Under the pieces are notes generated by a model. That model worked only from the letters and a program-made list of their open reading frames with translations. It did not search any database and had not been told where the DNA came from. This document shows, in pieces, positions 1 through 64,000 of a DNA stretch of 64,000 nt. Origin of the DNA: Candidatus Iainarchaeum sp. (GTDB lineage: Archaea; Iainarchaeota; Iainarchaeia; Iainarchaeales; UBA10219). The DNA is taken from contig JAGVWE010000004.1 of the NCBI GenBank assembly GCA_018304425.1, positions 219,189-283,188 on the forward strand. The letters are read 5' to 3'. A program made the translations under genes and the position numbers. The first letter of the stretch is position 1. Each line of letters begins with the position of its first letter.

Positions 1-342
1 CTTGGCGGCGTGCCGTTGCCGGAACTCGTGCAAGGCTTTTTCCAGCAACTCGGCGCCGAAGCCCGCCCGCTTTTTTTCGGGCAAGACGAGGAACTGCTCG
101 ATGGTGCCATGCAATGCGCCCGTCTTGCAGTAAATGAAGCCGGTTACTTTCCGGTGTTCCCTGGCCACGAAGCAAAACCGTTTCTTGCCCGCGAAGTGCT
201 TGACGTAGTCCAGGGTGATGTGGGCAACCCTTTCCTCGAAGGCGTGCGTGGGCAGCTTGTGGTGGTAAGCCGAAATCCAGGAGACCAGGAAGGTTTCCAG
301 CACGTCCACGGCATCGCTTTCCTCGAACCGCTTGATGAGCAT
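1..342 (-). CDS. GNAT family N-acetyltransferase (3' end outside window)
   Basis: Hand translation from ATG at 342, which overlaps the hisS stop (TAATG): MLIKRFEESDAVDVLETFLVSWISAY...CFVAREHRKVTGF...IEQFLVLPEKKRAGFGAELLEKALHEF. Contains GNAT motif A (V.PE.R..G.G..LL). Not in the supplied ORF track. Confidence 0.8.
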   Translation of the reverse strand, partial: MLIKRFEESDAVDVLETFLVSWISAYHHKLPTHAFEERVAHITLDYVKHFAGKKRFCFVAREHRKVTGFIYCKTGALHGTIEQFLVLPEKKRAGFGAELLEKALHEFRQRHAAK

Positions 343-1595
343 TATTTCACCAAATCGTTTACTTTATTCAAGTCGCTTACCTTTAACTTGGTTTCCTTGC
401 CGCTCGCCAGGTCCTTCAAGGTGAGTTCGCCTGCCGCTAGGTCCTTCTCCCCGACAATCAAGACGAATGGCACGCCCAAGCGGCTCGCGTACGCCAGGTT
501 CTTGCTGATGCCGCGCCCGCAGAGGTCCATGTCCGTGTTCACGCCCATCCCGCGCAGCCTCTGCGCGAGGTCAACGGCCGGCTTCAACGCGGTTTCCCCG
601 ATGGGGGCCACGAACACCCGCGTCCGGTTCTGCGCCGGCAACCGGTCTTCGAGGACGTCCAGCAGCCGGTCGACGCCGAAGCTGATACCCGTGGCAGGAC
701 TCTCTTGCCCTCCATACAGACCGACCAGCTTGTCGTACCTTCCGCCGCCGGCGATGCTCGCCACTCCCGGCACCATGACCTCGAAGACGTTGCCCGTGTA
801 ATACTCCAGGCCCCGCGCGAGTGAAAGGTCCAACTGCACCTTGCCCTTGCAGCCCTGCGCTTCCAGCATCCCAATCAAGTCCAGCGCTTCCTTTAGGCCT
901 TCGCTGTCCTTGCCGACCTGCTTCATCGCGCTCGCCGCGTCGTTCTGGCGCACGACTTCCAGGATGTCCGTGGGGATGCCCTTCTCTTTTAGTTCCTTCT
1001 CGACGCCCTTCCACTCGATTTTGTCGGCCTTGTCGAGGCTGCGGAAACAGTCCACGACCTGCTCGGGCTTCACCTTGCACTTCTTCGCGAGTTCCTCGAG
1101 CAGCTTCCGGTTGTTCACCTTCACCTTTGCGTCAAGGCCCAGGCGCTTCACGATTTCGAGCGCACAGGCAATCACTTCGAAGTCCGCGAGCGTGGAGTTT
1201 CCCCCCACCGTGTCCGCATCCGCCTGTGTGAACTCCCGGTAGCGGTTGGCGCCCGGCCGGTCATACCGCCACACCTGCCCGATTGCATAGCGCTTGAAGG
1301 GCTTCGACAGGTCCCGGTTGGTTGCCACTACGCGACCCATTGGCACCGTCAAGTCAAACCGCAATCCGATGTTGCGGTCGCCCTGGTCCTTGAACCAATA
1401 AATTTCCTTGGAAATCTCCTGGCCCCCCGCCCCCTTCTTGGCCAGCAACTCGAGTTCTTCGAGTGCGGGCGTCTGCAGGGGATAGAACCCGTACAACTCG
1501 AACACCTGCCGGCAGGTGTCCTCGATGAACTGCTTCTTCTTCATGCGTTCCGGGAGAAAGTCCCGCGTGCCGCGCACGTTTTGAAAGGTCGTCAT
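342..1595 (-). CDS. hisS: Histidine--tRNA ligase
   Basis: RGTRDF N-terminus, LRFDLT, WRYDRPGANRYREFTQ (motif 2), ARGLEYYTG, GGGRYD, and a C-terminal anticodon-binding domain. SD GGAGGT at 1603-1608 and TATA-like TATTAAA at about 1623-1629. Confidence 0.97.
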   Translation of the reverse strand: MTTFQNVRGTRDFLPERMKKKQFIEDTCRQVFELYGFYPLQTPALEELELLAKKGAGGQEISKEIYWFKDQGDRNIGLRFDLTVPMGRVVATNRDLSKPFKRYAIGQVWRYDRPGANRYREFTQADADTVGGNSTLADFEVIACALEIVKRLGLDAKVKVNNRKLLEELAKKCKVKPEQVVDCFRSLDKADKIEWKGVEKELKEKGIPTDILEVVRQNDAASAMKQVGKDSEGLKEALDLIGMLEAQGCKGKVQLDLSLARGLEYYTGNVFEVMVPGVASIAGGGRYDKLVGLYGGQESPATGISFGVDRLLDVLEDRLPAQNRTRVFVAPIGETALKPAVDLAQRLRGMGVNTDMDLCGRGISKNLAYASRLGVPFVLIVGEKDLAAGELTLKDLASGKETKLKVSDLNKVNDLVK

Positions 1596-1646
1596 AACCC
1601 ATACCTCCTAAGTTCCTTGCAGTTTAATAGGTTTTGCCTTCGGGCT

Positions 1647-1741
1647 GTGTCCTGCGCAGCAGGACACGTTTCCCCGAAGACGCGGTCTTCGGGGCCTCGT
1701 CCCCAAGGGGACAAGGTCGCAGGCCTTTTGTCAAAAGGCCT
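1647..1741. repeat. Cluster of four perfect short palindromes between hisG and hisS
   Basis: GTGTCCTGC-gca-GCAGGACAC (1647-1667), CCCCGAAGAC-gcg-GTCTTCGGGG (1672-1694), GTCCCC-aa-GGGGAC (1699-1712), AGGCCTTTTG-t-CAAAAGGCCT (1721-1741). Confidence 0.85.
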
Positions 1742-2625
1742 CACGGCACCACCCGGTTGAACTCGAATTCCACCAAGTCCGTGGCCCCCGCCTTCTTGAT
1801 GAGCGGGATAAGGCCCGGCACCGCCTCCCGGTCCACGGCCACGTTCACGGCATAGCCTTCCTCGCCGTAGAGCTTGGCAATGGTGGGTTTTCGCAGGCAG
1901 GGCAGGATTTTCACCAGCTCATCCAGGCGTTCCGCGGACACGTTCATGACCAGCATGGACTTCTTCTTGCCCAACAGCACGCTCTGCAACAGCGTATTGA
2001 TTTCCGCGATTTTAGCGCGCTTGGCCTCGTCCGCCCAGGCTGCCTTGTTCGCGATGAGCCGCGTTGTTGACTCCATGACCGTGTCCAGGATGCAGAGGTT
2101 GTTGGCCTTCAACGAGCTCCCCGTCTCGGTCAACTCCACGATGGCGTCCACCAGCCGCGGGCACTTCGCCTCCGTGGCCCCCCACGAAAACTCGACCGCG
2201 GCGCGCACCCCATTGCGGGCCAGGTATTCCTTTGCCAGGTTCACGTACTCGGTGGCCACGCGCTTTCCCTCCACGTCCTTCACCGACTTGATGCCGGAAT
2301 CACAGGGCGCAGCCAAGACCACGCGCACCTTGCCGAACCCCTGCTTGGAGTACAGCAACTCGCTGACCTCCTCGACCCTCGCTCCGCTCTCCGCAATCCA
2401 GTCCTTGCCCGTGATGCCCGCATCCATGACCCCGTCCTCGACGAACCTGGCCATCTCCTGCGCGCGCACCATCATGACCTCGATGCCCGGGTCGCTGATG
2501 GCCGGAAAGTAGCTTCTTTCCGTGGCCTTGATGCGCAGGCCCGCCGCGTTGAACAACTCGACGGTCGCGTCCTGCAGGCTCCCCTTCGGGATGCCCAACT
2601 TCAATTTCTCCTTCGTTTCGTTCAT
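1741..2625 (-). CDS. hisG: ATP phosphoribosyltransferase, long form
   Basis: [47 protein letters not shown] and the C-terminal regulatory domain (PTIAKL). ATG 2625 overlaps the upstream stop (ATGA) and has a GGAGG SD. Confidence 0.96.
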
Positions 2626-3614
2626 TTTCTTTCCTCCACCTTGCCAAAAAAGCAACTCCGTTGATTGGTGTGACACGCGTTGCCGGTCTGCTCGACCCGA
2701 AACAACAACGCGTCCGCGTCACAGTCGAAGCGCACTTCCCGCACGCGCTGGAAGTTGCCGCTCGTCTCCCCCTTCGTCCACAGCGCCTTGCGGCTCCGGC
2801 TCCAGTAACAGGCCTTGCCCTCGCGCAGGGTCTTCTCCAGCGAAGCGCGGCTCACATAGGCCAGCATCAGGACCTCGCCGTTGCCCGCATCCTGCACCAC
2901 GGCCGGAATCAAGCCGCGGCCCTTGCCGAAGTCCAGGCGATTGAACGCCAGCGCGTCCTCAACGGAAATCCTTCCCTCGTACAACGCCATGCCCACCACC
3001 GCATCCACGCCCAGCCAGTCCAGGCGCGCCACCTCAGCCAGGGAGGACACCCCACCCGCATAGACCAGCCTGTTCCGGGTCAGCCTGGCCAGCCTTTCCA
3101 CGCGCCCGAAATCAAAGCCCGCCATCCGCCCCTCGACCTCCACAAAGGTGGCCATGAACTCCCCGCAATAGTCCTCCAACTCTGGCAGCAGTTCCTCCGG
3201 AGTCCGCGACGTCGCCTCCTTCCAGCCCTTCACGACGATGCGGCCGTCCTTCGAGTCCAGGGCCGCGACCACTTTCTCCCTTCCCACCACGCCAGCCAGC
3301 TCCGACAGGAAGCCTTTCTCGGCCTTCGACCCGACGATGACCTTCTTCGCCCCGGCCTCCACCAGCGCGACCGCTTTCTCCACCGAGTCGATGCCGCCTC
3401 CCACCCGCGCCCGCACCTTCCAGCACAACGCCTGCACGGTCTCCAGGTTAGAGCCCTCGCGCAACGCGGCATCCAAATCAATGACCTGGACTTCCCGGAA
3501 CCCCTTGAACCGCTCCGCTAAGCCATCCACGTCCGTGGACTCCCACTTCTTCTCGCGGCCGCCCACGAGCTGCACCGCCTTGCCATCCATCAAATCAATC
3601 GCCGGAATGATCAT
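2622..3614 (-). CDS. hisA: HisA (ProFAR isomerase) fused to C-terminal HisI (phosphoribosyl-AMP cyclohydrolase)
   Basis: The N-terminus [39 protein letters not shown] is a HisA barrel. The last ~105 aa ([43 protein letters not shown]) are HisI. Confidence 0.93.
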
Positions 3615-4366
3615 GGTCGCACCTCAACCCTTTTTTCCTTCAAGAACGCTTTCACTTGCCCAATCGTCAACTCCCCAAAATGGAAGACGCTCGCTGCCAG
3701 CACGGCGTCCGCGCCTCCAACGGCAACCGCGTCGTAGAAGTCTTGGAGGCCGCCCGCGCCCCCCGAGGCGATGACGGGAATGCGCGCCCGCACCCCAATC
3801 GCCGCCAGCAACTCCACGTCAAACCCCTGCTTGGTGCCATCGCGGTCCATGGAGGTTACTAGCAGTTCCCCCGCGCCCAGTTCCTCGGCTTGCTTCGCCC
3901 ACTGCACCGCGTCAAGCCCGGTCGCCTGCGAGCCCGCGCGCGAATACATTTCCCACCCTGCTCCCACCCGTTTCGCGTCAATCGCCACGACCACGGCCTG
4001 GCTCCCAAACTCCCGCGCCAACTCGCCAATGAGTTCAGGCCGCTCCACCGCCGCTGAGTTGACCGTGACCCGGTCGGCCCCGGCCAAAAGCAGTTCCCTG
4101 GCCGCTTTAACCGACTTAATGCCGCCGCCCACGGTCAAGGGCACGAAGACGCGCCGGGCCGTCCGCCGAACCAATTCCACCACGGTCTTCCGTTCTTCGA
4201 CCGTGGCCCCGATATCCAGGAAAGCGATTTCGTCCGCGCCCTCCGCATAATATTTTTCCGCCAACTCCACGGGCAAGCCTGCCGGCTGAAGGCATCCGAA
4301 ACGGACTCCTTTCACGACCTTCCCGCCCTTCACGTCCAGGCAGGGGATGATTCTCTTCGCCAACAT
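3611..4366 (-). CDS. hisF: Imidazole glycerol phosphate synthase cyclase subunit
   Basis: [63 protein letters not shown]. Confidence 0.97.
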
Positions 4367-4370
4367 GTTC

Positions 4371-4970
4371 TCACGCTTCCACGAAATTCCTCAACACCTG
4401 CAGCCCCACGGGGCCGCTCTTCTCCGGGTGGAACTGTACGGCCCACACATTTTCGCATTCCACGGCCGAAACGAATGACTCGCCGTACTCGCTCCGCGCC
4501 GCCACGAGGTCGGGCGCGGTCCGCTTCACGGCGAACGAGTTCACGAAGTACGCGTAGGCGCCATCCTCGACGCCCTCGAAGAGCCGCGTCTTCCGCGTCA
4601 AGCGCAACCGGTTCCACCCGATTTGCGGCACCTTCCGCGCAACCGTGAACCGCTCCACCCTTCCCCCCAGCAACCCAAGGCCGCTCGCGTCCAGGCTTTC
4701 CTCGCTCCCCTCGAACAGCAATTGGAACCCCAGGCAGATGCCCAGGAAAGGCGTGCCCTCCCGCACCCGCTCCCTGAGCGCCGCCTCCAAGCCCGTGCGC
4801 CGAAGGGAGGCCAGGGCCGAGCCGAAGTTGCCCACACCGGGGAGCAGGATTTTGTCGGCCCCTGCCAGGTCTTTCGGCCCGGACGCGGTTATGTAGCTTG
4901 CACCCAGCCAGTCCAAGGCATTCCCCAGGCTGCCCAGGTTGCCCGCGCCATAGTCCACGATTCCAATCAC
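4371..4970 (-). CDS. hisH: Imidazole glycerol phosphate synthase glutaminase subunit
   Basis: IVDYGAGNLGS, LPGVG, GICLG (catalytic Cys), VPQIGWN, QFHPEKS. GTG start at 4970 overlaps the hisB TGA. Confidence 0.95.
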   Translation of the reverse strand: MIGIVDYGAGNLGSLGNALDWLGASYITASGPKDLAGADKILLPGVGNFGSALASLRRTGLEAALRERVREGTPFLGICLGFQLLFEGSEESLDASGLGLLGGRVERFTVARKVPQIGWNRLRLTRKTRLFEGVEDGAYAYFVNSFAVKRTAPDLVAARSEYGESFVSAVECENVWAVQFHPEKSGPVGLQVLRNFVEA

Positions 4971-5566
4971 GTTTTCACCTCCCGCAACCTTCCCTTCGTG
5001 CTCGGCACGCCCCGCATTCTCGCATCCGGCTCGACCGCCATCCGCAAAGCCTTTCCAAACGACTTGAACAGGGCTTCCGCGATGTGGTGCGAGTTCCTTC
5101 CCGCCAACAACCGCAGTTGCAGCGTGCAGCCTAGGTTGGTGGCCAGCGCTTCGAAGAAGTGCTCGACCATCTCCGCACTCAAGTCCCCGACCTTCTTCGC
5201 CGGGAACCCGGCCTCGAACGCGAGCTTTCCCCGCCCGCTCAAGTCCAGCGCGCACAAGGCCAGGCTCTCGTCCATGGGCAGGACGAAAAAGCCATAGCGG
5301 TTGATGCCATTTCGGTCGCCCAGCGCCTGACTCAAGGCCTGGCCCAAGGCGATGCCCGCGTCCTCGACCAAGTGGTGCTCGTCGAACCGGTCCACGCACT
5401 CGGCCTCCAGCTTCACGTCCACGAGGCTCTTCGCGGCCACCTGTTCCAGCATGTGGTCGAAGAAGTCAATCCCCGTTCGCACCGCGAATTTTCCGGTGCC
5501 GTCCAGGTCGACTTCCACGCGCACGCGCGTCTCCTTCGTCTTCCGCTCCACCCTTGCCTTCCTCAT
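4967..5566 (-). CDS. hisB: Imidazoleglycerol-phosphate dehydratase
   Basis: RKTKET, TGIDFFDHML, DEHHLVED, PMDESL, NSHHIAEALFK, PSTKG. ATG 5566 overlaps the stop of the upstream HAD frame. Confidence 0.96.
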   Translation of the reverse strand: MRKARVERKTKETRVRVEVDLDGTGKFAVRTGIDFFDHMLEQVAAKSLVDVKLEAECVDRFDEHHLVEDAGIALGQALSQALGDRNGINRYGFFVLPMDESLALCALDLSGRGKLAFEAGFPAKKVGDLSAEMVEHFFEALATNLGCTLQLRLLAGRNSHHIAEALFKSFGKALRMAVEPDARMRGVPSTKGRLREVKT

Positions 5567-7277
5567 CTCCATCCCTCCAGCGCCTCATTCACATCCCCAA
5601 AAACCTTTCCCGCTCCGTTCTTTCGGAGCAGTTCCCTCAACTCCCTTCCCTTGTCTTGGGGCGGCAGCACCCCGACCGCGGTCAAGCCCGCCCGCCGGGC
5701 CGCCTGCTGGTCGTCTGGCGTGTCCCCGAAGTAGGCCCCAGCCGCCGCAGGACCTCCTTCAACCCCCACGGGCCTGGCTTGGCCTTTCCGGGAGGCACGT
5801 CCTCCATGCACACGACCTCCGCGAACAAGTCCCGCACCCCAAAGCGTTGCAGCGCAAACTCGGCTTCCGCTCTCGGTCTGCCCGTGAACACCGCCAGCCG
5901 ATACCTTTCAGCCAACCGCTTCAACCCTTCCTTGTCCGCCAGCAGTTTCTCGTTGGCAATCAAGCCGCCAAAGTTTTTGCCGAGGTAAAACCCCTGGAAC
6001 ACTCGCTTCACCGTCGCCAGCTCCGCTTTCTTTCCCTTCCGCTTGGCCAGCTCGCGGCTCAGCTCCCAGTCGCTGTTGTAGCCGCCCTCGTTCTTCAACG
6101 CCTGGATTTCGCCGGCGCTCGCCTTCTTCCCGGTCAACCGTTCCACTGTCAACCGGATGGCCTCGCGGTAGGATTTCCGCACGTCGACGAGCACTCCATC
6201 GATGTCGAAGACGAGCACGGGCTCGGCAAGTACGCCCTTCAGTTCGCGCACGAAGCGTTTCATCTGCTTCCGCGTGCCAATCGTCACCCGACAGCAGCCC
6301 GCCAACAACGGGTAACCGGAGCGGTCGCGCACCAGCACCCCGCGCTCGCGCAGCTTCCGCACCACGAACTTCACCTGCGACCCCAGCCGGAGGATGAAGG
6401 CGTTGGCTTTGCCGAACCGCGCTTCCACACCCAACCGTTTCAGGGCCTTCCGCAGCCAGGCCCGGCTCTTCCCCACTTCCCGGACATAGGCCCGCATGTA
6501 GGCCAGGTCCCCCAAAGCCGCCAGCCCAGCCCGCAAACCGGCTCCGCTGACCGGATACGGCCTTGCAGCGGCCGCCAGCCTTTCGATGACGGGCGCCTGT
6601 GCCAAGGCATAGCCCATGCGCAGCCCCGCCAAGCCGAAGGCCTTGGACAGCGTGCGCAGCACCAGGAGGTTGCCATATTTCCTGAGCATGGGGACCAGGG
6701 TCTCCCCGCCGAACTCGATGTAGGCCTCATCCACCAGCACCAACGCGTTCGGCGCGCGGCGCAGCAGCCGTTCAACCTGCTTGCGCGTGACCGTGGTTCC
6801 CGTCGGGTTGTTGGGCGAGCACACCACGATTGCGGCCGTCCGCGCGTTCACCGCCCCGAGCACGCGCTTGAGCGGGAAAGAAAACCCTGCGTCGTCGTCC
6901 AACAACACTTCCCGCACTTTCAATCCCGCCAGCTTCGCGTACAACTCGAACGGTGAGTACGTCGGAACCGGGAGCACGACTTCGCCGCGCGGCCTCCGGA
7001 TGGCGTCGAAAATCTTGTCGATGGCCTCGTCCGAGCCGTTGAACAGCAGGACGTTCTCCGGCCGCACCTTGCAGTAGGCCGCCACCTTCTCCGCCAGCCG
7101 CCGGCTCTCCGGATAAGCGGCCACCACTTCAGCCGTCAGGCCCCGCAACGCCTTCACCACCTTCGGGCTCGGCCCCACCGTGTTCTCACCGAAGTCCAGT
7201 CGCAGCTTGCCCAGCCTCCCGGCTATGGGCGGAACGTACTTTTCCGCTTCCATGACCTCTCCTCGCATTCCCATCAT
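5563..7277 (-). CDS. hisC: Histidinol-phosphate aminotransferase fused to a HAD-superfamily phosphatase (likely histidinol phosphatase); frameshifted near 5735-5741
   Basis: HisC motifs NGSDEAI, SPNNPTG, VDEAY, RTLSKAFGLAGLRMG, then HAD motif I (FDIDGVLVD), TGRP and KP.P. HAD motif IV (YFGDTPDD..AA..AG) is in a different frame that ends at TGA 5563-5565. Confidence 0.88.
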
Positions 7278-8551
7278 TTCCGTTTCACCTCGAACCGTTT
7301 CTCCACCGACTTCCTGTGCGCGTCCAGCCCCTCTTCCCGGGCCAGGCACGCGACGGCCGGCCGCAAGGCCTCCAAACCCCTGCGCGACAGCCTTTCCACG
7401 TTCTGGAACCGCATGAACTCAAGCACGCTCAACCCGGACGAGAACCGGGCCGCGCGCCCGGTCGGCAAAACGTGGTTGGTGCCGCTCGCATAGTCTCCGG
7501 CCGCCTTGGGACTCCAAGGCCCCAGGAAAACCGTGCCCGCGTTGACGAGCCCATCCACAAACCGTTGGCCGAAGCCCCAGACCTCGGCGTGCTCGGCCGC
7601 GAAGTCGTTGGCGAACCGCAGGACCTGTGCCTCGTTTTTTGCGAGGACAATCAGCCCGTTTCGTTTCAGCGACTGCCGTGCAACTTGGCCGGTCGCCAGT
7701 TCCCCCAACTGCTGCTTTAACTCCTTTTCCACTTGCCGCGCCAGCTTCCGCGAAGTCGTGACCAGCACGCTGCGCGCGTTGGGCTCGTGCTCGGCGGAAG
7801 CCAAGAGGTCGGCGGCCATCCATTCCGGGTTCCCGCTTTTCGCCAGCACCAGCAGTTCGGTGGGCCCGGCCAGCAAGTCGATGCCGACCTCGCCGTAGAC
7901 GAGCCGCTTGGCCGCCGTGACATACGCGTTTCCCGGCCCGAAAACCTTGTCCACGCGTGGAATGCTTTCCGTGCCGTACGCCATCGCGGCAATGGCTTGC
8001 GCGCCCCCAACCTTGAAGATGCGGTCGGCTCCCGCCAGCAGGCAAGCAGCCACGATCAAGGGATTCGCTTTCCCGTCCTTCCGCGGCGGCGTGCACACGA
8101 TTTTCTCGCGCACGCCCGCCACCTGCGCGGGCACCAGGTTCATCAGCGCGGTCGATGGCAGCGGATATCGCCCGGCAGGGACATAGACCCCGACGCGCTC
8201 GATGGGCCGCACGGTCTGCCCCGCGTATATGCCGTTACCGAAGCCTTTTGCCCAGCTTTTAGGCAGGGCCGCCCGCTGGAAATCCGCGAGGTTCTTCGTC
8301 GCGCACTTCAACGCGCTCCGCTGTTCCTTTGTCAGGCCGCGCAGGGCCGCGCGTTTCTCGGCCGCGCCCACTTCCAGTTCGTTTGCCGATAGCGTGACCC
8401 GGTCGAACCGCCGCGTGAATTCGCGCAGGGCAGCGTCGCCGCGCCTGCGCACGGCCTCGAGTATTTCCCGTGCCGCTGGCTCCGCTGCGCGGTTCGCTTC
8501 CGCTTTCGGTTTCACCAACCGTTCATAGTCCGTTCGCGAAACCCCGGCCAA
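7274..8551 (-). CDS. hisD: Histidinol dehydrogenase (start uncertain)
   Basis: GDAALREFTRRFD, VGVYVPAG, GGAQAIAAMAYGTESIP.VDK.FGPGN.YV..AK, ID..AGPTE, AEH, GDYASGTNHVLPT. The only early start is a TTG without an SD. Confidence 0.94.
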   Translation of the reverse strand: MAGVSRTDYERLVKPKAEANRAAEPAAREILEAVRRRGDAALREFTRRFDRVTLSANELEVGAAEKRAALRGLTKEQRSALKCATKNLADFQRAALPKSWAKGFGNGIYAGQTVRPIERVGVYVPAGRYPLPSTALMNLVPAQVAGVREKIVCTPPRKDGKANPLIVAACLLAGADRIFKVGGAQAIAAMAYGTESIPRVDKVFGPGNAYVTAAKRLVYGEVGIDLLAGPTELLVLAKSGNPEWMAADLLASAEHEPNARSVLVTTSRKLARQVEKELKQQLGELATGQVARQSLKRNGLIVLAKNEAQVLRFANDFAAEHAEVWGFGQRFVDGLVNAGTVFLGPWSPKAAGDYASGTNHVLPTGRAARFSSGLSVLEFMRFQNVERLSRRGLEALRPAVACLAREEGLDAHRKSVEKRFEVKRK

Positions 8552-8603
8552 CTCGACCCGGGTGAACTAAACCCCTTCTGTCAGTCTTGCGACTAGTCGT
8601 CAT
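8523..8603 (-). CDS. 26-codon upstream ORF overlapping the hisD start (MTTSRKTDRRGLVHPGRVGRGFANGL); may be the true, frameshifted hisD N-terminus
   Basis: ATG at 8603 is preceded by a strong SD GGAGGT (8614-8619). One His codon at 8562-8564. Stop TGA at 8523-8525 lies inside hisD. Confidence 0.5.
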   Translation of the reverse strand: MTTSRKTDRRGLVHPGRVGRGFANGL

Positions 8604-8700
8604 AACCCAACCCACCTCCAAGAGAAGTTGTTGGGCTACCCCCAATGATGGAGTAACCCGTGGTGAACTAACTCAACCCGTTCGGTTGAAGAAAAGAAAG
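8552..8700 (-). promoter_or_regulatory. Putative structured his-operon leader
   Basis: Minus-strand hairpins with G-U pairs: TTCAACC/GGTTGAG; GGGTTACTCC...GGGGTAGCCC; CCCAAC-ACTTCT/GGAGGT-GTTGGG, which sequesters the SD; AGTC-GCAA-GACT. Also a direct repeat TTAGTTCACC(A)CGGGT and clustered CAC/CAT triplets. Confidence 0.55.
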
Positions 8701-8773
8701 GGCCGGTGCGGGGAATTGAACCCCGTTCAGAAGGTCCACAGCCTTCTATCCTAACCGATAGACCACACCAGCC
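8701..8773 (-). tRNA. tRNA-His (GTG), with genome-encoded G-1 and C73
   Basis: G-GCTGGTG/CACCGGC-C acceptor stem, anticodon arm GAAGG-CT-GTG-GA-CCTTC, T arm CGGGG-TTCAATT-CCCCG. CCA is not encoded. Confidence 0.96.
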
Positions 8774-8969
8774 ATTACGCCTTTTTACAAAAGGTGTGCG
8801 AAAACGTCCCATGCGCGGCATGGGACTGCCCTCAGTATTGGCTTCGCTAAAAGAGGGACAAGCGCTGAGAATAGTTTCATAGCTAGCCAAGTCAAGTAGG
8901 GCGTTATCGCCGGCTATGAAGTAAATTCCTTCTCATAGGTTAATCGCTCACATATCTTCCGTCTGCGGA

Positions 8970-8980
8970 GTTTAAATAGG
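8970..8980 (-). promoter_or_regulatory. Putative TATA box for the tRNA-His/his transcript
   Basis: Minus-strand TATTTAAA, the clearest TATA-like element upstream of tRNA-His. It implies a leader of about 170 nt before the tRNA. Confidence 0.45.
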
Positions 8981-9496
8981 TTATGGTTTGCCTTCCGCAG
9001 CCGCTTGTTCCTGTCTTTCTTGCAGCAGCCGCTGGGCCGCCTGGATGCCGGCCATCAGTTTAACTGGTTCCCTGGCCGTCAACACGAGTTTCTTGAAGTG
9101 CCCGGACTTCTTGTGCACCAACATGGACTGCTTGTGCTGGGAAACGAAGTAAAGCGTGTCTAGGCTCATGCGGACGCCCCACCCGATGTAGAACGGGACG
9201 CGGTCCACGAGTTCCGCCGACGAAATGTCTTGCACCGGCACCCGGTACGAGTAAAACGGCAAACGGATCTCCAATGCCTGCTCGGTGGCCACGAACCGCA
9301 TCAAGTACAACCAATAAAAGGCCAGGACTACCAGGCCCAGCGCGGCCAGGCCCGGCGCCAGTGACTCGATTCCCACGGCCTGCTGGGAGAGATAGTACAA
9401 CAACGCGGCCAACGCCGCGACCAACGCCAACCAGAAGCCCTTGAACGCCCAACCCACCGGCGCCTGCTCCTCGTACAAGACCCGTTCAACGGCCAT
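8981..9496 (-). CDS. Hypothetical membrane protein (2 TM helices plus a bacterial PH-like soluble domain)
   Basis: Two hydrophobic helices followed by LEIRL...RVPVQDISSAE...GWGVR, a pattern typical of bPH-type membrane proteins. Confidence 0.75.
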   Translation of the reverse strand: MAVERVLYEEQAPVGWAFKGFWLALVAALAALLYYLSQQAVGIESLAPGLAALGLVVLAFYWLYLMRFVATEQALEIRLPFYSYRVPVQDISSAELVDRVPFYIGWGVRMSLDTLYFVSQHKQSMLVHKKSGHFKKLVLTAREPVKLMAGIQAAQRLLQERQEQAAAEGKP

Positions 9497-9640
9497 GCCC
9501 TATTCAAGTGCGAACCCGTATTTAATGGTTTTCGCGCAGCCTTTTTGGCTTCGCCAAAAAGCCTGGGGGAAAACGCTTCCTGCCTTGCAGGAGACAGGCG
9601 AACCAGCGAAGGCACGGCAGAAGCCGGAGAAAAAGGAAAG

Positions 9641-9752
9641 TGCACGGGGCAGGATCCGAACAGCCTTTTTACAAAAGGCTGGCGAAAACGTCCGAATGCA
9701 ACCCCTTCTCGCTTCGCTCGAAGGGGTGGAATGCACGGGGCAGGATTCGAAC
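9641..9752. repeat. 21-bp direct repeat of the tRNA-Leu 3' end flanking a ~70-bp palindromic insert
   Basis: TGCACGGGGCAGGATCCGAAC (9641-9661) versus TGCACGGGGCAGGATTCGAAC (9732-9752), one mismatch. Confidence 0.85.
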
Positions 9753-9815
9753 CTGCGAAGGCACTAAGCCACTGGCCCCTGAAGCCAGCACGTTTGGCCG
9801 CTTCGTTACCCGTGC
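9732..9815 (-). tRNA. tRNA-Leu (CAG)
   Basis: GCACGGG/CCCGTGC-A acceptor stem, anticodon arm CTGGC-TT-CAG-GG-GCCAG, long variable arm, GCAGG-TTCGAAT-CCTGC T arm. Confidence 0.95.
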
Positions 9816-10056
9816 AGCTGACGAAGCGTCAGCTGGCACCGCATACGTCGTCCCATCTCGCTGCTGCTCGATGGGACATAAATATGCCGTGCTTTGCCTG
9901 CTTCAAACCTAAGAGGCTGGGAAAGGGTTTTTATGGCTTGCCATTGAAGAAAGGCAGTGGCATACGTGGTATGCCACCTTTTCCCAGGGCTTCGTTGTCC
10001 ACTTCGTGGACGACGCCACCAAAAGCGAAGCTTTTGATGGTTGTAAAAAGCCCTAG

Positions 10057-10130
10057 CGACCCCGTTGGGATTTGAACCCAAGCCTAGAGCTCCGGAGGCT
10101 CTTATGCAATCCAGACTACACTACGGGGCC
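10057..10130 (-). tRNA. tRNA-Arg (CCG)
   Basis: GGCCCCG/CGGGGTC-G acceptor stem, AGAGC-CT-CCG-GA-GCTCT anticodon arm, TTGGG-TTCAAAT-CCCAA T arm. Confidence 0.95.
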
Positions 10131-10151
10131 AACCCCTTTTGCCGGGGCAAG

Positions 10152-10225
10152 CGCACCCACAGGGATTTGAACCCTGGCCGGCAGCTCCGCAAGCTGCTAT
10201 GCTATCCTGGCTACACTATGGGTGC
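10152..10225 (-). tRNA. tRNA-Arg (GCG)
   Basis: GCACCCA/TGGGTGC-G acceptor stem, GCAGC-TT-GCG-GA-GCTGC anticodon arm, CAGGG-TTCAAAT-CCCTG T arm. TATA-like TTTTAAAA about 30 nt upstream. Confidence 0.95.
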
Positions 10226-10335
10226 AACGATACAGATTAACGGAGGGGGCTTTTTTAAAACCACTCCTAGGCGGAATATTTATGTCCCACCACAGGTGGG
10301 ACGACATAGGGCGTCCAGCCGCCACCTTCGTCCGG

Positions 10336-11412
10336 CTAAATCCAGCCCTGGCCCCCGCCTTTCCGTTCTTCCGGGGGAGCGGGCTCTTCGTCGTAGGCCG
10401 TTACCCGGTTGCTGTTCAGCAACAACTGGGTGTACGCGAACTTGAGGGCCTTGTCCAATAAGACCGTGTAAATGATGAGCAGCGGCTTGAAAACGAATTT
10501 TGTGAGCAAGTAGAACATGCTCGTGAAGACGAAGGCCACGACGAACCAAAAGTTTTTCTCGATGACTGCGAAGAGGGGCACCCGGGCTTTCAGGGTGGCG
10601 AACGCGCTCTGTTTTTCGGCTTCGCTGGGTTCCACGGGTTTCTTGGCTTTCAGCCTTTCAACGACTTCCTGTCGGTAGGCCTTGGAGCCGAGTTCGAGTT
10701 TCTTGGCCTGCACTTTTTTGGCGAACGCCGCAACCCTCGGGTCCAGGCTTTCCCCGAGTTTCTGGTATTCCTCGGTTTCCAGGAGGCCGTCCAAGAGCAT
10801 GCGCTGGTTGATGATGACAAGGCTCGCGTTTTCTTCCACCAATGCCCGGGTGCCGGCGCCGACCAGGGAGTTGGAGACCACAGCGGACTCGAAGTCGTTC
10901 AGGTAGGTGGCGGGGTTTCCGTTCACTGCCAGGGCAATGGAGGCGAACACGCCGAAGCTGATGAGCAGCGCCACGTAGCCGTATCCCGCGGTGATGGCTT
11001 TCACCAACGCGTTCCCCTTCACCGTGGACAAATACCAGTAAACGATTTCAATGAAGAGGAAGACGCTCAAGGCGTAGAACGTCAGCGGCCAGGCGAAGTC
11101 CACGAGGTTCTTGAACAGGAAGAGGGCGGCAAACCCTCCGAGCACCAGTCCCACGGCGGAGGCCAGGTGCATGTTCTCCTTTTCCTTGACCTCCGAAAAA
11201 GAGGCCACCAGGGCCAGTGTGAGGGGAAACAATAGGAGAAACGCGTAGAAGGGGAGCGACAGCACCTTGTCGAGGTTTTCTCCCAGCTTGCCGAGCATCA
11301 CGATTTCGGAGAGCTTCACGCCGGAAGCGTTGAGGGAAAACATCCACGCGAAAACCGTCAACGCAATCAAGGCAGCCAAGACAAGGGTTTCCGCGTCCAC
11401 CTTTAATGCCAT
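10336..11412 (-). CDS. Hypothetical multi-pass membrane protein
   Basis: 358-aa ORF with about six hydrophobic helices and a helical soluble loop. Starts 4 nt after map, with genome-typical codon usage. Confidence 0.8.
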   Translation of the reverse strand: MALKVDAETLVLAALIALTVFAWMFSLNASGVKLSEIVMLGKLGENLDKVLSLPFYAFLLLFPLTLALVASFSEVKEKENMHLASAVGLVLGGFAALFLFKNLVDFAWPLTFYALSVFLFIEIVYWYLSTVKGNALVKAITAGYGYVALLISFGVFASIALAVNGNPATYLNDFESAVVSNSLVGAGTRALVEENASLVIINQRMLLDGLLETEEYQKLGESLDPRVAAFAKKVQAKKLELGSKAYRQEVVERLKAKKPVEPSEAEKQSAFATLKARVPLFAVIEKNFWFVVAFVFTSMFYLLTKFVFKPLLIIYTVLLDKALKFAYTQLLLNSNRVTAYDEEPAPPEERKGGGQGWI

Positions 11413-11416
11413 GGGC

Positions 11417-12319
11417 TTACACCAGCACTATTACGTCGTTGTCCTTTAATATCATGCAGGTTTCGGCCTGTGCCACCATGGCGCCCTTTTGCTCCAGCAA
11501 AACCGGGTAGGGCCGGATGCAGCCCTTGAGCAGGAGCTCCCGCAAGCCCATCCTCCGCTTGAAGTCCGGCAACTTCAACTCGTTGTGGGCATACCGTTCG
11601 CTCCAGGGCAGGGTCTTGTACTTGCCGGCAATGAATTCCATGATTTTCCGGGCTTCCGGGTTCCGGATGGGCCTCGGCTCCTGCAAGCCATAGATTTCGC
11701 AGGCGCTTCCCTCGTGGATGAGCCCGCGGCCATTGGTTGCAAAGGGTTCAATGGCAATCGCCATGCCTTCCACGAGTTTCCTGGACTGCTTCAAGCCCAC
11801 GTTGGGCATGCTGGGATTGGAGTGCGTGGTCCACTGCTCGAGGCCGTGCCCGCACAGGTTCTGCACGGGCTTGAAGCCATACCCCTTAATCGTGTCCTCG
11901 ATGGCTTGCCCGATTTTCCCGACCTCCGCGCCAACCCTTACCCCGGCAATGGCGTTCTCCAAGGCCCTTTCGCTGGCCTCCAAGAGCTTCCCCCATTCCC
12001 CGGAAAAGTCCAGGGAAAAAGCCGCGTCCGCGATGTAGCCCTGGACTTGCACGCCCAAGTCCACCTTGATCAAGTCCCCTTCCCCGACCACCCGTTCATC
12101 GTCCACGCAGGGACTGTAATGGGCGGCTTCATCGTTTACGGACAGGTTAGCCGGGAAGGCCGGCCCAGCTTCTTTGTCTATATCAGTGATTTCCTTCTCC
12201 AGGCATTCAGCGATATCAAGCAGTTTAGCGCCTGGCTTAACCATTTTTCTGGCCTTTTTCTGCAATTCATGCAGTATTTTGCCTGCCCTCACGTAGTTTT
12301 TCGCAATGGTTTCATCCAT
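11417..12319 (-). CDS. map: Methionine aminopeptidase, type II
   Basis: PAFP.NLSVND.AAHY, KVDLGVQVQGYIADAA, NLCGH, AIEPFAT, the helical insert of type II enzymes, and VAQAE. Confidence 0.95.
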   Translation of the reverse strand: MDETIAKNYVRAGKILHELQKKARKMVKPGAKLLDIAECLEKEITDIDKEAGPAFPANLSVNDEAAHYSPCVDDERVVGEGDLIKVDLGVQVQGYIADAAFSLDFSGEWGKLLEASERALENAIAGVRVGAEVGKIGQAIEDTIKGYGFKPVQNLCGHGLEQWTTHSNPSMPNVGLKQSRKLVEGMAIAIEPFATNGRGLIHEGSACEIYGLQEPRPIRNPEARKIMEFIAGKYKTLPWSERYAHNELKLPDFKRRMGLRELLLKGCIRPYPVLLEQKGAMVAQAETCMILKDNDVIVLV

Positions 12320-12516
12320 CCAACATCCCACCAACAAAGTTCCCCAAAAGCTTAAAACCCCATGCCTTCGCCTAATGGATGCGTTTAATCAGCCAAACGG
12401 CCGCCAACAACCCCCGGAAAGCAAGCCCGGGCACCGGCCGGCACGCTCAAAGTCGTTGGCGTTCCTTGGCCGGGGTTTCCCCCCAACCAGGTTATGTAGC
12501 GTGTTGTTTCGCCCGC

Positions 12517-14946
12517 TCACGTGAACGCCCCCAACGAGGACTGCTTGCCGCCATGCACCAAGTCCTGCTCACTGTACCCCAGTTCCCGCATGATTTTGAT
12601 GACCGCCGGCACGACCTGGTTGTTGATGTAATACTCCGCGTCATAGTCTCCTTCCCGCACGAACTCCGCGAGCTCGGCTTTCTCGGAAATGGTTTTCCCC
12701 GACTTCGTGATGATGAATTCAAGCACCGAGCCGACCCCGATGTCCTTGCCCCGCTTGATGGCCTTCTCCGCGGCCGCCACATGCGGCGCCACCTGCTCGT
12801 ACTTTCCCACCGTGCGCCGCAACATCGTGTACATGAAGAGCTCCTCCTTCGGCACCCTTCCCTGCTTCAACCGCTCGATGGTCTCACGCACGACCTTCAC
12901 GGCCTTGTCCGGCTTCCCCTCCTTCAACACGGCCTCGATGACGCGCTTCTGCGTTTCCTTCGCAATCTGCGCCCAGTCTCTCCTCACGTACTCGAAGCCC
13001 ACGATGGTCAGGTTGCCCTCGAAGTCCATCAACGCATACTTCTTCTTCGCGGCACCGCCCTCCTTCTTCGTCACGAAGATGCCGCGCCGGTAATAGCCCT
13101 CGAACTCCAACTCCATGACGCCCGGCAACGCCTCGTTCACTTTTTTTGCGAATTTCTTTACGTCGTCTTCGCTTTTTTCCCGCGGCAAAATCAAAAATGC
13201 GCTGTCCGAATCGGCATATAGCGGCGTAAAACCATCGTTTTCGGCGGCTTGCAGCACTTCGTGCACATAGTGCCGGCCCCACGCGGTAACCGCCGTAGCG
13301 CACTCCCGCGAATACCAGCGGAACCGCGCATAGCCCAGCACGCCATAAAAAGAGTTCAACAAAATCTTCAGCGCCCACTGCCTGGCATACAGCACCTTGT
13401 ACTCGGTGGTATCTTTAGCCACCGCTTTCATTTGCTTTTGGATTTCAATGCGCTTGTTCAGGATGTCCTCCAAGAGGCTCGAGAAAAAGCCCTGTCGCTT
13501 GTCGCAAAACCAGTCTCCCGTCGGCGCCTTGTGCTTGTCAAGCCCCTTGCAGCAGGCGCAGTTCAGGGTGTCAGGCGAAATGTGGTGCGAGACAATGATG
13601 CTTGGATACATGGAGCGGAAGTCCAGCACCGCGATGTTCTCGTGCAGGCCCGGCACCGGGCTCTTGACGTAGCCGCCCTCGAAGCTCTTCTCCGCCCGCG
13701 CCTCGACCTCTTCTTCCCGGGGCTTGTTGGGAATCAACAGGTTGTTCCGGTAACTCTTGTCAATCAAGAGGTACTCGACGAGGATGCCGGTGCTGCTGCG
13801 GCTCACGTCGAACGCGGTCTGCTTGGTGAGCTTCGCCATCTCCACGGTCAACGGCAGGTAATCCCGTGCAATCCTCAAAGTATACGCCGCGTCCGCCAGA
13901 TTGTAGTCCGCGACCCGCTCCAGGCCCTTGCCGGAGTCCCAGGCCTGGTTGATTTCCTCCGGCTTGACCTTCTCCTTTTCCTCGCCATACAAGGCCTTCG
14001 CCACGGCCTCCAAGTCGAACTTGACGAGGTCCAGGACGCCCAGCCGCGCCAGCAACCGCACGATTTGGAAGGCGTCGACGTGCTGCCTTCCCCGCACCTT
14101 GACGGCCTTGTCCATGCCCTTCTGCCGGACCACGGGCTCACTGCCATCCGCGTTGACGTCGAACTTCAATCCCAGCCGCTGGCACCGCTCCTTCAGGTAC
14201 GGGAAGTCAAACGAGTCCCCATTGTACGTGACCACGATGTCCGGGTCCTTTTCCTTTATCTTGTCCACTAGGGCCTGGACCATGCCGCGTTCGTCGTCGA
14301 ACACCGTGACGTAATCGCGCTTGACTTTCTTCCCGAAAGTGAACACGTGCTGCTCGTCCGCGTCCGCGTAGGAAATCATGACAATGGCATCCCGTTTGGG
14401 GTCGGAAAACCGTCCCGGTGACAGGGTTTCCAGGTCAAAGCAGCACACCCGGAGCCGTTTCACGGCCTCGTCGCGTTCCCGGTCGCAGGCCACGCGCAAC
14501 GCCCTGTTTTCGGCATCCGCTTCCACCACGGCATAGCCCATGGGCTCCAGGCCCTTGTCAATCACGTAGCGCTTGGCGAACGGGATGTCGTACTCGCGGG
14601 TTTCCTTGACGCCGGCTGCCTTCCGTATCTCGCCGCGCACGAACGTCAGGTCCGAGGTGTTCTTGAAGGAGACCTTCAACGCGTTCCCGGCATTGGCTTT
14701 CTCCACGGCCTCGGCCTTCAAGAGCCTGACTTTCCGGTTGGCGTCCTGCCACTCCATGCCCTCCAACTCTTTCTTCCGCTTGGCCGCGTCATCGCAGAGC
14801 ACGTAAAAGTAGGGCCGGAAGTCCGGGTCGGTAAAGCACTCAATGCCTTTCCCGGTGCGCAAGAAGAGGCGGATGCAGGCCAGCCCCTGCTCGTCCTGGG
14901 TGGAGTCGATGTCGAGCAACAGCCCGGAAACCTTTCTCACGGCCAT
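12517..14946 (-). CDS. polB: Family B DNA polymerase (archaeal PolB3-like)
   Basis: Exo I FDLET, Exo II YNGDSFDFPY, Exo III YN..DA. Polymerase motifs DFRSMYPSII, Q.ALKILLNSFYG, YADSDS, KKKYA, G.E.VRRDW. C-terminal PIP box QSSLGAF. Confidence 0.97.
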   Translation of the reverse strand: MAVRKVSGLLLDIDSTQDEQGLACIRLFLRTGKGIECFTDPDFRPYFYVLCDDAAKRKKELEGMEWQDANRKVRLLKAEAVEKANAGNALKVSFKNTSDLTFVRGEIRKAAGVKETREYDIPFAKRYVIDKGLEPMGYAVVEADAENRALRVACDRERDEAVKRLRVCCFDLETLSPGRFSDPKRDAIVMISYADADEQHVFTFGKKVKRDYVTVFDDERGMVQALVDKIKEKDPDIVVTYNGDSFDFPYLKERCQRLGLKFDVNADGSEPVVRQKGMDKAVKVRGRQHVDAFQIVRLLARLGVLDLVKFDLEAVAKALYGEEKEKVKPEEINQAWDSGKGLERVADYNLADAAYTLRIARDYLPLTVEMAKLTKQTAFDVSRSSTGILVEYLLIDKSYRNNLLIPNKPREEEVEARAEKSFEGGYVKSPVPGLHENIAVLDFRSMYPSIIVSHHISPDTLNCACCKGLDKHKAPTGDWFCDKRQGFFSSLLEDILNKRIEIQKQMKAVAKDTTEYKVLYARQWALKILLNSFYGVLGYARFRWYSRECATAVTAWGRHYVHEVLQAAENDGFTPLYADSDSAFLILPREKSEDDVKKFAKKVNEALPGVMELEFEGYYRRGIFVTKKEGGAAKKKYALMDFEGNLTIVGFEYVRRDWAQIAKETQKRVIEAVLKEGKPDKAVKVVRETIERLKQGRVPKEELFMYTMLRRTVGKYEQVAPHVAAAEKAIKRGKDIGVGSVLEFIITKSGKTISEKAELAEFVREGDYDAEYYINNQVVPAVIKIMRELGYSEQDLVHGGKQSSLGAFT

Positions 14947-15264
14947 ACCCAGCCATGAACCCAAAAAGGCTTTTAAGATAGCTTTTTAACCGCCTAGGCA
15001 CATTCAGTCTCTTACGGGCAAGACACGCAACGAGTTTCCATTGAACGCGGTTCCACCAGGCCAGTTCTCCAAACGCCGCAAGGCCGCCTTGAATCGCGCC
15101 ATGAAAAGTGGCAATGACTCTTGGCATGGAGAGCCGCGGCGTCCTCCGGTTGACTTGCCGGTATGCTTGCAATGCGGGCTTAGCCCTTTGGGAACACCCG
15201 TCTTTTCCGCTGCCAAACCCCGCAAACCTTTTAATTAACCTCGGCCCTAATGTAACCGGTTTCC

Positions 15265-15786
15265 ATGCCCACCCGCGAGCAACGACTGGCACAACGACAA
15301 GGCCCTTCCGGCTCCGCCCCCTCGCAGGGCGTCCCCCGCGGCCTCAACCCCCCGGTCTTTGACTCCGTTTCCCGGGACATCCGCGCCCTCAACTCCAGCA
15401 TCCTCATCATCACCCAGAAAATGAAGTTCCTGGTGCGCAACGAAAAAATCCTGGGCCGCAACGTGCTCGTGCTCAACAAGAAACTCAAGTCCCTCGAAGA
15501 CCACAGCGGGGCGGGAGCCAGCGTGGGCGGCGCTTCCACCCTCGAAATGCAGGGCATGGCCGACCGGTTCTCCACCGAGCTCTCGCGCCTCAACGAACGC
15601 CTCGCCTACCTCGAAAACGAGTTGCAGCGCGTCAAGGACACCTACGCCAAACTCGAACCGGTCCAGGAAATGAAGTACGTGGTCGACAGCATCAACCCCC
15701 TCGAGTTCGTCACTTACGCGGGCCTCGACAAGATCCTCGAAGAACGCCTCAACGCGCTCAAACAAAAAGCCGAAAAAAGGGTTTGA
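15265..15786 (+). CDS. Hypothetical coiled-coil protein
   Basis: 173-aa ORF with strong C-ending codon bias and heptad-rich helices. TATA-like TTTAATTA about 30 nt upstream. Confidence 0.8.
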   Translation: MPTREQRLAQRQGPSGSAPSQGVPRGLNPPVFDSVSRDIRALNSSILIITQKMKFLVRNEKILGRNVLVLNKKLKSLEDHSGAGASVGGASTLEMQGMADRFSTELSRLNERLAYLENELQRVKDTYAKLEPVQEMKYVVDSINPLEFVTYAGLDKILEERLNALKQKAEKRV

Positions 15787-15787
15787 C

Positions 15788-17335
15788 TCATCGCTCGCCG
15801 CACCGGCTCAGGCCCGGCCGCAACAGCACGCGGTAATTCTTCCGGCCCCGGAGGTTCAGGCCACAATCATCGCCTGCCACGATTTCCGCTCTCGCCTCCA
15901 CGTACTGGGCATACCCGGGTTTCAAGTCCATCTCCTTGTCCGCGCTCACGGCCACCCCGACTCCGTAGTCCGGCAGCTTCAAGAGGAGCTGCGTGATTTC
16001 GCCTGCAAGCGGGTCCGCGTTGCCGCGTTCCAGGAATTCCCTGGCCTCAGGCAACGCCACCCAGGCCCGCAACCCCGCACTCTCGCCCCGTGCCCGGTAG
16101 GCTTCCATCAGGCCCTTGAGCACGTTGTGCACCACCCAGGCCCTGGCCCGGTCATCCAGGCCCTGCAAGTGGATGAGGCTGGTCCGACCAACGGCCTTCA
16201 ACCAGTTCTTCGCGATTTCCTCGAAGTCGTTGGAGCCCACGAACAAGCCCTTGTACCGCGAGTCAATCACGGCCAGCACCCGCACCGCGTGATTGATTTT
16301 GGCTTCCGACAGCTTGTCGCTTGCCGCAAACGTTTTCACGCGCAAAATAAGGTCATCCAGGTTCTTGAGCTTGGCCCCGGCCGCGGCCAGCTTGACCAGG
16401 TCCTTGACCTCCTGTTCCACGACTCCAAAGGAGTCCAGCAAGTGATTCGAGTCCAACAGGTTGAGGTCCACGAAAAGGTTTTCAAGGGGCTTGAAGTGCC
16501 GGATTGGAAAGCCCATGGGCTCGGCTTCCCCTGAATCCGTTTTTCCGGCCGAGGCCATAGCCGAGGCCCCCATGGCCCCCGCGTCCTTGGCGGGTTCCGC
16601 GAGGCCGTCAAACTCCTGGCCCTCCGCGAACACCACGGCCGGCAGGTTGGACAACAAGGCGGACTCCAACAGCAAGTGGAGCACGTGCCTCCGCTCTCCC
16701 GGCTTTCCCCCCACTACCAGGGTCCGCGCAAAGAATTCCAGGGGCTCGGTTACCGGCAACCCGTTCATGGTGCGGCCCAGCCGCGCCTCGGCCTTGCCCT
16801 GCACGGCCACGGATTCCTCGCGGCCGGGCGCGGAATTTGAGGCAAGCAAGGGCACCATGAGTGGCTGGGAGAAGAAAACCCGTTGCACGCCGGCTTCGGC
16901 CTGGTGGAGTTCCACGAGCTTCAAGTCATAGCCTTTCGCGACGTCTTTCACGGTTTGCGCGGCCGCCGCCAGCCCCTGCAGGGCCTCGTCGAGGTCGCGC
17001 ACGAACTCCTCTTCCTTCCAAGGCACGTACACCGGTTGGGAGGCCAGCAACAGGAACTTCAGGGTCTGCCCCTGGCTTCCAGCCTGTCCGCGGTCGTGGC
17101 GCGCGACCACCAGGGCTTCGAGGGGAAGCTTGTAGAGGAAGTCCTCGGTGTCTCCGTCCGCGTGGAAGGCCTGGTACAAGTCCGCGACCGCGCCCACGAC
17201 CCGCTCGCCCTGTTTTTCGTAGACCAGGACCAGCAACACGCTCTGGGGATTCGAGTAGACCTCGATTTCATGGCCTTGGAGGGAGCCGTTGAACAACCGC
17301 TCCCACGGCCCATCCCGTAACTGGAATAACTGCAT
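15788..17335 (-). CDS. Hypothetical protein with a degenerate HerA/FtsK-like P-loop domain
   Basis: RTLVVGGKPGERRH (Walker A position), PAVVFAEGQEF (usually P.++FD..GEY), VALPEAREFL (Walker B position, usually DEAH.F), LPDYGVGVAVSA (usually RKFGVG...TQ). Confidence 0.7.
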   Translation of the reverse strand: MQLFQLRDGPWERLFNGSLQGHEIEVYSNPQSVLLVLVYEKQGERVVGAVADLYQAFHADGDTEDFLYKLPLEALVVARHDRGQAGSQGQTLKFLLLASQPVYVPWKEEEFVRDLDEALQGLAAAAQTVKDVAKGYDLKLVELHQAEAGVQRVFFSQPLMVPLLASNSAPGREESVAVQGKAEARLGRTMNGLPVTEPLEFFARTLVVGGKPGERRHVLHLLLESALLSNLPAVVFAEGQEFDGLAEPAKDAGAMGASAMASAGKTDSGEAEPMGFPIRHFKPLENLFVDLNLLDSNHLLDSFGVVEQEVKDLVKLAAAGAKLKNLDDLILRVKTFAASDKLSEAKINHAVRVLAVIDSRYKGLFVGSNDFEEIAKNWLKAVGRTSLIHLQGLDDRARAWVVHNVLKGLMEAYRARGESAGLRAWVALPEAREFLERGNADPLAGEITQLLLKLPDYGVGVAVSADKEMDLKPGYAQYVEARAEIVAGDDCGLNLRGRKNYRVLLRPGLSRCGER

Positions 17336-17415
17336 TCCCGGAACCCAGCCAATATATAGGCTTTATGTATTTATATATGTTTAATCATCCTTATACTGCC
17401 ATTTTGGTGCATTCC

Positions 17416-17901
17416 ATGGTTGACGCGCAAGTCGTGCAGGAAACCGTCAAGCGCATGCTGGACTCGGGCATCGACGTTCCAACCATCCGGCAGACCCTGG
17501 CCGACATCGGCTTAAGCGAAGCCGAAATCCAGCGCGTGCTGTCCCAAGCCAATGCTCCCGCCACAGCCCAACCCCAGGCGCCAGCCGAGCCCTCTCCGGA
17601 GAGCGTGCGGGATTCCCTGCTCGACGACCGCGAAGAAGAGGAGTTGCGGGAGACGACCGCGCACGCGGCCCTCGAAGAACAGGGCCTGAAACTCGATGAC
17701 CTGCACGGCAAAGTCGATTTGTTGCACGAGAAACTGGCTTCGCCTTCCCTTTCCCAGTCCGCCTTGGAAGCGCGCCTCAACCAGTTCGAGAAAGACCTCG
17801 GAGAGTTGAAGGCAGGCAGCAGGGCCCTGCAGGACCTGCTCAAAAAAATCCTGGAAACCAACCGCGAAACCCTGGCCCGGCTCGAACAACAAAAGAAATA
17901 A
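17416..17901 (+). CDS. Hypothetical protein (N-terminal three-helix motif, C-terminal coiled coil)
   Basis: MVDAQVVQETVKRMLDSGID..TIRQTLADIGLSEAEI, a Pro/Ala linker, then heptad repeats. Divergent AT-rich promoter region at 17350-17395. Confidence 0.8.
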   Translation: MVDAQVVQETVKRMLDSGIDVPTIRQTLADIGLSEAEIQRVLSQANAPATAQPQAPAEPSPESVRDSLLDDREEEELRETTAHAALEEQGLKLDDLHGKVDLLHEKLASPSLSQSALEARLNQFEKDLGELKAGSRALQDLLKKILETNRETLARLEQQKK

Positions 17902-17950
17902 GTTTTAGGGGGATGCCAGGCAACCTTCCCATGGTTGTCGCTTGAGCGCC

Positions 17951-18787
17951 TTACTTGGCTGCCCCCAATGGTTCCTCGTCCGCGGGCTGTCTTTCGGTAG
18001 GCAAACCCGTCGTCGGCCCCTGCGGGCCCACGCCGCCAGGAGAAGGTTCTTCTCCGCCTTCTGTGATAGGCCCGGTTGGCCCTGGTCCTCCCGAGCTGGG
18101 TAAGGACCCCCCTGCGCCGCCGCATTCACATTTTCCGGGGTCGTCAAACCCTGACGCTAAACTATATGCACATTGTTTTCCAGCCGTCGCACAAGTATGC
18201 GTGTTACAAATCTGCACTCCTTTGAGTGCCTTAGCCCCTGCCCCCTTTTCTGCCCCTTCATTAAGAATTTTCTGTTTGTCTGCGGGGCTGAATGCACAAC
18301 CAGCATTGGGATTGCCGGAAGTGTTTGGGCCAGTCGGTGCATTTCCGCCGGACACGGGGGCTCCACCGCCTGACGGCGTGCTTGGCCCTGTAGGGCCTTG
18401 GCTGCCGCTTGACGGCGGGGTTCCTATCGGCGTGCAAACACAGTCATACGTGCACTCGACATGCACCTGGGTGTTGTGTGGGTTGCATACTGCCATTGTA
18501 AGCTCATAATTATCTGGCTTGCAATACTCGGTTGCCGTGTCCTTGCAGTTTAACTCTGCGTTTCTCTTGCATGCGGTGGTGTCGTTTTCTTCACTTATCC
18601 TTTTCTCTTCTGCCTCGCAGGCAGCCTCCCGTTGCTCAGGCGCTGTTCCAGGCGGCACTTTTACGGGCACCTCCCCAAAAGTTGACCTGCCTGTTTCAGT
18701 TGCCTTTCCTGCGATGGGCAAATTGCAGCCCGCCAACACAATCAAGGCGCTTAAGGCAAGAAGCAAGGCAAACCGGTTGAATTTCAT
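17951..18787 (-). CDS. Cys-rich lipoprotein with Gly/Pro-rich linkers
   Basis: Signal peptide MKFNRFALLLALSALIVLAG|C with a lipobox, two small Cys-rich domains, and G/P/T linkers. Confidence 0.8.
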   Translation of the reverse strand: MKFNRFALLLALSALIVLAGCNLPIAGKATETGRSTFGEVPVKVPPGTAPEQREAACEAEEKRISEENDTTACKRNAELNCKDTATEYCKPDNYELTMAVCNPHNTQVHVECTYDCVCTPIGTPPSSGSQGPTGPSTPSGGGAPVSGGNAPTGPNTSGNPNAGCAFSPADKQKILNEGAEKGAGAKALKGVQICNTHTCATAGKQCAYSLASGFDDPGKCECGGAGGSLPSSGGPGPTGPITEGGEEPSPGGVGPQGPTTGLPTERQPADEEPLGAAK

Positions 18788-18823
18788 TAGCGGTCCTCAT
18801 ACCCATACTGTTCGTCGAACTAT

Positions 18824-19393
18824 TTAAAGCCGTGGGTCAGTGGCTTCCGTGCCCCTCGCCATGCCCGCCGCCGTGCGCCCCATGGGCGTCCCCGTGCCCT
18901 GCTCCCCCGCCTTCGGCCGCGGCCTCGGCTGCAGTTCCCCTTCGTGGCCGTGCACGTGCCCCATGTGGAACACTCTTTCCACCAGCCACTTCATGAGCCG
19001 GGTCGAGCCCGTGATGACGCGGCTGCCTAGGTACTTGCTCGTGTTCCTGTGCGTGTCATCCGCGTAGGGTTGCGCGGGGTTCATCTCGGTCGCGCCCTGC
19101 TTGCGGTTCCACCAGTATTCCGCGGTCTTGCCGCCAACGGCCTTCACCATGTCCGGCAACAATTCCGGGTCCGGGTGACTGCCATGCGCGCCCTCGAAGG
19201 CCGCGTATTCCCGTTCCACGTCTTCGCCCAGGCCATGGGCAAGGCCGCCCGTCGTCCTTCCCACGCGGTTCAGGACCGTGCCCAGCAAGCCGAAGGCCAG
19301 GACCGCGCCCAGCAGGGCCGCGACCCACAGGAAGTCAAGGTAGGTGGCAACCACGATGGCGAAGGCAATCAAGGAGAAGTGCAGGGGTCGCAT
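18824..19393 (-). CDS. Hypothetical protein with N-terminal TM hairpin
   Basis: Hydrophobic first ~40 aa. Starts 2 nt after the stop of the upstream ORF. Confidence 0.7.
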   Translation of the reverse strand: MRPLHFSLIAFAIVVATYLDFLWVAALLGAVLAFGLLGTVLNRVGRTTGGLAHGLGEDVEREYAAFEGAHGSHPDPELLPDMVKAVGGKTAEYWWNRKQGATEMNPAQPYADDTHRNTSKYLGSRVITGSTRLMKWLVERVFHMGHVHGHEGELQPRPRPKAGEQGTGTPMGRTAAGMARGTEATDPRL

Positions 19394-19395
19394 GG

Positions 19396-19752
19396 TTACC
19401 CGCCCAGCCCGCCGAGGCCGCCGTAGCCACCCATGCCTCCCATGCCGCCCAGCATGTCGCCGTAGCCCATGTCCGGGGGATACATTTCGGGCTGCTGTTC
19501 TTTTTCCTTCAGGCCCAGGGCCAGGGAGACCACGATGAGGCCGAAGACGATGACCGGCCAGTAGGCGTTGATGTCCGCCGTCTTGGAGACGAAGTACAGC
19601 ACGCCGGCCGAAACCAGTATCATGAGGGCCATGGTCATGCTGCGCATGCCGAGGACAACGATGGCGATGACCGCGAATATCAGCCAGTTCTCGCCGAACT
19701 GGAAGGCCAGCATCAAGAGCATGAGGGCCACGAGGAAGGTGAAAGTGTCCAT
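19396..19752 (-). CDS. Small multi-pass membrane protein with Gly/Met-rich tail
   Basis: Three to four hydrophobic helices, then EQQPEMYPPDMGYGDMLGGMGGMGGYGGLGG. Confidence 0.8.
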   Translation of the reverse strand: MDTFTFLVALMLLMLAFQFGENWLIFAVIAIVVLGMRSMTMALMILVSAGVLYFVSKTADINAYWPVIVFGLIVVSLALGLKEKEQQPEMYPPDMGYGDMLGGMGGMGGYGGLGGLGG

Positions 19753-19756
19753 GGTC

Positions 19757-20017
19757 TCAGCCCTTGAATATCTGGACTTTTTCGAACAAGTCCTTGCCGA
19801 AGGTCGTGAACAGGAACAGCAGCACCGTCAGCCACACCAGTTCGCGGTAGGAGTAAACGGTCAAATAGGTGACGAGGAACGCGAACAACACGGCGAGCTT
19901 GGCGCTGCCCAGGGTTCCCTTGGCCCAGCTCAGCAGCCAGATGAAGAAGAACAGGATTAAGGCAATCTCGAGGTTTTCAAACAACCCGCCCCAGTAACTC
20001 AACAGAAACCCGGTCAT
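19757..20017 (-). CDS. Small membrane protein (3 TM)
   Basis: 86-aa, very hydrophobic ORF, 4 nt upstream of the next gene. Confidence 0.8.
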   Translation of the reverse strand: MTGFLLSYWGGLFENLEIALILFFFIWLLSWAKGTLGSAKLAVLFAFLVTYLTVYSYRELVWLTVLLFLFTTFGKDLFEKVQIFKG

Positions 20018-20051
20018 GTCATGCCCCTGTAATTGATAGGTTTGTCGGCCT

Positions 20052-20492
20052 TTAAATTACTTTGCCTGCCGTTTTCAGGGTGGCTATTATCTCGGCCGTA
20101 TCCAGCACAACTATCTTGCTTTGTCTCTTCAGGGCTTTGTCCTGGGACCACAGGGGGCATTGCTTGGCAAGTGCCAGCGCCATGTAAGGGACATCATTCG
20201 GGTCAGGGCTTAGTTTGTGCGCCTCTTCCGCGTACTGGGCATATTCGTTTTTCGGGATTTCCACGATTTTTGCCGCTTCAAAGATGTCCTCCATCTTCTT
20301 CGCTACAGCCGCTTTTTGCGTCTTGAGCCTGGTAGCTATTTCGCCCATGTATTTACGCAACTCGATCTTGGTGAATTCCGGAGTAAGAAGTTGGATGCCG
20401 ATGGCTTTGAGCAAGGCCTTCCGGGTGCCAGAATCCGCAAGCGTTGCCGCAATAAAGACGTTTGCGTCCACGACCAGCGTTTTCGGCAACAA
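20052..20492 (-). CDS. vapC: PIN-domain (VapC-like) toxin
   Basis: LVVDANVFIAA, a conserved E, DPNDVPYMALAL and LWSQDK supply the PIN acidic residues. Confidence 0.88.
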   Translation of the reverse strand: MLPKTLVVDANVFIAATLADSGTRKALLKAIGIQLLTPEFTKIELRKYMGEIATRLKTQKAAVAKKMEDIFEAAKIVEIPKNEYAQYAEEAHKLSPDPNDVPYMALALAKQCPLWSQDKALKRQSKIVVLDTAEIIATLKTAGKVI

Positions 20493-20505
20493 GAGAACTC
20501 CACCC

Positions 20506-20748
20506 TCAAACCCTGATACCGTGCCTTCGAGCCACTCCAGCTTTTATTTTCCGCCCGATTTCAATGACGTCTTCCTCAGTCAGGGAACTATGCTTCGTCA
20601 ACTCATCGAGTTCCTGCAAGAGTTTCAACCGCTTTATTCGGTCTTCAAGCAGGCACCGGGTTTCCTCGCTCCAGTTCACGCCGCGGATCCCGTGCATTTC
20701 CTTTTTCAGCGACGCCGGGATGGCCAGGGTCAGCGTAGTTTTGTTCAA
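20506..20748 (-). CDS. Ribbon-helix-helix antitoxin (VapB-like)
   Basis: TTLTLAIP..LKKEM....VNWSE..R..L. Lies directly upstream of the PIN gene, with a GGAGGTG SD before a TTG start. Confidence 0.82.
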   Translation of the reverse strand: MNKTTLTLAIPASLKKEMHGIRGVNWSEETRCLLEDRIKRLKLLQELDELTKHSSLTEEDVIEIGRKIKAGVARRHGIRV

Positions 20749-20760
20749 GCGAACACCTCC

Positions 20761-20792
20761 ACACTAATTATAGTGCGTTTAGTGTATTTAAG
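20761..20792 (-). promoter_or_regulatory. TA promoter with inverted-repeat operator
   Basis: ACACTAA-N11-TTAGTGT (20761-20785), adjacent to a TATA-like TTAAATA. Confidence 0.55.
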
Positions 20793-20802
20793 CTTTTGGC
20801 CC

Positions 20803-21135
20803 TCATTGCCCCGTCGCGGGGTTCCGCAGCCTGGTGCCGATGCCCCAGATTACCACGGAGAACACCTGGATGCTCAGCAGCAACTGGAACATGTAGGCGG
20901 AGGCGAAGACGAAGAACCACTTGAACACCAGGAAGTAGATGAGGATGGCCGCGATGACGATGGTCAGCGGCCCGTCTCCCAGGTAGCCGCGCACCGTGGT
21001 GTAAAGCATGAAGATGCTGATGACCTGGAAGATGATCTTGGCTTCGGGGATGAGTTCCATGATTAGGGGGGGAAGGACGATGATGAGCGGCACCGCGATG
21101 GCAATGAACAGCACGATGTTTCCTTTTTCGTTCAT
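20803..21135 (-). CDS. Small multi-pass membrane protein
   Basis: 110-aa, almost entirely hydrophobic ORF. The MNEKG|NIVLF start resembles a class III signal peptide. Confidence 0.8.
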   Translation of the reverse strand: MNEKGNIVLFIAIAVPLIIVLPPLIMELIPEAKIIFQVISIFMLYTTVRGYLGDGPLTIVIAAILIYFLVFKWFFVFASAYMFQLLLSIQVFSVVIWGIGTRLRNPATGQ

Positions 21136-21147
21136 GGTTTTCCCTCT

Positions 21148-21555
21148 TTATCCTGGCATCATGGGCGGTGGCCGCGGCCTCGCCCCCAAGCCGGGGTGCG
21201 GGTGCCTCATGCCGTGCATGCGTTCCATGACGTCTTTCCCGGAGTCCACCGGGCTTCCCTGTTCTTCCTGGCCCTGCTGGGGCATTCCCTGGCTCTGGGT
21301 GACGAAGAAGAAGTCGATGATGATGGAGGCAAAGCCCAGCATGAACAGCATGTACAGCAGGTAAACGCCGCCGAACAATGCCCACAAATCGCTGAAAAAC
21401 ACGAAGTAACAGAAGCCCGCAATCAGGATGTAGGACAGTGCGCTCTTCCCCAGGTGCATGCGCGCCCACGAGACGATGGTCAGCAGAATGAATATCTTGA
21501 GGACGAAGTTGGCGTCCGCGAACATTTCCCCCAGGAAGCCAAGGAACGTCAGCAT
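21148..21555 (-). CDS. Small membrane protein (3 TM) with Gln/Met/Pro-rich tail
   Basis: Three hydrophobic helices, then QSQGMPQQGQ...PRPPPMMPG. Confidence 0.8.
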   Translation of the reverse strand: MLTFLGFLGEMFADANFVLKIFILLTIVSWARMHLGKSALSYILIAGFCYFVFFSDLWALFGGVYLLYMLFMLGFASIIIDFFFVTQSQGMPQQGQEEQGSPVDSGKDVMERMHGMRHPHPGLGARPRPPPMMPG

Positions 21556-21677
21556 GCTACCTACAAAGCGCGAAGAGGTTAATAGCCTTCCCCGTTGCCC
21601 AACCCACACCAACCAATTACCCATTATTTCGGCAATCGACGAATAATTATATAAGCTGGTTGCGATCCATTCCCTGC

Positions 21678-22097
21678 ATGCAGCGGGTTTACCTGGACTC
21701 GAATGTATTTATTGCCGTCATCCGCGGGGACATGGGGAAACCGTTTAGGTTGATGTATCAGTTTTCCATGGATTTTTTGGTTCATTGCCAAGGGCGTTTC
21801 GAGGTCATTCTCTCCGATGTGACGTTAAAAGAAATCCGGTGTCATGCTTACTCTTCCCCGGAGGAAGCCTTGGCTTTGTTTGCAGAACACGGCATTCGGG
21901 TGACGCTGGTTGGTCCCGATGAATCCAACAAACGCAGGGCCAAGGAAATAGAATTGCTGGGCGTTCATTATCCGGATAGCCTGCACGTCGCATTGGCTTT
22001 GAGGTGGCAAGCCTGTGCGATTGTTACCTGGAACGTCAAGGACTTCGAGCCGGTACGCCACCTGATTGACGTGCGGGAACCGGCGGGTTTTGGTTGA
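21678..22097 (+). CDS. vapC: PIN-domain (VapC-like) toxin
   Basis: VYLDSNVFIA, SDVTLKEI, DSLHVALA, IVTWNVKDF. TATA-like TTATATAA at about 21647-21654. Confidence 0.88.
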   Translation: MQRVYLDSNVFIAVIRGDMGKPFRLMYQFSMDFLVHCQGRFEVILSDVTLKEIRCHAYSSPEEALALFAEHGIRVTLVGPDESNKRRAKEIELLGVHYPDSLHVALALRWQACAIVTWNVKDFEPVRHLIDVREPAGFG

Positions 22098-22099
22098 TT

Positions 22100-22375
22100 C
22101 TATAGCAGGCCTTTTTCCCGTAAGAGTTCGTCCGCCAACTGGGCTCGTTCTTCCCGGGTTGGAAACCGCCCGGTGAAGCCCCGTGCCCTGGCTTTTTCGG
22201 CCAGCTTTTGGAAGTCCCGCCGCATCCGCTCCCGCCGAACGGCCAGGACTTTTTCCCTGACCGCGTCCCGCACGAAGTCGTTGCGCGAGCTGTGCAGGCC
22301 CTCTGATTTCACGCATGCGTCGACTTCTTTGACCAGCTTGGGCTCCAGGGTGATGCAATACTGTTTCATGGCCAT
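22100..22375 (-). CDS. CopG/RHH family protein, probable antitoxin
   Basis: YCITL...LVKEVD..V.......SRNDFVRDAVREK is the CopG/NikR-type RHH pattern. Confidence 0.82.
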   Translation of the reverse strand: MAMKQYCITLEPKLVKEVDACVKSEGLHSSRNDFVRDAVREKVLAVRRERMRRDFQKLAEKARARGFTGRFPTREERAQLADELLREKGLL

Positions 22376-22450
22376 GATATTGATTACGGTATTGGTTTAT
22401 TTAAGCGTTTTGGTTGGCTGGCCGAAAGACAGGGGTTCCGGGGAAGCCGT

Positions 22451-23878
22451 TTACCGGTAGCGGTTGGGGCCGCGTTCTTGGCTCCAGTAGTCGGGTTGTG
22501 CGTAGGCCGGGAACCCGGTGCCAGTGCCTTGGGTGCTTGTGCCCGTCGTTCCCGTGCCGGTCCATTCGTTGTCCGCGCCCGTGCCTGGCACGCTGCCGGT
22601 TGGTTGCTCGCCGCTTGGAATCGTGGTGGTTTCGGTTCCGTCGAGGGTGGGGTTATCGGTTGTCGCGGAACCCGTGCCGGTTTGGTTCACGGCCTGCACG
22701 CCGCCGGGCCCGCATCCCTCTCCCGGTTCACCTGGTTCCCAGTTCACGCAGGTGTTTCCGGGCTGCTCAGGTGAAACGGATTGGTTTTGGGCGGTGCTGC
22801 CGGGGCAGAAGCATTTTTTTTCGGAGTCCCAGTCACAGTGGTCCTTCTTGTTGGAGCAGAACTTTTCTTTGCAGACGTCTCTGGCCAGTTGGTCGAGTGT
22901 TTTGCTTGGGTTCTTGGGCACTCTCTGTGCCACTTCGCGGTCGTCATCCTCGGTCCACTTGCAACCATCCCCCGTGGTCGGCCCGCCACCCCCGCCTCCT
23001 CCTCCAGTCGTTGGCGGGCTTCCTCCGGTGCTTCCCGTGGGTTTGGGGATGCAGGCACAATAGTCTGCTGTTCCCTTGCCACACGTTCCCTTGCCGCCAT
23101 CGCACTCGCCGGCTTGGCCGCACTGCGTCCAATACAGGGCCGCATCATTTTTTCCTTGGCCGGCAGCGGCCTTCGTCGAGCAATCAACGTCTGCCTGGGT
23201 CGCCTGGTTGGCGCCACTGCCGTCGCGGGGTGCTTCGCCGGCTTGGGTTCCTTCGTCCTCGCCGCAGGGCACGCAGTTCTTGTTCAGTATTTTGCACTTG
23301 CCCTCGCCCTCGCAGGTGCCGCAGGCCGTCTCATAAGCCGCCTGCCACTCCGTTGGGTTCTTTTTCTTGCTCTGGTGGGATTGCACCAAGGCCGCATCCG
23401 CCGCTTTCTTCGCGTCCGCATTGCATTCGTTGCTTGAAGTGGTCGGGCCACCTGCAGCTCCGCCTCCTCCGGAATCGGGGCTGCCCCCGCCAACTGAGGT
23501 GGTGCCCGAATAGCACACACAGGAATAGTCATAGGTTACGACCCCATAATACTTCGAAAACCCCCTTTTCACTTCATATCCTGTTACCTTTACGGTGGCT
23601 TTCCCGGAATTGCAGGCCTCCGCCTTGCAAAAAGCCGCGCACCGCGTGTCGGCGGCGGTCTGGGCTTCGACCGCGCAACCTTTCGCGGCAGCGTCCTTTT
23701 CCTCCTGGCTTGGCGCTCCGAACATTCCAAAGGAACCGCATTCCTTCTTTACCCCATCTTCATTTTCTTTCGCACAGACCACCGATTCACCGGCAAACCC
23801 AGTCGAGGGAAGGGTGCAACCAGCCAGCACGATTAAGGCGCTAATGGCTAAAATGAGCAGTAATTGGCGTGTTTTCAT
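22451..23878 (-). CDS. Cys-rich lipoprotein, paralog of 17951-18787
   Basis: MKTRQLLLILAISALIVLAG|C lipobox, then several small Cys-rich modules separated by G/T/P-rich linkers. Confidence 0.82.
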   Translation of the reverse strand: MKTRQLLLILAISALIVLAGCTLPSTGFAGESVVCAKENEDGVKKECGSFGMFGAPSQEEKDAAAKGCAVEAQTAADTRCAAFCKAEACNSGKATVKVTGYEVKRGFSKYYGVVTYDYSCVCYSGTTSVGGGSPDSGGGGAAGGPTTSSNECNADAKKAADAALVQSHQSKKKNPTEWQAAYETACGTCEGEGKCKILNKNCVPCGEDEGTQAGEAPRDGSGANQATQADVDCSTKAAAGQGKNDAALYWTQCGQAGECDGGKGTCGKGTADYCACIPKPTGSTGGSPPTTGGGGGGGGPTTGDGCKWTEDDDREVAQRVPKNPSKTLDQLARDVCKEKFCSNKKDHCDWDSEKKCFCPGSTAQNQSVSPEQPGNTCVNWEPGEPGEGCGPGGVQAVNQTGTGSATTDNPTLDGTETTTIPSGEQPTGSVPGTGADNEWTGTGTTGTSTQGTGTGFPAYAQPDYWSQERGPNRYR

Positions 23879-23927
23879 CGAGTCACCATCTTGGTTTTTG
23901 TCATATGATATGTCTTCATTGGCCTAT

Positions 23928-26900
23928 TTAACTGTTTCCCTGGATTGCCGTGGAACCCGTTCTTGGCGGACTGCTTGCCGAGTAGCCAATGCAGGTCTTT
24001 CCGGCTTCCAGCTTCTGCGTGAAGTCGTGGATGCTTTGCTTGGCCCCTGCTTGCTTGTAGATGCGGGTGGGGTCCCAGAAGAAGCTGACGCTGGTTCCCT
24101 CTTCCCGGGCGCAGAGCAGCTGGCGTTTAACCAGGCTAAACACGTCCTCCACCGAGTTGATGTAATCGCTGGTCGCCCTTCCCGGCCGGTTGTATTGCAT
24201 GCTGCTGATGCCCTGCAGTTTCACCACGGCACCGTACTCGTCTGCCGTGAGGAAGTTCAGGGAACCCTTGGGTTCTTCGGCCCGCAACACCGCGCTCATG
24301 TGCCTGGGCGTGTAGATAATGGTGCGCAAGTCCACTTTGCCAGCATAATCCGCCTTTGACCAGTCCACGGTGTACGCGTTCTGGAAGTTGAACAAGCGGT
24401 CTTTCTGGGTCGCAGACCTATCCGGTTTGTGGAAGAAAGCCTCGGTGACGAGTTGGCCGTCGAAGTTCAGGCAAGCCCCCGCGCCGCTCCACTCCGTCAA
24501 GCTCGTGCCCGTGTTCACCGGCAACTCCTTGTCAGACAAGAGGTAGAACGCCCCAAACGGTTCGGTGCTTATCTCCTTCTTGTTCATCTCCAGCACCACG
24601 GGCGTGGCATAACTGGGCGCCATCGTCATCTTCACGGCGCCCTCTCCCTGGGTCTCCATGCGCAACACGATGCCCTTGAATTGCGGCGACGTGTTGATGG
24701 TCTTGATGTCTTTTTCGATGGACGTGAAAATCTTGTTCATGGGGTTGGAGCCCGCATCCGGGTAGCTCGTCAAGGCCACGGCACCGTTGTCAATCCGGAC
24801 CGTTTCCGTGGGGTTGAGGTTCACGAAGGAAACCCCGTAGCCCTGCCGGTCAAACCGGTCCTTTTTGAGGCCCACGAGACCGTCAAAGGGCAGCCGGTAG
24901 AACATGGAGTTCGGCACCGGGTCGGCCACCCGGTACAGGGAAACGCTCATCTTGCCTTTGACGTTGCCTTGGTCGTCGAAGAACCGCCAGTCGTTCGTGA
25001 ACAGGGGGCCCAGTTCGACTTCGTATATGCCGGCCTGAATGGTGTTCACGTTGTTTTCGAATCGGCGGGTGAAGAACAGCTTGTTTTGCTGCAGGTAAAG
25101 CTGGTTGAACCCGTACTTCTTGTTGCCGGGCGCGGTTCCCAGGCTATGGAAAGCCGTGTCAGCGTCGGCAAAGGCCACGTTCGTGTAATACTCGCCGAAG
25201 TCCTTGATGAAGTCCTCGGAATAGCCGTCGGCCATGAGCATGGCGTTGAACTTGGTCAACTGGTTGAGGGCCTGGACATTGGGCACGCGGGCAGTCCAGT
25301 TGACGGACGAATCCGCCTTGATGAACCGGTTGATGGTGGACTCCCCATACGTTGTCTCCGTGCTCCGCGGCGTGCCGCACCCCGTTTTCTGCTCGATCTC
25401 GCTGGGCTGCGGGTTGAGGTTCACCCTGAACGCGAACGCCACCGAAGCCGAGTCAATCGAGGCAGCCGAGGACGAAGTGACTTCCGCCACCGCCGTGTAG
25501 ATGCCGTCCGCGAGGTCGGCCATGATGCACTCGCCGGTCTTCGAGTTCACGCCCGCGAGGTTGCTGATGCCCGCCAAGGCAATGGTGCAGGTTTTCAGGC
25601 CTCCCGCCGTCCCGTTCATGCGCACCGAAACGCTGGCATCCGCAGGCGCCGTGCCGTTGTTCGTGGCAGTCACCTGGACGGTCATGTCGTCGCCGTTCTG
25701 GGTGCCGATGATGCTGCTTGCGCCCACGCTTCCGGCATCCACCGTATGCAGTGCGTTGTCCGTATTGAACTGGGTGGTCACCTTGCCGGTTTCATCCGTT
25801 GAGGGGCACGTGAACTGGTAGTTGTTGGCCTTGAGGAATTCATCAAACGCCTCCAGCCTTTTGACTATGGCGATGTTCAATTGCGTGGCGTCGCAGTAGA
25901 TGCCATTGGCATTGTCCGCGTTGCAGGAGTCCGCCTGGATGGCGTCCGAGCCGTTCCAGTTCCAGTTCAGCCTGGTTTTGGGCAAGGCTCCCGGCCCGTT
26001 CACGCCCAAGGAGGTGCCTGCATTGCACGCAAACGTGTCAAAGTCGAGTCTCGGTATCTCGAGTTTCTCGGTTTGGGTGATGAAGCGCACGTGGATGGGC
26101 TCCCGGTACTCGCCGTCGCTGGCTTCCACGCAGGCGCCCTGGTTGGTTGGAGCCCCTATCCAGTAGCCCGCGAACTCCCCGTTATCGCACGTAACGGCCG
26201 CTTTTCCCGCATGCAGGGGGTCCCCGTGGTGGTGGATCTTGGTCAAAATGGTGGCAATCGCGTACGTCGGCTTTTCGTCCAAGATGCCGAGGTTCTGGAA
26301 GTTGACGCCCACGGTTTGAGTGGAATTCTTTGAACCGCAGTCCAGGCAGTCCGCAATGGCGAGGTTGAACATCCCGACCAGTTTTTCCTTGTCCAGGATG
26401 ACGCTTTGCGCGTCGGGTGGGAGATAGATGGCCGCGCCCTTCTTTCCGACCCCGTTAAGGTTGATGACGTAGTCCGGCAGGGTATGCGTGTCCGTGGTAT
26501 CATGGCAGTCCTCGTCGAAGACGCCGAATATCGCCAGGACCACGGCCACGACTACGGCAACGATGATTCCAATGAGGGGCACCGCCCCAGCAATCACGAC
26601 AAGGGCACCCACCACGACTCCCGCGGCAATGGATTTCCCAACCCCTGACTTGGAGGACTCGTCCCACGCGCACATGTCGGCTGTTACGGCTACGTCTTCC
26701 CTCAGCTTGAAGTTCTTGAGGATGGCCGAGTCGGTTTGGCCGGGCGGCGTGTAGAACGTGTACTTGTCGAAGTCCAGGTAGCCGTCGGACTCGACAATCA
26801 CCTTGTACTCTGCTATCTGCCGCCAGCCTCCGCCGGCCGGGCGCGCGTACACGGGAACACCGTAGTAGCCTGGCACGGTTTTCTTCGTCACGAGGACGTC

Positions 26901-29900
26901 ATACGTTTTATCGGGCTTGGCGTTCGAAATCTCGAAGGGCTCGAGGTTGATGCCGCCCTCGCTGGCGCCGCCGCGGCAGTCGTCGTGGTCGCAGAACTTA
27001 AAGTCGACGTCCACGTTGCCGCAGGCCTTGGTGTCCACCTGGAACTTTTCGTTGCCGTCCTCGTCTCCCCGCTTGATGCGCACCCCGTTCTGGGAGTCCG
27101 GCGTGAACTTGACGCACTGGTCGAGGTTCGTAATCAGGAGCTCGCCGTCCACCTTGCTCGTGCCCACCGACACCGGGCCGGTGTCGGACAAGACTTCCGC
27201 GTCCAGGATGACCGAGAACTTGGCGGTCTTGCCGAGCACGCTGGCGTCCGGCAGGGGCGTGAAAGTAAGGCTTCCCACGTACTCCTTGTCGGCCGGCACG
27301 GTCTCGAACAGCTTGGTCTGCCGGTTGGACTGCACCAGCATGGTGGGCGCGGCTCCCGCCGAGGTGTCGTTTAACGTGATTTCCACGTAGCCAACGATGT
27401 CTCCCTGCCACACCATCATGGCAGTCAAGTTGTTCAACCCCATGGGGGTTCCGTCTTTCGTGACGCAGTTGTTTTTGACCACGATTTCCTTGACCAGCTT
27501 GCTGGTGAAAGTCGTGTCCTTCCAGGCATTGGGCTGCACGGTCAGGCAATTGGCTATCTTCGGCTTTTCCGCCAAGCCGATGTCCACCTTCAAGGGCACC
27601 GAGTAAACGTAGGTCGCGGTGCGGCTCTCGTTGCTCAACTCGATGTAGAGGCTGCCCTCCACGCTCGTCTTTTCCTTCAACAGCTTGGCCAACGCGGAGA
27701 CCGTGGCCTTGACGTTCAGGCTCTTCGTCGTGTTTTCCTCGAGCCAGAAGGGCTGCACCGTGTACTGGTTCAGGTAGTTCTGCATCTTCTGCAGGTCGAG
27801 GAGGCCCCGGAACTTGTCTCCCTTGACCAGGAGCTTGGAGATGTAGAGTTTCTGGGGCACTTTGCTGGTAATCTTCAGCTCGGCGTCGCGCTCGTTGTTG
27901 GTCGTCAGCCCCAGGGAATAGGTGAGGGTGGCGGGCGAGAAGTCCACGGGCTTGTCGCTGATTTCCAGGGCAACCGCTTCGCCCATGAACCCGCGTTTCT
28001 CGACTTCCACCGTGAGCTTCGTGCCCGGCGGGGAAGCAGGGAAGACGAATTCAACGGTTCCCTTGGGCCCCGTGGTCTTAATCTGCACGGTTTCCGCGAG
28101 GTCGGGCGTGCGGCGCCGCAACCGCACCAGCGCACCGTCGGTGTCAAAGCCCGAGTTCTCGCCACCCGCATAGGTTATGTGGACAATGACCCGGGTCTCG
28201 ATGTAGGCCGGGATAACATCCTGGTCCAAGTCGATTTTCAGCTGCTGCTCGGAGAAAATCGTGAACGCCGTCAACCGGTTGAAGGCCTCCCTCCCGCTGG
28301 AGACCATCAGTTGCTGTACGTTGGTCTGCCCTTGCTTGCGGGCCTCGACTTCGAGCTGGGTCTTGGCGGTCTTGCTTTGCGTGAACCGCCCCAAGCCGAT
28401 GGGCGGCAACTCGAACCGTTGCCCGGTCTCGCTGAAGGGCGTGGAGTCCGCGTTGACGACCGTGTACTTGTCGATGACCAGGCGGTCATCCATTTTGAGG
28501 CCGTCCTGCGTGACCCTTATCCGGAGGTTGGCGTTGTCGTGGACGGTGGGCGAGTCATTCGTGACCGTGCTCTCGAACCGGTACTTCTGGAAGACCCGCA
28601 ACTGGAAGGGCTCCTTCAAGTACACGTCGTCAATGGGGTCGAACACTTTCTCGCTGTAGCAGAAGCCGTTGGCGCAGGACTCGGCCTGGCCGACATTAAA
28701 GGTCTTATCGTAGCTGTTGGCATACAATTCCTTCTTGTCCGCGGTTTCCTTCCTATCCCCCAACGTCGAGTCCACGGGGTCGCGGAGGAACTTGCCCTGC
28801 AATTCCTCGGCTTGGATGCGGTAACTCAAGGGGAGGGCCGCGCCTGCCTGGGCTTCCTGCCTCACCTTCAGCTCCACGTCCACGTTGTAGATGCCGGGCT
28901 GCATGCCCTTATTATCCATCCACGAGACCTCGGCCCACTTCGCGTCCCCGTTCGTCAACAGGGCCCGGTCGTTGCCGGCCGGCGGGTTCCAGGTCGTGCC
29001 CCGGATGATGCTGGTAGTCGGGATGTTCAGGTTGTTGACGAACCAGGCATCCTTTTCCACGGCGTTCTCGGAGCCCGTGCGCAGGAAAAACGTCAAGGCC
29101 TTCAACGTCGAAGCACTCGGTACCTGCACGTAGAACCGCACCTTGTACCTTTCCCCGGGCACCATGGCCTTGACCTTGGTGTTGGTCTTGTCGAACAAGC
29201 CCTCGAACACGATTTTGGGTTCCCTGCCCTCGATTTTTTCGACCAGCAGGGCGTTGAATTCGATGGTCTGGTCGGGGAACACTTGTTCCACCCTGGAAGT
29301 CCAGGAAGTCCTCCCCGTCTTCGAAACCCGGGCGTACACCGCTGTATCGGCCTTTGTCGGGTGAGTGGCAACGCCCTTGTCGTCCGCGGAAAGCGTGCCC
29401 AGTTTGGTGCCCGCGGCATTGAACACTTCCACGTCCACGAAGGGCACGCCCTGCCCGTCCGCGTCCCTGGCGTTGACTTTCAGGGTGCCGAAGCCGATTT
29501 TCATGTCAATGGTGAACTTCGTTATTTGCTTGACCAGCAGTTCCTGTTCCGGGCTCTTGCCCGTGGCGGGGAACTTCTGCGCGTACGCGAGATACTTGCC
29601 GGGCTTCAAGCCCTTGAATCGGACTAGGCCCTTGTCGTCAGTCGATGGCGCGCCACAGGCCTCGCAAATGAACTTGGTCAGCGCGTAATACATGTTGACC
29701 TTGGCGTTGACCACCGGCTGCTTTTCCTCGTCCTGCACCAGCACCTCGACCTGCCCCGAGTTCTCGGGCGTCAGCTTTTCCAGCTTTACCTCGACGTTCA
29801 AGGGCTGGGCCTTCGAGGCGTTGCTCGCGTCAACCGCCACGTCCGCCGAGGAAAGGTAGTCGTCGTGGTAGGCTTCCACGAAGTACTTGCCCTTTTCCTC

Positions 29901-31055
29901 CAAGCTGAAGGTAACCTGGCTCTTGCCTTGTTCCACGGCCTGCGAGCCAATCGCTTCCCCGGTCTCCCGCTTGAGGGTCACCTTGGCCGCCGTCACGGCG
30001 TTCCCCGAAACCTTGTCCAAGACCTTGACGTTGATGACGGCCTGGACTTCCTTGGTCAGGGTCACGTCAACGGTCTTGGTCTGGTCCGCGTAGACCACGA
30101 ACTTGTCGGACTGCGCGTTCGCATACGCCCCCGAAGTATCCGTTACCACCACGTAATAGGTGCCGGGCGTCGTCTTGAAGGCCTTCTCGCCGTAACTCGT
30201 GAAACCCTGGTCCACGGAAACCCCCACCGCGTCCCTCAACTCGACCTGGGTGCCGTCCAAAGCCGGGTTCAACCGCACCAGGATTCCTCCCTCCCGGACA
30301 ACGGCCTGCTGCAAGTGCAATACGCCCGAGCCGTCGTCGACAAACGAGTCCGAGGAAATGCCGCTGCCCTCCACGTTCACGAGCACGCTGCCACAGCCGT
30401 CCGGCGGCACATAGGACAGCGTTCCATTGGTCACCGTGTAAGTGTCCTGCAGGAAGCTCACTCCCAGGTTCGAGCAACTCAGCCGCACCGTCAAGGGCTT
30501 CAAAATCTTTTGCCCCGAGGCATCCGTGAAGGAAATGCTTTTGCCCAGCGCTTCCGGCCCCAGGCCCCCATTCCCGGTTCCCCCCGCTTTTTCGGCCAAG
30601 GCCAGCCGTTGCTCGGCCGTGTCCTTGCCGAAGACAAACGACTTCTGCACGCCTTCAAAGCCGTCCCTGGTGACTATCAAGGCCACCTGGCTGCCCTCCG
30701 GCAACTCAATGGATACCGCGCCCTGCGAGTCCGTGGTCAACGTGAACGTGTCCGCGTCCGCGGTCAAGGAAACCGAGGCATTGCCCAACGGGTTGCCGGC
30801 CGCGTCCGTGACCTGCAGGCTCAAAACGGTTTTGGGCCCCAATGGGGGCGGCGTGAGGCCCGGCTGCAACAAGAAGAACGCGCCCACCGCGCCGACAACC
30901 AGCAGCAGGACCAGCAACAGGAAGCTGGGCATGACCTGGTCGATGGGGTCCACGACCTTGTAAATCGGGATGACCTTGTTGAGGCCGTCCAGTACCTTGT
31001 AATAACCGTCTTCCAGGGAATAATAAAAGTCTTTGAGGTTCTGGCCCAAGCCCAT
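23928..31055 (-). CDS. Giant membrane-anchored surface protein, paralog 1 (2375 aa)
   Basis: Conserved N-terminal motif plus TM helix, tandem carboxypeptidase-regulatory-like beta-sandwich repeats (V.D..G.P+..A.V), an internal ~40-aa hydrophobic hairpin, and the CDATQ...LPFDG module. Confidence 0.9.
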   Translation of the reverse strand: MGLGQNLKDFYYSLEDGYYKVLDGLNKVIPIYKVVDPIDQVMPSFLLLVLLLVVGAVGAFFLLQPGLTPPPLGPKTVLSLQVTDAAGNPLGNASVSLTADADTFTLTTDSQGAVSIELPEGSQVALIVTRDGFEGVQKSFVFGKDTAEQRLALAEKAGGTGNGGLGPEALGKSISFTDASGQKILKPLTVRLSCSNLGVSFLQDTYTVTNGTLSYVPPDGCGSVLVNVEGSGISSDSFVDDGSGVLHLQQAVVREGGILVRLNPALDGTQVELRDAVGVSVDQGFTSYGEKAFKTTPGTYYVVVTDTSGAYANAQSDKFVVYADQTKTVDVTLTKEVQAVINVKVLDKVSGNAVTAAKVTLKRETGEAIGSQAVEQGKSQVTFSLEEKGKYFVEAYHDDYLSSADVAVDASNASKAQPLNVEVKLEKLTPENSGQVEVLVQDEEKQPVVNAKVNMYYALTKFICEACGAPSTDDKGLVRFKGLKPGKYLAYAQKFPATGKSPEQELLVKQITKFTIDMKIGFGTLKVNARDADGQGVPFVDVEVFNAAGTKLGTLSADDKGVATHPTKADTAVYARVSKTGRTSWTSRVEQVFPDQTIEFNALLVEKIEGREPKIVFEGLFDKTNTKVKAMVPGERYKVRFYVQVPSASTLKALTFFLRTGSENAVEKDAWFVNNLNIPTTSIIRGTTWNPPAGNDRALLTNGDAKWAEVSWMDNKGMQPGIYNVDVELKVRQEAQAGAALPLSYRIQAEELQGKFLRDPVDSTLGDRKETADKKELYANSYDKTFNVGQAESCANGFCYSEKVFDPIDDVYLKEPFQLRVFQKYRFESTVTNDSPTVHDNANLRIRVTQDGLKMDDRLVIDKYTVVNADSTPFSETGQRFELPPIGLGRFTQSKTAKTQLEVEARKQGQTNVQQLMVSSGREAFNRLTAFTIFSEQQLKIDLDQDVIPAYIETRVIVHITYAGGENSGFDTDGALVRLRRRTPDLAETVQIKTTGPKGTVEFVFPASPPGTKLTVEVEKRGFMGEAVALEISDKPVDFSPATLTYSLGLTTNNERDAELKITSKVPQKLYISKLLVKGDKFRGLLDLQKMQNYLNQYTVQPFWLEENTTKSLNVKATVSALAKLLKEKTSVEGSLYIELSNESRTATYVYSVPLKVDIGLAEKPKIANCLTVQPNAWKDTTFTSKLVKEIVVKNNCVTKDGTPMGLNNLTAMMVWQGDIVGYVEITLNDTSAGAAPTMLVQSNRQTKLFETVPADKEYVGSLTFTPLPDASVLGKTAKFSVILDAEVLSDTGPVSVGTSKVDGELLITNLDQCVKFTPDSQNGVRIKRGDEDGNEKFQVDTKACGNVDVDFKFCDHDDCRGGASEGGINLEPFEISNAKPDKTYDVLVTKKTVPGYYGVPVYARPAGGGWRQIAEYKVIVESDGYLDFDKYTFYTPPGQTDSAILKNFKLREDVAVTADMCAWDESSKSGVGKSIAAGVVVGALVVIAGAVPLIGIIVAVVVAVVLAIFGVFDEDCHDTTDTHTLPDYVINLNGVGKKGAAIYLPPDAQSVILDKEKLVGMFNLAIADCLDCGSKNSTQTVGVNFQNLGILDEKPTYAIATILTKIHHHGDPLHAGKAAVTCDNGEFAGYWIGAPTNQGACVEASDGEYREPIHVRFITQTEKLEIPRLDFDTFACNAGTSLGVNGPGALPKTRLNWNWNGSDAIQADSCNADNANGIYCDATQLNIAIVKRLEAFDEFLKANNYQFTCPSTDETGKVTTQFNTDNALHTVDAGSVGASSIIGTQNGDDMTVQVTATNNGTAPADASVSVRMNGTAGGLKTCTIALAGISNLAGVNSKTGECIMADLADGIYTAVAEVTSSSAASIDSASVAFAFRVNLNPQPSEIEQKTGCGTPRSTETTYGESTINRFIKADSSVNWTARVPNVQALNQLTKFNAMLMADGYSEDFIKDFGEYYTNVAFADADTAFHSLGTAPGNKKYGFNQLYLQQNKLFFTRRFENNVNTIQAGIYEVELGPLFTNDWRFFDDQGNVKGKMSVSLYRVADPVPNSMFYRLPFDGLVGLKKDRFDRQGYGVSFVNLNPTETVRIDNGAVALTSYPDAGSNPMNKIFTSIEKDIKTINTSPQFKGIVLRMETQGEGAVKMTMAPSYATPVVLEMNKKEISTEPFGAFYLLSDKELPVNTGTSLTEWSGAGACLNFDGQLVTEAFFHKPDRSATQKDRLFNFQNAYTVDWSKADYAGKVDLRTIIYTPRHMSAVLRAEEPKGSLNFLTADEYGAVVKLQGISSMQYNRPGRATSDYINSVEDVFSLVKRQLLCAREEGTSVSFFWDPTRIYKQAGAKQSIHDFTQKLEAGKTCIGYSASSPPRTGSTAIQGNS

Positions 31056-31067
31056 GTCGTTCTACTC

Positions 31068-34000
31068 CTACTTTGACTCGATGCATGCCTTTTCAGGCGT
31101 GGTGGCCGTCGTAATCGCCAATTCCTCGGCTTTCATGAAGTCCGTGTCCGAGACCTTCTTGGGGTTCCACCAGAAGTCCGCCCGGGCATCCGTGCCCGAA
31201 ATGCAGACGAACTGTTTTGCCACCAGCTTCAAGACGTCTCCAATGCTTTCCACCTGGTGCCCGTCCAGCAAGCTGCTTACCTCAGGGACACCGTAGAGGA
31301 GGGCATCGCTTCCCCCGCCTGCCTGGGCAATGAATGATGCCTTGTCGTTGCCCACGTTCAAGTGGATTTTGCTTTCCTGGTTCTGGGGCGTATAGTAAAT
31401 GGTCTTCAGGTAGACGTTGCCGTAGTCCAGGGGCTTGCAGAACTCGAAGCCATAGCTGGTCGCGGCGATTTCCCCGCCCAACAACGCGCACTTGGTTTCC
31501 AGGCCGTGCTGGTCCGGCGTCTCGTAGAACGCTTCAATCATTCTCCTATCGTCGAAGCTCGAACAACTATAGCCTATGCCGTTCCACTTCGAGGAAACCG
31601 GGCCCAGGTTGGCGGCGTTGCCCCCGATGGCGAGGCTGTAGAACGCCCAGGCCTCGTCGTTGCGGTTGGTCATCTTCAGGATGAGGGGCGTGGCCTTGCT
31701 GGGGCTGTAGGTTATCTGGTTGATGGCTCCCCGGCTCACTTCGAGGATGGTGCCCCTTCGGTCGACGTTGAGGCGCTTGAAGTCATTGGACTTGTCGAAG
31801 ACCTCGATGACTCCGTTCTGCACCGGCGTGCTGCCCGGGATTTCCACGGTGTGAACGGCTTCCTCGGCCGGGTTCGCGTTCACCTTGATGCGGTCACCCT
31901 TGTAATTGACTCCATAGCCTACCCTCCCGTTGCTGACCCCGATGGGGCCATCGAAGGGCAGGTGGTAGAAGGGGCTGTCGGGTTCGGGGCTGTCCAAGCG
32001 GTCCAGCAACACCTCGATGCGGGCCGTCAACTTGTTGCCGTCGAACAGCTTCCAACGTGCATCGTCGTAGGTGATGTTGAGCGTGACATCGTAGATGCCG
32101 GGCCCCGGCAGCATATAGCCTTCGGGGTTCTGCTGGCCGAACCGGGGCTTGAACGTGAACCGTTCCGGGTCCCGGAAGTACTTGTACAAGCCGTCCACGG
32201 GGTTCTTGTATTCCGTGGGCGCGCCGAAGAAGCTCTGGGTCCGCGCGTACTCGTCGAAGTCGCGCTGGAAGTCGGCCGTGAAGCGGTCCTTGATGAGGTT
32301 GGCCTTGAAGTGGATCCGGTTCAGGAAGCCCTGCGCCGTTGGCCCAGTTATGCCGGAAGCCGCCAGGAAGTCCTCCATGCGGCTCGTCGAATACGGGGTG
32401 CACTGGGCCAGGGAATTGGTTCCCACCGAGAAACTGACTTCGAGGCTGTCCGAGCCCGCGTTGTTCTGGCAGCCCGGGCAAGCCAGGTTGGGCAGGATGT
32501 CGGCCCGCACCCGGTAATTGCCGTCAGGCAAGCCGGTGAGCTTGCATCCAACCGTGGTCGACTTGTTGACTTTCACGGTGAGGCTCTCGGGACTGCACTT
32601 GTAGTTCTTGCCGCTCAGCACTTCGACGGCGTAGGCCTTGACCTGGACCTCGACTTCGCCGGGGTTGTTGTTGGTCACTTCCATGGACACGTTGTAGTCG
32701 CTGCCCGTCCGCTTGGCTTCGAGGCGGCTCAAGCCGATGTCCTTGCCTCCGATGGTCGCGGTCCTGGTGCTGAGGGGCTCCAAGGCCGTTGGACACGAGT
32801 AGGGCGTGTTCCGCTCGATGAAGTCCTTTTGCAGGGTGTTAATCTTTTGCAGCAAGGCGATGCTGAACTGCGTGGCGTCGCAGAATATCGCGGTACCGTT
32901 GTCGGTGTCGCATTCGTTGGCGGTTATCGCTCTCCAGCCCCAGTCCAGTTTGATGCGGGGAATGGCGTCCGGCCCGGTTCTACCCGTCCTAACTCCCGAC
33001 TGGCAGTTCATGAGCTCGGGTTTGTAGTCGATTCGGGCCTCGGGGGGCACGGCGTTGAACTGCAACCGGAACTTCTGGTCCATGGGAACCGGTTTTTCCT
33101 CGTCCAACTTGGCCTTGTCGAAGTCTTTGGCGTCATAGGTCTTGTCCGCGTACTTGTGTTCGATGGCTTTCACGACCAGGTACTTGACTCTTGGGTTCTC
33201 GGGCTCGGTGGTGAAGCGCGGCGTCGAGTTGTTCGTGAACTTGAACTGCTGTTTTTCGGTCCTGGAATTGTTTTTCAGGTCCCGGCTCGTGCTGATGACG
33301 GGCTTGCCGTCGCCTTTCTCGCGGCTGACCAGGACTTCCGTGTCCTTGACTCCTTCTTCCTTGTCCGCGGGGAAGCCCGTGTACAACTCGAAGCCCTTGA
33401 TTTCAATGTCCTTCTGGATGGTGGGCATGTCTTCCTCGCCCTGGCCATAGTAGGAGACCACGGTTCCAATGGCCGTGGCCAGCAGGGCCTGCACGGCGCT
33501 GCCCTTGCTGCCCGTGATGGCACCCGTCAACGTGCCAATGATGTCAGTCGGGCTCACGCCTCCGCTACTGCCCCCGCTTCCCCCACTTGGCGCGGCCCTG
33601 CCCGTGGCCGGCAAGCCGGCGACGGCCGCGCCAACACTTCCACTCGGTTGTTGGCGCGAGTTGCCGCTTAAGGCCGGAGCAGCCGACAACGTATCTAGTT
33701 TTTTGCCGATGTCGGCAATGAGTTTATTAATTTCCTTTTTTTGGGTATCGGTTGCGGCCGGATTGTTCTTTAAGTCGCTCAAGTGTTGCGCCGTCTCCAG
33801 ATAGAAGCCTCTTTTCGTCTTTGCGTTGTCGCTTGAGTTATCCATTTGAGTTATTTGCTGGGTGTAAAGCCTAATGCTTTCCTGGATTAACGCAGTGGAG
33901 CCAGGTTGTGCCGCTGGTTGCGTTCCGCCCATTTTTTCTTCGATGGCCTTGGCTTTCACGCGCCATTCGCTGATTTTCACTTGTTGTTCCGTGGACGGGT

Positions 34001-37000
34001 TCGCGGCCGCGGCTACATCGAGTTTTTTCCTCGCTGTTTGGAGGTGGAGTAGCTTCTCGGCCTCTACTTTTGCGCTTTCAGCGGCCGCCACTTCCGTCCC
34101 GGCCTCGCTGAGCAGCGCGTCCACGTTAACGGTAGTCGTTTGCCCTTTAGCCTTTTTGGCGGCCAGTACCCTGTTATAGGCAGCCACTATGCGGTCGGCG
34201 GCATCTTTTCCAATGTCGCCGGTGAGCTTGTCCCCGTTTGCATTCAGCACGAAGTATTCGTCGCCTGATTTGACAAGGAAGGCAGCGCCGTCGGGCGCCG
34301 CGAGCTCGTCAATTATTTCGTCGTTTGAAAGCCCGGTAAACGTGGCGATGGTTGTGACGCTGTTATCGGAATCCAGGGAGCGCTGCGTTTTCGCAAGCTG
34401 AGCGGATTTGGCGGGGTCGACGCCGGCAGTGGACCCGCTTGTCGTAGTTGTGGGGGCCGTGGAGGCGGGTTGTTTCGCGAGGTCTGCTTCGAGGCTCTTG
34501 GCGAAGTCGTCGGTCACGGTTTCACCACTGCTTTTGACCACCCATTTGCCGGTGGGCTTTCGGATGTATTCCGTGCCATCCTTGGTCACGGTTTTCTCGT
34601 CCTTGGCCGCCACCTTGTCCTCGCAATGGTTTTTCCGGCAGACCTGGCCTTGCCCGCAGTCCTTGTCGTCCGTGCACTCCGGGCCGGTGATGGCTTCCGT
34701 GATGCTCTTGCCTTGGATGACGCCGGCCAGCGTCCCCAAGAGGAACGTTCCAATGCCTATTTTGAGGCCGTCCTTGAAGGCCTCGCCCCAGTCCTGGTAG
34801 TTGACGGTCACATCGACTCCTTTTTCGATGCACTTGTTGGTCAACTGCGCGGTGTCATAGCCGTCGAAGTCGTCTTTCGGCTGGTCGAGGACGTCGAACT
34901 CGTACTTGGAGAGCGCCAGGCAACCGATGGAGTCCACGCGCACGCGGATGTTTTTCAGCAACTGTTCTTGTTTCTCGTTCTGGGCCTTGGACTTCACGAC
35001 CACGCCGTACTGGCCGGGAACCTCTTCACCGGCGAAGACCTGCACCTGCTGCGAGCCATCGCCGTCCAACACGAATTCCTTGACGGAGAGTTCGAGGTCG
35101 GACTTCAACTCGAAGCCGGTTTTCCCGCCGCACTTCTTCGTGTTAATCGTGAAGGAGGCGTTGCCTTTCTCGGGCATGGCGATGAGGTGCCGGTCGAAGC
35201 TCACGCAGTCCTTGATGTTCACGATGTTGATTTGCGTGCCCAGCTTGGATTCCAGCAACTGGTCCTTGTCTTCCTTGGGGTTGCGCGCCGAAAAGGAGAC
35301 GTCGGCCTTTGCCTCGCCCATGGTGCCGCCGTAGGGCGTGAAGGTCAAAATCGCGTTCAGCGTTTCCCCGGCCTTCACTTCGCTGACGATGGCCCGGCTG
35401 TACGCGGAGCGCAACTCGACTTCGGTCTGGCCAATGGTGACCCGGTACTCGCCCAACTGGTTGCCTTGGAAGGCGAGCTGGGCTTCGAGCCTGCGCAGGG
35501 GCACGGGCTGGCCGTTAATCGTGCAATTGTTCTGGATCTGGAACTCGACGTTCACGGGGTTGCCTTCGGTGGTTGTCTCCCACTTGTTGCGGGTCAGGGT
35601 CAGGCAACCCGGGCTGTCAACATCGCCGGACAAGCCGATGCCGATTCTGGCCGGTATTTCGAACACCCATTCCTGGCCAAAGTTGGTCACGGTCACCAGG
35701 AACTTGCCGTCCAAGTCCACGCGGTCGGTCAAGGCCTTGCCGTCATCGCTTAAGAACACCCGGAGGGTGCCGTCCAGGGTCTGGCCCGGCTGGATGACGT
35801 AGTTATTGTAGTTCGAGACCAGCCAGTTCCTCGTCTGCTGCTCGTCCAAGAGGTTCTTGAAGTTGCCCACCAACTCGATGGACAGCACTTTCAAGGGGAA
35901 GTTGGCCACGTTCTTGGCGTGGAAGCCGGTCTCGGCTTCGGGCTTGGACTTCGCGTTCAGGCTCATGCCCAACTGGTTGGGCTGGATTTCCAGGATGTTG
36001 GAGGTAACGGTTATCTCGGCTTCCTCTTGGTCGAACTTTTCCTTCTCGCATTGGAGCACGAGTTGCACGCCCGGCAACTGCGCGGGCACGCGAATCACGG
36101 CCCTTCCCTTGGAATCGGTTTTCGCCTTGACGATGACGTTGCCCCGCTTGTCTTCCAGGCGGCAGGTGGCGTTGTCCACTTCGAGGTTGGTGCCGGAGTC
36201 GACGAGGTTGAAGACCAGGTCGTTTTCGATGCCGGAGGACAGCGTGCTCCGCTCTAACTGGATGAGCAGCTGCTTGGAGGCCGCCACCGCGACGTTGATG
36301 AACCGGTCGAAGGCAATCTGCTGGTCGGACACCAGGCGGAAGTTGATGACCCCGTTGATGGCGCGCTGGGTGGCGAACCGGAACCGGCCCGTTATCCGCT
36401 TGTTGGGGGCCAGGTTGCCGACGTCCAGCCGGGGGAACTCGGGGCCGTTGACGTTGCCCACGCGCGGCCTCCCGTCCGCGTCGTTGACCGTGTAGTCCAG
36501 GAAGATGAGCGACAGGTCGGGGTTGGTTACGCGGAGGTTGGCGTTGGTGTGGTACAAGGCCTTCGAGTTGTTGGTGAGCGTGAAAATCATCTCGTATTCC
36601 GTGAACACCTGGGCCTGGTAGGTGTCGGTTACGTTCTCCAAGAGGTCTTCCTGGAGGTTCCGGATGGACGCGTCAAAGCAGAAGTCCTGGTCGCAGAGGG
36701 TGCTGGCCCCGACTTGGTAGGTCTGCTTGTAGGCGTTGTCATACAATTCCGTGGTCTCGATGAAGTCATCCGCCGGGTCCCTGACCACGACCCCGTCAAC
36801 GGCCCAGGCCCGGTAATAGACGTTCAATTCGTCGCCCACGGAAGCCGTTTTCCGCACCTGCACCGTGGCCTCCAACTCGTAGATGCCGGGCTTGGGGTTC
36901 CGCCAGTAGGCGTTCAGCCACTTCGCGTCCCCGTTCGTGTAATCGTAGCCGGACTCGTCGAGGCCGCTGCGCTCGTCGAAGGCCGTTGACTTGATGAGGC

Positions 37001-39047
37001 TCGCGCCCGGGGCATTGACTCCCTTGAGGTAGAGGTCATCCTTTTCCATGATGAGGTCGTCGCCGGTGCGGATGTGGAGGCCGGCCTCCTTGTAGGGGAG
37101 CGCATCCGGCAGCCTCAACTGCCACCTCCCCGTGTACTCTTCGCCGGCCGCCAGGTTGGTGGCCAGCCTTTCTCCCTTGAACAAGCCCAGGAACTTGACT
37201 TCGGCCGGCCGGTCGATGATGCTGGGTTCGAGGACCGCGGTGAAACCCGTGTACCCGCTGGCCTGGATTTTCCGGCTCGGCGAAACATACGTTGAATAAC
37301 CGTCCTTGGCCGCGCTTACATAGACTTCCTTGTCGGCCTTGGTTTCAATGGAGAACGAGCCGTTCGCGTCCGTGTACGAGGCGCCGATTTTGCCGTTGGT
37401 CAGCGTGCTGTACACCGTCACCAGGGCAAAGGGAATGGCCTTGTTGTCCTTGTTGACCGCGTTCACGTAGAGGGTGCCCTTGCCCACCTGCATGGCCACC
37501 GTCACGTCAATGCCTCCACCGCTAGTGGTTCCGCCCCCGAACCGGAAGTCGTTGCTCCGGCCGGCGCCGAACTCGCGGAAGGCAAACGCGTAGTACAAGC
37601 CGGGTTTCACGCCCGCGAACCTTGCCAAACCGTTGGCGTCCGAGGTCTCGCTTTCATAGCCGGCCACGAAATTGGTTTCCGGCACGTACAAGGCCACGCT
37701 GGCATTGTCCACCGGGCTCCCGTCCTCGTCCAAAACCTGCACGGACAGCAACCCGCACTTCTGGGCCGAGCACTTTTCCAACGCGATTTCGGGGGTGTTC
37801 GCGGAAATCCGCGCGCTCGCCACTTTTTCGAGGACATAGCCTGCGGCTTCCACGGTCACCCGGTAGTCCACGTCGTCCGAGACGTTGAACACCACGACGC
37901 CGTCCGCACCCGTTTCAAGGGACTTGAATTCGCTGTCATCCGCGGCCAGCCTCAAGGTCACCCGCGCGCCGGCAAGGGCCTGGCGCGTGGCCTTGTCCAC
38001 GATTTTGAACGCGATTTTTCCCTTCACGTTCGAGGTCAGCTCGAGGTTGACGGTCGCGCTCTGCCCGGCGTACACCGTTATGCGCTCGGATTGCCGCAAG
38101 CCATAGTTGCCGGTGGAGTCATAGGCTTTCACGAGGTAACTGCCCTGGGGCTTGTTGAACACGGCCTGGCCGTCATAAGCAACCGTCGAGTCCACGGGCC
38201 CGACTTCCGGGTTCGCCAGCAGGTCCTCGTAGCGGAACAAGTCCACGTCCACGCCGCTCAGGGGCTGGCCCCGCGCGGAAACGTTGACGATGATCCGGCC
38301 GGCTTCGGCCACCACGCCTTCGAGGTAAACGGTTTTCACGTCCGAGTCCACGCTCACCGAGGCCAGGTTGGCCCACCGCTCGGAGTCGGAGATCGTTGCA
38401 ATCAATTGCCCGCAGCCGGCGGGTTCTTCCACGACGGCTTTCCCGTTGGAGACGACCATGGCGTCAGGCGCCTTCACGTAGGGGCTCTTGCACCGGAATT
38501 CCACGCGCAGTTCATCCGTAATCGGCTGGCCCAACTCGTTGAGGAACCGCAGGGTGCGCGTGCTCGCGCTCCCCGCCGCTGCCCCGCTTTTTTCGAGGGC
38601 AATGGTCTCGGTTTGCTCGTCCGCCGTGGCCTCCACGGACTTGGTCTGGCTCTTGTAGCCCTCGCCTCCCACGGTCAGGGTGACCTTGCCGCCCTTCGGC
38701 ACCCGCAACTGCACCTGGCCAAAGGCGTCCGTGGTCAGGGCCTCGGTTTTTCCGTCCGAGTAGGAGACGCTGACCAGCATGTTGGGCAAGCCAATGTCCT
38801 CCGTGTCCAGCACCCGCACCGTGAGGCTGGTGTTGAAGCCCTGGAAGGCCATCGTGAAAGCGAAGTTGGCGGCCACGGCCAGCGCCACCAGGAACAGCAG
38901 GGCCATGATGGGGAAGCTGGGCAGGATGCGGTCAATGGGGTCAATGATTTTGTAGACCGGGATGACCTTGTCTATCTTGTCGAGTAATGCGTAGTAGCCG
39001 TCCTCGAGCTGGAAATAAAACTCTTTCAATCCATCCAGGAAACCCAT
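31068..39047 (-). CDS. Giant membrane-anchored surface protein, paralog 2 (2659 aa)
   Basis: Same architecture as paralog 1 and collinear with it. Carries a ~380-aa insert between two hydrophobic segments. Confidence 0.9.
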   Translation of the reverse strand: MGFLDGLKEFYFQLEDGYYALLDKIDKVIPVYKIIDPIDRILPSFPIMALLFLVALAVAANFAFTMAFQGFNTSLTVRVLDTEDIGLPNMLVSVSYSDGKTEALTTDAFGQVQLRVPKGGKVTLTVGGEGYKSQTKSVEATADEQTETIALEKSGAAAGSASTRTLRFLNELGQPITDELRVEFRCKSPYVKAPDAMVVSNGKAVVEEPAGCGQLIATISDSERWANLASVSVDSDVKTVYLEGVVAEAGRIIVNVSARGQPLSGVDVDLFRYEDLLANPEVGPVDSTVAYDGQAVFNKPQGSYLVKAYDSTGNYGLRQSERITVYAGQSATVNLELTSNVKGKIAFKIVDKATRQALAGARVTLRLAADDSEFKSLETGADGVVVFNVSDDVDYRVTVEAAGYVLEKVASARISANTPEIALEKCSAQKCGLLSVQVLDEDGSPVDNASVALYVPETNFVAGYESETSDANGLARFAGVKPGLYYAFAFREFGAGRSNDFRFGGGTTSGGGIDVTVAMQVGKGTLYVNAVNKDNKAIPFALVTVYSTLTNGKIGASYTDANGSFSIETKADKEVYVSAAKDGYSTYVSPSRKIQASGYTGFTAVLEPSIIDRPAEVKFLGLFKGERLATNLAAGEEYTGRWQLRLPDALPYKEAGLHIRTGDDLIMEKDDLYLKGVNAPGASLIKSTAFDERSGLDESGYDYTNGDAKWLNAYWRNPKPGIYELEATVQVRKTASVGDELNVYYRAWAVDGVVVRDPADDFIETTELYDNAYKQTYQVGASTLCDQDFCFDASIRNLQEDLLENVTDTYQAQVFTEYEMIFTLTNNSKALYHTNANLRVTNPDLSLIFLDYTVNDADGRPRVGNVNGPEFPRLDVGNLAPNKRITGRFRFATQRAINGVINFRLVSDQQIAFDRFINVAVAASKQLLIQLERSTLSSGIENDLVFNLVDSGTNLEVDNATCRLEDKRGNVIVKAKTDSKGRAVIRVPAQLPGVQLVLQCEKEKFDQEEAEITVTSNILEIQPNQLGMSLNAKSKPEAETGFHAKNVANFPLKVLSIELVGNFKNLLDEQQTRNWLVSNYNNYVIQPGQTLDGTLRVFLSDDGKALTDRVDLDGKFLVTVTNFGQEWVFEIPARIGIGLSGDVDSPGCLTLTRNKWETTTEGNPVNVEFQIQNNCTINGQPVPLRRLEAQLAFQGNQLGEYRVTIGQTEVELRSAYSRAIVSEVKAGETLNAILTFTPYGGTMGEAKADVSFSARNPKEDKDQLLESKLGTQINIVNIKDCVSFDRHLIAMPEKGNASFTINTKKCGGKTGFELKSDLELSVKEFVLDGDGSQQVQVFAGEEVPGQYGVVVKSKAQNEKQEQLLKNIRVRVDSIGCLALSKYEFDVLDQPKDDFDGYDTAQLTNKCIEKGVDVTVNYQDWGEAFKDGLKIGIGTFLLGTLAGVIQGKSITEAITGPECTDDKDCGQGQVCRKNHCEDKVAAKDEKTVTKDGTEYIRKPTGKWVVKSSGETVTDDFAKSLEADLAKQPASTAPTTTTSGSTAGVDPAKSAQLAKTQRSLDSDNSVTTIATFTGLSNDEIIDELAAPDGAAFLVKSGDEYFVLNANGDKLTGDIGKDAADRIVAAYNRVLAAKKAKGQTTTVNVDALLSEAGTEVAAAESAKVEAEKLLHLQTARKKLDVAAAANPSTEQQVKISEWRVKAKAIEEKMGGTQPAAQPGSTALIQESIRLYTQQITQMDNSSDNAKTKRGFYLETAQHLSDLKNNPAATDTQKKEINKLIADIGKKLDTLSAAPALSGNSRQQPSGSVGAAVAGLPATGRAAPSGGSGGSSGGVSPTDIIGTLTGAITGSKGSAVQALLATAIGTVVSYYGQGEEDMPTIQKDIEIKGFELYTGFPADKEEGVKDTEVLVSREKGDGKPVISTSRDLKNNSRTEKQQFKFTNNSTPRFTTEPENPRVKYLVVKAIEHKYADKTYDAKDFDKAKLDEEKPVPMDQKFRLQFNAVPPEARIDYKPELMNCQSGVRTGRTGPDAIPRIKLDWGWRAITANECDTDNGTAIFCDATQFSIALLQKINTLQKDFIERNTPYSCPTALEPLSTRTATIGGKDIGLSRLEAKRTGSDYNVSMEVTNNNPGEVEVQVKAYAVEVLSGKNYKCSPESLTVKVNKSTTVGCKLTGLPDGNYRVRADILPNLACPGCQNNAGSDSLEVSFSVGTNSLAQCTPYSTSRMEDFLAASGITGPTAQGFLNRIHFKANLIKDRFTADFQRDFDEYARTQSFFGAPTEYKNPVDGLYKYFRDPERFTFKPRFGQQNPEGYMLPGPGIYDVTLNITYDDARWKLFDGNKLTARIEVLLDRLDSPEPDSPFYHLPFDGPIGVSNGRVGYGVNYKGDRIKVNANPAEEAVHTVEIPGSTPVQNGVIEVFDKSNDFKRLNVDRRGTILEVSRGAINQITYSPSKATPLILKMTNRNDEAWAFYSLAIGGNAANLGPVSSKWNGIGYSCSSFDDRRMIEAFYETPDQHGLETKCALLGGEIAATSYGFEFCKPLDYGNVYLKTIYYTPQNQESKIHLNVGNDKASFIAQAGGGSDALLYGVPEVSSLLDGHQVESIGDVLKLVAKQFVCISGTDARADFWWNPKKVSDTDFMKAEELAITTATTPEKACIESK

Positions 39048-39057
39048 GTTCTCGACC

Positions 39058-42000
39058 CTAGTTTGCGGTAAGCGTTGCCTTCATTCCCCCGTGGATGCTG
39101 CAGCTGGCCTCGTGTTGGCCGGCGGGCAGCGTCACGCTCATGGACTGTGAAGCGCCCTTTTCGAGGATGACTTCACTGCCCCCTATGGCGAACGTATGCT
39201 TATTATTCCCGTTATTGGTGATATTAAACCTAACCGTTCCCGCGTTCACCGTGGACGGGCTCAAGGCAATGGCGTTGTCGGTCAAAGTGGCGGTTACTTC
39301 CTGGACCTGCGCGGGCTGCGGGGGCTTTGGCTGCGCCGCCGTCCCCTGCTCGGTTTGCTTCAGCAGTTCCGCCTGGTTCCAGTAGAGGTTCATGCCGGGC
39401 CCCTTGACTTCCGAGCCCACTTTCACGGTCTGGTCTTCCTTCATTTCCACGCAGACCCTGCCCTGGCCCAGGAGCTTCACGAGGTTCTCGAACGTGTAAT
39501 CCGAGTTCAGCCGCTCGCCGCGCTGGTTGAGGGTAATCGCTTGCTCGCCTTCAATGGACTTGGCCTGGCCCTCGTCCCAGGCCGTGAGCTTGAACTTGTC
39601 CTTGCCGCAGTACACCTGGAGTTCGCTGGCCGTTACCTCTCCCGAGCGCGTGGGCACGAAGGTTACCGCCTTCAACACGGCCCGTCCATTCTTTGGCTGG
39701 TCGTCGAACATGACGGCATGGTACTTGTCGCTGCCCTTGCCCTTGCACAGCCGGCCCACGGCTTCCACGGTTTCCAGGAACTTGCCGGTCTTCCCGGTGA
39801 TGGTGTTTGCACTGGCTTCCCACTTGATGAACTCGTTGCCGGGCGTGGCTCCCTTGACGTTGAACTGGTAGATGAGGCCGGCCGGGGTGAACAAGTCCTT
39901 GCTGGTTTTCTCGACTTCCAACTGCAGGGGCACGGGATCCGAGGGCTGGTAGATTAGCGCGCCGGGCACGTACTGGTCGTTGACTTTGCCGGTCGGCAGC
40001 ACCAGGCTCAAGATTTTTCCAGTCTTGGTGTCGTCATAGCGGTTCACGTAATCGAACAACACGTGCCGGTAACCAGGTTTGTCGCCGCCAATGGCTTTCG
40101 CGACCCTGGCGCTCTCGCTGTCGGCGTAGGAGAAGAACATCTTGTCCTGCTCACCCGAATCCACCTTGTACGTGGTGCCATAGCCTTCCCGCAGCAACTC
40201 CGCACCCTTCAACCCGACCAGGTTGTCCAAGGGCAAGCCGAACAAGGGGTTCGAGGCAAACCGTTCGCGGATGGCCTTGAGGGGCTTCTCGAATTTCATG
40301 CGCACGATAACCATCCCGTCCCGGTACACCTGGAGCCTGACCCGGTACAAGCCACTATCGAACTTCGTGATTTGCTTGGGGTTCTTCTCGCATTCCTCGG
40401 AGTCGTCGCAGAACAGCCATTCCTTGAAGGGCTTCAACTCGCCCTTGGTGCCGCCGGCCGTCTTGCCCAGCTTGTCCTTGAAGGCTTCCTGGAAGTCGTC
40501 CTTGAAGTCGCTGCTCAACCCGTCCTCTTTCAGGTACGCGTTGAACTCGATGTTGTCCTTGTACAGCTTGTAAATGCCTTCCGAAGCGAACTTGTACCGG
40601 TCCTTGTAAGCGCTGACTTCCGCGACCCGGTCCAGGGAACCATCCCGCATGAGCTTCAGCTTTTCTTCTTCGGTCAAGCCCAGCTTGTCGCGGATGCCCA
40701 CCCGGAACTCCATGGAGTCCTTCAAGAGGTTCAAGGCCTTCAAGGTGAGGGCCTTCTGTTCCGCGGCCGGCCTGGACTTGAAGGTGTCGAACACGAAGGA
40801 CTCCGGGTTCGGCAGGCTGGCAACCGTTTGCTGGAACCGCTGGTATTCTTCGAGCGTCAACAAGTAGAAGCCGCCCTCGACGTCCACTCCATTGTAGGAG
40901 CCGGTGAACGAGTAACCCGTTTCCTCGAACGAGTGCGCGCCCAACTGCTTGAGCACGGCCTGGTACTCGGCGGGCGTGATTTTCAAGCCAATGGCTTTCG
41001 TGGGCGCGAACGGAATCTGGATGACCATGTCCCGCTGGATGTTCTGGAACTCGTCCAGCAGCAACCGGTTCGCCATGATTTCCCTCGTGCGGTCGACCAG
41101 GTTCTTGGCCTTGGCCGGGTCCCTCAGGCTTTCAATGGGGGCCTTTGCGGCCTGCAAGAACTGCAAGGCCAGCTGCTCCATGCGCGTGGTCAGCACGCCC
41201 AGGCTCTCGCCCCGCAGCAGGACGTTGTCCTGGGTGCCATCCCTTCCCACGAAGTAGAGCCTGTTCTGCATCGGGCTCTTGGAATCCTTGTCCACGCCCT
41301 TGAGGGTAACCGCCTTGATGAGGTGCTTGTACAAGTACAGGGAACTAATCCGTTCGCCCAACGCGTTCTCTTTGGGCAGGTTCTTCATGGCCTCGCTGAC
41401 CAGGGAAGCCTTTTGCGCCACGGACTCGCCGAACTGCACGGCGTCGCAGAACTTATAATTGGTTTCATCCGGCTTGGCCTTGCCCAGCTTTCCATCGGCT
41501 CCCGCCTCGTACTCGTACTGGCCGCACGTGAAGGGGTTCACGCCCTCCTTTTTCTCGCCGCCCCACCGCCAGTCGAACAACAGCTTGTCAAACCCGTAAT
41601 CGGTTACCACGCCCTGGCCTGACTTGCCGTTCTCGCACGCGAACTGGTCGGTTGCCTTGACCTGCACCTTCCTCGGCTCGCCTTGGTTGATGCAGAAGTT
41701 CAGGGGCAGGATGACATTGCCCCGCTTGCCGTTGATGGCCCTTTCCACGGTTACCGTCACGGTCTCCGAGAACTTCGTGGCCCGGCCGTTCCAGCCCCCG
41801 GCCTCGTTGTCCTCGCTCGCGTCCACCCGCATGATAATGTCGTGGCCGCCCTTCGGCATTTCGCCGCCCAACAGGCCGCCCAACGTGAAGATGGTCTGGC
41901 CCAGCGAGCGCAGGTTCTCTTCCAAGGAATAGCGGTTGATTTCAAAGCTCACCACGACGCCGTTCTTCTCGATGCGGTTGTCCTTGACCTGGATGCCGGT

Positions 42001-45000
42001 GATGCGGTCCATTCTCCCGCAGCCGCCGACTTCGCCTCCCGGGGTCTGCTTTGCGAACCGGAAGAAGGGCATCGGCATGTCCTTGGCCGTGTCGTACACG
42101 TACACCCCGCCGTTCTTTTCCAGGAGGTCAGCGGGAATGCAGTCGTTTTCGGTGCCCTTAAAGGTGTGGTTGCTCAGCTTGAAGGCGTCCGGGTTCAGGC
42201 AGGACTGGGGCGTCGCGTTGGGGTCTCCATAACTCATCCAGCGCTCCGCGAACTCGCCCAATGCGAGCAGGTCCTGGATGGTGACGTGGAAGACCCTGGA
42301 AGACCTGGAGCCCAGCCGGTTCGAGAAGAACACGACCAGGTCGGTGGGCGCGTTCACCCGGTAATAGCCGGCCGTGGCGAAGTAGCTGAGGTTGCCCAGC
42401 TTGGCCATGGGGCTGCCCTCGAAGGGGAAGGGCGGGGCGTTGTTCTGGTACTGCTGGGTGTTGGGAATCAAGTCAAAGGAAACGATTTGCGTGACCTTGC
42501 CCGTGGACTTGGTTTCAAGCCGCTCGCCTTTCACGCTCCACGACAAAATCATGTCCCGGTTCGAGAAGCTGATGGACGAGGGCACGGGCTCCACGCGGAT
42601 GCCTTCCGCGTAACACTTGTTGATGACCTCGAGTTTCTTGGGCTTGCCCACGAAGTTCTGCAGGCTGATGGTGCCGGCAGGGTCGATGTCGATGCAGTCG
42701 GAGTAGCTGCGGCTGAACTCGTTGTCCACCGTCACGGTGATGGTGCGCAGCGGCACGGAGGGCTCCTTCGAGTTCTTGAGCTTGCCCCTGGCCTCCACCG
42801 AGTAGTTGCCCAGCACGTAGGACGACTGCACGGAAACGGTTTGCTCGCTGTTGGGTTCGAGAACAACCGACCGCTGGGGGCTCACGAGCAGCCCGGCCTC
42901 GGGGTTGAAGTCGATGACCACCGCGGAAGCGCAGTTGTTTTTCACGCCGAAGTTGCTGCTGTTCCCCTTGGTCTGGCCCGTGGCCTGGCCGCCGTACACG
43001 TCGTAGTTGTAGTTGGGCGCGCGGTAGTCCGAGTACGGGTAAGCGCGGAGGTTGGCCGGGTAACTCGAATACTGGGAGTTATAGGTGGCCTGGTTATAGG
43101 GCTGGTTGTAGTAGCCGTAATTCGGGTTGTTGACCTGGTCGGGGTAGTTCTGGGGATAGGGCTGCCGCGTGCCCGGGTCAATGGGCACGCCTTGCTCGTT
43201 CACCACGTACTGGGAGCTGGACACCGGCACGTTGGATTGCGGGTTCTGGTAACCGGAAAACGGCTGCGTGACCCCCGTGCTATACCCGTAGGAATTCCGG
43301 TACGCGTCGGGGATGGCGTAATTGAAGGGGTCATACGTCGTGTTGGCATTGTATTGCCCGTAGCCGAGGTTGAAGGGGTTCGAGGAAACGACCAGCTTGT
43401 CGGCTCCAATGAATTCAACGCATTGCACGAGGTCGTTGATGCGGACCAGGGCCCGCACGTTCTGCGTCAGCCGTTCCTGGCCCGAAGCCGTGTTATGCGC
43501 CGCCGTGAACACGAGGGTCGGCTTCGACTCGCCGGAAGAAACCTCGGCCGGCTTGAATTCCAGGGTAAGCGGCACTTCCGCGTTCTCGGCCAACACGTTC
43601 AAGGCCTTGGCCGGCTGGTTGGTCAAGCGCACCCGGTTCGCGCCGCCCTCGGAGGCGTCCACCGAGAGGAAGAACTCCCCCAAGGGGTTCTTGTTGGCTT
43701 CCACGACCTTGACTTCAACATTCGTCAAGGGAATGGCCTGGCCGTTCACCGCACAGTTGTTTTTGAGCGTCAATTCATAGGTTTTCACGCCGGCGTTCGT
43801 GGAAATCTCGAGGTCCTGGGGGAAGACGCTGAAGCAGCCGGCCTCATCCACTTCGTCGCCGAACCCGATGCGCAACTCGACGGGGATGCTGGCCGTCCAC
43901 TGCCGGTTGAACTCCCGGTTGGACACCACGACGTCCAGGCTCCCGGAAACCTTCTTGGGCTCCAGGATGCGCGCAGCCGCGGGCGTCAAGCCGATGACGA
44001 ACTGCAGGTTCTGGTCGCTGTTGGTGGGAAGCTCGGTGCCCGCATAGCTGTCCGCGAAAGTGAATTTGAAGAACTCCTTGAAGGCCGTGCTCTCCCGGAC
44101 TTCTTCGACGACGAGGGGGATTTCGGTCTGGTTGCCGAGGAAGAGGGAGTGCTCTTTTTCGGGGTTCGAGCCGATGACCAGCAAGTCCTTTATCTGCCCG
44201 GGCCGCACCGTGAGGATGTTCTCCGAAACCGTGATGACCCTTTCCGTGGACCTATACCCCGGCTTTTCCACCAAAACCGTTATCTTGGAGCCGGCCCCGG
44301 TGGGGGTCAACTGGTAGACGAAGATGCCTTCCGAGTTCGTCTTCCCGCTGACGAGGGTAACGTCATTGCGCCGGATGGTCACGGTGGCATCCGAAATCGT
44401 GTTGTCGGTTCCCTTTTCCGTGACCTTGATGAGGAGGTTGTTGTTGATGAAGGGCACGATGATTTTCGGCAGCACTTCCAGCTCCATTTCGGCGGCGGCC
44501 AGGACGTTCAGCCTGATCCTCCGCTCGAACACCCTCTGCCCCTGGGACACCAGCGAGACCACGACATCCGTTACCCCCTCGCGCTTGGTCCGGAGTTTCA
44601 CGCTGCCGAACACGTCGTCGTCCCTTCCCATGTTCCCCACGGGAACCACCAGCTGCGAGCCGTCCAGGGTGCCCTTCTTCTCCATGCCCGAGACGTCCGT
44701 GACGCTGTACTCCGAGAACGAGACCGCGGAGGCCGCGTTCTCCACGTGGAGTTCCGTGCTGTTGAACTGCCGGTCCGAAATGCTGGTGACCGTGAAGCTC
44801 AGCTTGTAACTGCTCTGGATCCTGGCGGGATAGTCTTCGAGGACCGCCGTCTGGATGCCCGTGCCCAAATCCTCCAAGCCAAAGGTATAGCAGAAGGCGT
44901 CATCGCACAACGTGCTGGGGCCCGCGCTGAACGACCGGGTCTTCGTGTTCGCGTAGAGGTCATACCTTCCCGCGACCGACACCTTGCTGCCCAGGATGTT

Positions 45001-47241
45001 GTCGGCCGGGAACCGGATGAAGCCTCCCCCAGTCTTGGCCCAGCCCCGGTAATGCAGGGGCAATACCGTGCCGAGGGGCACGGTGTCCCGCACCATCACG
45101 TCGGCTTCGGCCTCGTAAATGCCGCCCATCGCGTTGGGGAACACGATGTTCGCCCACTTCCCGTTGCCGGTGGTAAGGCGCGTGGAGTCAATCGAGTACC
45201 CGTCGTAGGGCGTGAACGACTGCCCCCTCGTAATCTGGGAGGTCGCGGCCCGGACATTCGACAGGTACAGGCCATCGCTTTCAAACAAGTCGTTTTCCCC
45301 GGTCCGCAAGTGGATGCCGGCCTCTTCGAAGCTGCTGCCCGGCGGGAGCTTCAACCGCAGCCGCGCCGTGTACTTCTGCCCGGGGTTCAAGGCGTTCTTC
45401 ACCGCGTCCGCCCCGGAGTAGAGGCCCATCAACTCGATTTCGGTCTTTGAAACGGTTTTTCCCAGCATCACGGCAATCGTTTGCGTCACGTCCTTGACCG
45501 GCTGCACGGGAATCGTGGTGTACGGCAGATAGTCCTGCGCATTCACCACAAAGTAAACGGTCTTGTCGGCCCGCACTTCCACCCTGGCCACGCCGTCCGA
45601 GTCCGCCATCTGCTCGGCCAGGGACTCGTTCTTGGAAACCGACAGCGCGCGCACGGAGGCACCGGCCACGATTGCGCCCTCCTCGTTGGTCACCCTCACT
45701 TCGACGGCGCCCATGCCGATGGGCAAAACAATGGAGGCGCGGTTGACCTGCCTCCGGCTCATCTGCACGGGCAGCGAGGTGGCCTCGCCAAAGCCCGGCT
45801 TGTAAGCGTAAACGTAGTAGGTGCCGTCCTCGACCCGTGAAAACACGGCTTCGCCGTTCGCACCTGTTACTATCTCGCTGCCGATGGCCGTGCCATCCGC
45901 TTTCTTGAGCCGCAGCCTCGCGTCCTCGACCGGGTTGTTGCTTTCGTCCGCGACTGTTACCGTCAAGGAGCCCGCGTTCTGCGCCGTGGCCTTTTCCAGG
46001 CGCAGGTCCACGGCTTGTTCGCCGGGCATGATTCCCGATTTCTTGAACAACAAGTACTCCGCGTGGTCCACCAAAATCTCGTAGGCCACGTTCTCCCCCA
46101 CCGAGAACTCCGCGGAACCGTTGGCCGCGGTCAACTGGGAGGCAATGCTCTTGTCCCCCTTGGAAAGCGTGACCAGGGCGTTGGCGACGGGTTCCTGGCT
46201 CTGCGAGTCGCGGAGCACCAGCCGGATTTTCCCGACCGCTTTCTTCGCCAGCCGCACCGACAGGCCCGCGCTCTGCTTGGGCAGCACTTCCTTGACGTCT
46301 CCCGCGACCGAGGAATCGAATTCGGCGAAGGCCCCCGTGGGGTCATAAGTGGTAACGTAGTATTTGCCTGGGACGACGTCGTTGAAGACCACCGTTCCCG
46401 CCGACGTGGTCGTGGCCTCCGCGATTTGGCTGGTGGAACCGAAGGCCTTGAGGTAGACCGTGATGCCTGCCAGGGCCTGGCCGTCCGAGCTCAGCACGGA
46501 AACGGTTAACGCCCCGGCGTCCTGGGTTGGGGCGTCCAGGAAGACTTCCGCGGTCTCCGCCGTGCTCAAGTCAATGGAGTCGTTTTCCGTCTTGAAGCCG
46601 TTCAAGGGGCTCGCGTAGAGGATGCCGCAGTCCTTTGGAACCGACAGGTCCAGCCTTCCATTGGAAGTGGTCTTGGTCTGGTTGAAAGAGCTGTTGCCAC
46701 CGCAGGAAAACCGGACCGTGATTTCCCCTGTCACCAGCTCATTGGTCCCGGCCTTCAAGAACTTGACGGTTTTGAGGATTTCCTTGGCAGCGGACTTCAG
46801 GGTAATCGCATGGCTTGCCCGCGGCTCTTTCGCGGTGAACAATTCCTGCACGGTTTCGAACTCGTCTTTTTTCGCCGTCAACTCGACTGCCTGGTTGACC
46901 GGCACCCGCACTTCCACCAACCCCGTTTCACTGGTGTTGACCACAAAAGAATCCTTGCCCGCCACCTTCACGGTTACAATCGCGTTCCCCAACGGGTTGC
47001 CTTCCTCGTCCACCACGGAAAGCGAGAGCGTGGACTCGCCGGGAGCCACCGCGCCCAGCAAAAACCAGCCGGCCACGCCCAAGACGACGAGCAGCAAGCC
47101 GAGGACAATCGGGAAGGAAGGGATGTTCTGGGCTTCAATGGGGTCAATCAGCGAGTAAACCGGGATGCCGGCCTTGTCCAGCTTGTCCAGGAAACCATAG
47201 TAAGCGTCCTCCAGCTTATAGTAAAGGTCTTTCAGCCCCAT
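39058..47241 (-). CDS. Giant membrane-anchored surface protein, paralog 3 (~2727 aa), with C-terminal cupredoxin domain
   Basis: Same N-terminal motif and repeats, a Y/N/P/Q-rich segment, the FCDAVQ...LPLD module, and a C-terminal H...C.IH..M cupredoxin. Confidence 0.9.
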   Translation of the reverse strand: MGLKDLYYKLEDAYYGFLDKLDKAGIPVYSLIDPIEAQNIPSFPIVLGLLLVVLGVAGWFLLGAVAPGESTLSLSVVDEEGNPLGNAIVTVKVAGKDSFVVNTSETGLVEVRVPVNQAVELTAKKDEFETVQELFTAKEPRASHAITLKSAAKEILKTVKFLKAGTNELVTGEITVRFSCGGNSSFNQTKTTSNGRLDLSVPKDCGILYASPLNGFKTENDSIDLSTAETAEVFLDAPTQDAGALTVSVLSSDGQALAGITVYLKAFGSTSQIAEATTTSAGTVVFNDVVPGKYYVTTYDPTGAFAEFDSSVAGDVKEVLPKQSAGLSVRLAKKAVGKIRLVLRDSQSQEPVANALVTLSKGDKSIASQLTAANGSAEFSVGENVAYEILVDHAEYLLFKKSGIMPGEQAVDLRLEKATAQNAGSLTVTVADESNNPVEDARLRLKKADGTAIGSEIVTGANGEAVFSRVEDGTYYVYAYKPGFGEATSLPVQMSRRQVNRASIVLPIGMGAVEVRVTNEEGAIVAGASVRALSVSKNESLAEQMADSDGVARVEVRADKTVYFVVNAQDYLPYTTIPVQPVKDVTQTIAVMLGKTVSKTEIELMGLYSGADAVKNALNPGQKYTARLRLKLPPGSSFEEAGIHLRTGENDLFESDGLYLSNVRAATSQITRGQSFTPYDGYSIDSTRLTTGNGKWANIVFPNAMGGIYEAEADVMVRDTVPLGTVLPLHYRGWAKTGGGFIRFPADNILGSKVSVAGRYDLYANTKTRSFSAGPSTLCDDAFCYTFGLEDLGTGIQTAVLEDYPARIQSSYKLSFTVTSISDRQFNSTELHVENAASAVSFSEYSVTDVSGMEKKGTLDGSQLVVPVGNMGRDDDVFGSVKLRTKREGVTDVVVSLVSQGQRVFERRIRLNVLAAAEMELEVLPKIIVPFINNNLLIKVTEKGTDNTISDATVTIRRNDVTLVSGKTNSEGIFVYQLTPTGAGSKITVLVEKPGYRSTERVITVSENILTVRPGQIKDLLVIGSNPEKEHSLFLGNQTEIPLVVEEVRESTAFKEFFKFTFADSYAGTELPTNSDQNLQFVIGLTPAAARILEPKKVSGSLDVVVSNREFNRQWTASIPVELRIGFGDEVDEAGCFSVFPQDLEISTNAGVKTYELTLKNNCAVNGQAIPLTNVEVKVVEANKNPLGEFFLSVDASEGGANRVRLTNQPAKALNVLAENAEVPLTLEFKPAEVSSGESKPTLVFTAAHNTASGQERLTQNVRALVRINDLVQCVEFIGADKLVVSSNPFNLGYGQYNANTTYDPFNYAIPDAYRNSYGYSTGVTQPFSGYQNPQSNVPVSSSQYVVNEQGVPIDPGTRQPYPQNYPDQVNNPNYGYYNQPYNQATYNSQYSSYPANLRAYPYSDYRAPNYNYDVYGGQATGQTKGNSSNFGVKNNCASAVVIDFNPEAGLLVSPQRSVVLEPNSEQTVSVQSSYVLGNYSVEARGKLKNSKEPSVPLRTITVTVDNEFSRSYSDCIDIDPAGTISLQNFVGKPKKLEVINKCYAEGIRVEPVPSSISFSNRDMILSWSVKGERLETKSTGKVTQIVSFDLIPNTQQYQNNAPPFPFEGSPMAKLGNLSYFATAGYYRVNAPTDLVVFFSNRLGSRSSRVFHVTIQDLLALGEFAERWMSYGDPNATPQSCLNPDAFKLSNHTFKGTENDCIPADLLEKNGGVYVYDTAKDMPMPFFRFAKQTPGGEVGGCGRMDRITGIQVKDNRIEKNGVVVSFEINRYSLEENLRSLGQTIFTLGGLLGGEMPKGGHDIIMRVDASEDNEAGGWNGRATKFSETVTVTVERAINGKRGNVILPLNFCINQGEPRKVQVKATDQFACENGKSGQGVVTDYGFDKLLFDWRWGGEKKEGVNPFTCGQYEYEAGADGKLGKAKPDETNYKFCDAVQFGESVAQKASLVSEAMKNLPKENALGERISSLYLYKHLIKAVTLKGVDKDSKSPMQNRLYFVGRDGTQDNVLLRGESLGVLTTRMEQLALQFLQAAKAPIESLRDPAKAKNLVDRTREIMANRLLLDEFQNIQRDMVIQIPFAPTKAIGLKITPAEYQAVLKQLGAHSFEETGYSFTGSYNGVDVEGGFYLLTLEEYQRFQQTVASLPNPESFVFDTFKSRPAAEQKALTLKALNLLKDSMEFRVGIRDKLGLTEEEKLKLMRDGSLDRVAEVSAYKDRYKFASEGIYKLYKDNIEFNAYLKEDGLSSDFKDDFQEAFKDKLGKTAGGTKGELKPFKEWLFCDDSEECEKNPKQITKFDSGLYRVRLQVYRDGMVIVRMKFEKPLKAIRERFASNPLFGLPLDNLVGLKGAELLREGYGTTYKVDSGEQDKMFFSYADSESARVAKAIGGDKPGYRHVLFDYVNRYDDTKTGKILSLVLPTGKVNDQYVPGALIYQPSDPVPLQLEVEKTSKDLFTPAGLIYQFNVKGATPGNEFIKWEASANTITGKTGKFLETVEAVGRLCKGKGSDKYHAVMFDDQPKNGRAVLKAVTFVPTRSGEVTASELQVYCGKDKFKLTAWDEGQAKSIEGEQAITLNQRGERLNSDYTFENLVKLLGQGRVCVEMKEDQTVKVGSEVKGPGMNLYWNQAELLKQTEQGTAAQPKPPQPAQVQEVTATLTDNAIALSPSTVNAGTVRFNITNNGNNKHTFAIGGSEVILEKGASQSMSVTLPAGQHEASCSIHGGMKATLTAN

Positions 47242-47254
47242 ACCCGACCTCAAC

Positions 47255-47325
47255 CCCTTAAATCACTAAATAATTTTACTCGATTAATATACTTTGTTGG
47301 GTGATTGTATATATATACTTATCCT
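47255..47325 (-). promoter_or_regulatory. AT-rich promoter region for the three-giant-gene operon
   Basis: Very AT-rich stretch containing GTATATATATAC and TATATTAA, upstream of ATG 47241. Confidence 0.5.
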
Positions 47326-47361
47326 CTATTTAAATTCTTCTTCTACCGCCTTTAACGCCCT

Positions 47362-47404
47362 AAAAAAGGGGGTTACGCGGGTTTCGGCTTCCCGCCCTTT
47401 TTTT
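47362..47404 (-). terminator. Hairpin plus T-tract terminator
   Basis: Minus strand AAAAAAAGG-GCGGG-aagccgaaa-CCCGC-gtaaCCCCCTTTTTT, just after the stop at 47418. Confidence 0.6.
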
Positions 47405-47417
47405 GCCGGCTGCCTTG

Positions 47418-49145
47418 CTAGGGCTGCGTGAAACAACCGCTTTGCGCGCTCCCCCCGGTTGGCAGGGCCGGCATCCCCCCGGTTGGCGAGGGAGGCACGT
47501 TCACCGAGTAGCACGTCCAATCCGTGGCCACCACGGCCTGGCAATCGGCTTGCTCTTGGGGCGGGGCATCCAGGGCACAGGCATTGTCCTGGCCCATGAA
47601 CCGGTGCGTGAACCCGCTCAAGCCCCCATCATGTAACCGGATTACATACGTGTTTTCATTGTCCTTGTTGACCTTGTACTGGTCATCGTTTTCCACGAAC
47701 GAAAGGAAAGCGTCAAACTCCTTGGCCTCCGTGCACTCCACGTGCTCGGCCGCGCCCCCCTCGATGCAGGAACCAATCGGGACATACTGGGTCTTGGGCT
47801 CCCAGTTTTCCTCCGCGTCCCGCTCAAAGTAGGCCCCCACCCCCTCGACCAGGTTCGGGCACATGCCTCCCGACAGCAGAGGCGAATTAGGATAACCCGA
47901 GCTGCCCGTGAACGTGCCCGTAGAAGCGGTGCCGCTTTGGGCGTACTCGATTTTCTTGGAAATCTCGGACGCGGTTCCCACGTCCACCTGCGACAACACG
48001 CCTGGACCAATCCGCTTCACGTCAAAGCCCTCGTCCTCCCCCACCCCGTACTCCGCGGCCAACGCGTTCGCGACAAAGTTCAGGCGCTGCTTGATGATTT
48101 CCCGCAACATATCCCCCATGCTCTGCCGGTCCTTCACCCCATAGTTTCCCGCGAAATCGATTCCCATGCTCGCCAACCCGCTCAAGTCCACGTGCACGGG
48201 CGGTATGCCCGGAGGCCGGCTATCCCCGGGACAGGGGTCTCCCTGGCTGTGCCCCGCCGGCAGGTAGGGGTTGTTCCTTGCCCCGCAACTGCCGGGGTCG
48301 CACACGCCGAGCTTCAACTCCTCCAACTCATTGTGGATTCTGGCACTCAACAAGCCATAATCCGCCTCATTGCGGATGAAGTCGCTGTCCGTGGGCGCGG
48401 CGTCATTGGGCGTGTGCGCCAATGCCTTCGCCCCGGCCAGGGCCTTGAATATGCGGAGGGGCACGTAAATCCGGAAATTGCTGCGCGGCAGGATGGGCTC
48501 CTTGATTACGCGGCCCGTGTCCCGGTTGGTCACCCGGATTTGGGGCAGCATCTCATAGTCTTCGTCGCTTATCCGGGACATGTTGAGGTTCACGTAAAAC
48601 GTGCCCACGCACTCCTTGTACACGCCGTTCGGGCAGTCGATGACTTCGAAGAAGTCGTCCTGCTTCACGCTCTCCTGGAACAGTTTCTGCAGCACCACCC
48701 GCATCTGTTCGACGTTGCTCTCCAGGTCCAGGCGGAAGCTCTTGAAGTCCTGGCCCTTCCCCGAGCCCAGGATGTTCGTCAAGTGGTTCGCGGTGCGGTT
48801 CGCGAACTGTACCCCCGAGTCCGTTCCCCCAAAGTTAGCGATTGCGAAGTCCCTGACCAGCTCGTTCCAGGTCACGGTGTCCGGCGTAATCAAAATCGAG
48901 TTCTGGGGGTTCGTCAGGTACTGCTCGATCTGGTAGCGGATGCCGAAGTTGAACACCTGCATGGCGTCCGCCCGGGCCAAATCCGCCATGGCCTGCATTT
49001 CCTGCTGTTCCTGGATGTCCGAAATCGTGTCCGTGACGTTCCGCTCCGTCCGGATCATGGACTGCGCCAGCAGCACGGCCAACACGATGAGGATGATGGA
49101 GACCAGTGCCGTGAAAAGCGTGAAACCCTTTGCCGTGCCGCGCAT
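47418..49145 (-). CDS. Large pilin-like protein with class III (prepilin) signal peptide
   Basis: MRGTAKG|FTLFTALVSIILIVLAVLLA, then a long amphipathic helix and a Cys-rich globular C-terminus. Confidence 0.8.
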   Translation of the reverse strand: MRGTAKGFTLFTALVSIILIVLAVLLAQSMIRTERNVTDTISDIQEQQEMQAMADLARADAMQVFNFGIRYQIEQYLTNPQNSILITPDTVTWNELVRDFAIANFGGTDSGVQFANRTANHLTNILGSGKGQDFKSFRLDLESNVEQMRVVLQKLFQESVKQDDFFEVIDCPNGVYKECVGTFYVNLNMSRISDEDYEMLPQIRVTNRDTGRVIKEPILPRSNFRIYVPLRIFKALAGAKALAHTPNDAAPTDSDFIRNEADYGLLSARIHNELEELKLGVCDPGSCGARNNPYLPAGHSQGDPCPGDSRPPGIPPVHVDLSGLASMGIDFAGNYGVKDRQSMGDMLREIIKQRLNFVANALAAEYGVGEDEGFDVKRIGPGVLSQVDVGTASEISKKIEYAQSGTASTGTFTGSSGYPNSPLLSGGMCPNLVEGVGAYFERDAEENWEPKTQYVPIGSCIEGGAAEHVECTEAKEFDAFLSFVENDDQYKVNKDNENTYVIRLHDGGLSGFTHRFMGQDNACALDAPPQEQADCQAVVATDWTCYSVNVPPSPTGGMPALPTGGSAQSGCFTQP

Positions 49146-49177
49146 CGAGCAATTAAAGGAATAAGTCCTTTAAATAG

Positions 49178-50902
49178 CTATTTTTCCTTGCGCTCGGGCG
49201 CGGGCGCCCTTCCCTCGTCCAGGACGGCCTGCAGCTTCCGCCCCATCATGGCCAGGCACTCGGTAATGGTGAGGCAGGGCGCGTTTTCCGCGTCGCGCTT
49301 GAACGTCAAATGGATGGACTTGAACTCGCCGTCATCGTCGAGGACTCCCTCGGAGCCGTCGGCCTTGACGTCCGAGAACACGGTCAGGTACAGGTCCTTG
49401 GCCGCCACCAGGCTCGGCAACTCGATGTTGTTGAACTTGCCGACTTCCACGGGGCACTGTACTGCGGCAGAAACCGAACCCATGGTTCGGTTCACACAGT
49501 CGTTGGCCGTGACATAATAGTAGCCCGATGAAATGCCCAAGTCTTTCCCGCTGTTGAGGTTCAACGGCATGGTGGCCTGGCCCGGCACCTTTGCCTTGTA
49601 GCCCGTGAGTTCCGGAATTTTCCGGCCGGCCTTGACCTCGATGTCCATGACGTCGTTGTGGAACAAGCCGGTTCCACTCTTCTTCGCGTTGAAGTACACG
49701 GGCTTGTTCTCGATCACGGACTCGAAGAAGACCACGAAGTTCCGTGCGGAGAGCTCGCATTCCTTCTTGGCGTTGATGACCTCCGCGGAGCAAACGACGT
49801 CCGCGGGTTCCCCGTACACGCCCTGCTGCCAGATGGAGACGTCCAAGGGCTTGGCCTCGCGTTTCCCGAACTTGAGCGTGATGACCGCAATCTCGTTGGC
49901 GGACAAGACGCCCTTGCCGTCCTCCCCTGGCTCGAAGTTGCTGAACACCAAAACCTGCATTGCGTCGTCCGTCAACTGGTTCAAAGGCTTGCCGTTCACG
50001 GTGTCCACCAGTACCGTGCAGTCCACGACCTCGCCCCTCGCCACGCAGTTCCTGCTGACATCGTTGACCACGTAATAGCCGCCGGTGTCCTTCAAGTCCA
50101 TGGAAGTCGAAGTAAAGGGAATGGCTTTCCGCGCAATGGGGTCAAAGGGCGCGCCCGCGCCTGGCTGGCCCTGCAGGCCCTGCTGGAGGCGGTTGAGGTA
50201 AAAGTATACCCTCGGCGGCTTGGGGTTGGTCATGGGCACGCCTTCCAGCACCAGCTTGAAGGGCGCGCGCTCCAAGGGCTTCTGCTTCAACGACAACTCG
50301 ATGACTCCATCCGGCCCCAGCACAAAGGATTCGCTGCCCTGCTCGACTCCCTTGACCGTTACCTTGAGCCCCTTCTGGTTGAGCTGGGTGGCCTCCGGTT
50401 TGTTGGCCAGCTTGTTTTCGAGGAACGCCTTGCCCCGTGCGCTGACGATTATCCTCGCGCCATCGACGTCCACGGCATTGCCTTCCACGTCCAGGTCCAG
50501 CATGATTTTCGCGCTCTCCGTGCCCGGAACCACGTTCCAGGCATCCATGTCGCGTTTCTCAAACGTCAAAAAGTATTCCGCTTCGTCGTCTTCCTTCCAC
50601 GTCCGCATGGTGCCCCACAGGGCTTCCATTCCCGGGATGCCGAACGCGAAATCCCATTGGTCGGCTTTGTCGTAGACCCGCATGAGCGTGATGGACAACA
50701 CGTCGCGGCCGCCATAGGTTGCCTTCAAGGCCTGGCCCTGCTGCAGGGTGCAGCCGCCCCCGCCATACCAGTTCGTGAAATCGGCTTGGCCTTCCAAACC
50801 ACCCGCCGCCGACTGGTTCAAGGGCAACGCGCACTCCGCGGCCGCGTTGGCCGCGAACAAGGCCAGGGCCAGGAACGCCACCCAAACCATGCGTGCCCTC
50901 AT
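49178..50902 (-). CDS. Secreted hypothetical protein
   Basis: Sec signal MRARMVWVAFLALALFAANAAA|EC, a beta-rich body and paired Cys residues. Confidence 0.82.
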   Translation of the reverse strand: MRARMVWVAFLALALFAANAAAECALPLNQSAAGGLEGQADFTNWYGGGGCTLQQGQALKATYGGRDVLSITLMRVYDKADQWDFAFGIPGMEALWGTMRTWKEDDEAEYFLTFEKRDMDAWNVVPGTESAKIMLDLDVEGNAVDVDGARIIVSARGKAFLENKLANKPEATQLNQKGLKVTVKGVEQGSESFVLGPDGVIELSLKQKPLERAPFKLVLEGVPMTNPKPPRVYFYLNRLQQGLQGQPGAGAPFDPIARKAIPFTSTSMDLKDTGGYYVVNDVSRNCVARGEVVDCTVLVDTVNGKPLNQLTDDAMQVLVFSNFEPGEDGKGVLSANEIAVITLKFGKREAKPLDVSIWQQGVYGEPADVVCSAEVINAKKECELSARNFVVFFESVIENKPVYFNAKKSGTGLFHNDVMDIEVKAGRKIPELTGYKAKVPGQATMPLNLNSGKDLGISSGYYYVTANDCVNRTMGSVSAAVQCPVEVGKFNNIELPSLVAAKDLYLTVFSDVKADGSEGVLDDDGEFKSIHLTFKRDAENAPCLTITECLAMMGRKLQAVLDEGRAPAPERKEK

Positions 50903-51529
50903 TTAAACGCCTCCACAAGCCGTTTCAAGGCCTTTCACGGCTTCCAGTCGCTGGACGTGCCGGGCTTCCTCGGCCGCGACATCCAAGCCCAACTCCGCGA
51001 ACCCCAATCGTTCGCTCTCGTTTGGGTACTCAGCCAAAAAGTTGCCGTACTGCAGGGCATAGCTTTTCAGCGCCTGCAACCGCTTCGCGCCAAAGCCATC
51101 GCGTTCCCTGAACAAGGCCAGGCTCGAACAGTAGTCGCTGAACGCGAGGCCATCGATTCGGGCCACGCGCGCGTTGTACGCTTCCTCGTTCAACCCAGCG
51201 TCCGCCATCGAAGCATACACCCCGGCCAGTTCAGCGGTTGCCTTGCTGTCCGCCTTGCCGGTTGCGGCCGAAAATTTTTCCTTCAACGCCTGCCACTCGC
51301 TTTCCGCCAAAGCGGCCGCCGAAAAGTCGAGGCCCACCGCCTGGATCCCTTTTTCCGACCAATAACCATTCAATTCATCCGTGGAAACGCTGCCCCCCAC
51401 CCTTGGAAGGTTGATGTCAGTCTTCACGTTCGCGCCCGTTCCCCCCGTGTCCTGCCTGGGAGCCGTGTTGTACAGGTAGGCGGCCACGGCCAGCAACCCC
51501 ACCACGAGCACGATTTTTCCCAGCTTCAT
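50903..51529 (-). CDS. Hypothetical protein with N-terminal signal/anchor helix
   Basis: MKLGKIVLVVGLLAVAAYL, a helical body, and a stop that abuts the next ATG. Confidence 0.8.
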   Translation of the reverse strand: MKLGKIVLVVGLLAVAAYLYNTAPRQDTGGTGANVKTDINLPRVGGSVSTDELNGYWSEKGIQAVGLDFSAAALAESEWQALKEKFSAATGKADSKATAELAGVYASMADAGLNEEAYNARVARIDGLAFSDYCSSLALFRERDGFGAKRLQALKSYALQYGNFLAEYPNESERLGFAELGLDVAAEEARHVQRLEAVKGLETACGGV

Positions 51530-51598
51530 CGTTTTCCGCCTTTAATAACATTACTTGGTGAACTTATATAAATATACTTCGGCTTTGCCCCTTGCCCC

Positions 51599-54500
51599 TC
51601 ACGTGGCCCGCGTGGCGTTCCACCGGGTATACGTGTCATATAACTCGTCCAGGTCCGGCTCGGCAGGCGCGCGGTACTTCTTGCCATAGGCTTGCAGGAC
51701 GCACGCAAACTGCTGGGCTTCTTCTCCGGGGCAAGCAGCCAGCAGGGACTTGACTTCCCCGGCCGCGCAGTCAAAGCTCTCGGCAAGGCCCTTGAACTTG
51801 GGGTCGGGCTTGCCGCACCCCGTGATGTACTCGTAATTGGTTTTCGCGCCCAGGTCCGTTTGCCAGATGCCGAGGACGATCAGCAGGGCCTCTGGCACCC
51901 CGGCTTTTGCCGCTATCTCCGTCGAGTGATGCCCAATGGCTTCGTAATAGGTTTTCACGTACCTTGCTTCCGTTTTTCCTTTTTCGCCCCACAACCCGGC
52001 GTTGGGCCGCAAATTGTGCAGGGCCTTGGAAACGTCCTTGTCAAACGCCTTGCCCGTGCAGTCCTCGAGCTTCTTGCTCTGGTCCACCGCTGCTAGGTCC
52101 GTTACGAGTGAAATCTTTTTCTCGACGAAGTCGCCCACGCGCTTCATGGTCACCTTGTAGGTCTCGCCCCGCTTGAACTTCTCGTCCGGCATCTCCGCCG
52201 TCACAACCTTTCCGTCCGGCGTCTTCACGGTCGCGGACGCGACAATGCTTTCCGTGGGAGTAATGGGTTCGGCGGCGAACTGCCAGTACGCTTCCCAAGC
52301 CAGCAACCCCATGAACTGCGCGAACAACCCGGAAACCACGCCGCCCAACAACTTCAAGGCGCCCTTGCCGCTCGCCTTCAAGATAGTGTCAGTAAAGAAT
52401 TTCTTGATGGCCCCCGAGCCCTTGCCCTTGACTCCGGTCTTCCGCATTTCCTCGAGGATGTCTTTCATGATTTTTTCCTCTTTTTCGCCGAGGGCAACGG
52501 ATTCCTTGGCTGAAAGGGTTTGAACACCGGCCAGCGCACTCCACACGGTTTTCTCGGCTTTCACCACATCAGCCACCCTTGCATTGACGGCGGCGGTGAG
52601 CTGGTTTTTGGCAATGCTGCCATTGCTGGTCCACACCGCGTCGCGCAAGGCATGCTCTACTTCCTGCCTCACCGCTGCCCTAAAGGGCGTTGCGCCAGGC
52701 GTTGGAATAAGGCCCCCACCTGCCTTGGTTTCAATGGCATCCACAATCTTGGGCGCAAGTTCATCCGACCACTGCATAATCTGGGCATTGCCGCCTGGAC
52801 TGAAATCGGTTACGTTCCAGCCACCCACGTTCCTTCCCGGCGTAAAAGTTCGCAGCATGTTCTTGGTGTTGATGTTGTCAGGAAGGATTGCACTCTTGAA
52901 CGCCGCTTCCACGTTCTCGCTCGTCAGCTTTTTCAACGCGGCTTCGTCGGCTTCCGTGATGAGTTTCCTCGCCTCTGCCCTGAGCGCCGTGTCGAAGTGA
53001 CCCGCCCTGAATGCGGGCCGGTTGAGAACCACGGGGGCCACTTCCTGCCGCGCCTTCAACAAGGCTTCCTGCAACTCCGTTTCAGTCAACTGCTTGCCTT
53101 TCGTGTAATAGTTGTCGAACAAGTATTTCTCGAGTTCTTCCGCGTACTCCCTGTTGAAAGTTTTCCTGGCGGTTTTGTCCAATGAATCCAGTTGCGCGGT
53201 CCACCGGGCGTTGCTTTCAGCGGTGGCAAGCTCTTCCGATACCTGGCCAAAGATTTTTTTGGCGCTTTTTTCGGTCAACGGCTTCTTCAGCTCCGGGATG
53301 ACCAATTCCTTGGCCGCGCCCTCGGCGCCAGCCAGTTTGGCCCCCTCTTCCACGGCTTCCTTGACCGCGGCCTCTCCGCCGCCGGCCGCAGCCGCCTTCT
53401 CCAATGCCGTGCCAGTAACCCTCCGGATGGTGGCCGGGATGGCCGGAATCACTACCTTGCCGGCCGAACTGCCAATGCCCACCGTCACCAGCATGTCCTC
53501 GGTCTTGCTCTTGAAGTCCTCCAAGTCCTTTCCGCTCGCCTTTCCGCTGGCAATCTGTTCGGCCTGCGCCTGGAAGTCCGCCACCTGTTTTTCGGTCACG
53601 GTTTCCGGCGAACCCAAACCAACGGTGCGCTTGGCAGTCGAGTAAACCCCGGAACCCGCCTTGGAAATCGTGGTTCCCACCTTGCCCAAGACGCCGGCGT
53701 AATCCAAGCCAGCGACGCCAACGGGAACTATGCAGTCCCAGAAGAAGCTAAAGGCCCCCACCGGGAAGCCGGCCGCAGCCGCAATGAACTTGGCGCTCCC
53801 GCACCCGACCAGGAAGACGCCCAGGCCGCCGAACTTCTGCAACGTGAACTTCTTGTCATACGCAGTCTGCCCCTCGGCCGGCGCGTCCGCCAAAATCTTG
53901 GTGGCGTCGTCCATCCGCGCCTTGGCGTCCTCGAGGTTCTTCAAGTTGCTCAACGTGATTTCGTCGGGGCCGCCCTTCCAGCCCAGGGTGGCATACAATT
54001 CCTTGGTCTCGCCATCCGCTAGCGGTTCCTTGGCGATGCGGTCCATGAAGTCATAGGGGTGCAGGGCGCACACCTGCAGGGAAACGGTTCCGTCCTTCGC
54101 GGCCTTCTTGGCGTGCACCGCGGACTGCGCGCCCAACACGAGCTTCTTGCCCTGCACCATCTGCGCGTGCGCGTCGCCCAACGCGCACACCTGGAAGTTC
54201 TTGTAATAGCGGCCCTTCAAGTCCTTTTCCTTCAAGTCCATGGCGGAAAACGCCTGCGCGCCCACTTCTTCCTTCCGGGTTTCCTCAAAGGGCTTGCCGC
54301 GGTACACCCGTTGCTCGCGGTTCTCCACCTGGGCCTGCACGTAGAATTCCTTCAAGCCGTTGAACGCCGTTTCCTGCTTCACCGACACCTTGACCGGCTC
54401 GGAGACGTCGCTGAACACGTTGAAGTCACAGCACGCGGTGTTCTGGCTGACCGTCAACGGGTTCGGGCAGGCGTTGAGCTCCAGTTGCCCGATTTTCTCG

Positions 54501-57500
54501 GTGGACTTCAACCAGAACGCGTTCTCGTTGTCCGTGATGCAGCCATCGATTTTGCGCTCGCTGAGCTCCCGCATGGCCAGCGCCGCGCTCTGCACGATTT
54601 GCTTTTCGACCTTGGCCTTCGCGGCCTCCTCGCCGCCCTCGAAGTCCTTCACCAACGCGTTAATCGTCATCTTCTGGCCGGCCTCCGTGGAGCGAATCAG
54701 GTCGAGTTTGACGAGGTAGCCCTGCGTGTCCCCGGTGGCCAAGCGCACCCGGTTGAATTCCGGCTCGCCTTTCCGGACCCGCTTGTCCGAGTTGAACAGG
54801 GAGGACGCGAACTCCTTGGCCAGGCCCTCCATTTTGTCGTCCGCATAAGTCACCAGGCCGGGCCAGGCGTTCCGCGTGTTGTCCGCCGAGTAGCCCGCGT
54901 CCAGGGGCAGGAACGCCATCGCGTTCTGGATTTTGTTCTCGCATTGCTGGGTCAACTGCCGCACGTTTTCGCCTTCCTCCAATTCAGAGCGCAAATCCAG
55001 GTAAACATCCATGGCATCTGTAATCATTCTCCCGCCCTGCACCTTGACCGCGCCCGACAGCCGGGCCTTGTAGAGGCCGCAGCCCTCGAAGGCGTCGGAG
55101 AAGAAGAGCTGCTTGCCGTAGCCCGTGGCCAGGCTCTGCCGGTACTCGTCTTCCGTGGCCGGGAACTTGACGTTGTAGGCGTTCAACTCCGGGGCCTTCT
55201 TCGCGAAGCCGTCCTTCAACGCTTCCACGCTGAGCACGTCGTTCGCGAAATAGACTTCGAACTTGTCGGGCCGCAAGCCCAGGTTCTCGAACAGGCAATA
55301 GCCTTCGTTGAGGGCCGCGTTGTCCGCATAGCAACCCGTGTTCGCGACCTCGTTCTTGTAGTGCGCGGTAATCTGCTTCTGCGCGTCCCGCAGCTTTTCC
55401 TGGATGCGCTTGGCCAGGAACTGGCCCAACTGCTCGGCATCGCAGTAAGCCTTGTCGCAGTCCGCCTGCTTCGCGATTTTGGGGAAGGAAACCTTTTTCC
55501 GCTCGTTTTTGTCGCACACCGGGATTTCCTCGGGCTCGGTGGCGGCCTCGCCTTTGAGCGTGGCCGACTTGCCCAACTCCAGCTGCACGCTGATTGGCTG
55601 CGAGGAAACGAATTTGTTGCTGCGCACCAGCAACGCGCGCAAGTACACCGGCACCGGGCTCGACGTGAAGTAGGCCTCGTTCTTCTTGAGCGTCAAATTG
55701 ACCGTGGTCGAGGCCCCGGGGAAGAGCACCGTGTCCTTGACCGCCAAATCCAGTTCGTTGGCGCCAATCCGCTTGGGTTCCGCGCCCAAAACCCGGACCT
55801 CTTCCGCGCAACTGTTCTTGACGGTCAGGGCTTCCTGCAAGGCCCCTTCCGTGGCCCGCTTGGACTTGAACTCAATAAACGCGGGACTGACCACCAGGCA
55901 TTGCTTGGGCGAGATGTGCACCGTGACAATTATGGGGCCGAAGTCATGGGTTTTCCCGTTGATGATGCCCCGCATCCCGATCTCCTGGACGTCCAGGGGA
56001 GTGGTCTTCTCGGTCCGCTGCGCCCTCGCCACCACGTAATAGGGGGGCATGAGGCTCTGGCCCCGCCGCAGCACCTGCACCGGGAACTTGGGCTCAATCT
56101 CGATCTTGGCGTTCCCGGACTGGAACCTTCCCCCCACCGAGAAGCTGAGGTTCTGGATGTCCGCGTACCCCACGTTGGTCGCATAAATGGGCACCGTGAC
56201 CTTGGCCTCTCCCACGCCAGTATCCGACAGGTAAACGTCGATGTTCCTGGACACCTGCAAGGCAGAGTCCTTGTTCCACAACACGACTTCCAAGGGCAGG
56301 GACTTCGACAACAAGTCGCTCCTGAACCACACGTCGTAGAGGAACCGCTGCTTTTCCGCGTAATTCCGTTCCAGTTCGTTGACCACGCTGACGTTGATGG
56401 TCCGGGTGTCGGTCTGGCTTCCCGCCGGCCCCAGCAAGAGGTTTTCAACGGCCACGCGGATGCTCTGGTCAGGCACCCCCACCGGCACCACGGCTGACTG
56501 CAACTCGACTTCCGTGGCGCACTTGTTTTTCGCCGTAATCTGCACGGCCTGCGTGCTCGCCGGCTCGGTCAACAGGTAGGTCACGAGCCGCGCCGAACTG
56601 AATTCCACGCAGTTGGGGTCCAGCGGCCGGTTGTAGTCCAGCACCACCCGCGTCTGCGCTTCGACGCGGAACTTGCCAAAAATCCGTCCCCTGAAAATCA
56701 CGTCGGCTTCGCCGTGCGCGCGCTCGGCCTTGCCGCTGTACTCGCCTGCCACCGTCACCTTGCCACTGGCATTGGGTTCAATCGCGTTCGGCGGCGTAAC
56801 CCGCAGGTCCAGGTCCTCCGGGAAGTCCCCTATCTTCACGACTTCAACGGTGAGGTCCTGCACGCGGTCCGAAGAGGTATTCCGCAAGTCGAACCGCTCG
56901 TCCGCGTTCTTCTGCCCCTTGGGGATGTTGACTTCCACGGCTTGCGGCGCCGTTAACACCCCGTCCCGGCCTATTTCGACCACGCCTTCCAGGGGCTTAT
57001 AGTCGGCCGCGTTGGCCGTGAACCGCAGGGTTCCCGCGGGAAAAGCGTTCTTGACTAGGTACAAGCCGTTCAAGCCCTTGTTCACGGTGCCCGTGCCCTG
57101 GATGACCCGCAGGGGCGCGTTGCCTTCGCCGTAGAACGTCAGGACCGCCCGCTCAACAAAGGAACCGTCCCCGGCCTTCAACAAGACCGTGAAGTCCTGT
57201 CCGACCAGGACGCGGTCGGGCGAGACCGTGGCCGTCATGCCCTGGTCCTGGCTGACCTCGAAGTTGAAGTTCTGCGTCACCGCGCTCACGGCCGAAATCA
57301 ATTGCACGGTCAAGGCCGCCGAACCCTTTTCCACGGCCTTGAAGTAGAGCCGCACCTGGACCGGGCCGCCCGGCAAGACCTTCAAGTCCTTGGCCGTGAG
57401 GTCCGTGTCCGTCGAATCCTTATCCGGGAAGTCCGCGAACTGTTCCACGCCGTAACCCGTGAAGAAAATCTTGGGCGCGTTCCTCGAAGTCGCGCCCTTG

Positions 57501-60010
57501 ACCGTGACGCTGACTTCCCGTGCGGGCGCGACCTCGACTTCCAAGGCATACTTGTTCCCCACCACCGCGTGGAAGTTGCCGGCCTCGAACACGGTCCCGT
57601 CTTCGGCGAGGAACCGGTAGGTCGCGCAGAACTCGTCCTTGCAGGTGGGCCGGGCGTTGAACACCGGCACGTCGACGCGGTTGGTTTCCGCGTACAAGCC
57701 CGTGCGCTGGGCGGAGAACTCCAGGCCCTCCAACAACGGATCCCTGGGCAGCCTATAATAGGCCGAGCCAATCCGGGTCCAGGCCCGGTAATACAGGGGA
57801 TACGAGCTGCTGGCAGCGGTTTCCTTGGCTTTCAACCGCACCTTGTACACGCGTTCCGCCGCGCCTCCCTCGTGATACAATTCCAGCCACCGGTTGTATT
57901 CCCCGGGCAAGCCCCGGTTCCGCAAGTCAATGCCTTCGAAGCCGGGACTCGGCTGCGGCGTGTAACTGCGTCCATACGCGAACCTGGGAGCCAGGCCCGT
58001 GAAGCCAATGATGCCCGCATCGCTGGAGTCCGCGAACCTGATTTCGTCGGGCCCGAACCGGAAGTGCATGCCGCCCACGTATTTCCCGTCCGGCCACGCC
58101 GTCTTGAACACCGCGTAATAGTCCTGGCCCTTGACGATTCCCTCCACCTTGTTCCCGTTGGGGTCCTCGAAGCCCATGAACTGGACTTCGGGGGCCAGGC
58201 CCGTGACCTTCTGCTCGCCAATCGTGAGGCTCAAGGCATTCTTGCCTTCCACGAAGACCTCTTCCTCGAACAACGCGCCATCCCGGCCCGTGTAACTCAC
58301 TTTCACGGTCTTCAAGCCGCCGGGGTTGAAGTACACCGTGCCGCCCGTTACCGGGCCCGAGTAGAGGACGTTGCCGCTCGTGGACGACACCACGATGTTG
58401 CCCGCCGCCATCGGCTGGCCCTGCGCGTCCACCAAGGACAAGGCGAACACGCCTCGGTCGGTTTTCATGAAGATTTCAAGCCGGTTCTCGGCCCTCGCAT
58501 CCGTTGCCAGGGAGGCCTCGCCTTTCTCGTTTTCCTTGACGGCCGTGACCAACAGCGTTTTGCCGACGGGAACCACCGCCTTGGCGTAGCCCGTGATGTC
58601 GGTCCTCGTCTGGGAAACGCCTAACGGCAACTCGCCCCCCGCCACGGACTCGTAGAAGGTCAGCACCGCGTCGTTGGCGGCATCGCCCTTGGAGTCGGAG
58701 ACGAACACGCTCAGGGTAGTCGAGTTGTCAGGCGCGGCCCGCGCCAACGGAAGGGTGTACTCGGTTTGCTGTTGGGCGTTGACCTCGATTCGGGCCGGCA
58801 GATACCGTTCCGCGTTGGCCGTGACGTAGTACTTTTGCTGCGCGTCCAGGTTCCGGAAGTAAACGTCTCCACCGAACTGGGTCAAGCCCGAGTCCATGAA
58901 CTCGGCTTGCGCGTCATACAATTCCACGGCCGCGTTGGACAACACGAGGCTGCTGTCCTGCGCCGTGACCGTGACGTGAATGGATGCGCCGCCCTTGCGG
59001 AGCTCGACTTGCACGACCTCGCTGTCGTCCCGCAGGGTCTTGCTGATGAGTTCAACCGAGGAGTCGAAGGCAATGTAGCCCTCCGCGGATACCACGTACC
59101 GGATGCTCGTGCCCTTGGCTATCTTCGTGAAGTATTCCCCGTCCTCGTCCACGTCGTCCAGGATGAGCTCGCCGCTCTTGGCGTCATACACCTTGACCGA
59201 GACCTCGGGCACCAGGGTCTTCGAGTCCGCGTCGAACACCCTGAAAATCGCGTTGGACAAGCCGATGGTGGCGCTGGCCTTGGGCGGAACCTCCAGTTCC
59301 GAGGTCGAGCCCTCGGAGAACCGCAGGACGAACGCCTTTTCCTCGTAGTTGTCCGCGTAGACCTTCAATTCCACGTCCTCGCCTTCGGGAACGCCGAGGC
59401 AGGACACCAGGCCGTTGCCTTCGACTTCGCAGGAGATTTCCTCGCCCGTGGAAAGCCGTGCCACGACCTTCGCGTTCTTTATCTGGTCCTTGGTCTGCGA
59501 GTCAACCAGGGAGAGCCTTCCCAGGATGGTGCTGACTTCCTTCTGCAACTGCACGGCCACGCTGGCAGACTTCTCGTTGACCTTGACTTCGCCGGAACCC
59601 GACAGGTAACCTTCCTTGGCGCCCACGACTATCAGGGTCGCGCCAATCGGCACGCCCTTAACGGCAACCGTTTCCCCGTCGCGTAGCACGTCTTTTTCGA
59701 GGGCAAACCGTTTGCCGTCCTCGCCCTTGACCTGGACTTGCACGCCGCTGACCGGCTGGCTGAACTGGTCCACGAAATGAGTGGTCAATTGCACGTCATA
59801 GCTGGTGCCCACGAAGACCAGGCCCAGCACCAGGCCCAACACCACCAAGAACAAGGCGGTGAACACGGGGAAGGCGGGAATGCCGCGTTGTTCCAACGCG
59901 TCAATCAAGCCGTAGACCGGGAGCCCCTTGCCGTCCAGGAAGTCGGCGAAGCCAAAGAACCGCTCCTCCAAGGCCGAGTAAAAGCCGCCTAACATCTCCG
60001 ACAAACCCAT
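51599..60010 (-). CDS. Giant membrane-anchored surface protein, paralog 4 (2803 aa), with possible C-terminal lysozyme-like domain
   Basis: Same N-terminal motif and repeats, the YCDAEQ...LPLD module, two hydrophobic segments flanking a ~435-aa helical insert, and a C-terminal AAKAGVPEALL...WQTDLG. Confidence 0.9.
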   Translation of the reverse strand: MGLSEMLGGFYSALEERFFGFADFLDGKGLPVYGLIDALEQRGIPAFPVFTALFLVVLGLVLGLVFVGTSYDVQLTTHFVDQFSQPVSGVQVQVKGEDGKRFALEKDVLRDGETVAVKGVPIGATLIVVGAKEGYLSGSGEVKVNEKSASVAVQLQKEVSTILGRLSLVDSQTKDQIKNAKVVARLSTGEEISCEVEGNGLVSCLGVPEGEDVELKVYADNYEEKAFVLRFSEGSTSELEVPPKASATIGLSNAIFRVFDADSKTLVPEVSVKVYDAKSGELILDDVDEDGEYFTKIAKGTSIRYVVSAEGYIAFDSSVELISKTLRDDSEVVQVELRKGGASIHVTVTAQDSSLVLSNAAVELYDAQAEFMDSGLTQFGGDVYFRNLDAQQKYYVTANAERYLPARIEVNAQQQTEYTLPLARAAPDNSTTLSVFVSDSKGDAANDAVLTFYESVAGGELPLGVSQTRTDITGYAKAVVPVGKTLLVTAVKENEKGEASLATDARAENRLEIFMKTDRGVFALSLVDAQGQPMAAGNIVVSSTSGNVLYSGPVTGGTVYFNPGGLKTVKVSYTGRDGALFEEEVFVEGKNALSLTIGEQKVTGLAPEVQFMGFEDPNGNKVEGIVKGQDYYAVFKTAWPDGKYVGGMHFRFGPDEIRFADSSDAGIIGFTGLAPRFAYGRSYTPQPSPGFEGIDLRNRGLPGEYNRWLELYHEGGAAERVYKVRLKAKETAASSSYPLYYRAWTRIGSAYYRLPRDPLLEGLEFSAQRTGLYAETNRVDVPVFNARPTCKDEFCATYRFLAEDGTVFEAGNFHAVVGNKYALEVEVAPAREVSVTVKGATSRNAPKIFFTGYGVEQFADFPDKDSTDTDLTAKDLKVLPGGPVQVRLYFKAVEKGSAALTVQLISAVSAVTQNFNFEVSQDQGMTATVSPDRVLVGQDFTVLLKAGDGSFVERAVLTFYGEGNAPLRVIQGTGTVNKGLNGLYLVKNAFPAGTLRFTANAADYKPLEGVVEIGRDGVLTAPQAVEVNIPKGQKNADERFDLRNTSSDRVQDLTVEVVKIGDFPEDLDLRVTPPNAIEPNASGKVTVAGEYSGKAERAHGEADVIFRGRIFGKFRVEAQTRVVLDYNRPLDPNCVEFSSARLVTYLLTEPASTQAVQITAKNKCATEVELQSAVVPVGVPDQSIRVAVENLLLGPAGSQTDTRTINVSVVNELERNYAEKQRFLYDVWFRSDLLSKSLPLEVVLWNKDSALQVSRNIDVYLSDTGVGEAKVTVPIYATNVGYADIQNLSFSVGGRFQSGNAKIEIEPKFPVQVLRRGQSLMPPYYVVARAQRTEKTTPLDVQEIGMRGIINGKTHDFGPIIVTVHISPKQCLVVSPAFIEFKSKRATEGALQEALTVKNSCAEEVRVLGAEPKRIGANELDLAVKDTVLFPGASTTVNLTLKKNEAYFTSSPVPVYLRALLVRSNKFVSSQPISVQLELGKSATLKGEAATEPEEIPVCDKNERKKVSFPKIAKQADCDKAYCDAEQLGQFLAKRIQEKLRDAQKQITAHYKNEVANTGCYADNAALNEGYCLFENLGLRPDKFEVYFANDVLSVEALKDGFAKKAPELNAYNVKFPATEDEYRQSLATGYGKQLFFSDAFEGCGLYKARLSGAVKVQGGRMITDAMDVYLDLRSELEEGENVRQLTQQCENKIQNAMAFLPLDAGYSADNTRNAWPGLVTYADDKMEGLAKEFASSLFNSDKRVRKGEPEFNRVRLATGDTQGYLVKLDLIRSTEAGQKMTINALVKDFEGGEEAAKAKVEKQIVQSAALAMRELSERKIDGCITDNENAFWLKSTEKIGQLELNACPNPLTVSQNTACCDFNVFSDVSEPVKVSVKQETAFNGLKEFYVQAQVENREQRVYRGKPFEETRKEEVGAQAFSAMDLKEKDLKGRYYKNFQVCALGDAHAQMVQGKKLVLGAQSAVHAKKAAKDGTVSLQVCALHPYDFMDRIAKEPLADGETKELYATLGWKGGPDEITLSNLKNLEDAKARMDDATKILADAPAEGQTAYDKKFTLQKFGGLGVFLVGCGSAKFIAAAAGFPVGAFSFFWDCIVPVGVAGLDYAGVLGKVGTTISKAGSGVYSTAKRTVGLGSPETVTEKQVADFQAQAEQIASGKASGKDLEDFKSKTEDMLVTVGIGSSAGKVVIPAIPATIRRVTGTALEKAAAAGGGEAAVKEAVEEGAKLAGAEGAAKELVIPELKKPLTEKSAKKIFGQVSEELATAESNARWTAQLDSLDKTARKTFNREYAEELEKYLFDNYYTKGKQLTETELQEALLKARQEVAPVVLNRPAFRAGHFDTALRAEARKLITEADEAALKKLTSENVEAAFKSAILPDNINTKNMLRTFTPGRNVGGWNVTDFSPGGNAQIMQWSDELAPKIVDAIETKAGGGLIPTPGATPFRAAVRQEVEHALRDAVWTSNGSIAKNQLTAAVNARVADVVKAEKTVWSALAGVQTLSAKESVALGEKEEKIMKDILEEMRKTGVKGKGSGAIKKFFTDTILKASGKGALKLLGGVVSGLFAQFMGLLAWEAYWQFAAEPITPTESIVASATVKTPDGKVVTAEMPDEKFKRGETYKVTMKRVGDFVEKKISLVTDLAAVDQSKKLEDCTGKAFDKDVSKALHNLRPNAGLWGEKGKTEARYVKTYYEAIGHHSTEIAAKAGVPEALLIVLGIWQTDLGAKTNYEYITGCGKPDPKFKGLAESFDCAAGEVKSLLAACPGEEAQQFACVLQAYGKKYRAPAEPDLDELYDTYTRWNATRAT

Positions 60011-60123
60011 TACCTATTTCACCCGCTATAATTAATGGCTGACGAAGTAGTATATTAAAGTATTTAATAAACCCTTTGCCTGCCTGCTGCCTTGCTTTTG
60101 AGCCCCCAACGAATGCCCCGCTT

Positions 60124-61299
60124 TTAGTCCAGTTGCGCCGGGATTTCGTCCGCGGTTATCACGCTTATCTCGCATCCATTGAGGACCGTTTTCACTTTTT
60201 CACCTTCGTATGCCACGACCAGCGCTTTTTTGGGCTTGTATTTTTCGATGAACGAGCGGAGGCTTCTTTCGATTTTTCCGGCCGCAAACGTTTTGACTTC
60301 AATGGGGATGAGGCGTCCCTCTTTCTGCACGACGAAGTCGACTTCGGCCTTGCTCTTGCTTTTCCAGTAGTTTGGGGTGAAGCCGGCCTTCCGGATTTCG
60401 TTGAGCACGTAGTTTTCGAACATCTTTCCCTCGTTTTCGAGTTCGTTCGGGAAGGCATCCATGATCGCGTTTCTCATGCCAGTGTCGTTGAAGTAGAGCT
60501 TGGGTTGTTTGGCCAGCTCGAGGCCCTTGTTCGTGAAATAGGGCCTTACCCGCGTGATGAGGTAGCTTTTTTCGAGTGCATCCATGTATTTTTGGAGCGT
60601 GGGCGTGCTGATGCCGAGTTTTTTGGAGATGGCGCCATAGTTTATCTCCGTGCCGATGTTCGCGGCCAGGTATTTGGCGAGCCGTTCGAGTTTTTCCTGG
60701 TCGTTGATGCCGAATGCCATGAAAGTGTCCTTTAGAAGAGCCGTGGTGAAGAGGTTCTTCAGGAGGGTCTTCTTGGCTTCCGGCGATTCCGCCAGCACCA
60801 CCGCCGGGTAACCGCCGTACACCGCGTGCTCCCACACGTGCCGCCGAAGGATGTCGGCGACGAATGCTTTCTGGCCTTTCGCGGAGAGGAACTCGCCGAG
60901 GCTGAAGTTGGGAAGCGTGAGGATTCCGACCCGTCCCGTGAGGTGGGAAAGCACGCTTGCCTCCAAAAGCGCTTGCGAGGAGGCGCTCACCCAGAGCTTG
61001 TAACCCGCATCCGCCAGGTACTTCAGCTTGATTCCTGCTTCCTTCCCATATTGCACTTCGTCAATGATGGTTGGGCGGTCCTTGGCCAAGTACTGTTGCT
61101 CGAACCTTTTCACGTCGCCGTCGAACAGGGATTTGGCGCTTGGGTCGTCGAGGCTGACGTAAGACACGTCCCTCCCCTTGGCCATTTGCTCCCGGAGGAA
61201 AGTGGTTTTTCCGGCCTGCCGGGGGCCGATGACGGCCACTATCTTGTACAGCGCGTCCAACTGCCTGAAGCCAGGGCCTGCTTGCCTTTCAACCCACAT
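60124..61299 (-). CDS. AAA+ ATPase with C-terminal DUF4143/PD-(D/E)xK-like domain
   Basis: Walker A GPRQAGKTT, Walker B IIDEVQ, LTGR, GGYP, PKLYFNDTG, FEN.V, EVDFV...PIEVK. Confidence 0.92.
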   Translation of the reverse strand: MWVERQAGPGFRQLDALYKIVAVIGPRQAGKTTFLREQMAKGRDVSYVSLDDPSAKSLFDGDVKRFEQQYLAKDRPTIIDEVQYGKEAGIKLKYLADAGYKLWVSASSQALLEASVLSHLTGRVGILTLPNFSLGEFLSAKGQKAFVADILRRHVWEHAVYGGYPAVVLAESPEAKKTLLKNLFTTALLKDTFMAFGINDQEKLERLAKYLAANIGTEINYGAISKKLGISTPTLQKYMDALEKSYLITRVRPYFTNKGLELAKQPKLYFNDTGMRNAIMDAFPNELENEGKMFENYVLNEIRKAGFTPNYWKSKSKAEVDFVVQKEGRLIPIEVKTFAAGKIERSLRSFIEKYKPKKALVVAYEGEKVKTVLNGCEISVITADEIPAQLD

Positions 61300-61464
61300 C
61301 AACTACTACTAAACCCAAAGCATTATTTAAATTTAACCCTGCCGTTTTTAAAAAAGCCTGTTTTTCTCGCCTTTGGCTGGGGGTTGAATTCCACGGGCAT
61401 TTCCTTGACGCTTTGAGGTATCCGGCCGCATGGACTTAGAATGGGCCGTACCCCCTTCCAGCAA

Positions 61465-64000
61465 TCAGTTGGTGTACACGCCGGCGTTGTTCTCGAGGTG
61501 GCCTCCCGCGCACATGACGCCGTTGCCGAGTTTCTTGTACCAGGCCTCGTGCTGGTTCTGGTAGCCGCACTTCCAGGCAAACCAGTAGTCCTGGTCCTCC
61601 GGCAGCTTGACCAGCGAGAGGTAAGGATAGCCCTTGGGGTCGGGAGCTGCCGGGACATGGTAGACCTTGGTGAGCACGACCTTGGTGGCGGGCACACTCC
61701 AGTCACCCGGCATGTCCGTGAGGTTCTGGTTAAACCAGGCCGAGGGGTCCTTCAGCGTGATGCTCATCTCCATGGCATTGGTTCCATTGTAAATTCCATA
61801 GGTTGGGCTAAAGACAATGCCGTGGTTTTTCAGGACGTCGTCAATGACGGTGCCGACATCGGGGTCCAACTTCTTGAATTCTGCCAGCAATGTATAGAAC
61901 GACTGGTTGTTGCCTTGTTCACCGCCATCCACTTTGTCGTATTCCCTATCAAAGCCCTCGTCGAGTAGCCTTAACAGCTTGTACTCGTCTTTGAGTTTCA
62001 CCATTGCATCGCTGATGCGTTTCGTGTCGCTGTCCCTGCCCATGACATAGGCTTCCACGGCGTTCTTGTACTCGCCGTAGCTCGGCAAGCCGAAGTTGCT
62101 GCCAATCCATTCGTCGTCCGAGCCGGGGTTGACCTGCTTGTCGAGTTCGAGGTGGTAGGTCATGGACTTTTCGGGGTCATCGCCGTCCACTTCCAGGTCG
62201 TAAATGGCGAGGGTCGTGCAGGTGCCGTTGCCCATGCACGTGATGGGGTCGTTGCGTTCCTTGTCTATGAAGTAGTCCGCGTTCTCCTTGTAGAAGTCCG
62301 CGCAGTACGCGTAGGCCGGGTCCTTGTCCTTGCCCTCGTCAAAGGCTTCCGAGCAGGCAATCATTTTCCGGGCCTCGTCCAACCCATAGGAGTCGCCGCC
62401 GTTGCCGGCCTCGAGTTTCACGGACTTCTTGTTCAACGCGTAGTAGAACGGCTTATAGCAGTCCTCTGCATAGGCTTTGCCGTTGCATAAATCGTACAGG
62501 CCTTCGAACCGTGTGGGGCTCGCATTCTTTTGGCCTTGTGCGGGCGGCCTCAGTTTGAGGCTGTGGTCAATGGTTTTGCCGTCCAAGGCAGTGGCCTGCC
62601 GCTTCAAGGACAACGCGTCCAAGTAACCCGGGTCAGCCGCGTACGGTCGGCCGCTGAACGTATAGTACAGGGTCCGGCCCAGTTTCTCGGCTTCCTTGGC
62701 CCCGGCCTGGAACAACACGGTGTTGCCCGAGAACACGGTGGCATCCTCGTCGTTCAAGGGCATGGAGGGTTCTTTTTCCAGGGGGCGGAGGCCCGGGTGG
62801 ATGATTAAGTATGCGTTGCCTGCATTGACTCCATAGCTGGCCGCTACCTCGACCTGGTTGCCCCGGCCTCCCTTGAGGCCCGCAATCAAGTCATTGGCTT
62901 CGCTGCTGAACTGCCACCAGGCAATGCCTTGCTGGATGACTTCGCCTGCTGCCAGCGCCCATCCCACGAAGGGAACGGCTTTCACCAGCACCGAACCCGT
63001 CTTCGTGGTAGCGAATGCGCCAAACTTGCCTGCCACCCTCACCGCGGCAACGGCTCCGGCCTTGGCGCCCTTGGCGGCCCGGAATGCCTTCCAAGCCGTG
63101 TTTACCGTCTTCCAGTCCTGCGCCGTCTTAAACCATTTCGCGGCCGGCGCGAACTTGGCAGCTACTGCCTTGCCAGCCGCCTGAATCGGTTCGGCTACGC
63201 CAATCTTGTCCGCGCTCCAGGCAATGCCCTTGCCAGTGGCTCTCAGCATGTGGCCAATGCCTACCGCCACCCAGGTCGCGGGGTGCGCGTGGGCAATGAG
63301 TTGCGTGGCCCGTAACGCGCCCGCCCAGCCCTTGAAGTTGCTGAGCAATCGGGCCATGCTACCCCGCAACCGCGCCCAGGACCAGAACCGCACGGCGTCT
63401 CCCGTGGTCTTGGCCGCTGCCGCGGCGCCTGGAGCTGCACCCGTGCCTGGTGCCACGGTCGTGCCGCCGGTCGCCGGTGCTCCCCCTCCCACAGCAGCCC
63501 CGCCTTCCTTGGCCCCTCCGGGTTCCGCAAGCCTCGCGAGGGGCGGACCAATTGGTTCTGCAACGACTGGTTTGCTAGTGCCCGTCCACCAGTCAATGAT
63601 TCCCTGGTTTTCTACCGCTCGCGCGCGTGCCGCTTTCAAGTCGTCTTCAATTCTTGCCACGTTGCGTCGCGCGTTAGCCAGTTGCTCGGCCGAAGCCTTG
63701 GGGTCGTTGAGCCTTGCTTGGGCCGCCTTGAGGTCTCCGTCGAGTTTTGCGATTTCCTTTTGGTCTTCTGCCAGCCACTTCCTTGCCTCCGTGACCCCGG
63801 ATGGTTCCGCGCCGGCGCCCGGCATGGTTGCCGCCGGAGTTGCAGCCGCTTTCGCAGTCAATGCAGCAATTTCCTTTTCAAGGTCATCGATTTGCCTTGC
63901 CAGTGCCTGTTGTGCCCTTCTTGCTTCTGGGATAAGCTTTTGTTCGAGTTCCGGCACTTTTGCGCCACCCGAAGCCCGCAAGCTGTTCAATTCATCGGTC
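61465..64000 (-). CDS. Large hypothetical protein (5' end outside window): coiled coil, Ala/Gly-rich hydrophobic region, globular C-terminal domain
   Basis: The frame is open to the window edge. Heptad repeats, then KAVPFVGWALAAGEVIQQGIAWWQF, then a Cys/Tyr/Asp-rich C-terminal region. Confidence 0.82.
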   Translation of the reverse strand, partial: TDELNSLRASGGAKVPELEQKLIPEARRAQQALARQIDDLEKEIAALTAKAAATPAATMPGAGAEPSGVTEARKWLAEDQKEIAKLDGDLKAAQARLNDPKASAEQLANARRNVARIEDDLKAARARAVENQGIIDWWTGTSKPVVAEPIGPPLARLAEPGGAKEGGAAVGGGAPATGGTTVAPGTGAAPGAAAAAKTTGDAVRFWSWARLRGSMARLLSNFKGWAGALRATQLIAHAHPATWVAVGIGHMLRATGKGIAWSADKIGVAEPIQAAGKAVAAKFAPAAKWFKTAQDWKTVNTAWKAFRAAKGAKAGAVAAVRVAGKFGAFATTKTGSVLVKAVPFVGWALAAGEVIQQGIAWWQFSSEANDLIAGLKGGRGNQVEVAASYGVNAGNAYLIIHPGLRPLEKEPSMPLNDEDATVFSGNTVLFQAGAKEAEKLGRTLYYTFSGRPYAADPGYLDALSLKRQATALDGKTIDHSLKLRPPAQGQKNASPTRFEGLYDLCNGKAYAEDCYKPFYYALNKKSVKLEAGNGGDSYGLDEARKMIACSEAFDEGKDKDPAYAYCADFYKENADYFIDKERNDPITCMGNGTCTTLAIYDLEVDGDDPEKSMTYHLELDKQVNPGSDDEWIGSNFGLPSYGEYKNAVEAYVMGRDSDTKRISDAMVKLKDEYKLLRLLDEGFDREYDKVDGGEQGNNQSFYTLLAEFKKLDPDVGTVIDDVLKNHGIVFSPTYGIYNGTNAMEMSITLKDPSAWFNQNLTDMPGDWSVPATKVVLTKVYHVPAAPDPKGYPYLSLVKLPEDQDYWFAWKCGYQNQHEAWYKKLGNGVMCAGGHLENNAGVYTN

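Follow-up and report, generated by a model that had tools for sequence, protein, structure and literature searches.

An archaeal all-histidine operon (tRNA-His, hisDCBHF-AI-G, hisS) probably carries in its leader a programmed +1 frameshift that senses His-tRNA and has a geometry like that of bacterial prfB. The operon lies in a 64,000-nt stretch of DNA (the window) from the genome G000; the other G numbers denote relatives of the same archaeal order (Iainarchaeum/Diapherotrites). An earlier, sequence-only reading proposed that histidine is sensed here by an attenuator or by direct tRNA pairing. It correctly recognised a histidine-related leader with an embedded tRNA-His, in which ribosomes meet His codons, and this arrangement is kept in relatives. 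It missed a short His-containing ORF before the tRNA (8936-8904), as well as a repeated unit made of an SD-like block, an NUU codon and a His codon (CAY), after which the next frame is always +1. This conserved unit and its +1 register point to frameshifting rather than to a terminator/antiterminator or to direct tRNA pairing.

The window contains the full his operon in the order hisD-C-B-H-F-AI-G-hisS (Table 1). The earlier placement of tRNA-His about 150 nt upstream of a co-oriented hisD is borne out by ARAGORN/Rfam and Pfam, which give a distance of 148 nt on the same strand. The tRNA has discriminator C, its CCA is not encoded and, of 39 tRNA genes detected in this genome, it is the only tRNA-His. 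The short U-rich tract noted after the tRNA is present (TTTCTTTTCTTC, 8699-8688) and could be an archaeal terminator or pause site. The TATA-like box TATTTAAA is a candidate promoter of the leader transcript. An identical box with the same spacing to the leader ORF occurs in G015, and relatives have TTTATAAA or TTTAAA about 22 nt ahead of the leader ATG. Because there is a single tRNA-His gene, shutting a shared leader promoter would cut the tRNA too, if it has no promoter of its own; control after transcription initiation is therefore favoured.

Table 1. Features of the his operon and its leader in the window. Coordinates are window positions.
Feature	Position	Strand	Basis and remarks
TATA-like box TATTTAAA	8971..8978	minus	34 nt before first leader ATG; sequence
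Leader ORF L0	8904..8936	minus	ATG 8936, MRRNLLHSRR, stop TAA 8906-8904; holds unit 0
Unit 0	8933-8915	minus	AGAAGGAAT-TTA-CTT-CAT-A; His codon CAT 8918-8916
+1 frame from unit 0	8636..8917	minus	93 codons, stop-free; ends TAG 8638-8636
tRNA-His(GUG)	8700..8773	minus	ARAGORN and Rfam 8772-8700, plus encoded G-1 at 8773
T-rich tract TTTCTTTTCTTC	8688..8699	minus	directly 3' of tRNA-His; sequence
Unit 1	8662..8680	minus	CGGGTTGAG-TTA-GTT-CAC-C; His CAC 8665-8663
Two overlapping predicted hairpins	8606..8643	minus	GGGUUACUCC/GGGGUAGCCC and CCCAAC..GUUGGG
uORF2	8523..8603	minus	SD GGAGGT (8619-8614), 10 nt, ATG 8603, MTTSRKTDRRGLVHPGRVGRGFANGL, stop TGA 8525-8523; 26 codons
Unit 2	8579-8561	minus	inside uORF2; AGAAGGGGT-TTA-GTT-CAC-C; P-site GTT 8567-8565, His CAC 8564-8562
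hisD reading frame	7274..8566	minus	opens at TTC 8566, directly after TAG 8569-8567; first canonical start TTG 8551
hisD	8551(TTG)-7274	minus	Pfam Histidinol_dh, E 3.5e-149
hisC-HAD fusion	7349-5682	minus	Pfam and NCBIfam scans; mechanical ORF bounds
hisB	5572-4967	minus	Pfam and NCBIfam scans; mechanical ORF bounds
hisH	within 5399-4371	minus	Pfam and NCBIfam scans; mechanical ORF bounds
hisF	4366-3611	minus	Pfam and NCBIfam scans; mechanical ORF bounds
hisA-hisI fusion	3614-2622	minus	Pfam and NCBIfam scans; mechanical ORF bounds
hisG, long form	2676-1741	minus	Pfam and NCBIfam scans; mechanical ORF bounds
hisS	1595-342	minus	Pfam and NCBIfam scans; mechanical ORF bounds

The unit, RGKGAT-NNN-NTT-CAY, is 15 nt long, strand-specific and conserved across the order. 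It is located within short ATG ORFs and consists of the SD-like block, three nucleotides, the NUU codon and the His codon. A PWM built from 41 regex matches was run over the his-operon heads of 38 genomes (182,262 nt). With a score of at least 14 there were 47 matches on the operon strand against none on the opposite strand; the first count is partly circular and the opposite strand serves as its control. On the operon strand the triplet after RGTGA-N5-TT was CAC in 16 and CAT in 16 of 56 cases, all other triplets occurring three times or fewer, and on the opposite strand CAT was found in 1 of 19. In the units, NUU followed by C is invariant and the A-site triplet is CAC or CAT. Among 80 unrelated hisD loci from metagenomes, none had a unit ahead of hisD in the same orientation; the PWM matches there were one on the hisD strand (downstream of hisD) and five on the opposite strand.

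With GGTGA-N6-TCACC in the most symmetric copies, and with two to four copies per leader, the unit could be seen as a DNA operator with several sites in the leader, a partial dyad (GTGA-N6-TCAC) bound by a histidine-responsive repressor. This is very improbable, and we dropped it because of the strand specificity and the variation at the His wobble base: C and T are equally frequent as the last base, which keeps the His codon and breaks the dyad. Many copies also lack the left half-site (AGGGGT, AAGGGAT, GGCGGT), the copies hold fixed reading frames inside ATG ORFs, and the left half is complementary to the 3' end of 16S rRNA. Furthermore, repression at the leader promoter would be expected to lower the output of the sole tRNA-His gene as well, unless this has its own promoter.

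The 5' blocks of the units (GGUGAU, AGGGGU or AAGGAAU) are complementary to the end of the 16S rRNA. GGTGAT is the exact complement of the 3' end of the 16S rRNA (GGATCACCTCCT), and the spacing between the SD-like block and the P-site codon is 3 nt. In the G000 genome GAGG peaks at -11 before ORFs, which indicates that SD pairing is used in this organism. Both tRNA-Leu(GAG) and tRNA-Val(GAC) are present and can pair through positions 35 and 34 with the U and C in UUC. With GUU as P-site codon only two of the three anticodon positions re-pair after a shift.

The leader ORF L0 of G000 resembles the mini-ORF MRRDLVHKKRI* of G048 and G052. From unit 0, the +1 frame covers the spacer, the entire tRNA-His gene and unit 1, and the remaining two frames hit a stop after 0 and 4 codons. 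This frame includes TTG 8890 and confirms an earlier description of an open frame (8890-8636) with in-frame ATGs at 8821 and 8812 that crosses the tRNA and ends in VHHGLLHHWG*. Unit 1 is read as VELVH in the frame coming via tRNA-His; after it come a further CAC, then CTC-CAT-CAT (8653-8645) and the stop TAG. Between tRNA-His and these His codons their frame contains no ATG, GTG or TTG, so unit 1 is without a start of its own. Its PWM score of 18.6 is the second highest in the 1.48-Mb genome. Units 0 and 2 have modest scores (13.7 and 16.6), and single matches as strong as these occur elsewhere in the genome. Other strong matches in G000 (C7:5341, C6:101267 and C7:4875) are not leader-like, and one is an ordinary gene start.

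The SD GGAGGT serves uORF2 and not hisD, and uORF2 overlaps the start of hisD. The hisD frame is +1 relative to uORF2 and is open for 429 codons from unit 2; the predicted trans-frame product is MTTSRKTDRRGLV joined to TRVELAGVS... The 0-frame ORFs are short past the His codon, L0 ending 3 codons and uORF2 12 codons later, and those of relatives end 1-19 codons past it. The device is small, with about 60 nt around unit 2. The chain in G000 is not continuous, as the +1 frame of unit 1 stops at TAG 8595-8593 and the fresh ATG 8603 is needed.

For all 15 gene-entry units, TTC-AYN is the exact point where the first his gene opens, and it does so in the +1 frame; the genomes are related, so that these frame counts are not independent events. 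The units span nine families and three genes, namely hisD (G000, G039, G013, G092, G090, G178), hisG (G004, G035, G047, G119, G126, G122, G172) and hisE (G048, G052). Stop-free lengths are 97-758 codons in the +1 frame, 3-17 in the 0 frame and 3-50 in the +2 frame. Ten of the 15 entry genes have no ATG, GTG or TTG upstream of the junction. This is clearest in G092, G004 and G048, where initiation at the next start codon downstream would remove conserved N-terminal residues. The frame opens just one codon before the junction (TAG-TTC) in G000, G039, G092, G048 and G172. As in uORF2, the unit at the hisD junction of G092, G090 and G178 sits in a uORF with SD and ATG. In G039 hisD would be reached only by three consecutive +1 steps, each of them in register. 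Among the archaeal leader-pattern loci, 12/14 have two units, in frames 0 and 1 relative to the leader ATG, and the his gene in the next +1 frame. Comparison of G039 with G013 from the last unit to the first ATG gave 6 synonymous and 4 non-synonymous changes in the hisD frame (1/8 and 1/7 in the other frames).

Ordinary starts are available at some junctions. Five of the 15 entry units have a GTG or TTG 12-24 nt upstream, G173 has a normal SD and ATG for hisD downstream of its units, and in G000 the TTG 8551, 12 nt past the junction, may serve as an ordinary start. Because this codon could start hisD, the shift is not strictly required in G000. A possible GTG/TTG near the junction, in G000 and in 5/15 relatives, would suit leader-peptide sensing without frameshifting: a pause at the single His codon would alter folding, ribosome occupancy or transcription termination, the last for instance at the T tract behind the tRNA, and hisD would start at TTG 8551 (for relatives, at a near-cognate, GTG or TTG codon). 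Conservation is indeed seen for short ATG ORFs that carry a His codon close to their end, T-rich tracts follow several leaders and tRNA-His, and the predicted alternative hairpins of G000 involve the SD. However, this explanation accounts neither for the constant +1 position of the next ORF or gene (15/15), nor for the 10/15 genes without a start, the invariant TTC and the SD-like block 3 nt upstream. Conserved alternative hairpins were not found in G092, G090 and G039. A ribosome stalled at CAC 8564-8562 would probably cover TTG 8551, which is the wrong sign for a biosynthetic operon. Control by the leader peptide without a shift thus seems unlikely.

Frame breaks can also result from decay or assembly errors, with the units as remnants of duplication. 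The sequence TTAGTTCACC is present twice, 101 nt apart, and these organisms are small-genome symbionts that lose genes, hisD being present in only 39/196 genomes of the order. Against this, nine families whose HisD proteins are only 42-51% identical to that of the window share the break, at one and the same His codon, and the remainder of each gene is intact. Independent assemblies agree, with no differences in run X6 (8300-8757) and X10 (8562-8718) and one in X8 (8569-8867). A variant contig (run X9) has indels which are all multiples of three; it keeps uORF2 in frame despite a 3-nt insertion, and a change of GGT to GAT gives the family consensus RRDLVH. A lack of function is hardly credible on this evidence. 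Closer relatives of G000 were sought, but its family consists of G000 only, and a metagenome HisD scan gave 80 loci of at most 49% identity, none with an upstream unit.

Several other readings were rejected. The spacer between tRNA-His and hisD (8552-8700) is not repeated in its own genome, with only a 22-nt chance match (E 1.2), which does not fit a MITE-like insertion between the two TTAGTTCACC copies. If TAG were a sense codon, reading through TAG 8569-8567 would meet a TGA and no start codon. The junction is without a homopolymer for transcriptional slippage, and quadruplet decoding by a special tRNA-His is not supported as only one tRNA-His was found, with a 7-nt anticodon loop.

Both hairpins named in the sequence-only reading are predicted by folding. 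CAUCAU lies at the tip of one (GGGUUACUCC/GGGGUAGCCC; 74 nt, -27.1 kcal/mol, z -2.45); the other (CCCAAC...GUUGGG; 161 nt, -60.8 kcal/mol, z -2.87) pairs the GGAGG of the uORF2 SD, and 1 of 200 shuffles of this segment folded equally well. No conservation of these SD-masking hairpins was found in G092, G090 or G039, and they appear to be a local feature with a putative role. When the tRNA-His/hisD leaders of relatives are compared, the open frame and the units are conserved, and the His triplet run and the hairpins are not: relatives carry one His codon per unit, in contrast to the His-codon-rich run described earlier.

The CAUCAU of G000 precedes UGGG, which is complementary to the C73-CCA end, and uncharged tRNA-His could pair with CAU/CAC and UGGG in a T-box-like or other RNA switch. 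Of all explanations considered this is the least credible. There is no Rfam match to T-box, His_leader or any other cis-regulatory family even at E<=10 (7000-11000, both strands), where only tRNAs and chance matches were obtained. CAUCAU-UGGG is absent from relatives, and in the variant contig the TGG directly 3' of CATCAT is replaced by CTG and the hairpin arm is lengthened by an 18-nt insertion; this arrangement is thus a local element. The loop of the unit's own weak hairpin is also not a conserved His codon. T-box riboswitches (RF00230) likewise sense tRNA charging for amino-acid operons through a cognate codon, but here Stem I, specifier loop and T-box sequence are lacking and the His codon is read by ribosomes in an ORF.

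The E. coli hisL attenuator has a leader ORF with seven consecutive His codons. The enterobacterial leader (His_leader, RF00514) is similar in that translation of His codons in a short leader ORF reports charged tRNA-His. It differs from the archaeal leader, which gives no model match, has one His codon per unit and no terminator/antiterminator pair found conserved in G092, G090 or G039, and whose proposed read-out is a change of reading frame instead of transcription termination. Four of nine codons in the G000 tail do encode His, but downstream of the tRNA this frame has no start codon. Frameshifting within the leader peptide gene of an amino-acid operon has been described for E. coli pheL; its authors term it apparently incidental (PMC3082878). 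Unlike in the present case, the pheL leader governs attenuation, and the gene behind it possesses a start of its own.

We propose the following mechanism for the frameshift. When charged tRNA-His is plentiful, CAY would be read at once and the short ORF would end a few codons on. When His-tRNA is scarce, the A site would stay empty and the P-site tRNA (anticodon GAN) could re-pair from NUU to UUC; the SD-like pairing would aid this slip, and translation would proceed in the +1 frame. Unit 0 (ORF 8936-8904) would thereby send ribosomes into the 93-codon frame via tRNA-His and unit 1, and unit 2 (uORF2, 8603-8523) would deliver ribosomes to hisD at TTC-ACC (8566-8561).

Release factor 2 (prfB) of bacteria is autoregulated by a +1 frameshift at CUU UGA C with an upstream SD-like element. 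The his leader shares with it a short 0-frame ORF, a re-pairable NUU P-site codon and an SD-like block 3 nt upstream; it may also share a main ORF in +1 without its own start, and in both the shift would be favoured when the factor reading the A site is scarce, giving negative feedback. The main ORF is +1 in 15/15 units and without an upstream start in 10/15, G000 having a TTG 12 nt past the junction. The differences are that the A-site codon is a sense codon (His CAY) and not a stop, that His-tRNA and not a release factor would be sensed, that the product is a biosynthetic enzyme, that the units occur in series of two to four, that the host is archaeal and that a tRNA gene lies in the path. 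In yeast Ty1, a +1 frameshift takes place at CUU_AGG_C with a slow 'hungry' A-site codon, and the P-site CUU slips to the overlapping codon while this slowly decoded sense codon waits, as proposed here. According to the sections of the review used, the slow codon of Ty1 is however owed to a rare tRNA and not to a limiting amino acid, and the shift sets a fixed Gag:Pol ratio without metabolite sensing or an SD-like stimulator (PMC5009743).

The path through tRNA-His is also conserved. In tRNA-bearing leaders, a leader ORF with a unit is located 79-205 nt upstream of tRNA-His in 12/12, and the +1 frame of the first unit is open through the whole tRNA-His gene in 10/12 genomes, as it is in G000; in G015 it also passes through an intron-split tRNA-His. 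Relay segments and the spacers from L0 to the tRNA give no coding signal (synonymous and non-synonymous changes are alike in the three frames), and only the openness is conserved. This openness fits the earlier idea that translation competes with tRNA processing. A tentative extension, which we rate clearly below the frameshift itself, is that one leader transcript has two fates, mature tRNA-His when histidine is plentiful and enzymes when it is scarce. With plentiful histidine the leader ORF would end early, the tRNA would fold and be excised, and the his message would stay untranslated. When His-tRNA is scarce, the slipped ribosome would translate through tRNA-His, keep it unfolded and uncut, and hand over to the next gate or cistron by a stop/start overlap. 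Two to four His-codon gates in cascade could then produce a steep response.

To our knowledge, control of amino-acid operons by leader-peptide attenuation, T-boxes and repressors is all from bacteria, and amino-acid sensing at the level of translation is largely unknown in Archaea. According to a 2016 recoding review, there is no known example in which starvation ('hungry codon') frameshifting serves to produce a trans-frame protein (PMC5009743). A 2021 review on archaeal recoding lists just one case, a -1 shift, and is silent on histidine (PMC8211752). That case, fucA1 of Saccharolobus solfataricus, is stated there to be the only programmed frameshift reported in Archaea; it resembles the his leader as an archaeal cellular gene in two frames joined by recoding, but differs in its -1 shift on an A-AAA-AAT heptamer, in having no link to amino-acid sensing and in being a single gene in one species (PMC8211752). 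Full-text searches and searches for terms in these two reviews did not turn up a described frameshift at a His codon within a his operon (PMC5009743, PMC8211752).

If the frameshift is true, the logic of prfB would have been re-invented with an aminoacyl-tRNA as the sensed molecule. It would also mean that frameshift gates can be chained, and that a tRNA gene can sit in, and be translated within, a leader measuring its own charging. If the two-fates reading is true as well, this would be the first amino-acid sensor to rely on frameshifting at a sense codon. Archaea would then have their first ribosome-based control by an amino acid, and a tRNA gene would for the first time be seen to be selected as an open reading frame too. 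For annotation, gene callers will shorten these hisD, hisG and hisE genes or label them as pseudogenes, so that DPANN-type archaea are credited with too little biosynthetic capacity.

The genome that holds the window (G000; 1.48 Mb, 59% G+C) is archaeal, its SSU rRNA scoring 1327 bits with the archaeal model versus 1023 with the bacterial one. It encodes a complete histidine operon (table below), and its tRNA-His is the single copy among the 39 tRNA genes found. Since hisS closes the operon, the tRNA, the synthetase and the pathway form one cluster. The ORF upstream of the leader had no family match in Pfam or NCBIfam. A hisG-hisC fusion is present in the f24 family of relatives. Independent assemblies from other sequencing runs have the same letters over the leader, so the reading frames are not an assembly artefact.

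Features of the his locus, in gene order (window coordinates)
Feature	Position	Strand	Remark
tRNA-Arg, tRNA-Arg, tRNA-Leu		minus	first in gene order
171-aa ORF	8981-9496	minus	between tRNA-Leu and candidate leader promoter
Unit 0, in MRRNLLHSRR-stop	ATG 8936; CAT 8918-8916; TAA 8906-8904	minus	upstream of tRNA-His
tRNA-His	8773 (G-1) through 8700	minus	
Unit 1	8680-8662; CAC 8665-8663	minus	directly 3' of tRNA-His
uORF2, around unit 2	SD GGAGGT 8619-8614 (good); ATG 8603; stop 8525-8523	minus	
Unit 2	8579-8561; GTT 8567-8565; CAC 8564-8562	minus	inside SD-led uORF
hisD	8551-7274	minus	first gene of operon
hisC with HAD phosphatase domain (fusion)	5682-7349	minus	
hisB, hisH, hisF		minus	
hisA-hisI (fusion)	2622-3614	minus	
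hisG		minus	
hisS (histidyl-tRNA synthetase gene)	342-1595	minus	last gene of operon

The sequence-only reading proposed a possible His-codon attenuator or T-box-like switch in the leader that embeds tRNA-His. The features it described are present in the sequence: a 148-nt spacer, a T tract 3' of the tRNA, a frame open from 8890 to 8636 across the tRNA that ends in VHHGLLHHWG-stop, and two overlapping predicted hairpins. However, an Rfam scan matched tRNAs alone, and neither a T-box nor a His_leader match appeared even at E<=10. Neither the CATCAT at a hairpin tip nor the UGGG next to it, proposed to contact uncharged tRNA-His, was found in relatives, and a variant contig from another run (X9) has CTG for TGG and an 18-nt insertion in an arm of that hairpin. 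Conservation of the SD-masking hairpins of G000 was not seen in G092, G090 or G039, and its spacer has no repeat copy elsewhere in the genome. What stands is a putative histidine-sensing leader with an embedded tRNA-His; the known kind of attenuator and the T-box do not. Judging from the sequence comparisons, the most likely arrangement is a series of +1 frameshift gates at His codons.

Among the 196 genomes of the order, 39 have hisD; at class level the figure is 40 of 215. In ±1.5-kb loci, 7 of 37 genomes have a co-oriented tRNA-His ahead of hisD (the hisD fragments that sit at contig ends in G156 and G034 were excluded). Extending the loci to as much as 6 kb upstream adds seven, with the order tRNA-His, hisS-like gene, hisD. 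A recurrent 15-nt unit, with the consensus AGTGATTTACTTCAY (looser form RGKGAT-NNN-NTT-CAY), lies in the tRNA-His/hisD interval and also at the front of each his operon that opens with hisG or hisE. Matches to its PWM scoring at least 14 in 182,262 nt numbered 47 on the operon strand and 0 on the opposite strand, which is the real control because 41 of the operon-strand matches had served to train the PWM. No unit was found upstream of hisD, on the hisD strand, in 80 unrelated metagenomic hisD loci. When only the 5' block and TT were required (n = 56), the next triplet was CAC in 16 cases, CAT in 16 and each other triplet in at most 3; conservation thus concerns the histidine codon as such, with either synonym freely used. 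Units 0 and 2 of G000 have modest PWM scores, and isolated matches of similar strength occur elsewhere in that genome.

The units sit within short ORFs that each contain one His codon, with a stop 1-19 codons further on. Examples, each ending in a stop, are MNPTFFPLKQSDLLHN (about 22 nt downstream of a TTTATAAA box), MNAKSEYIHL, MKSELLHIV and MRRDLVHKKRI; the unit 0 ORF of G000 lies 34 nt downstream of a TATTTAAA box. Many leaders (L163-L180) begin with a conserved box, AATCCCAC-N5-YCCCAC, that codes for MNPTFFP. This box also occurs without ATG in G172 (L061) and 3' of tRNA-His in G214 (L067), which could make it an RNA or DNA element instead of, or besides, a peptide. Matches to the MNPTFFP-type leader pattern fell in records titled Candidatus Iainarchaeum, Diapherotrites or 'archaeon' in 14 of 18 cases; the other 4 were bacterial chance matches. 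Leader ORFs upstream of tRNA-His in G039 (L010), G013 (L011), G019 (L004) and G092 (L028) have mutually similar Cys/Gly-rich 0-frame tails (e.g., ...LHMGCDGCGGCGDPPY-stop and ...LHGCDGCPGCGPPQ-stop), which may represent either a genuine small peptide or GC-rich structured RNA.

Fifteen units abut the first his gene, and at every one of them that gene has an open +1 frame of 97-758 codons; open lengths are 3-17 codons for the 0 frame and 3-50 for the +2 frame. As the genomes are kin, these conservation counts are not independent. The 15 units span nine families and three different genes: hisD (G000, G039, G013, G092, G090, G178), hisG (G004, G035, G047, G119, G126, G122, G172) and hisE (G048, G052). 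Gene identity was confirmed by NCBIfam for four of these ORFs. Upstream of the junction there is no ATG, GTG or TTG in 10 of the 15, and in 5 the gene frame opens just one codon ahead of it (TAG-TTC). In G092, G004 and G048, starting at the nearest downstream initiation codon would cost the protein conserved N-terminal residues. In G000 a TTG lies 12 nt downstream of the junction, so that this genome by itself does not force a frameshift and the case rests on its relatives. Leaders with two or three units have successive +1 registers in 12 of 14 archaeal loci recovered by the leader pattern (L163 has one unit, L177 has CTC for NTT in the second), and the three units of G039 are likewise in register. 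An exception is G173, where hisD has its own SD and ATG; from units 2 and 3, the +1 frame runs to a TGA that overlaps this ATG. Between the last unit and the first hisD ATG, G039 and G013 differ by 6 synonymous and 4 nonsynonymous changes in the hisD frame, versus 1/8 and 1/7 in the other frames. In X9 the uORF2 frame is kept despite a 3-nt insertion, and a GGT to GAT change yields the family consensus RRDLVH. The mostly synonymous change and the kept frame support, at the level of sequence, translation in the predicted frames.

tRNA-His also lies in the path of the +1 frame. A unit-bearing leader ORF lies 79-205 nt upstream of the tRNA in 12 of 12 leaders with an ARAGORN-called tRNA-His, and the +1 frame from its His codon is open across the whole tRNA gene in 10 of them (58-124 codons, DNA of 34-56% G+C; the exceptions are G160 and G165), the 0 and +2 frames in none. 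The path enters the tRNA in a stop-free frame even where just one of the three is open. G015 (L046) adds a 169-codon +1 path across an intron-split tRNA-His, about 700-130 nt upstream of hisD, that ARAGORN missed; the long insertion after its anticodon region contains tandem repeats, translated as four copies of ...NLFQKGLRKTAR..., and is spanned by the leader +1 frame. The path then reaches the next unit in frame (G000, G013, G092, G090, G019) or closes at the next start codon, by TGATG (G148), TAA-ATG (G151), TAA plus 1 nt (G159), TGA 4 nt ahead of ATG (G150), ATGCTGA (G015) or ATGA overlaps (G090, G092, G019). The G000 path that starts from unit 0 (at 8917) corresponds to the ORF of the sequence-only reading; unit 1 appears in it as VELVH, and it closes at TAG 8638-8636. 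The +1 frame of unit 1 crosses the SD hairpin to a TAG at 8595-8593, five bases past the uORF2 ATG, and we infer a hand-over to uORF2, with unit 2 gating hisD. Synonymous and nonsynonymous changes indicate that openness of the relay segments is kept, with no amino-acid-level constraint seen.

In short contigs from two other runs (X6, X10), which align to window 8754-8936, the opening 21 nt of the unit 0 leader ORF (8936-8916) and of tRNA-His (8774-8754) are linked by 73 different nucleotides where the window has 141; a related organism of the same habitat thus has a shorter leader-to-tRNA spacer. In G214 (L067), five tandem 21-nt repeats coding M(S/G)LGEKK lie 130-250 nt 3' of tRNA-His at the start of the following gene, probably the synthetase-like one. 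A module of about 50 nt (8779-8828, minus strand), also crossed by the open frame, abuts the 5' end of tRNA-His in G000 and comprises, in this order, a GC hairpin GTCCCATGCCGCGCATGGGAC, GTTTTCGCA and the palindrome CCTTTTGTAAAAAGG. Copies with 88-98% identity occur elsewhere in that genome (contigs C1:75229-75277, C1:37090-37142, C7:53858-53907 and others). For 6 of the 39 tRNA genes (Thr-CGT, Val-GAC, His, Ser-GCT, Ala-CGC, Val-CAC) the palindromic box lies in the 32 nt ahead of the gene, and for four others (Arg-CCT, Lys-CTT, Arg-CCG, Gly-CCC) it lies, inverted, just 3'. Its closeness to the tRNA excludes a standard TATA box; it may act in processing or in transcription.

The closest known device is the bacterial prfB frameshift site, with the core CUU UGA C, whose geometry the unit shares; the closest sense-codon case is yeast Ty1 CUU_AGG_C. 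In G000 the 3' end of the 16S rRNA (…GGATCACCTCCT) is exactly complementary to the 5' block GGTGAT, which lies 3 nt ahead of the P-site codon, and a GAGG peak at -11 ahead of G000 ORFs shows that SD pairing is in use. The P-site codon is CUU, GUU or AUU, decoded by GAN-anticodon tRNAs, among which tRNA-Leu GAG and tRNA-Val GAC are present in G000. The invariant TTC is explained by the overlapping UUC, whose U and C can pair with anticodon positions 35 and 34; after the +1 shift, re-pairing is poorer for GUU than for CUU. The A-site codon is His without exception. In the parts of it that bear on this point, a 2016 recoding review gives no known examples of starvation frameshifting that yields trans-frame proteins (PMC5009743), and the corresponding parts of a 2021 archaeal recoding review describe one -1 case and do not mention histidine (PMC8211752). 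A full-text literature search found no report of a His-codon frameshift gate in a his operon. By analogy with prfB, a ribosome stalled for lack of His-tRNA would shift into the +1 frame and so reach the his gene, and one that decodes His promptly would terminate in the short ORF. Shifting when His-tRNA is scarce and terminating when His is read promptly would give the correct sign for a biosynthetic operon.

Follow-up and report, generated by a model that had tools for sequence, protein, structure and literature searches.

We analysed a 64,000-nucleotide stretch of the 1.48 Mb genome of Candidatus Iainarchaeum sp. (GCA_018304425.1, JAGVWE010000004.1:219189-283188), referred to here as the window, which encodes four giant proteins that we termed P1 to P4.

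23928..31055, minus strand: P1, 2375 aa, a giant surface protein (ORF list and translation)
30849..30956, minus strand: P1 N-terminal hydrophobic segment, aa 34-69, signal-anchor-like TM, Kyte-Doolittle peak 3.07
31068..39047, minus strand: P2, 2659 aa, a giant surface protein paralogous to P1
39058..47253, minus strand: P3, third giant, 2731 aa
51599..60010, minus strand: P4, fourth and more distant giant, 2803 aa
53705-53833, minus strand: P4 hydrophobic arm 1, aa 2060-2102
52361-53704, minus strand: P4 insert between the arms, 448 aa
52295-52360, minus strand: P4 hydrophobic arm 2, aa 2551-2572

All four were classified as giant surface proteins with Ig-like repeats because they combine beta-sandwich repeats scoring above threshold with an N-terminal export or anchor segment. 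The Pfam family CarboxypepD_reg was matched with 62.5, 108.1, 121.8 and 39.7 bits in P1, P2, P3 and P4, respectively (cut-off 32.3), and a Kyte-Doolittle scan located an N-terminal hydrophobic segment in each. P1 consists of a conserved N-terminal segment with its TM, Ig-like repeats, a mid-chain hairpin and a Cys-bearing C-terminal module; neither P1 nor P2 ends in a hydrophobic segment. BLASTP aligned P1 1-1489 with P2 1-1452 (29% identity, E 7e-146) and P1 1669-2356 with P2 2005-2656 (27% identity, E 9e-57), and these two blocks show that the flanks of the site between them are homologous. The alignment of P3 with P1 and P2 was mostly restricted to approximately the first 1300 aa and a single short C-terminal HSP of 148-235 aa, and the Kyte-Doolittle scan detected no internal hydrophobic element in P3.

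A sequence-only reading of this DNA had placed a hydrophobic hairpin at the same loop of P1 and P2, uninterrupted in the former (26518-26635) and parted by approximately 380 aa in the latter. Our analysis confirmed this arrangement with minor shifts: the P1 stretch comprises 39 residues (aa 1475-1513, window positions 26517-26633) around a central Pro1493, the two P2 arms are separated by 389 aa, and both arms and the Cys motif of P2 lie where that reading had put them.

26670..26672, minus strand: Cys1462 at the hairpin base, first member of a conserved Cys bracket
26580..26633, minus strand: P1 putative hairpin helix a, aa 1475-1492
26517..26579, minus strand: P1 Pro1493 and putative hairpin helix b, aa 1493-1513, the most hydrophobic part, Kyte-Doolittle 19-residue maximum 3.28
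26505..26507, minus strand: Cys1517, second half of the Cys bracket, within an acidic motif after the hairpin
34710..34769, minus strand: P2 arm 1, aa 1427-1446, Gly-spaced, weakly hydrophobic helix, its pattern conserved in P2-type relatives
33543..34709, minus strand: P2 inter-arm insert, aa 1447-1835, 389 aa, orphan sequence
34623..34676, minus strand: P2 four-Cys motif at the insert start, aa 1458-1475
33558..34637, minus strand: P2 low-GC3 tract, approximately aa 1471-1830
33600..33614, minus strand: P2 P-x-T-G motif before arm 2, aa 1812-1816
33447..33542, minus strand: P2 arm 2, aa 1836-1867, short Gly-rich helix, Lys-containing turn, second helix, then an acidic motif

The P1 stretch has the length and hydropathy of a translocon-type hairpin (approximately 31-40 or more continuous apolar residues, above threshold) and a turn-promoting residue, Pro1493, near its middle; several relatives carry a Pro or a C-x-x-C turn ahead of the last helix. 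With a hydropathy of 3.28, the stretch would be expected to enter the membrane of the producer itself as the protein is exported, and the earlier proposal that the arms are not anchors in the producer membrane is not supported. The P2 arms are weakly hydrophobic, with a Kyte-Doolittle maximum of 1.41 and no window at or above 1.5, so that they fall short of what is expected of membrane-spanning helices.

Genes of this giant family are arranged in tandem across one order of archaea with small genomes (DPANN-like), and homologs were found in 57 of the 61 genomes of this order that we searched, our own genome included. Using HMM anchors on both sides, we located the element at one position in 40/49 P1-type and 33/36 P2-type proteins. 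In one P1-type protein (L058) the anchors are joined by 18 residues that lack a hydrophobic element, which shows that the two anchors are adjacent. Among the 40 anchored P1-type proteins, cysteines bracket the element on both sides in 37, on one side in one and on neither side in two. The 19-residue Kyte-Doolittle maximum was at least 1.6, the classical but crude threshold for membrane helices, in 28 of the 29 compact P1-type forms (median 2.38), compared with 4/10 insert-bearing P1-type forms (median 1.56) and 3/33 P2-type forms (median 1.36). This contrast gave Mann-Whitney p-values of 9e-4 and 3e-10, which are overstated since the rows are related. A FastTree phylogeny of the 450 aa before the site requires at least six changes between compact and insert-bearing forms within the P1 clade. 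The site is a property of the whole family and a recurrent insertion hot spot. Of 60 relatives of the more distant P4, 27 combine conserved flanks with a mostly non-conserved insert.

As the sequence-only reading had anticipated, the inter-arm region of P2 has been replaced between conserved flanks. Between P2 and its nearest relative, P0006, identity is 75% over the 300 aa that precede the site, 19% in the insert and 54.5% over the 200 aa that follow. A search of 195 other genomes of the order yielded no homolog of the P2 insert, and one of 1.84 billion representative proteins returned two weak, repetitive matches and no real homolog. The insert matched no Pfam family at or above its cut-off, and no sequence relative was found in the PDB. 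The inserts are unrelated to one another. Those domains that could be recognised are adhesin-type beta-sandwiches or Cys-rich repeats: two of 19 scanned orthologous inserts contain a domain above threshold (PKD, 29.2 bits, cut-off 27; fn3, 26.2 bits, cut-off 25), neither of them that of P2, and two others consist of repeated modules with approximately 10% Cys. Neither the P2 insert nor the 19 orthologous inserts matched an enzyme or toxin family, and the idea of an effector cargo found no support here.

The sequence-only reading had also noted an excess of A/T-ending codons at 33660-34420, and sliding-window GC3 showed a clear shift over a tract that contains this interval (33558-34637), with 0.57-0.75 per 60-codon window compared with approximately 0.85 in the flanks and with A3 and T3 each approximately doubled. 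For the complete insert, GC3 was 0.668 compared with 0.857 expected (z = -11.2). Because the expectation was calculated residue by residue from the codon use of the giants themselves, which corrects for amino-acid composition, the dip is not a composition effect. The P4 insert behaved similarly (0.72 compared with 0.84, z = -7.8), and among 38 homologous inserts z was below 0 in 33, below -3 in 14 and above 3 in none, with a dip that grows as gene GC3 rises (Spearman -0.64). Because the dip is general and exclusively downward, it does not mark a swappable foreign cassette, as had been suggested; young, rapidly turning-over inserts of this family generally share a low GC3. A horizontally acquired cassette was rejected on the same grounds and because the P2 insert has no homolog in the 195 genomes or among the 1.84e9 representatives.

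To which side of the membrane the inserts belong was approached through cysteines and charges in 39 proteins, 29 of them with definable arms. The number of cysteines was even (2 to 66) in all 21 Cys-containing inserts, and eight inserts were Cys-free. P2-type inserts showed no positive-inside bias, with 51 K+R on the insert side compared with 75 on the outer side. Together with the PKD and fn3 domains, these features make the inserts look exported, and for the P2 type, where Cys-rich modules add to the picture, the earlier proposal of an extracellular insert is plausible; the even counts could also stem from metal sites, and Cys patterns are not independent among relatives. In P0006 the four-Cys motif is kept with nearly identical spacing, and in P2 it gave sub-threshold matches only (TIGR04201, 18.3 bits, cut-off 25; PF23416, 17.1 bits, cut-off 24.6).

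These data bear on a reading that we consider unlikely, in which the P2 arms would be true transmembrane helices in the producer membrane, as in P1, and the 389-residue insert an enlarged cytoplasmic loop forming an intracellular domain. The site is homologous to the strongly hydrophobic P1 hairpin, and Gly-spaced helices are able to pack as membrane pairs. P4, at the same locus, has an insert with 0 Cys and with Lys/Arg-rich segments adjoining both arms, which looks cytoplasmic, and the P2 insert, rich in Ala, Lys, Glu and Thr and also in Ser and Gly, resembles it in composition. In the seven insert-bearing P1-type proteins with definable arms, D+E number 14 on the insert side compared with 41 on the other, a depletion that fits a cytoplasmic loop. 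However, the peak of 1.41 in P2, the rarity of P2-type arms reaching 1.6, the missing positive-inside bias, the Cys parity and the PKD, fn3 or Cys-rich modules of orthologous inserts all speak against this location for the P2 type, as do the conserved four-Cys motif, with its weak resemblance to extracellular Cys-rich repeats, and a Thr-rich linker within the P2 insert.

The Gly/Ala-rich arms had been proposed to skip the producer membrane and to enter that of a partner cell in the manner of colicins or translocators, putting a swappable effector across. Small-genome organisms like this one are often host-attached, and the size of the genome would suit such a role; insert-bearing arms lie below the membrane-span threshold and may escape capture during export, the P2 insert is hypervariable, and the Gly spacing of the arms recalls fusion peptides and glycine zippers. 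Yet the hydrophobicity of the P1 hairpin, and of 28 of the 29 compact forms, is too high for them to avoid the producer membrane, and the arms, the P2 insert and the 19 orthologous inserts matched no family of colicins, translocators, toxins or enzymes. Where an insert can be identified it is of the adhesin type, and the even cysteine counts point to disulfide bonds, which would not suit a cargo bound for a reducing cytoplasm. The GC3 dip gives no sign of cassette import, and the P2 insert was present unchanged in four further runs in which no reliably supported alternative junction was seen. We found no evidence for cargo delivery into another cell; insertion into a target membrane with effector delivery is unsupported, and we regard it as very improbable.

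The arrangement of arm 2, two short helices around a Lys-containing turn, is repeated in P2-type relatives, and in 17/32 P2-type proteins a motif of the P-x-T-G class lies within the 65 aa before the last arm-2 helix, compared with 0.031 expected for a stretch of this length in the remainder of these proteins. Motif, helix, Lys turn and helix in this order could be the relic of a gene fusion, in which an upstream surface protein contributed its C-terminal sorting signal and anchor and a downstream one its N-terminal signal anchor; the variable region would then have been a membrane-proximal stalk. The genome encodes a protein matching the exosortase/archaeosortase family (26.6 bits, cut-off 25.7), and two of its proteins terminate in a similar Pro-containing motif, hydrophobic helix and basic tail. 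We nevertheless judge a fusion relic improbable: the fused architecture is order-wide and found in both clades, the motif is absent from P1-type proteins, arm 1 is left unaccounted for, and the link to archaeosortases is one of resemblance only.

The reading that we favour, and to which we give about an even chance, is that the P1 hairpin is a second anchor in the producer membrane and that the split arms of P2 flank a displayed variable module, a topology and function inferred from the features above. The site would be a seam between an N-terminal module of approximately 1450 aa and a C-terminal module of approximately 700-850 aa in giant envelope proteins, at which the chain would exit the folded ectodomain, make two or three Gly/Ala-rich hydrophobic helices and come back to the same place. 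In P1 the compact, strongly hydrophobic element with its central proline most likely forms a helical hairpin in the producer's own membrane, possibly stapled on the outer face by the conserved cysteine pair. In P2 a lineage-specific sequence of 389 residues would have parted the helices, whose hydrophobicity now lies below that expected of a membrane span; most likely the whole region is exported and the insert forms a variable, rapidly evolving module exposed at the cell surface, which might serve, for example, in partner or surface recognition. Several points weigh against this favoured reading, among them the depletion of acidic residues on the insert side noted above. If the turn of the compact hairpin is cytoplasmic, an insertion into the turn would initially be cytoplasmic as well; exported inserts could then arise repeatedly only if the arms weakened in a coordinated manner, an awkward requirement. 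The P2 insert resembles in composition that of P4, which looks cytoplasmic. Extracellular-type domains were recognisable in just two of 19 inserts, that of P2 not among them.

Among known systems, pore-forming colicins and type III secretion translocators share a central hydrophobic helix pair with these proteins, but here the hairpin is not, as far as can be judged from sequence, buried in an amphipathic helical bundle, there is no cargo-like domain, and the compact forms are hydrophobic enough to remain in the producer membrane; no Pfam match to colicin or translocator domains was obtained in whole proteins, inserts or arms. Like glycine-zipper two-helix domains, the arms of P2 and many relatives carry Gly at i and i+4. 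The likeness is one of composition only: PF13488 scored 7.5 bits on P2 arm 2 (cut-off 25, E = 5.1), and Gly-zipper Pfam families gave nothing on P2 arm 1 or on the P4 arms.

Archaeal S-layer glycoproteins carry a stalk rich in Thr and, at the C terminus, an anchor or an archaeosortase signal. P2-type proteins resemble them in a Ser/Thr/Gly/Pro-rich linker and in a short Pro-containing motif followed by a hydrophobic helix and a basic residue, and an exosortase-family gene is present in the genome. Unlike in S-layer glycoproteins, this signal-like element is internal, with approximately 800 residues after it, and SlpA_D2 scored 13.5 bits (cut-off 24.5). P1 and P2 were not classed as archaeosortase-processed proteins, as both lack a C-terminal tripartite signal: their ends have no hydrophobic segment, and the motif-helix-Lys arrangement is internal.

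Helical hairpins inserted by the translocon, in which two close transmembrane helices are connected by a turn-promoting residue, were reportedly described in model proteins by von Heijne and colleagues. P1 is similar in its uninterrupted run of approximately 39 apolar residues around a central proline, which leaves no room for a loop domain, and in having both flanks putatively on the same (outer) side. It differs in that the hairpin is flanked on either side by a very large ectodomain within a chain of 2375 aa and co-occurs with a Cys bracket, and in that the hairpin of its relatives is repeatedly split by inserts, with arms that are then less hydrophobic. The giant Ig-like-repeat adhesins of bacteria and archaea share with P1 to P4 a length of multiple thousands of residues, successive beta-sandwich domains of the CarboxypepD_reg, prealbumin-like or Big_1-like type, tandem paralogs and a fast-evolving part, the last of which PMC6142677 reports for hypothetical surface proteins of Nanoarchaeota. 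Unlike these adhesins, the proteins described here would be anchored through an N-terminal TM and a mid-chain hydrophobic element, and their variability resides at one fixed seam instead of in the number of repeats.

The mid-chain site that the sequence-only reading picked out in two giant surface proteins, where P1 carries a compact hydrophobic hairpin and P2 two hydrophobic arms with an insert between them, is confirmed in both proteins, with every listed element found in its place, and is generalised here to a whole family. The window lies within contig 3 of a genome of 1.48 Mb in seven contigs (estimated 92.55% complete, GC near 0.59), and the organism is an archaeon. Its genes include one for a DNA polymerase of family B and an ORF resembling type-2 methionine aminopeptidase (both named by eye from translations), as well as numerous intron-containing tRNA genes. 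The giant ORFs and the two ORFs among them are, in window coordinates:

23928-31055, minus strand: P1, giant ORF of 2375 aa, head to tail with P2-P4
31068-39047, minus strand: P2, giant ORF of 2659 aa
39058-47253, minus strand: P3, giant ORF of 2731 aa
47418-49145, minus strand: 575-aa ORF between P3 and P4, class III (type IV pilin-like) signal
49178-50902: neighbouring 574-aa ORF between P3 and P4, Sec-type signal
51599-60010, minus strand: P4, more distant fourth giant of 2803 aa

P1-P4 start alike, with a conserved segment of ~40 residues followed by a hydrophobic helix and CarboxypepD_reg-type beta-sandwich repeats (above the Pfam cut-off). The class III signal of the 575-aa ORF comprises a basic residue and a Gly ahead of a hydrophobic helix, and neither this ORF nor its 574-aa neighbour matched a Pfam family. 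Two lipoprotein-like ORFs (22451-23878 and 17951-18787, minus strand), with signals ending in Ala-Gly-Cys, are Cys-rich, contain Gly/Pro/Thr low complexity and gave no family match. The C-terminus of P3 (39058-39330) matched a cupredoxin-like domain (PF13473, 28.3 bits vs 27), and an EfeO-like NCBIfam match there was weak and far under the cut-off.

In P1, the element is a run of 39 apolar residues (aa 1475-1513) with a central Pro1493 and a Kyte-Doolittle peak of 3.28. In P2, arm 1 (aa 1427-1446) and arm 2 (aa 1836-1867) peak at 1.41 and enclose 389 residues with a four-Cys motif at their start; the P1-P2 BLASTP alignment runs up to the first arm and resumes ~150 residues past the second. A hydropathy scan of P3 revealed no internal hydrophobic element. 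The arms of P4 (window 53705-53833 and 52295-52360) enclose an insert of 448 aa, and 27 of 60 relatives match the flanks and arms of this P4 type, with the middle mostly unmatched. Searched alone against Pfam, the arms gave only chance-level matches to transmembrane regions, and the P2 insert gave only sub-threshold Cys-repeat matches in Pfam and NCBIfam. A sequence search of the PDB with the C-terminal module of P1 and the P2 insert returned nothing at E ≤1.

Using P1 aa 1300-2375 as the query, we obtained matches in 57 of 61 genomes (our own and 60 of the same order), including all 30 genomes at ≥90% completeness, mostly within open frames of 2300-2900 aa and usually several per genome. Almost all searched genomes of the order carry the family, in tandem copies. 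We fetched 80 full-length homologs and supplemented them with three protein-database entries; typing by summed BLAST score yielded 49 P1-type and 36 P2-type proteins, P1 and P2 included. A tree based on the 450 residues ahead of the site split P1-type from P2-type proteins at full local support; one database homolog (P0007), being the same protein as locus L109, was excluded from the tree. We found no description of the giant family or its mid-chain element in the literature, and it is a family without a characterised relative. A further paralog on contig 1 (36000-45000) lies in pieces in separate open frames of 762, 552 and 1716 aa and is perhaps a copy that was split or has decayed.

The site was located by profile anchors from the conserved blocks on both sides in 40 P1-type and 33 P2-type proteins, leaving out eight P1-type and three P2-type proteins without a match to the anchor behind the site and one mis-anchored locus (L111). 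Among the anchored P1-type proteins, 29 were compact (47-96 residues), ten held 124-416 residues and one (L058) held 18, whereas all 33 P2-type proteins carried 121-996 residues; in the eight omitted P1-type proteins, BLAST interpolation gave a long inter-anchor distance throughout. Cys residues stand directly before and after the element in 37 of the 40 P1-type proteins (on neither side in two and on one side in one), which suggests a disulfide at its base. L058 lacks the hydrophobic element, and 18 Trp/Asp-rich residues (aa 1466-1483) join its two Cys-bearing anchors. Together, the flanking Cys pair and L058 indicate that the chain has a single point of exit from, and return to, the ectodomain. 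Six compact P1-type hairpins (L032, L033, L040, L041, L042 and L052) have a C-x-x-C turn, often C-P-P-C, directly ahead of the last and most hydrophobic helix.

On the tree, which was built with FastTree only, the compact and insert-bearing states interchange at least six times within the P1 clade, and one such change separates a pair of almost identical proteins from a single genus. The element could also be regarded as the relic of a fusion, an explanation that we find very improbable.

Membrane-span character varies with the state of the site. At a Kyte-Doolittle threshold of 1.6 (19-residue maxima; a crude rule), 28 of 29 compact P1-type proteins scored as spans (median 2.38), compared with four of ten insert-bearing P1-type proteins (median 1.56) and three of 33 P2-type proteins (median 1.36), and p-values for this group comparison are overstated because the proteins are related. 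An initial correlation of hydrophobicity with length, computed on BLAST-interpolated boundaries, was noisy (Spearman -0.24 overall and ~0 within each type) and was replaced by HMM-anchored boundaries.

An extracellular location of the insert, proposed earlier from the Cys motif of P2, proved plausible in view of Cys parity, recognisable domains and the missing positive-inside bias. We analysed Cys and charge in 39 proteins with a segment of at least 150 residues, 29 of them with definable arms and ten without. The Cys number was even (2 to 66) in all 21 Cys-containing inserts, many of these numbers not being multiples of four, and two inserts contained ~10% Cys in repeated modules. P2 itself has four Cys in the insert and 14 and 14 in its ectodomains, likewise even, and its insert combines the four-Cys motif with a Thr-rich linker and Gly/Ser-rich spacers. 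PKD or fn3 domains exceeded the cut-off in two of 19 inserts scanned, and P2-type inserts showed no Lys/Arg excess beside the arms (insert side 51, outer side 75). The side of the membrane is the key question; judged indirectly, from sequence, the content of the inserts points outward. Against this, the seven insert-bearing P1-type proteins show a depletion of Asp/Glu on the insert side, and the P4 insert, which is free of Cys and bordered by Lys/Arg-rich segments, looks cytoplasmic, unlike the P2-type inserts. Because the outward signs stand against these two observations, the family may hold both topologies. For P2, we consider a cytoplasmic loop rather unlikely. We give about even credence to the reading in which the P1 hairpin would be a second anchor in the producer membrane and the weakened arms of P2 would enclose a display module that is exported and evolves fast.

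Ahead of the second arm, the P2-type proteins share a short motif:

33600-33614 in the window, and loci L074-L110: P-x-T-G-type motif ahead of arm 2, a literal L-P-x-T-G in P2

It occurs just before the arm in 17 of 32 P2-type proteins (P0007 again excluded), compared with 0.031 expected per 65 aa. A match to the exosortase/archaeosortase family is present on contig 1 (451927-452664, 26.6 bits vs 25.7), and no sortase family was found in our genome (92.55% complete).

The insert had been expected to be hypervariable between conserved flanks, and this expectation holds. P2 and its database homolog P0006 are 75% identical over the 300 residues before the site and 54.5% over the 200 after it, and their inserts only 19%, apart from a Cys motif at the start that, by eye, both share; ten further protein pairs behaved in the same way. 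In 195 other genomes of the order, a search with the arms and insert of P2 gave only two marginal matches, to the arm and flank parts. Among 1.84 billion representative proteins, the insert alone matched two at E ≤0.001, the better one (E 4.5e-10) at 23% identity scattered over 32 stretches. By sequence comparison, the inserts are unrelated to one another.

Low-depth contig pieces identical to the window, also within the insert, were present in four more DNA runs (three studies); they show a single SNP and no indel, although contigs are no proof that variants are absent. Of the two joints listed in these runs, one is a skip whose shorter side has only 21 letters and the other goes back on itself, which we read as similarity between neighbouring paralogs; neither is reliably supported. 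In runs X8 and X9, the summed contig depth rises to ~11-14 over window 34104-34259, inside the P2 insert, and 36975-37167, with loose ends at the borders; it seems that a more abundant organism in these samples carries short segments with a similarity of at least 88%.

The shift towards A/T-ending codons that had been noticed by eye is real. GC3 in P2 falls from ~0.85 to 0.57-0.75 across aa 1471-1830, and the insert as a whole has 0.668 compared with 0.857 expected from its amino-acid composition (z = -11.2), A-ending and T-ending codons each being roughly doubled. Composition was therefore rejected as the cause, since the dip persists after correction. The P4 insert dips as well (0.72 vs 0.84 expected; z = -7.8). 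In 38 homologs with inserts of at least 200 residues, composition-corrected GC3 was under expectation in 33, with z < -3 in 14 and z > 3 in none, and genes with a higher GC3 had the larger dips (Spearman -0.64). We rejected a foreign cassette because the dip is one-directional and family-wide; import from relatives should raise GC3 in AT-rich recipients, and the absence of such a rise counts against it. We read the dip as young or rapidly replaced sequence that is not yet at the synonymous-site composition of the host. The same dip would arise if the region escaped the process, whatever it is, that maintains high GC3 elsewhere. The example also cautions against inferring imported DNA from a local GC3 dip.

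Archaea with small genomes such as this one are generally assumed to live in attachment to other cells, and to our knowledge almost nothing is known of the proteins that make the contact. In the giants, one fixed site concentrates variation in length and sequence, and this variation, marked by a signature in codon usage, correlates with the loss of membrane-span character. The site therefore offers a testable handle on the outward-facing part of these proteins and on its turnover rate. The tree suggests toggling, at least six times, between two states of the site. In a bolder version that we consider quite improbable, a membrane-locked compact hairpin would alternate with exported, weakened, fusion-peptide-like Gly-rich helices that bear a hypervariable recognition module and themselves engage the membrane of a partner cell; if true, the insert would set the partner specificity of a host-dependent archaeon. 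The original proposal that the arms enter a target membrane and deliver a swappable effector cargo found no support and meets several objections, and we hold it to be the least probable of all. Likening the element to colicins, translocators, glycine-zipper domains, archaeosortase signals or model helical hairpins draws in part on general background; family tests among these comparisons were negative, apart from the generic hairpin features of P1.
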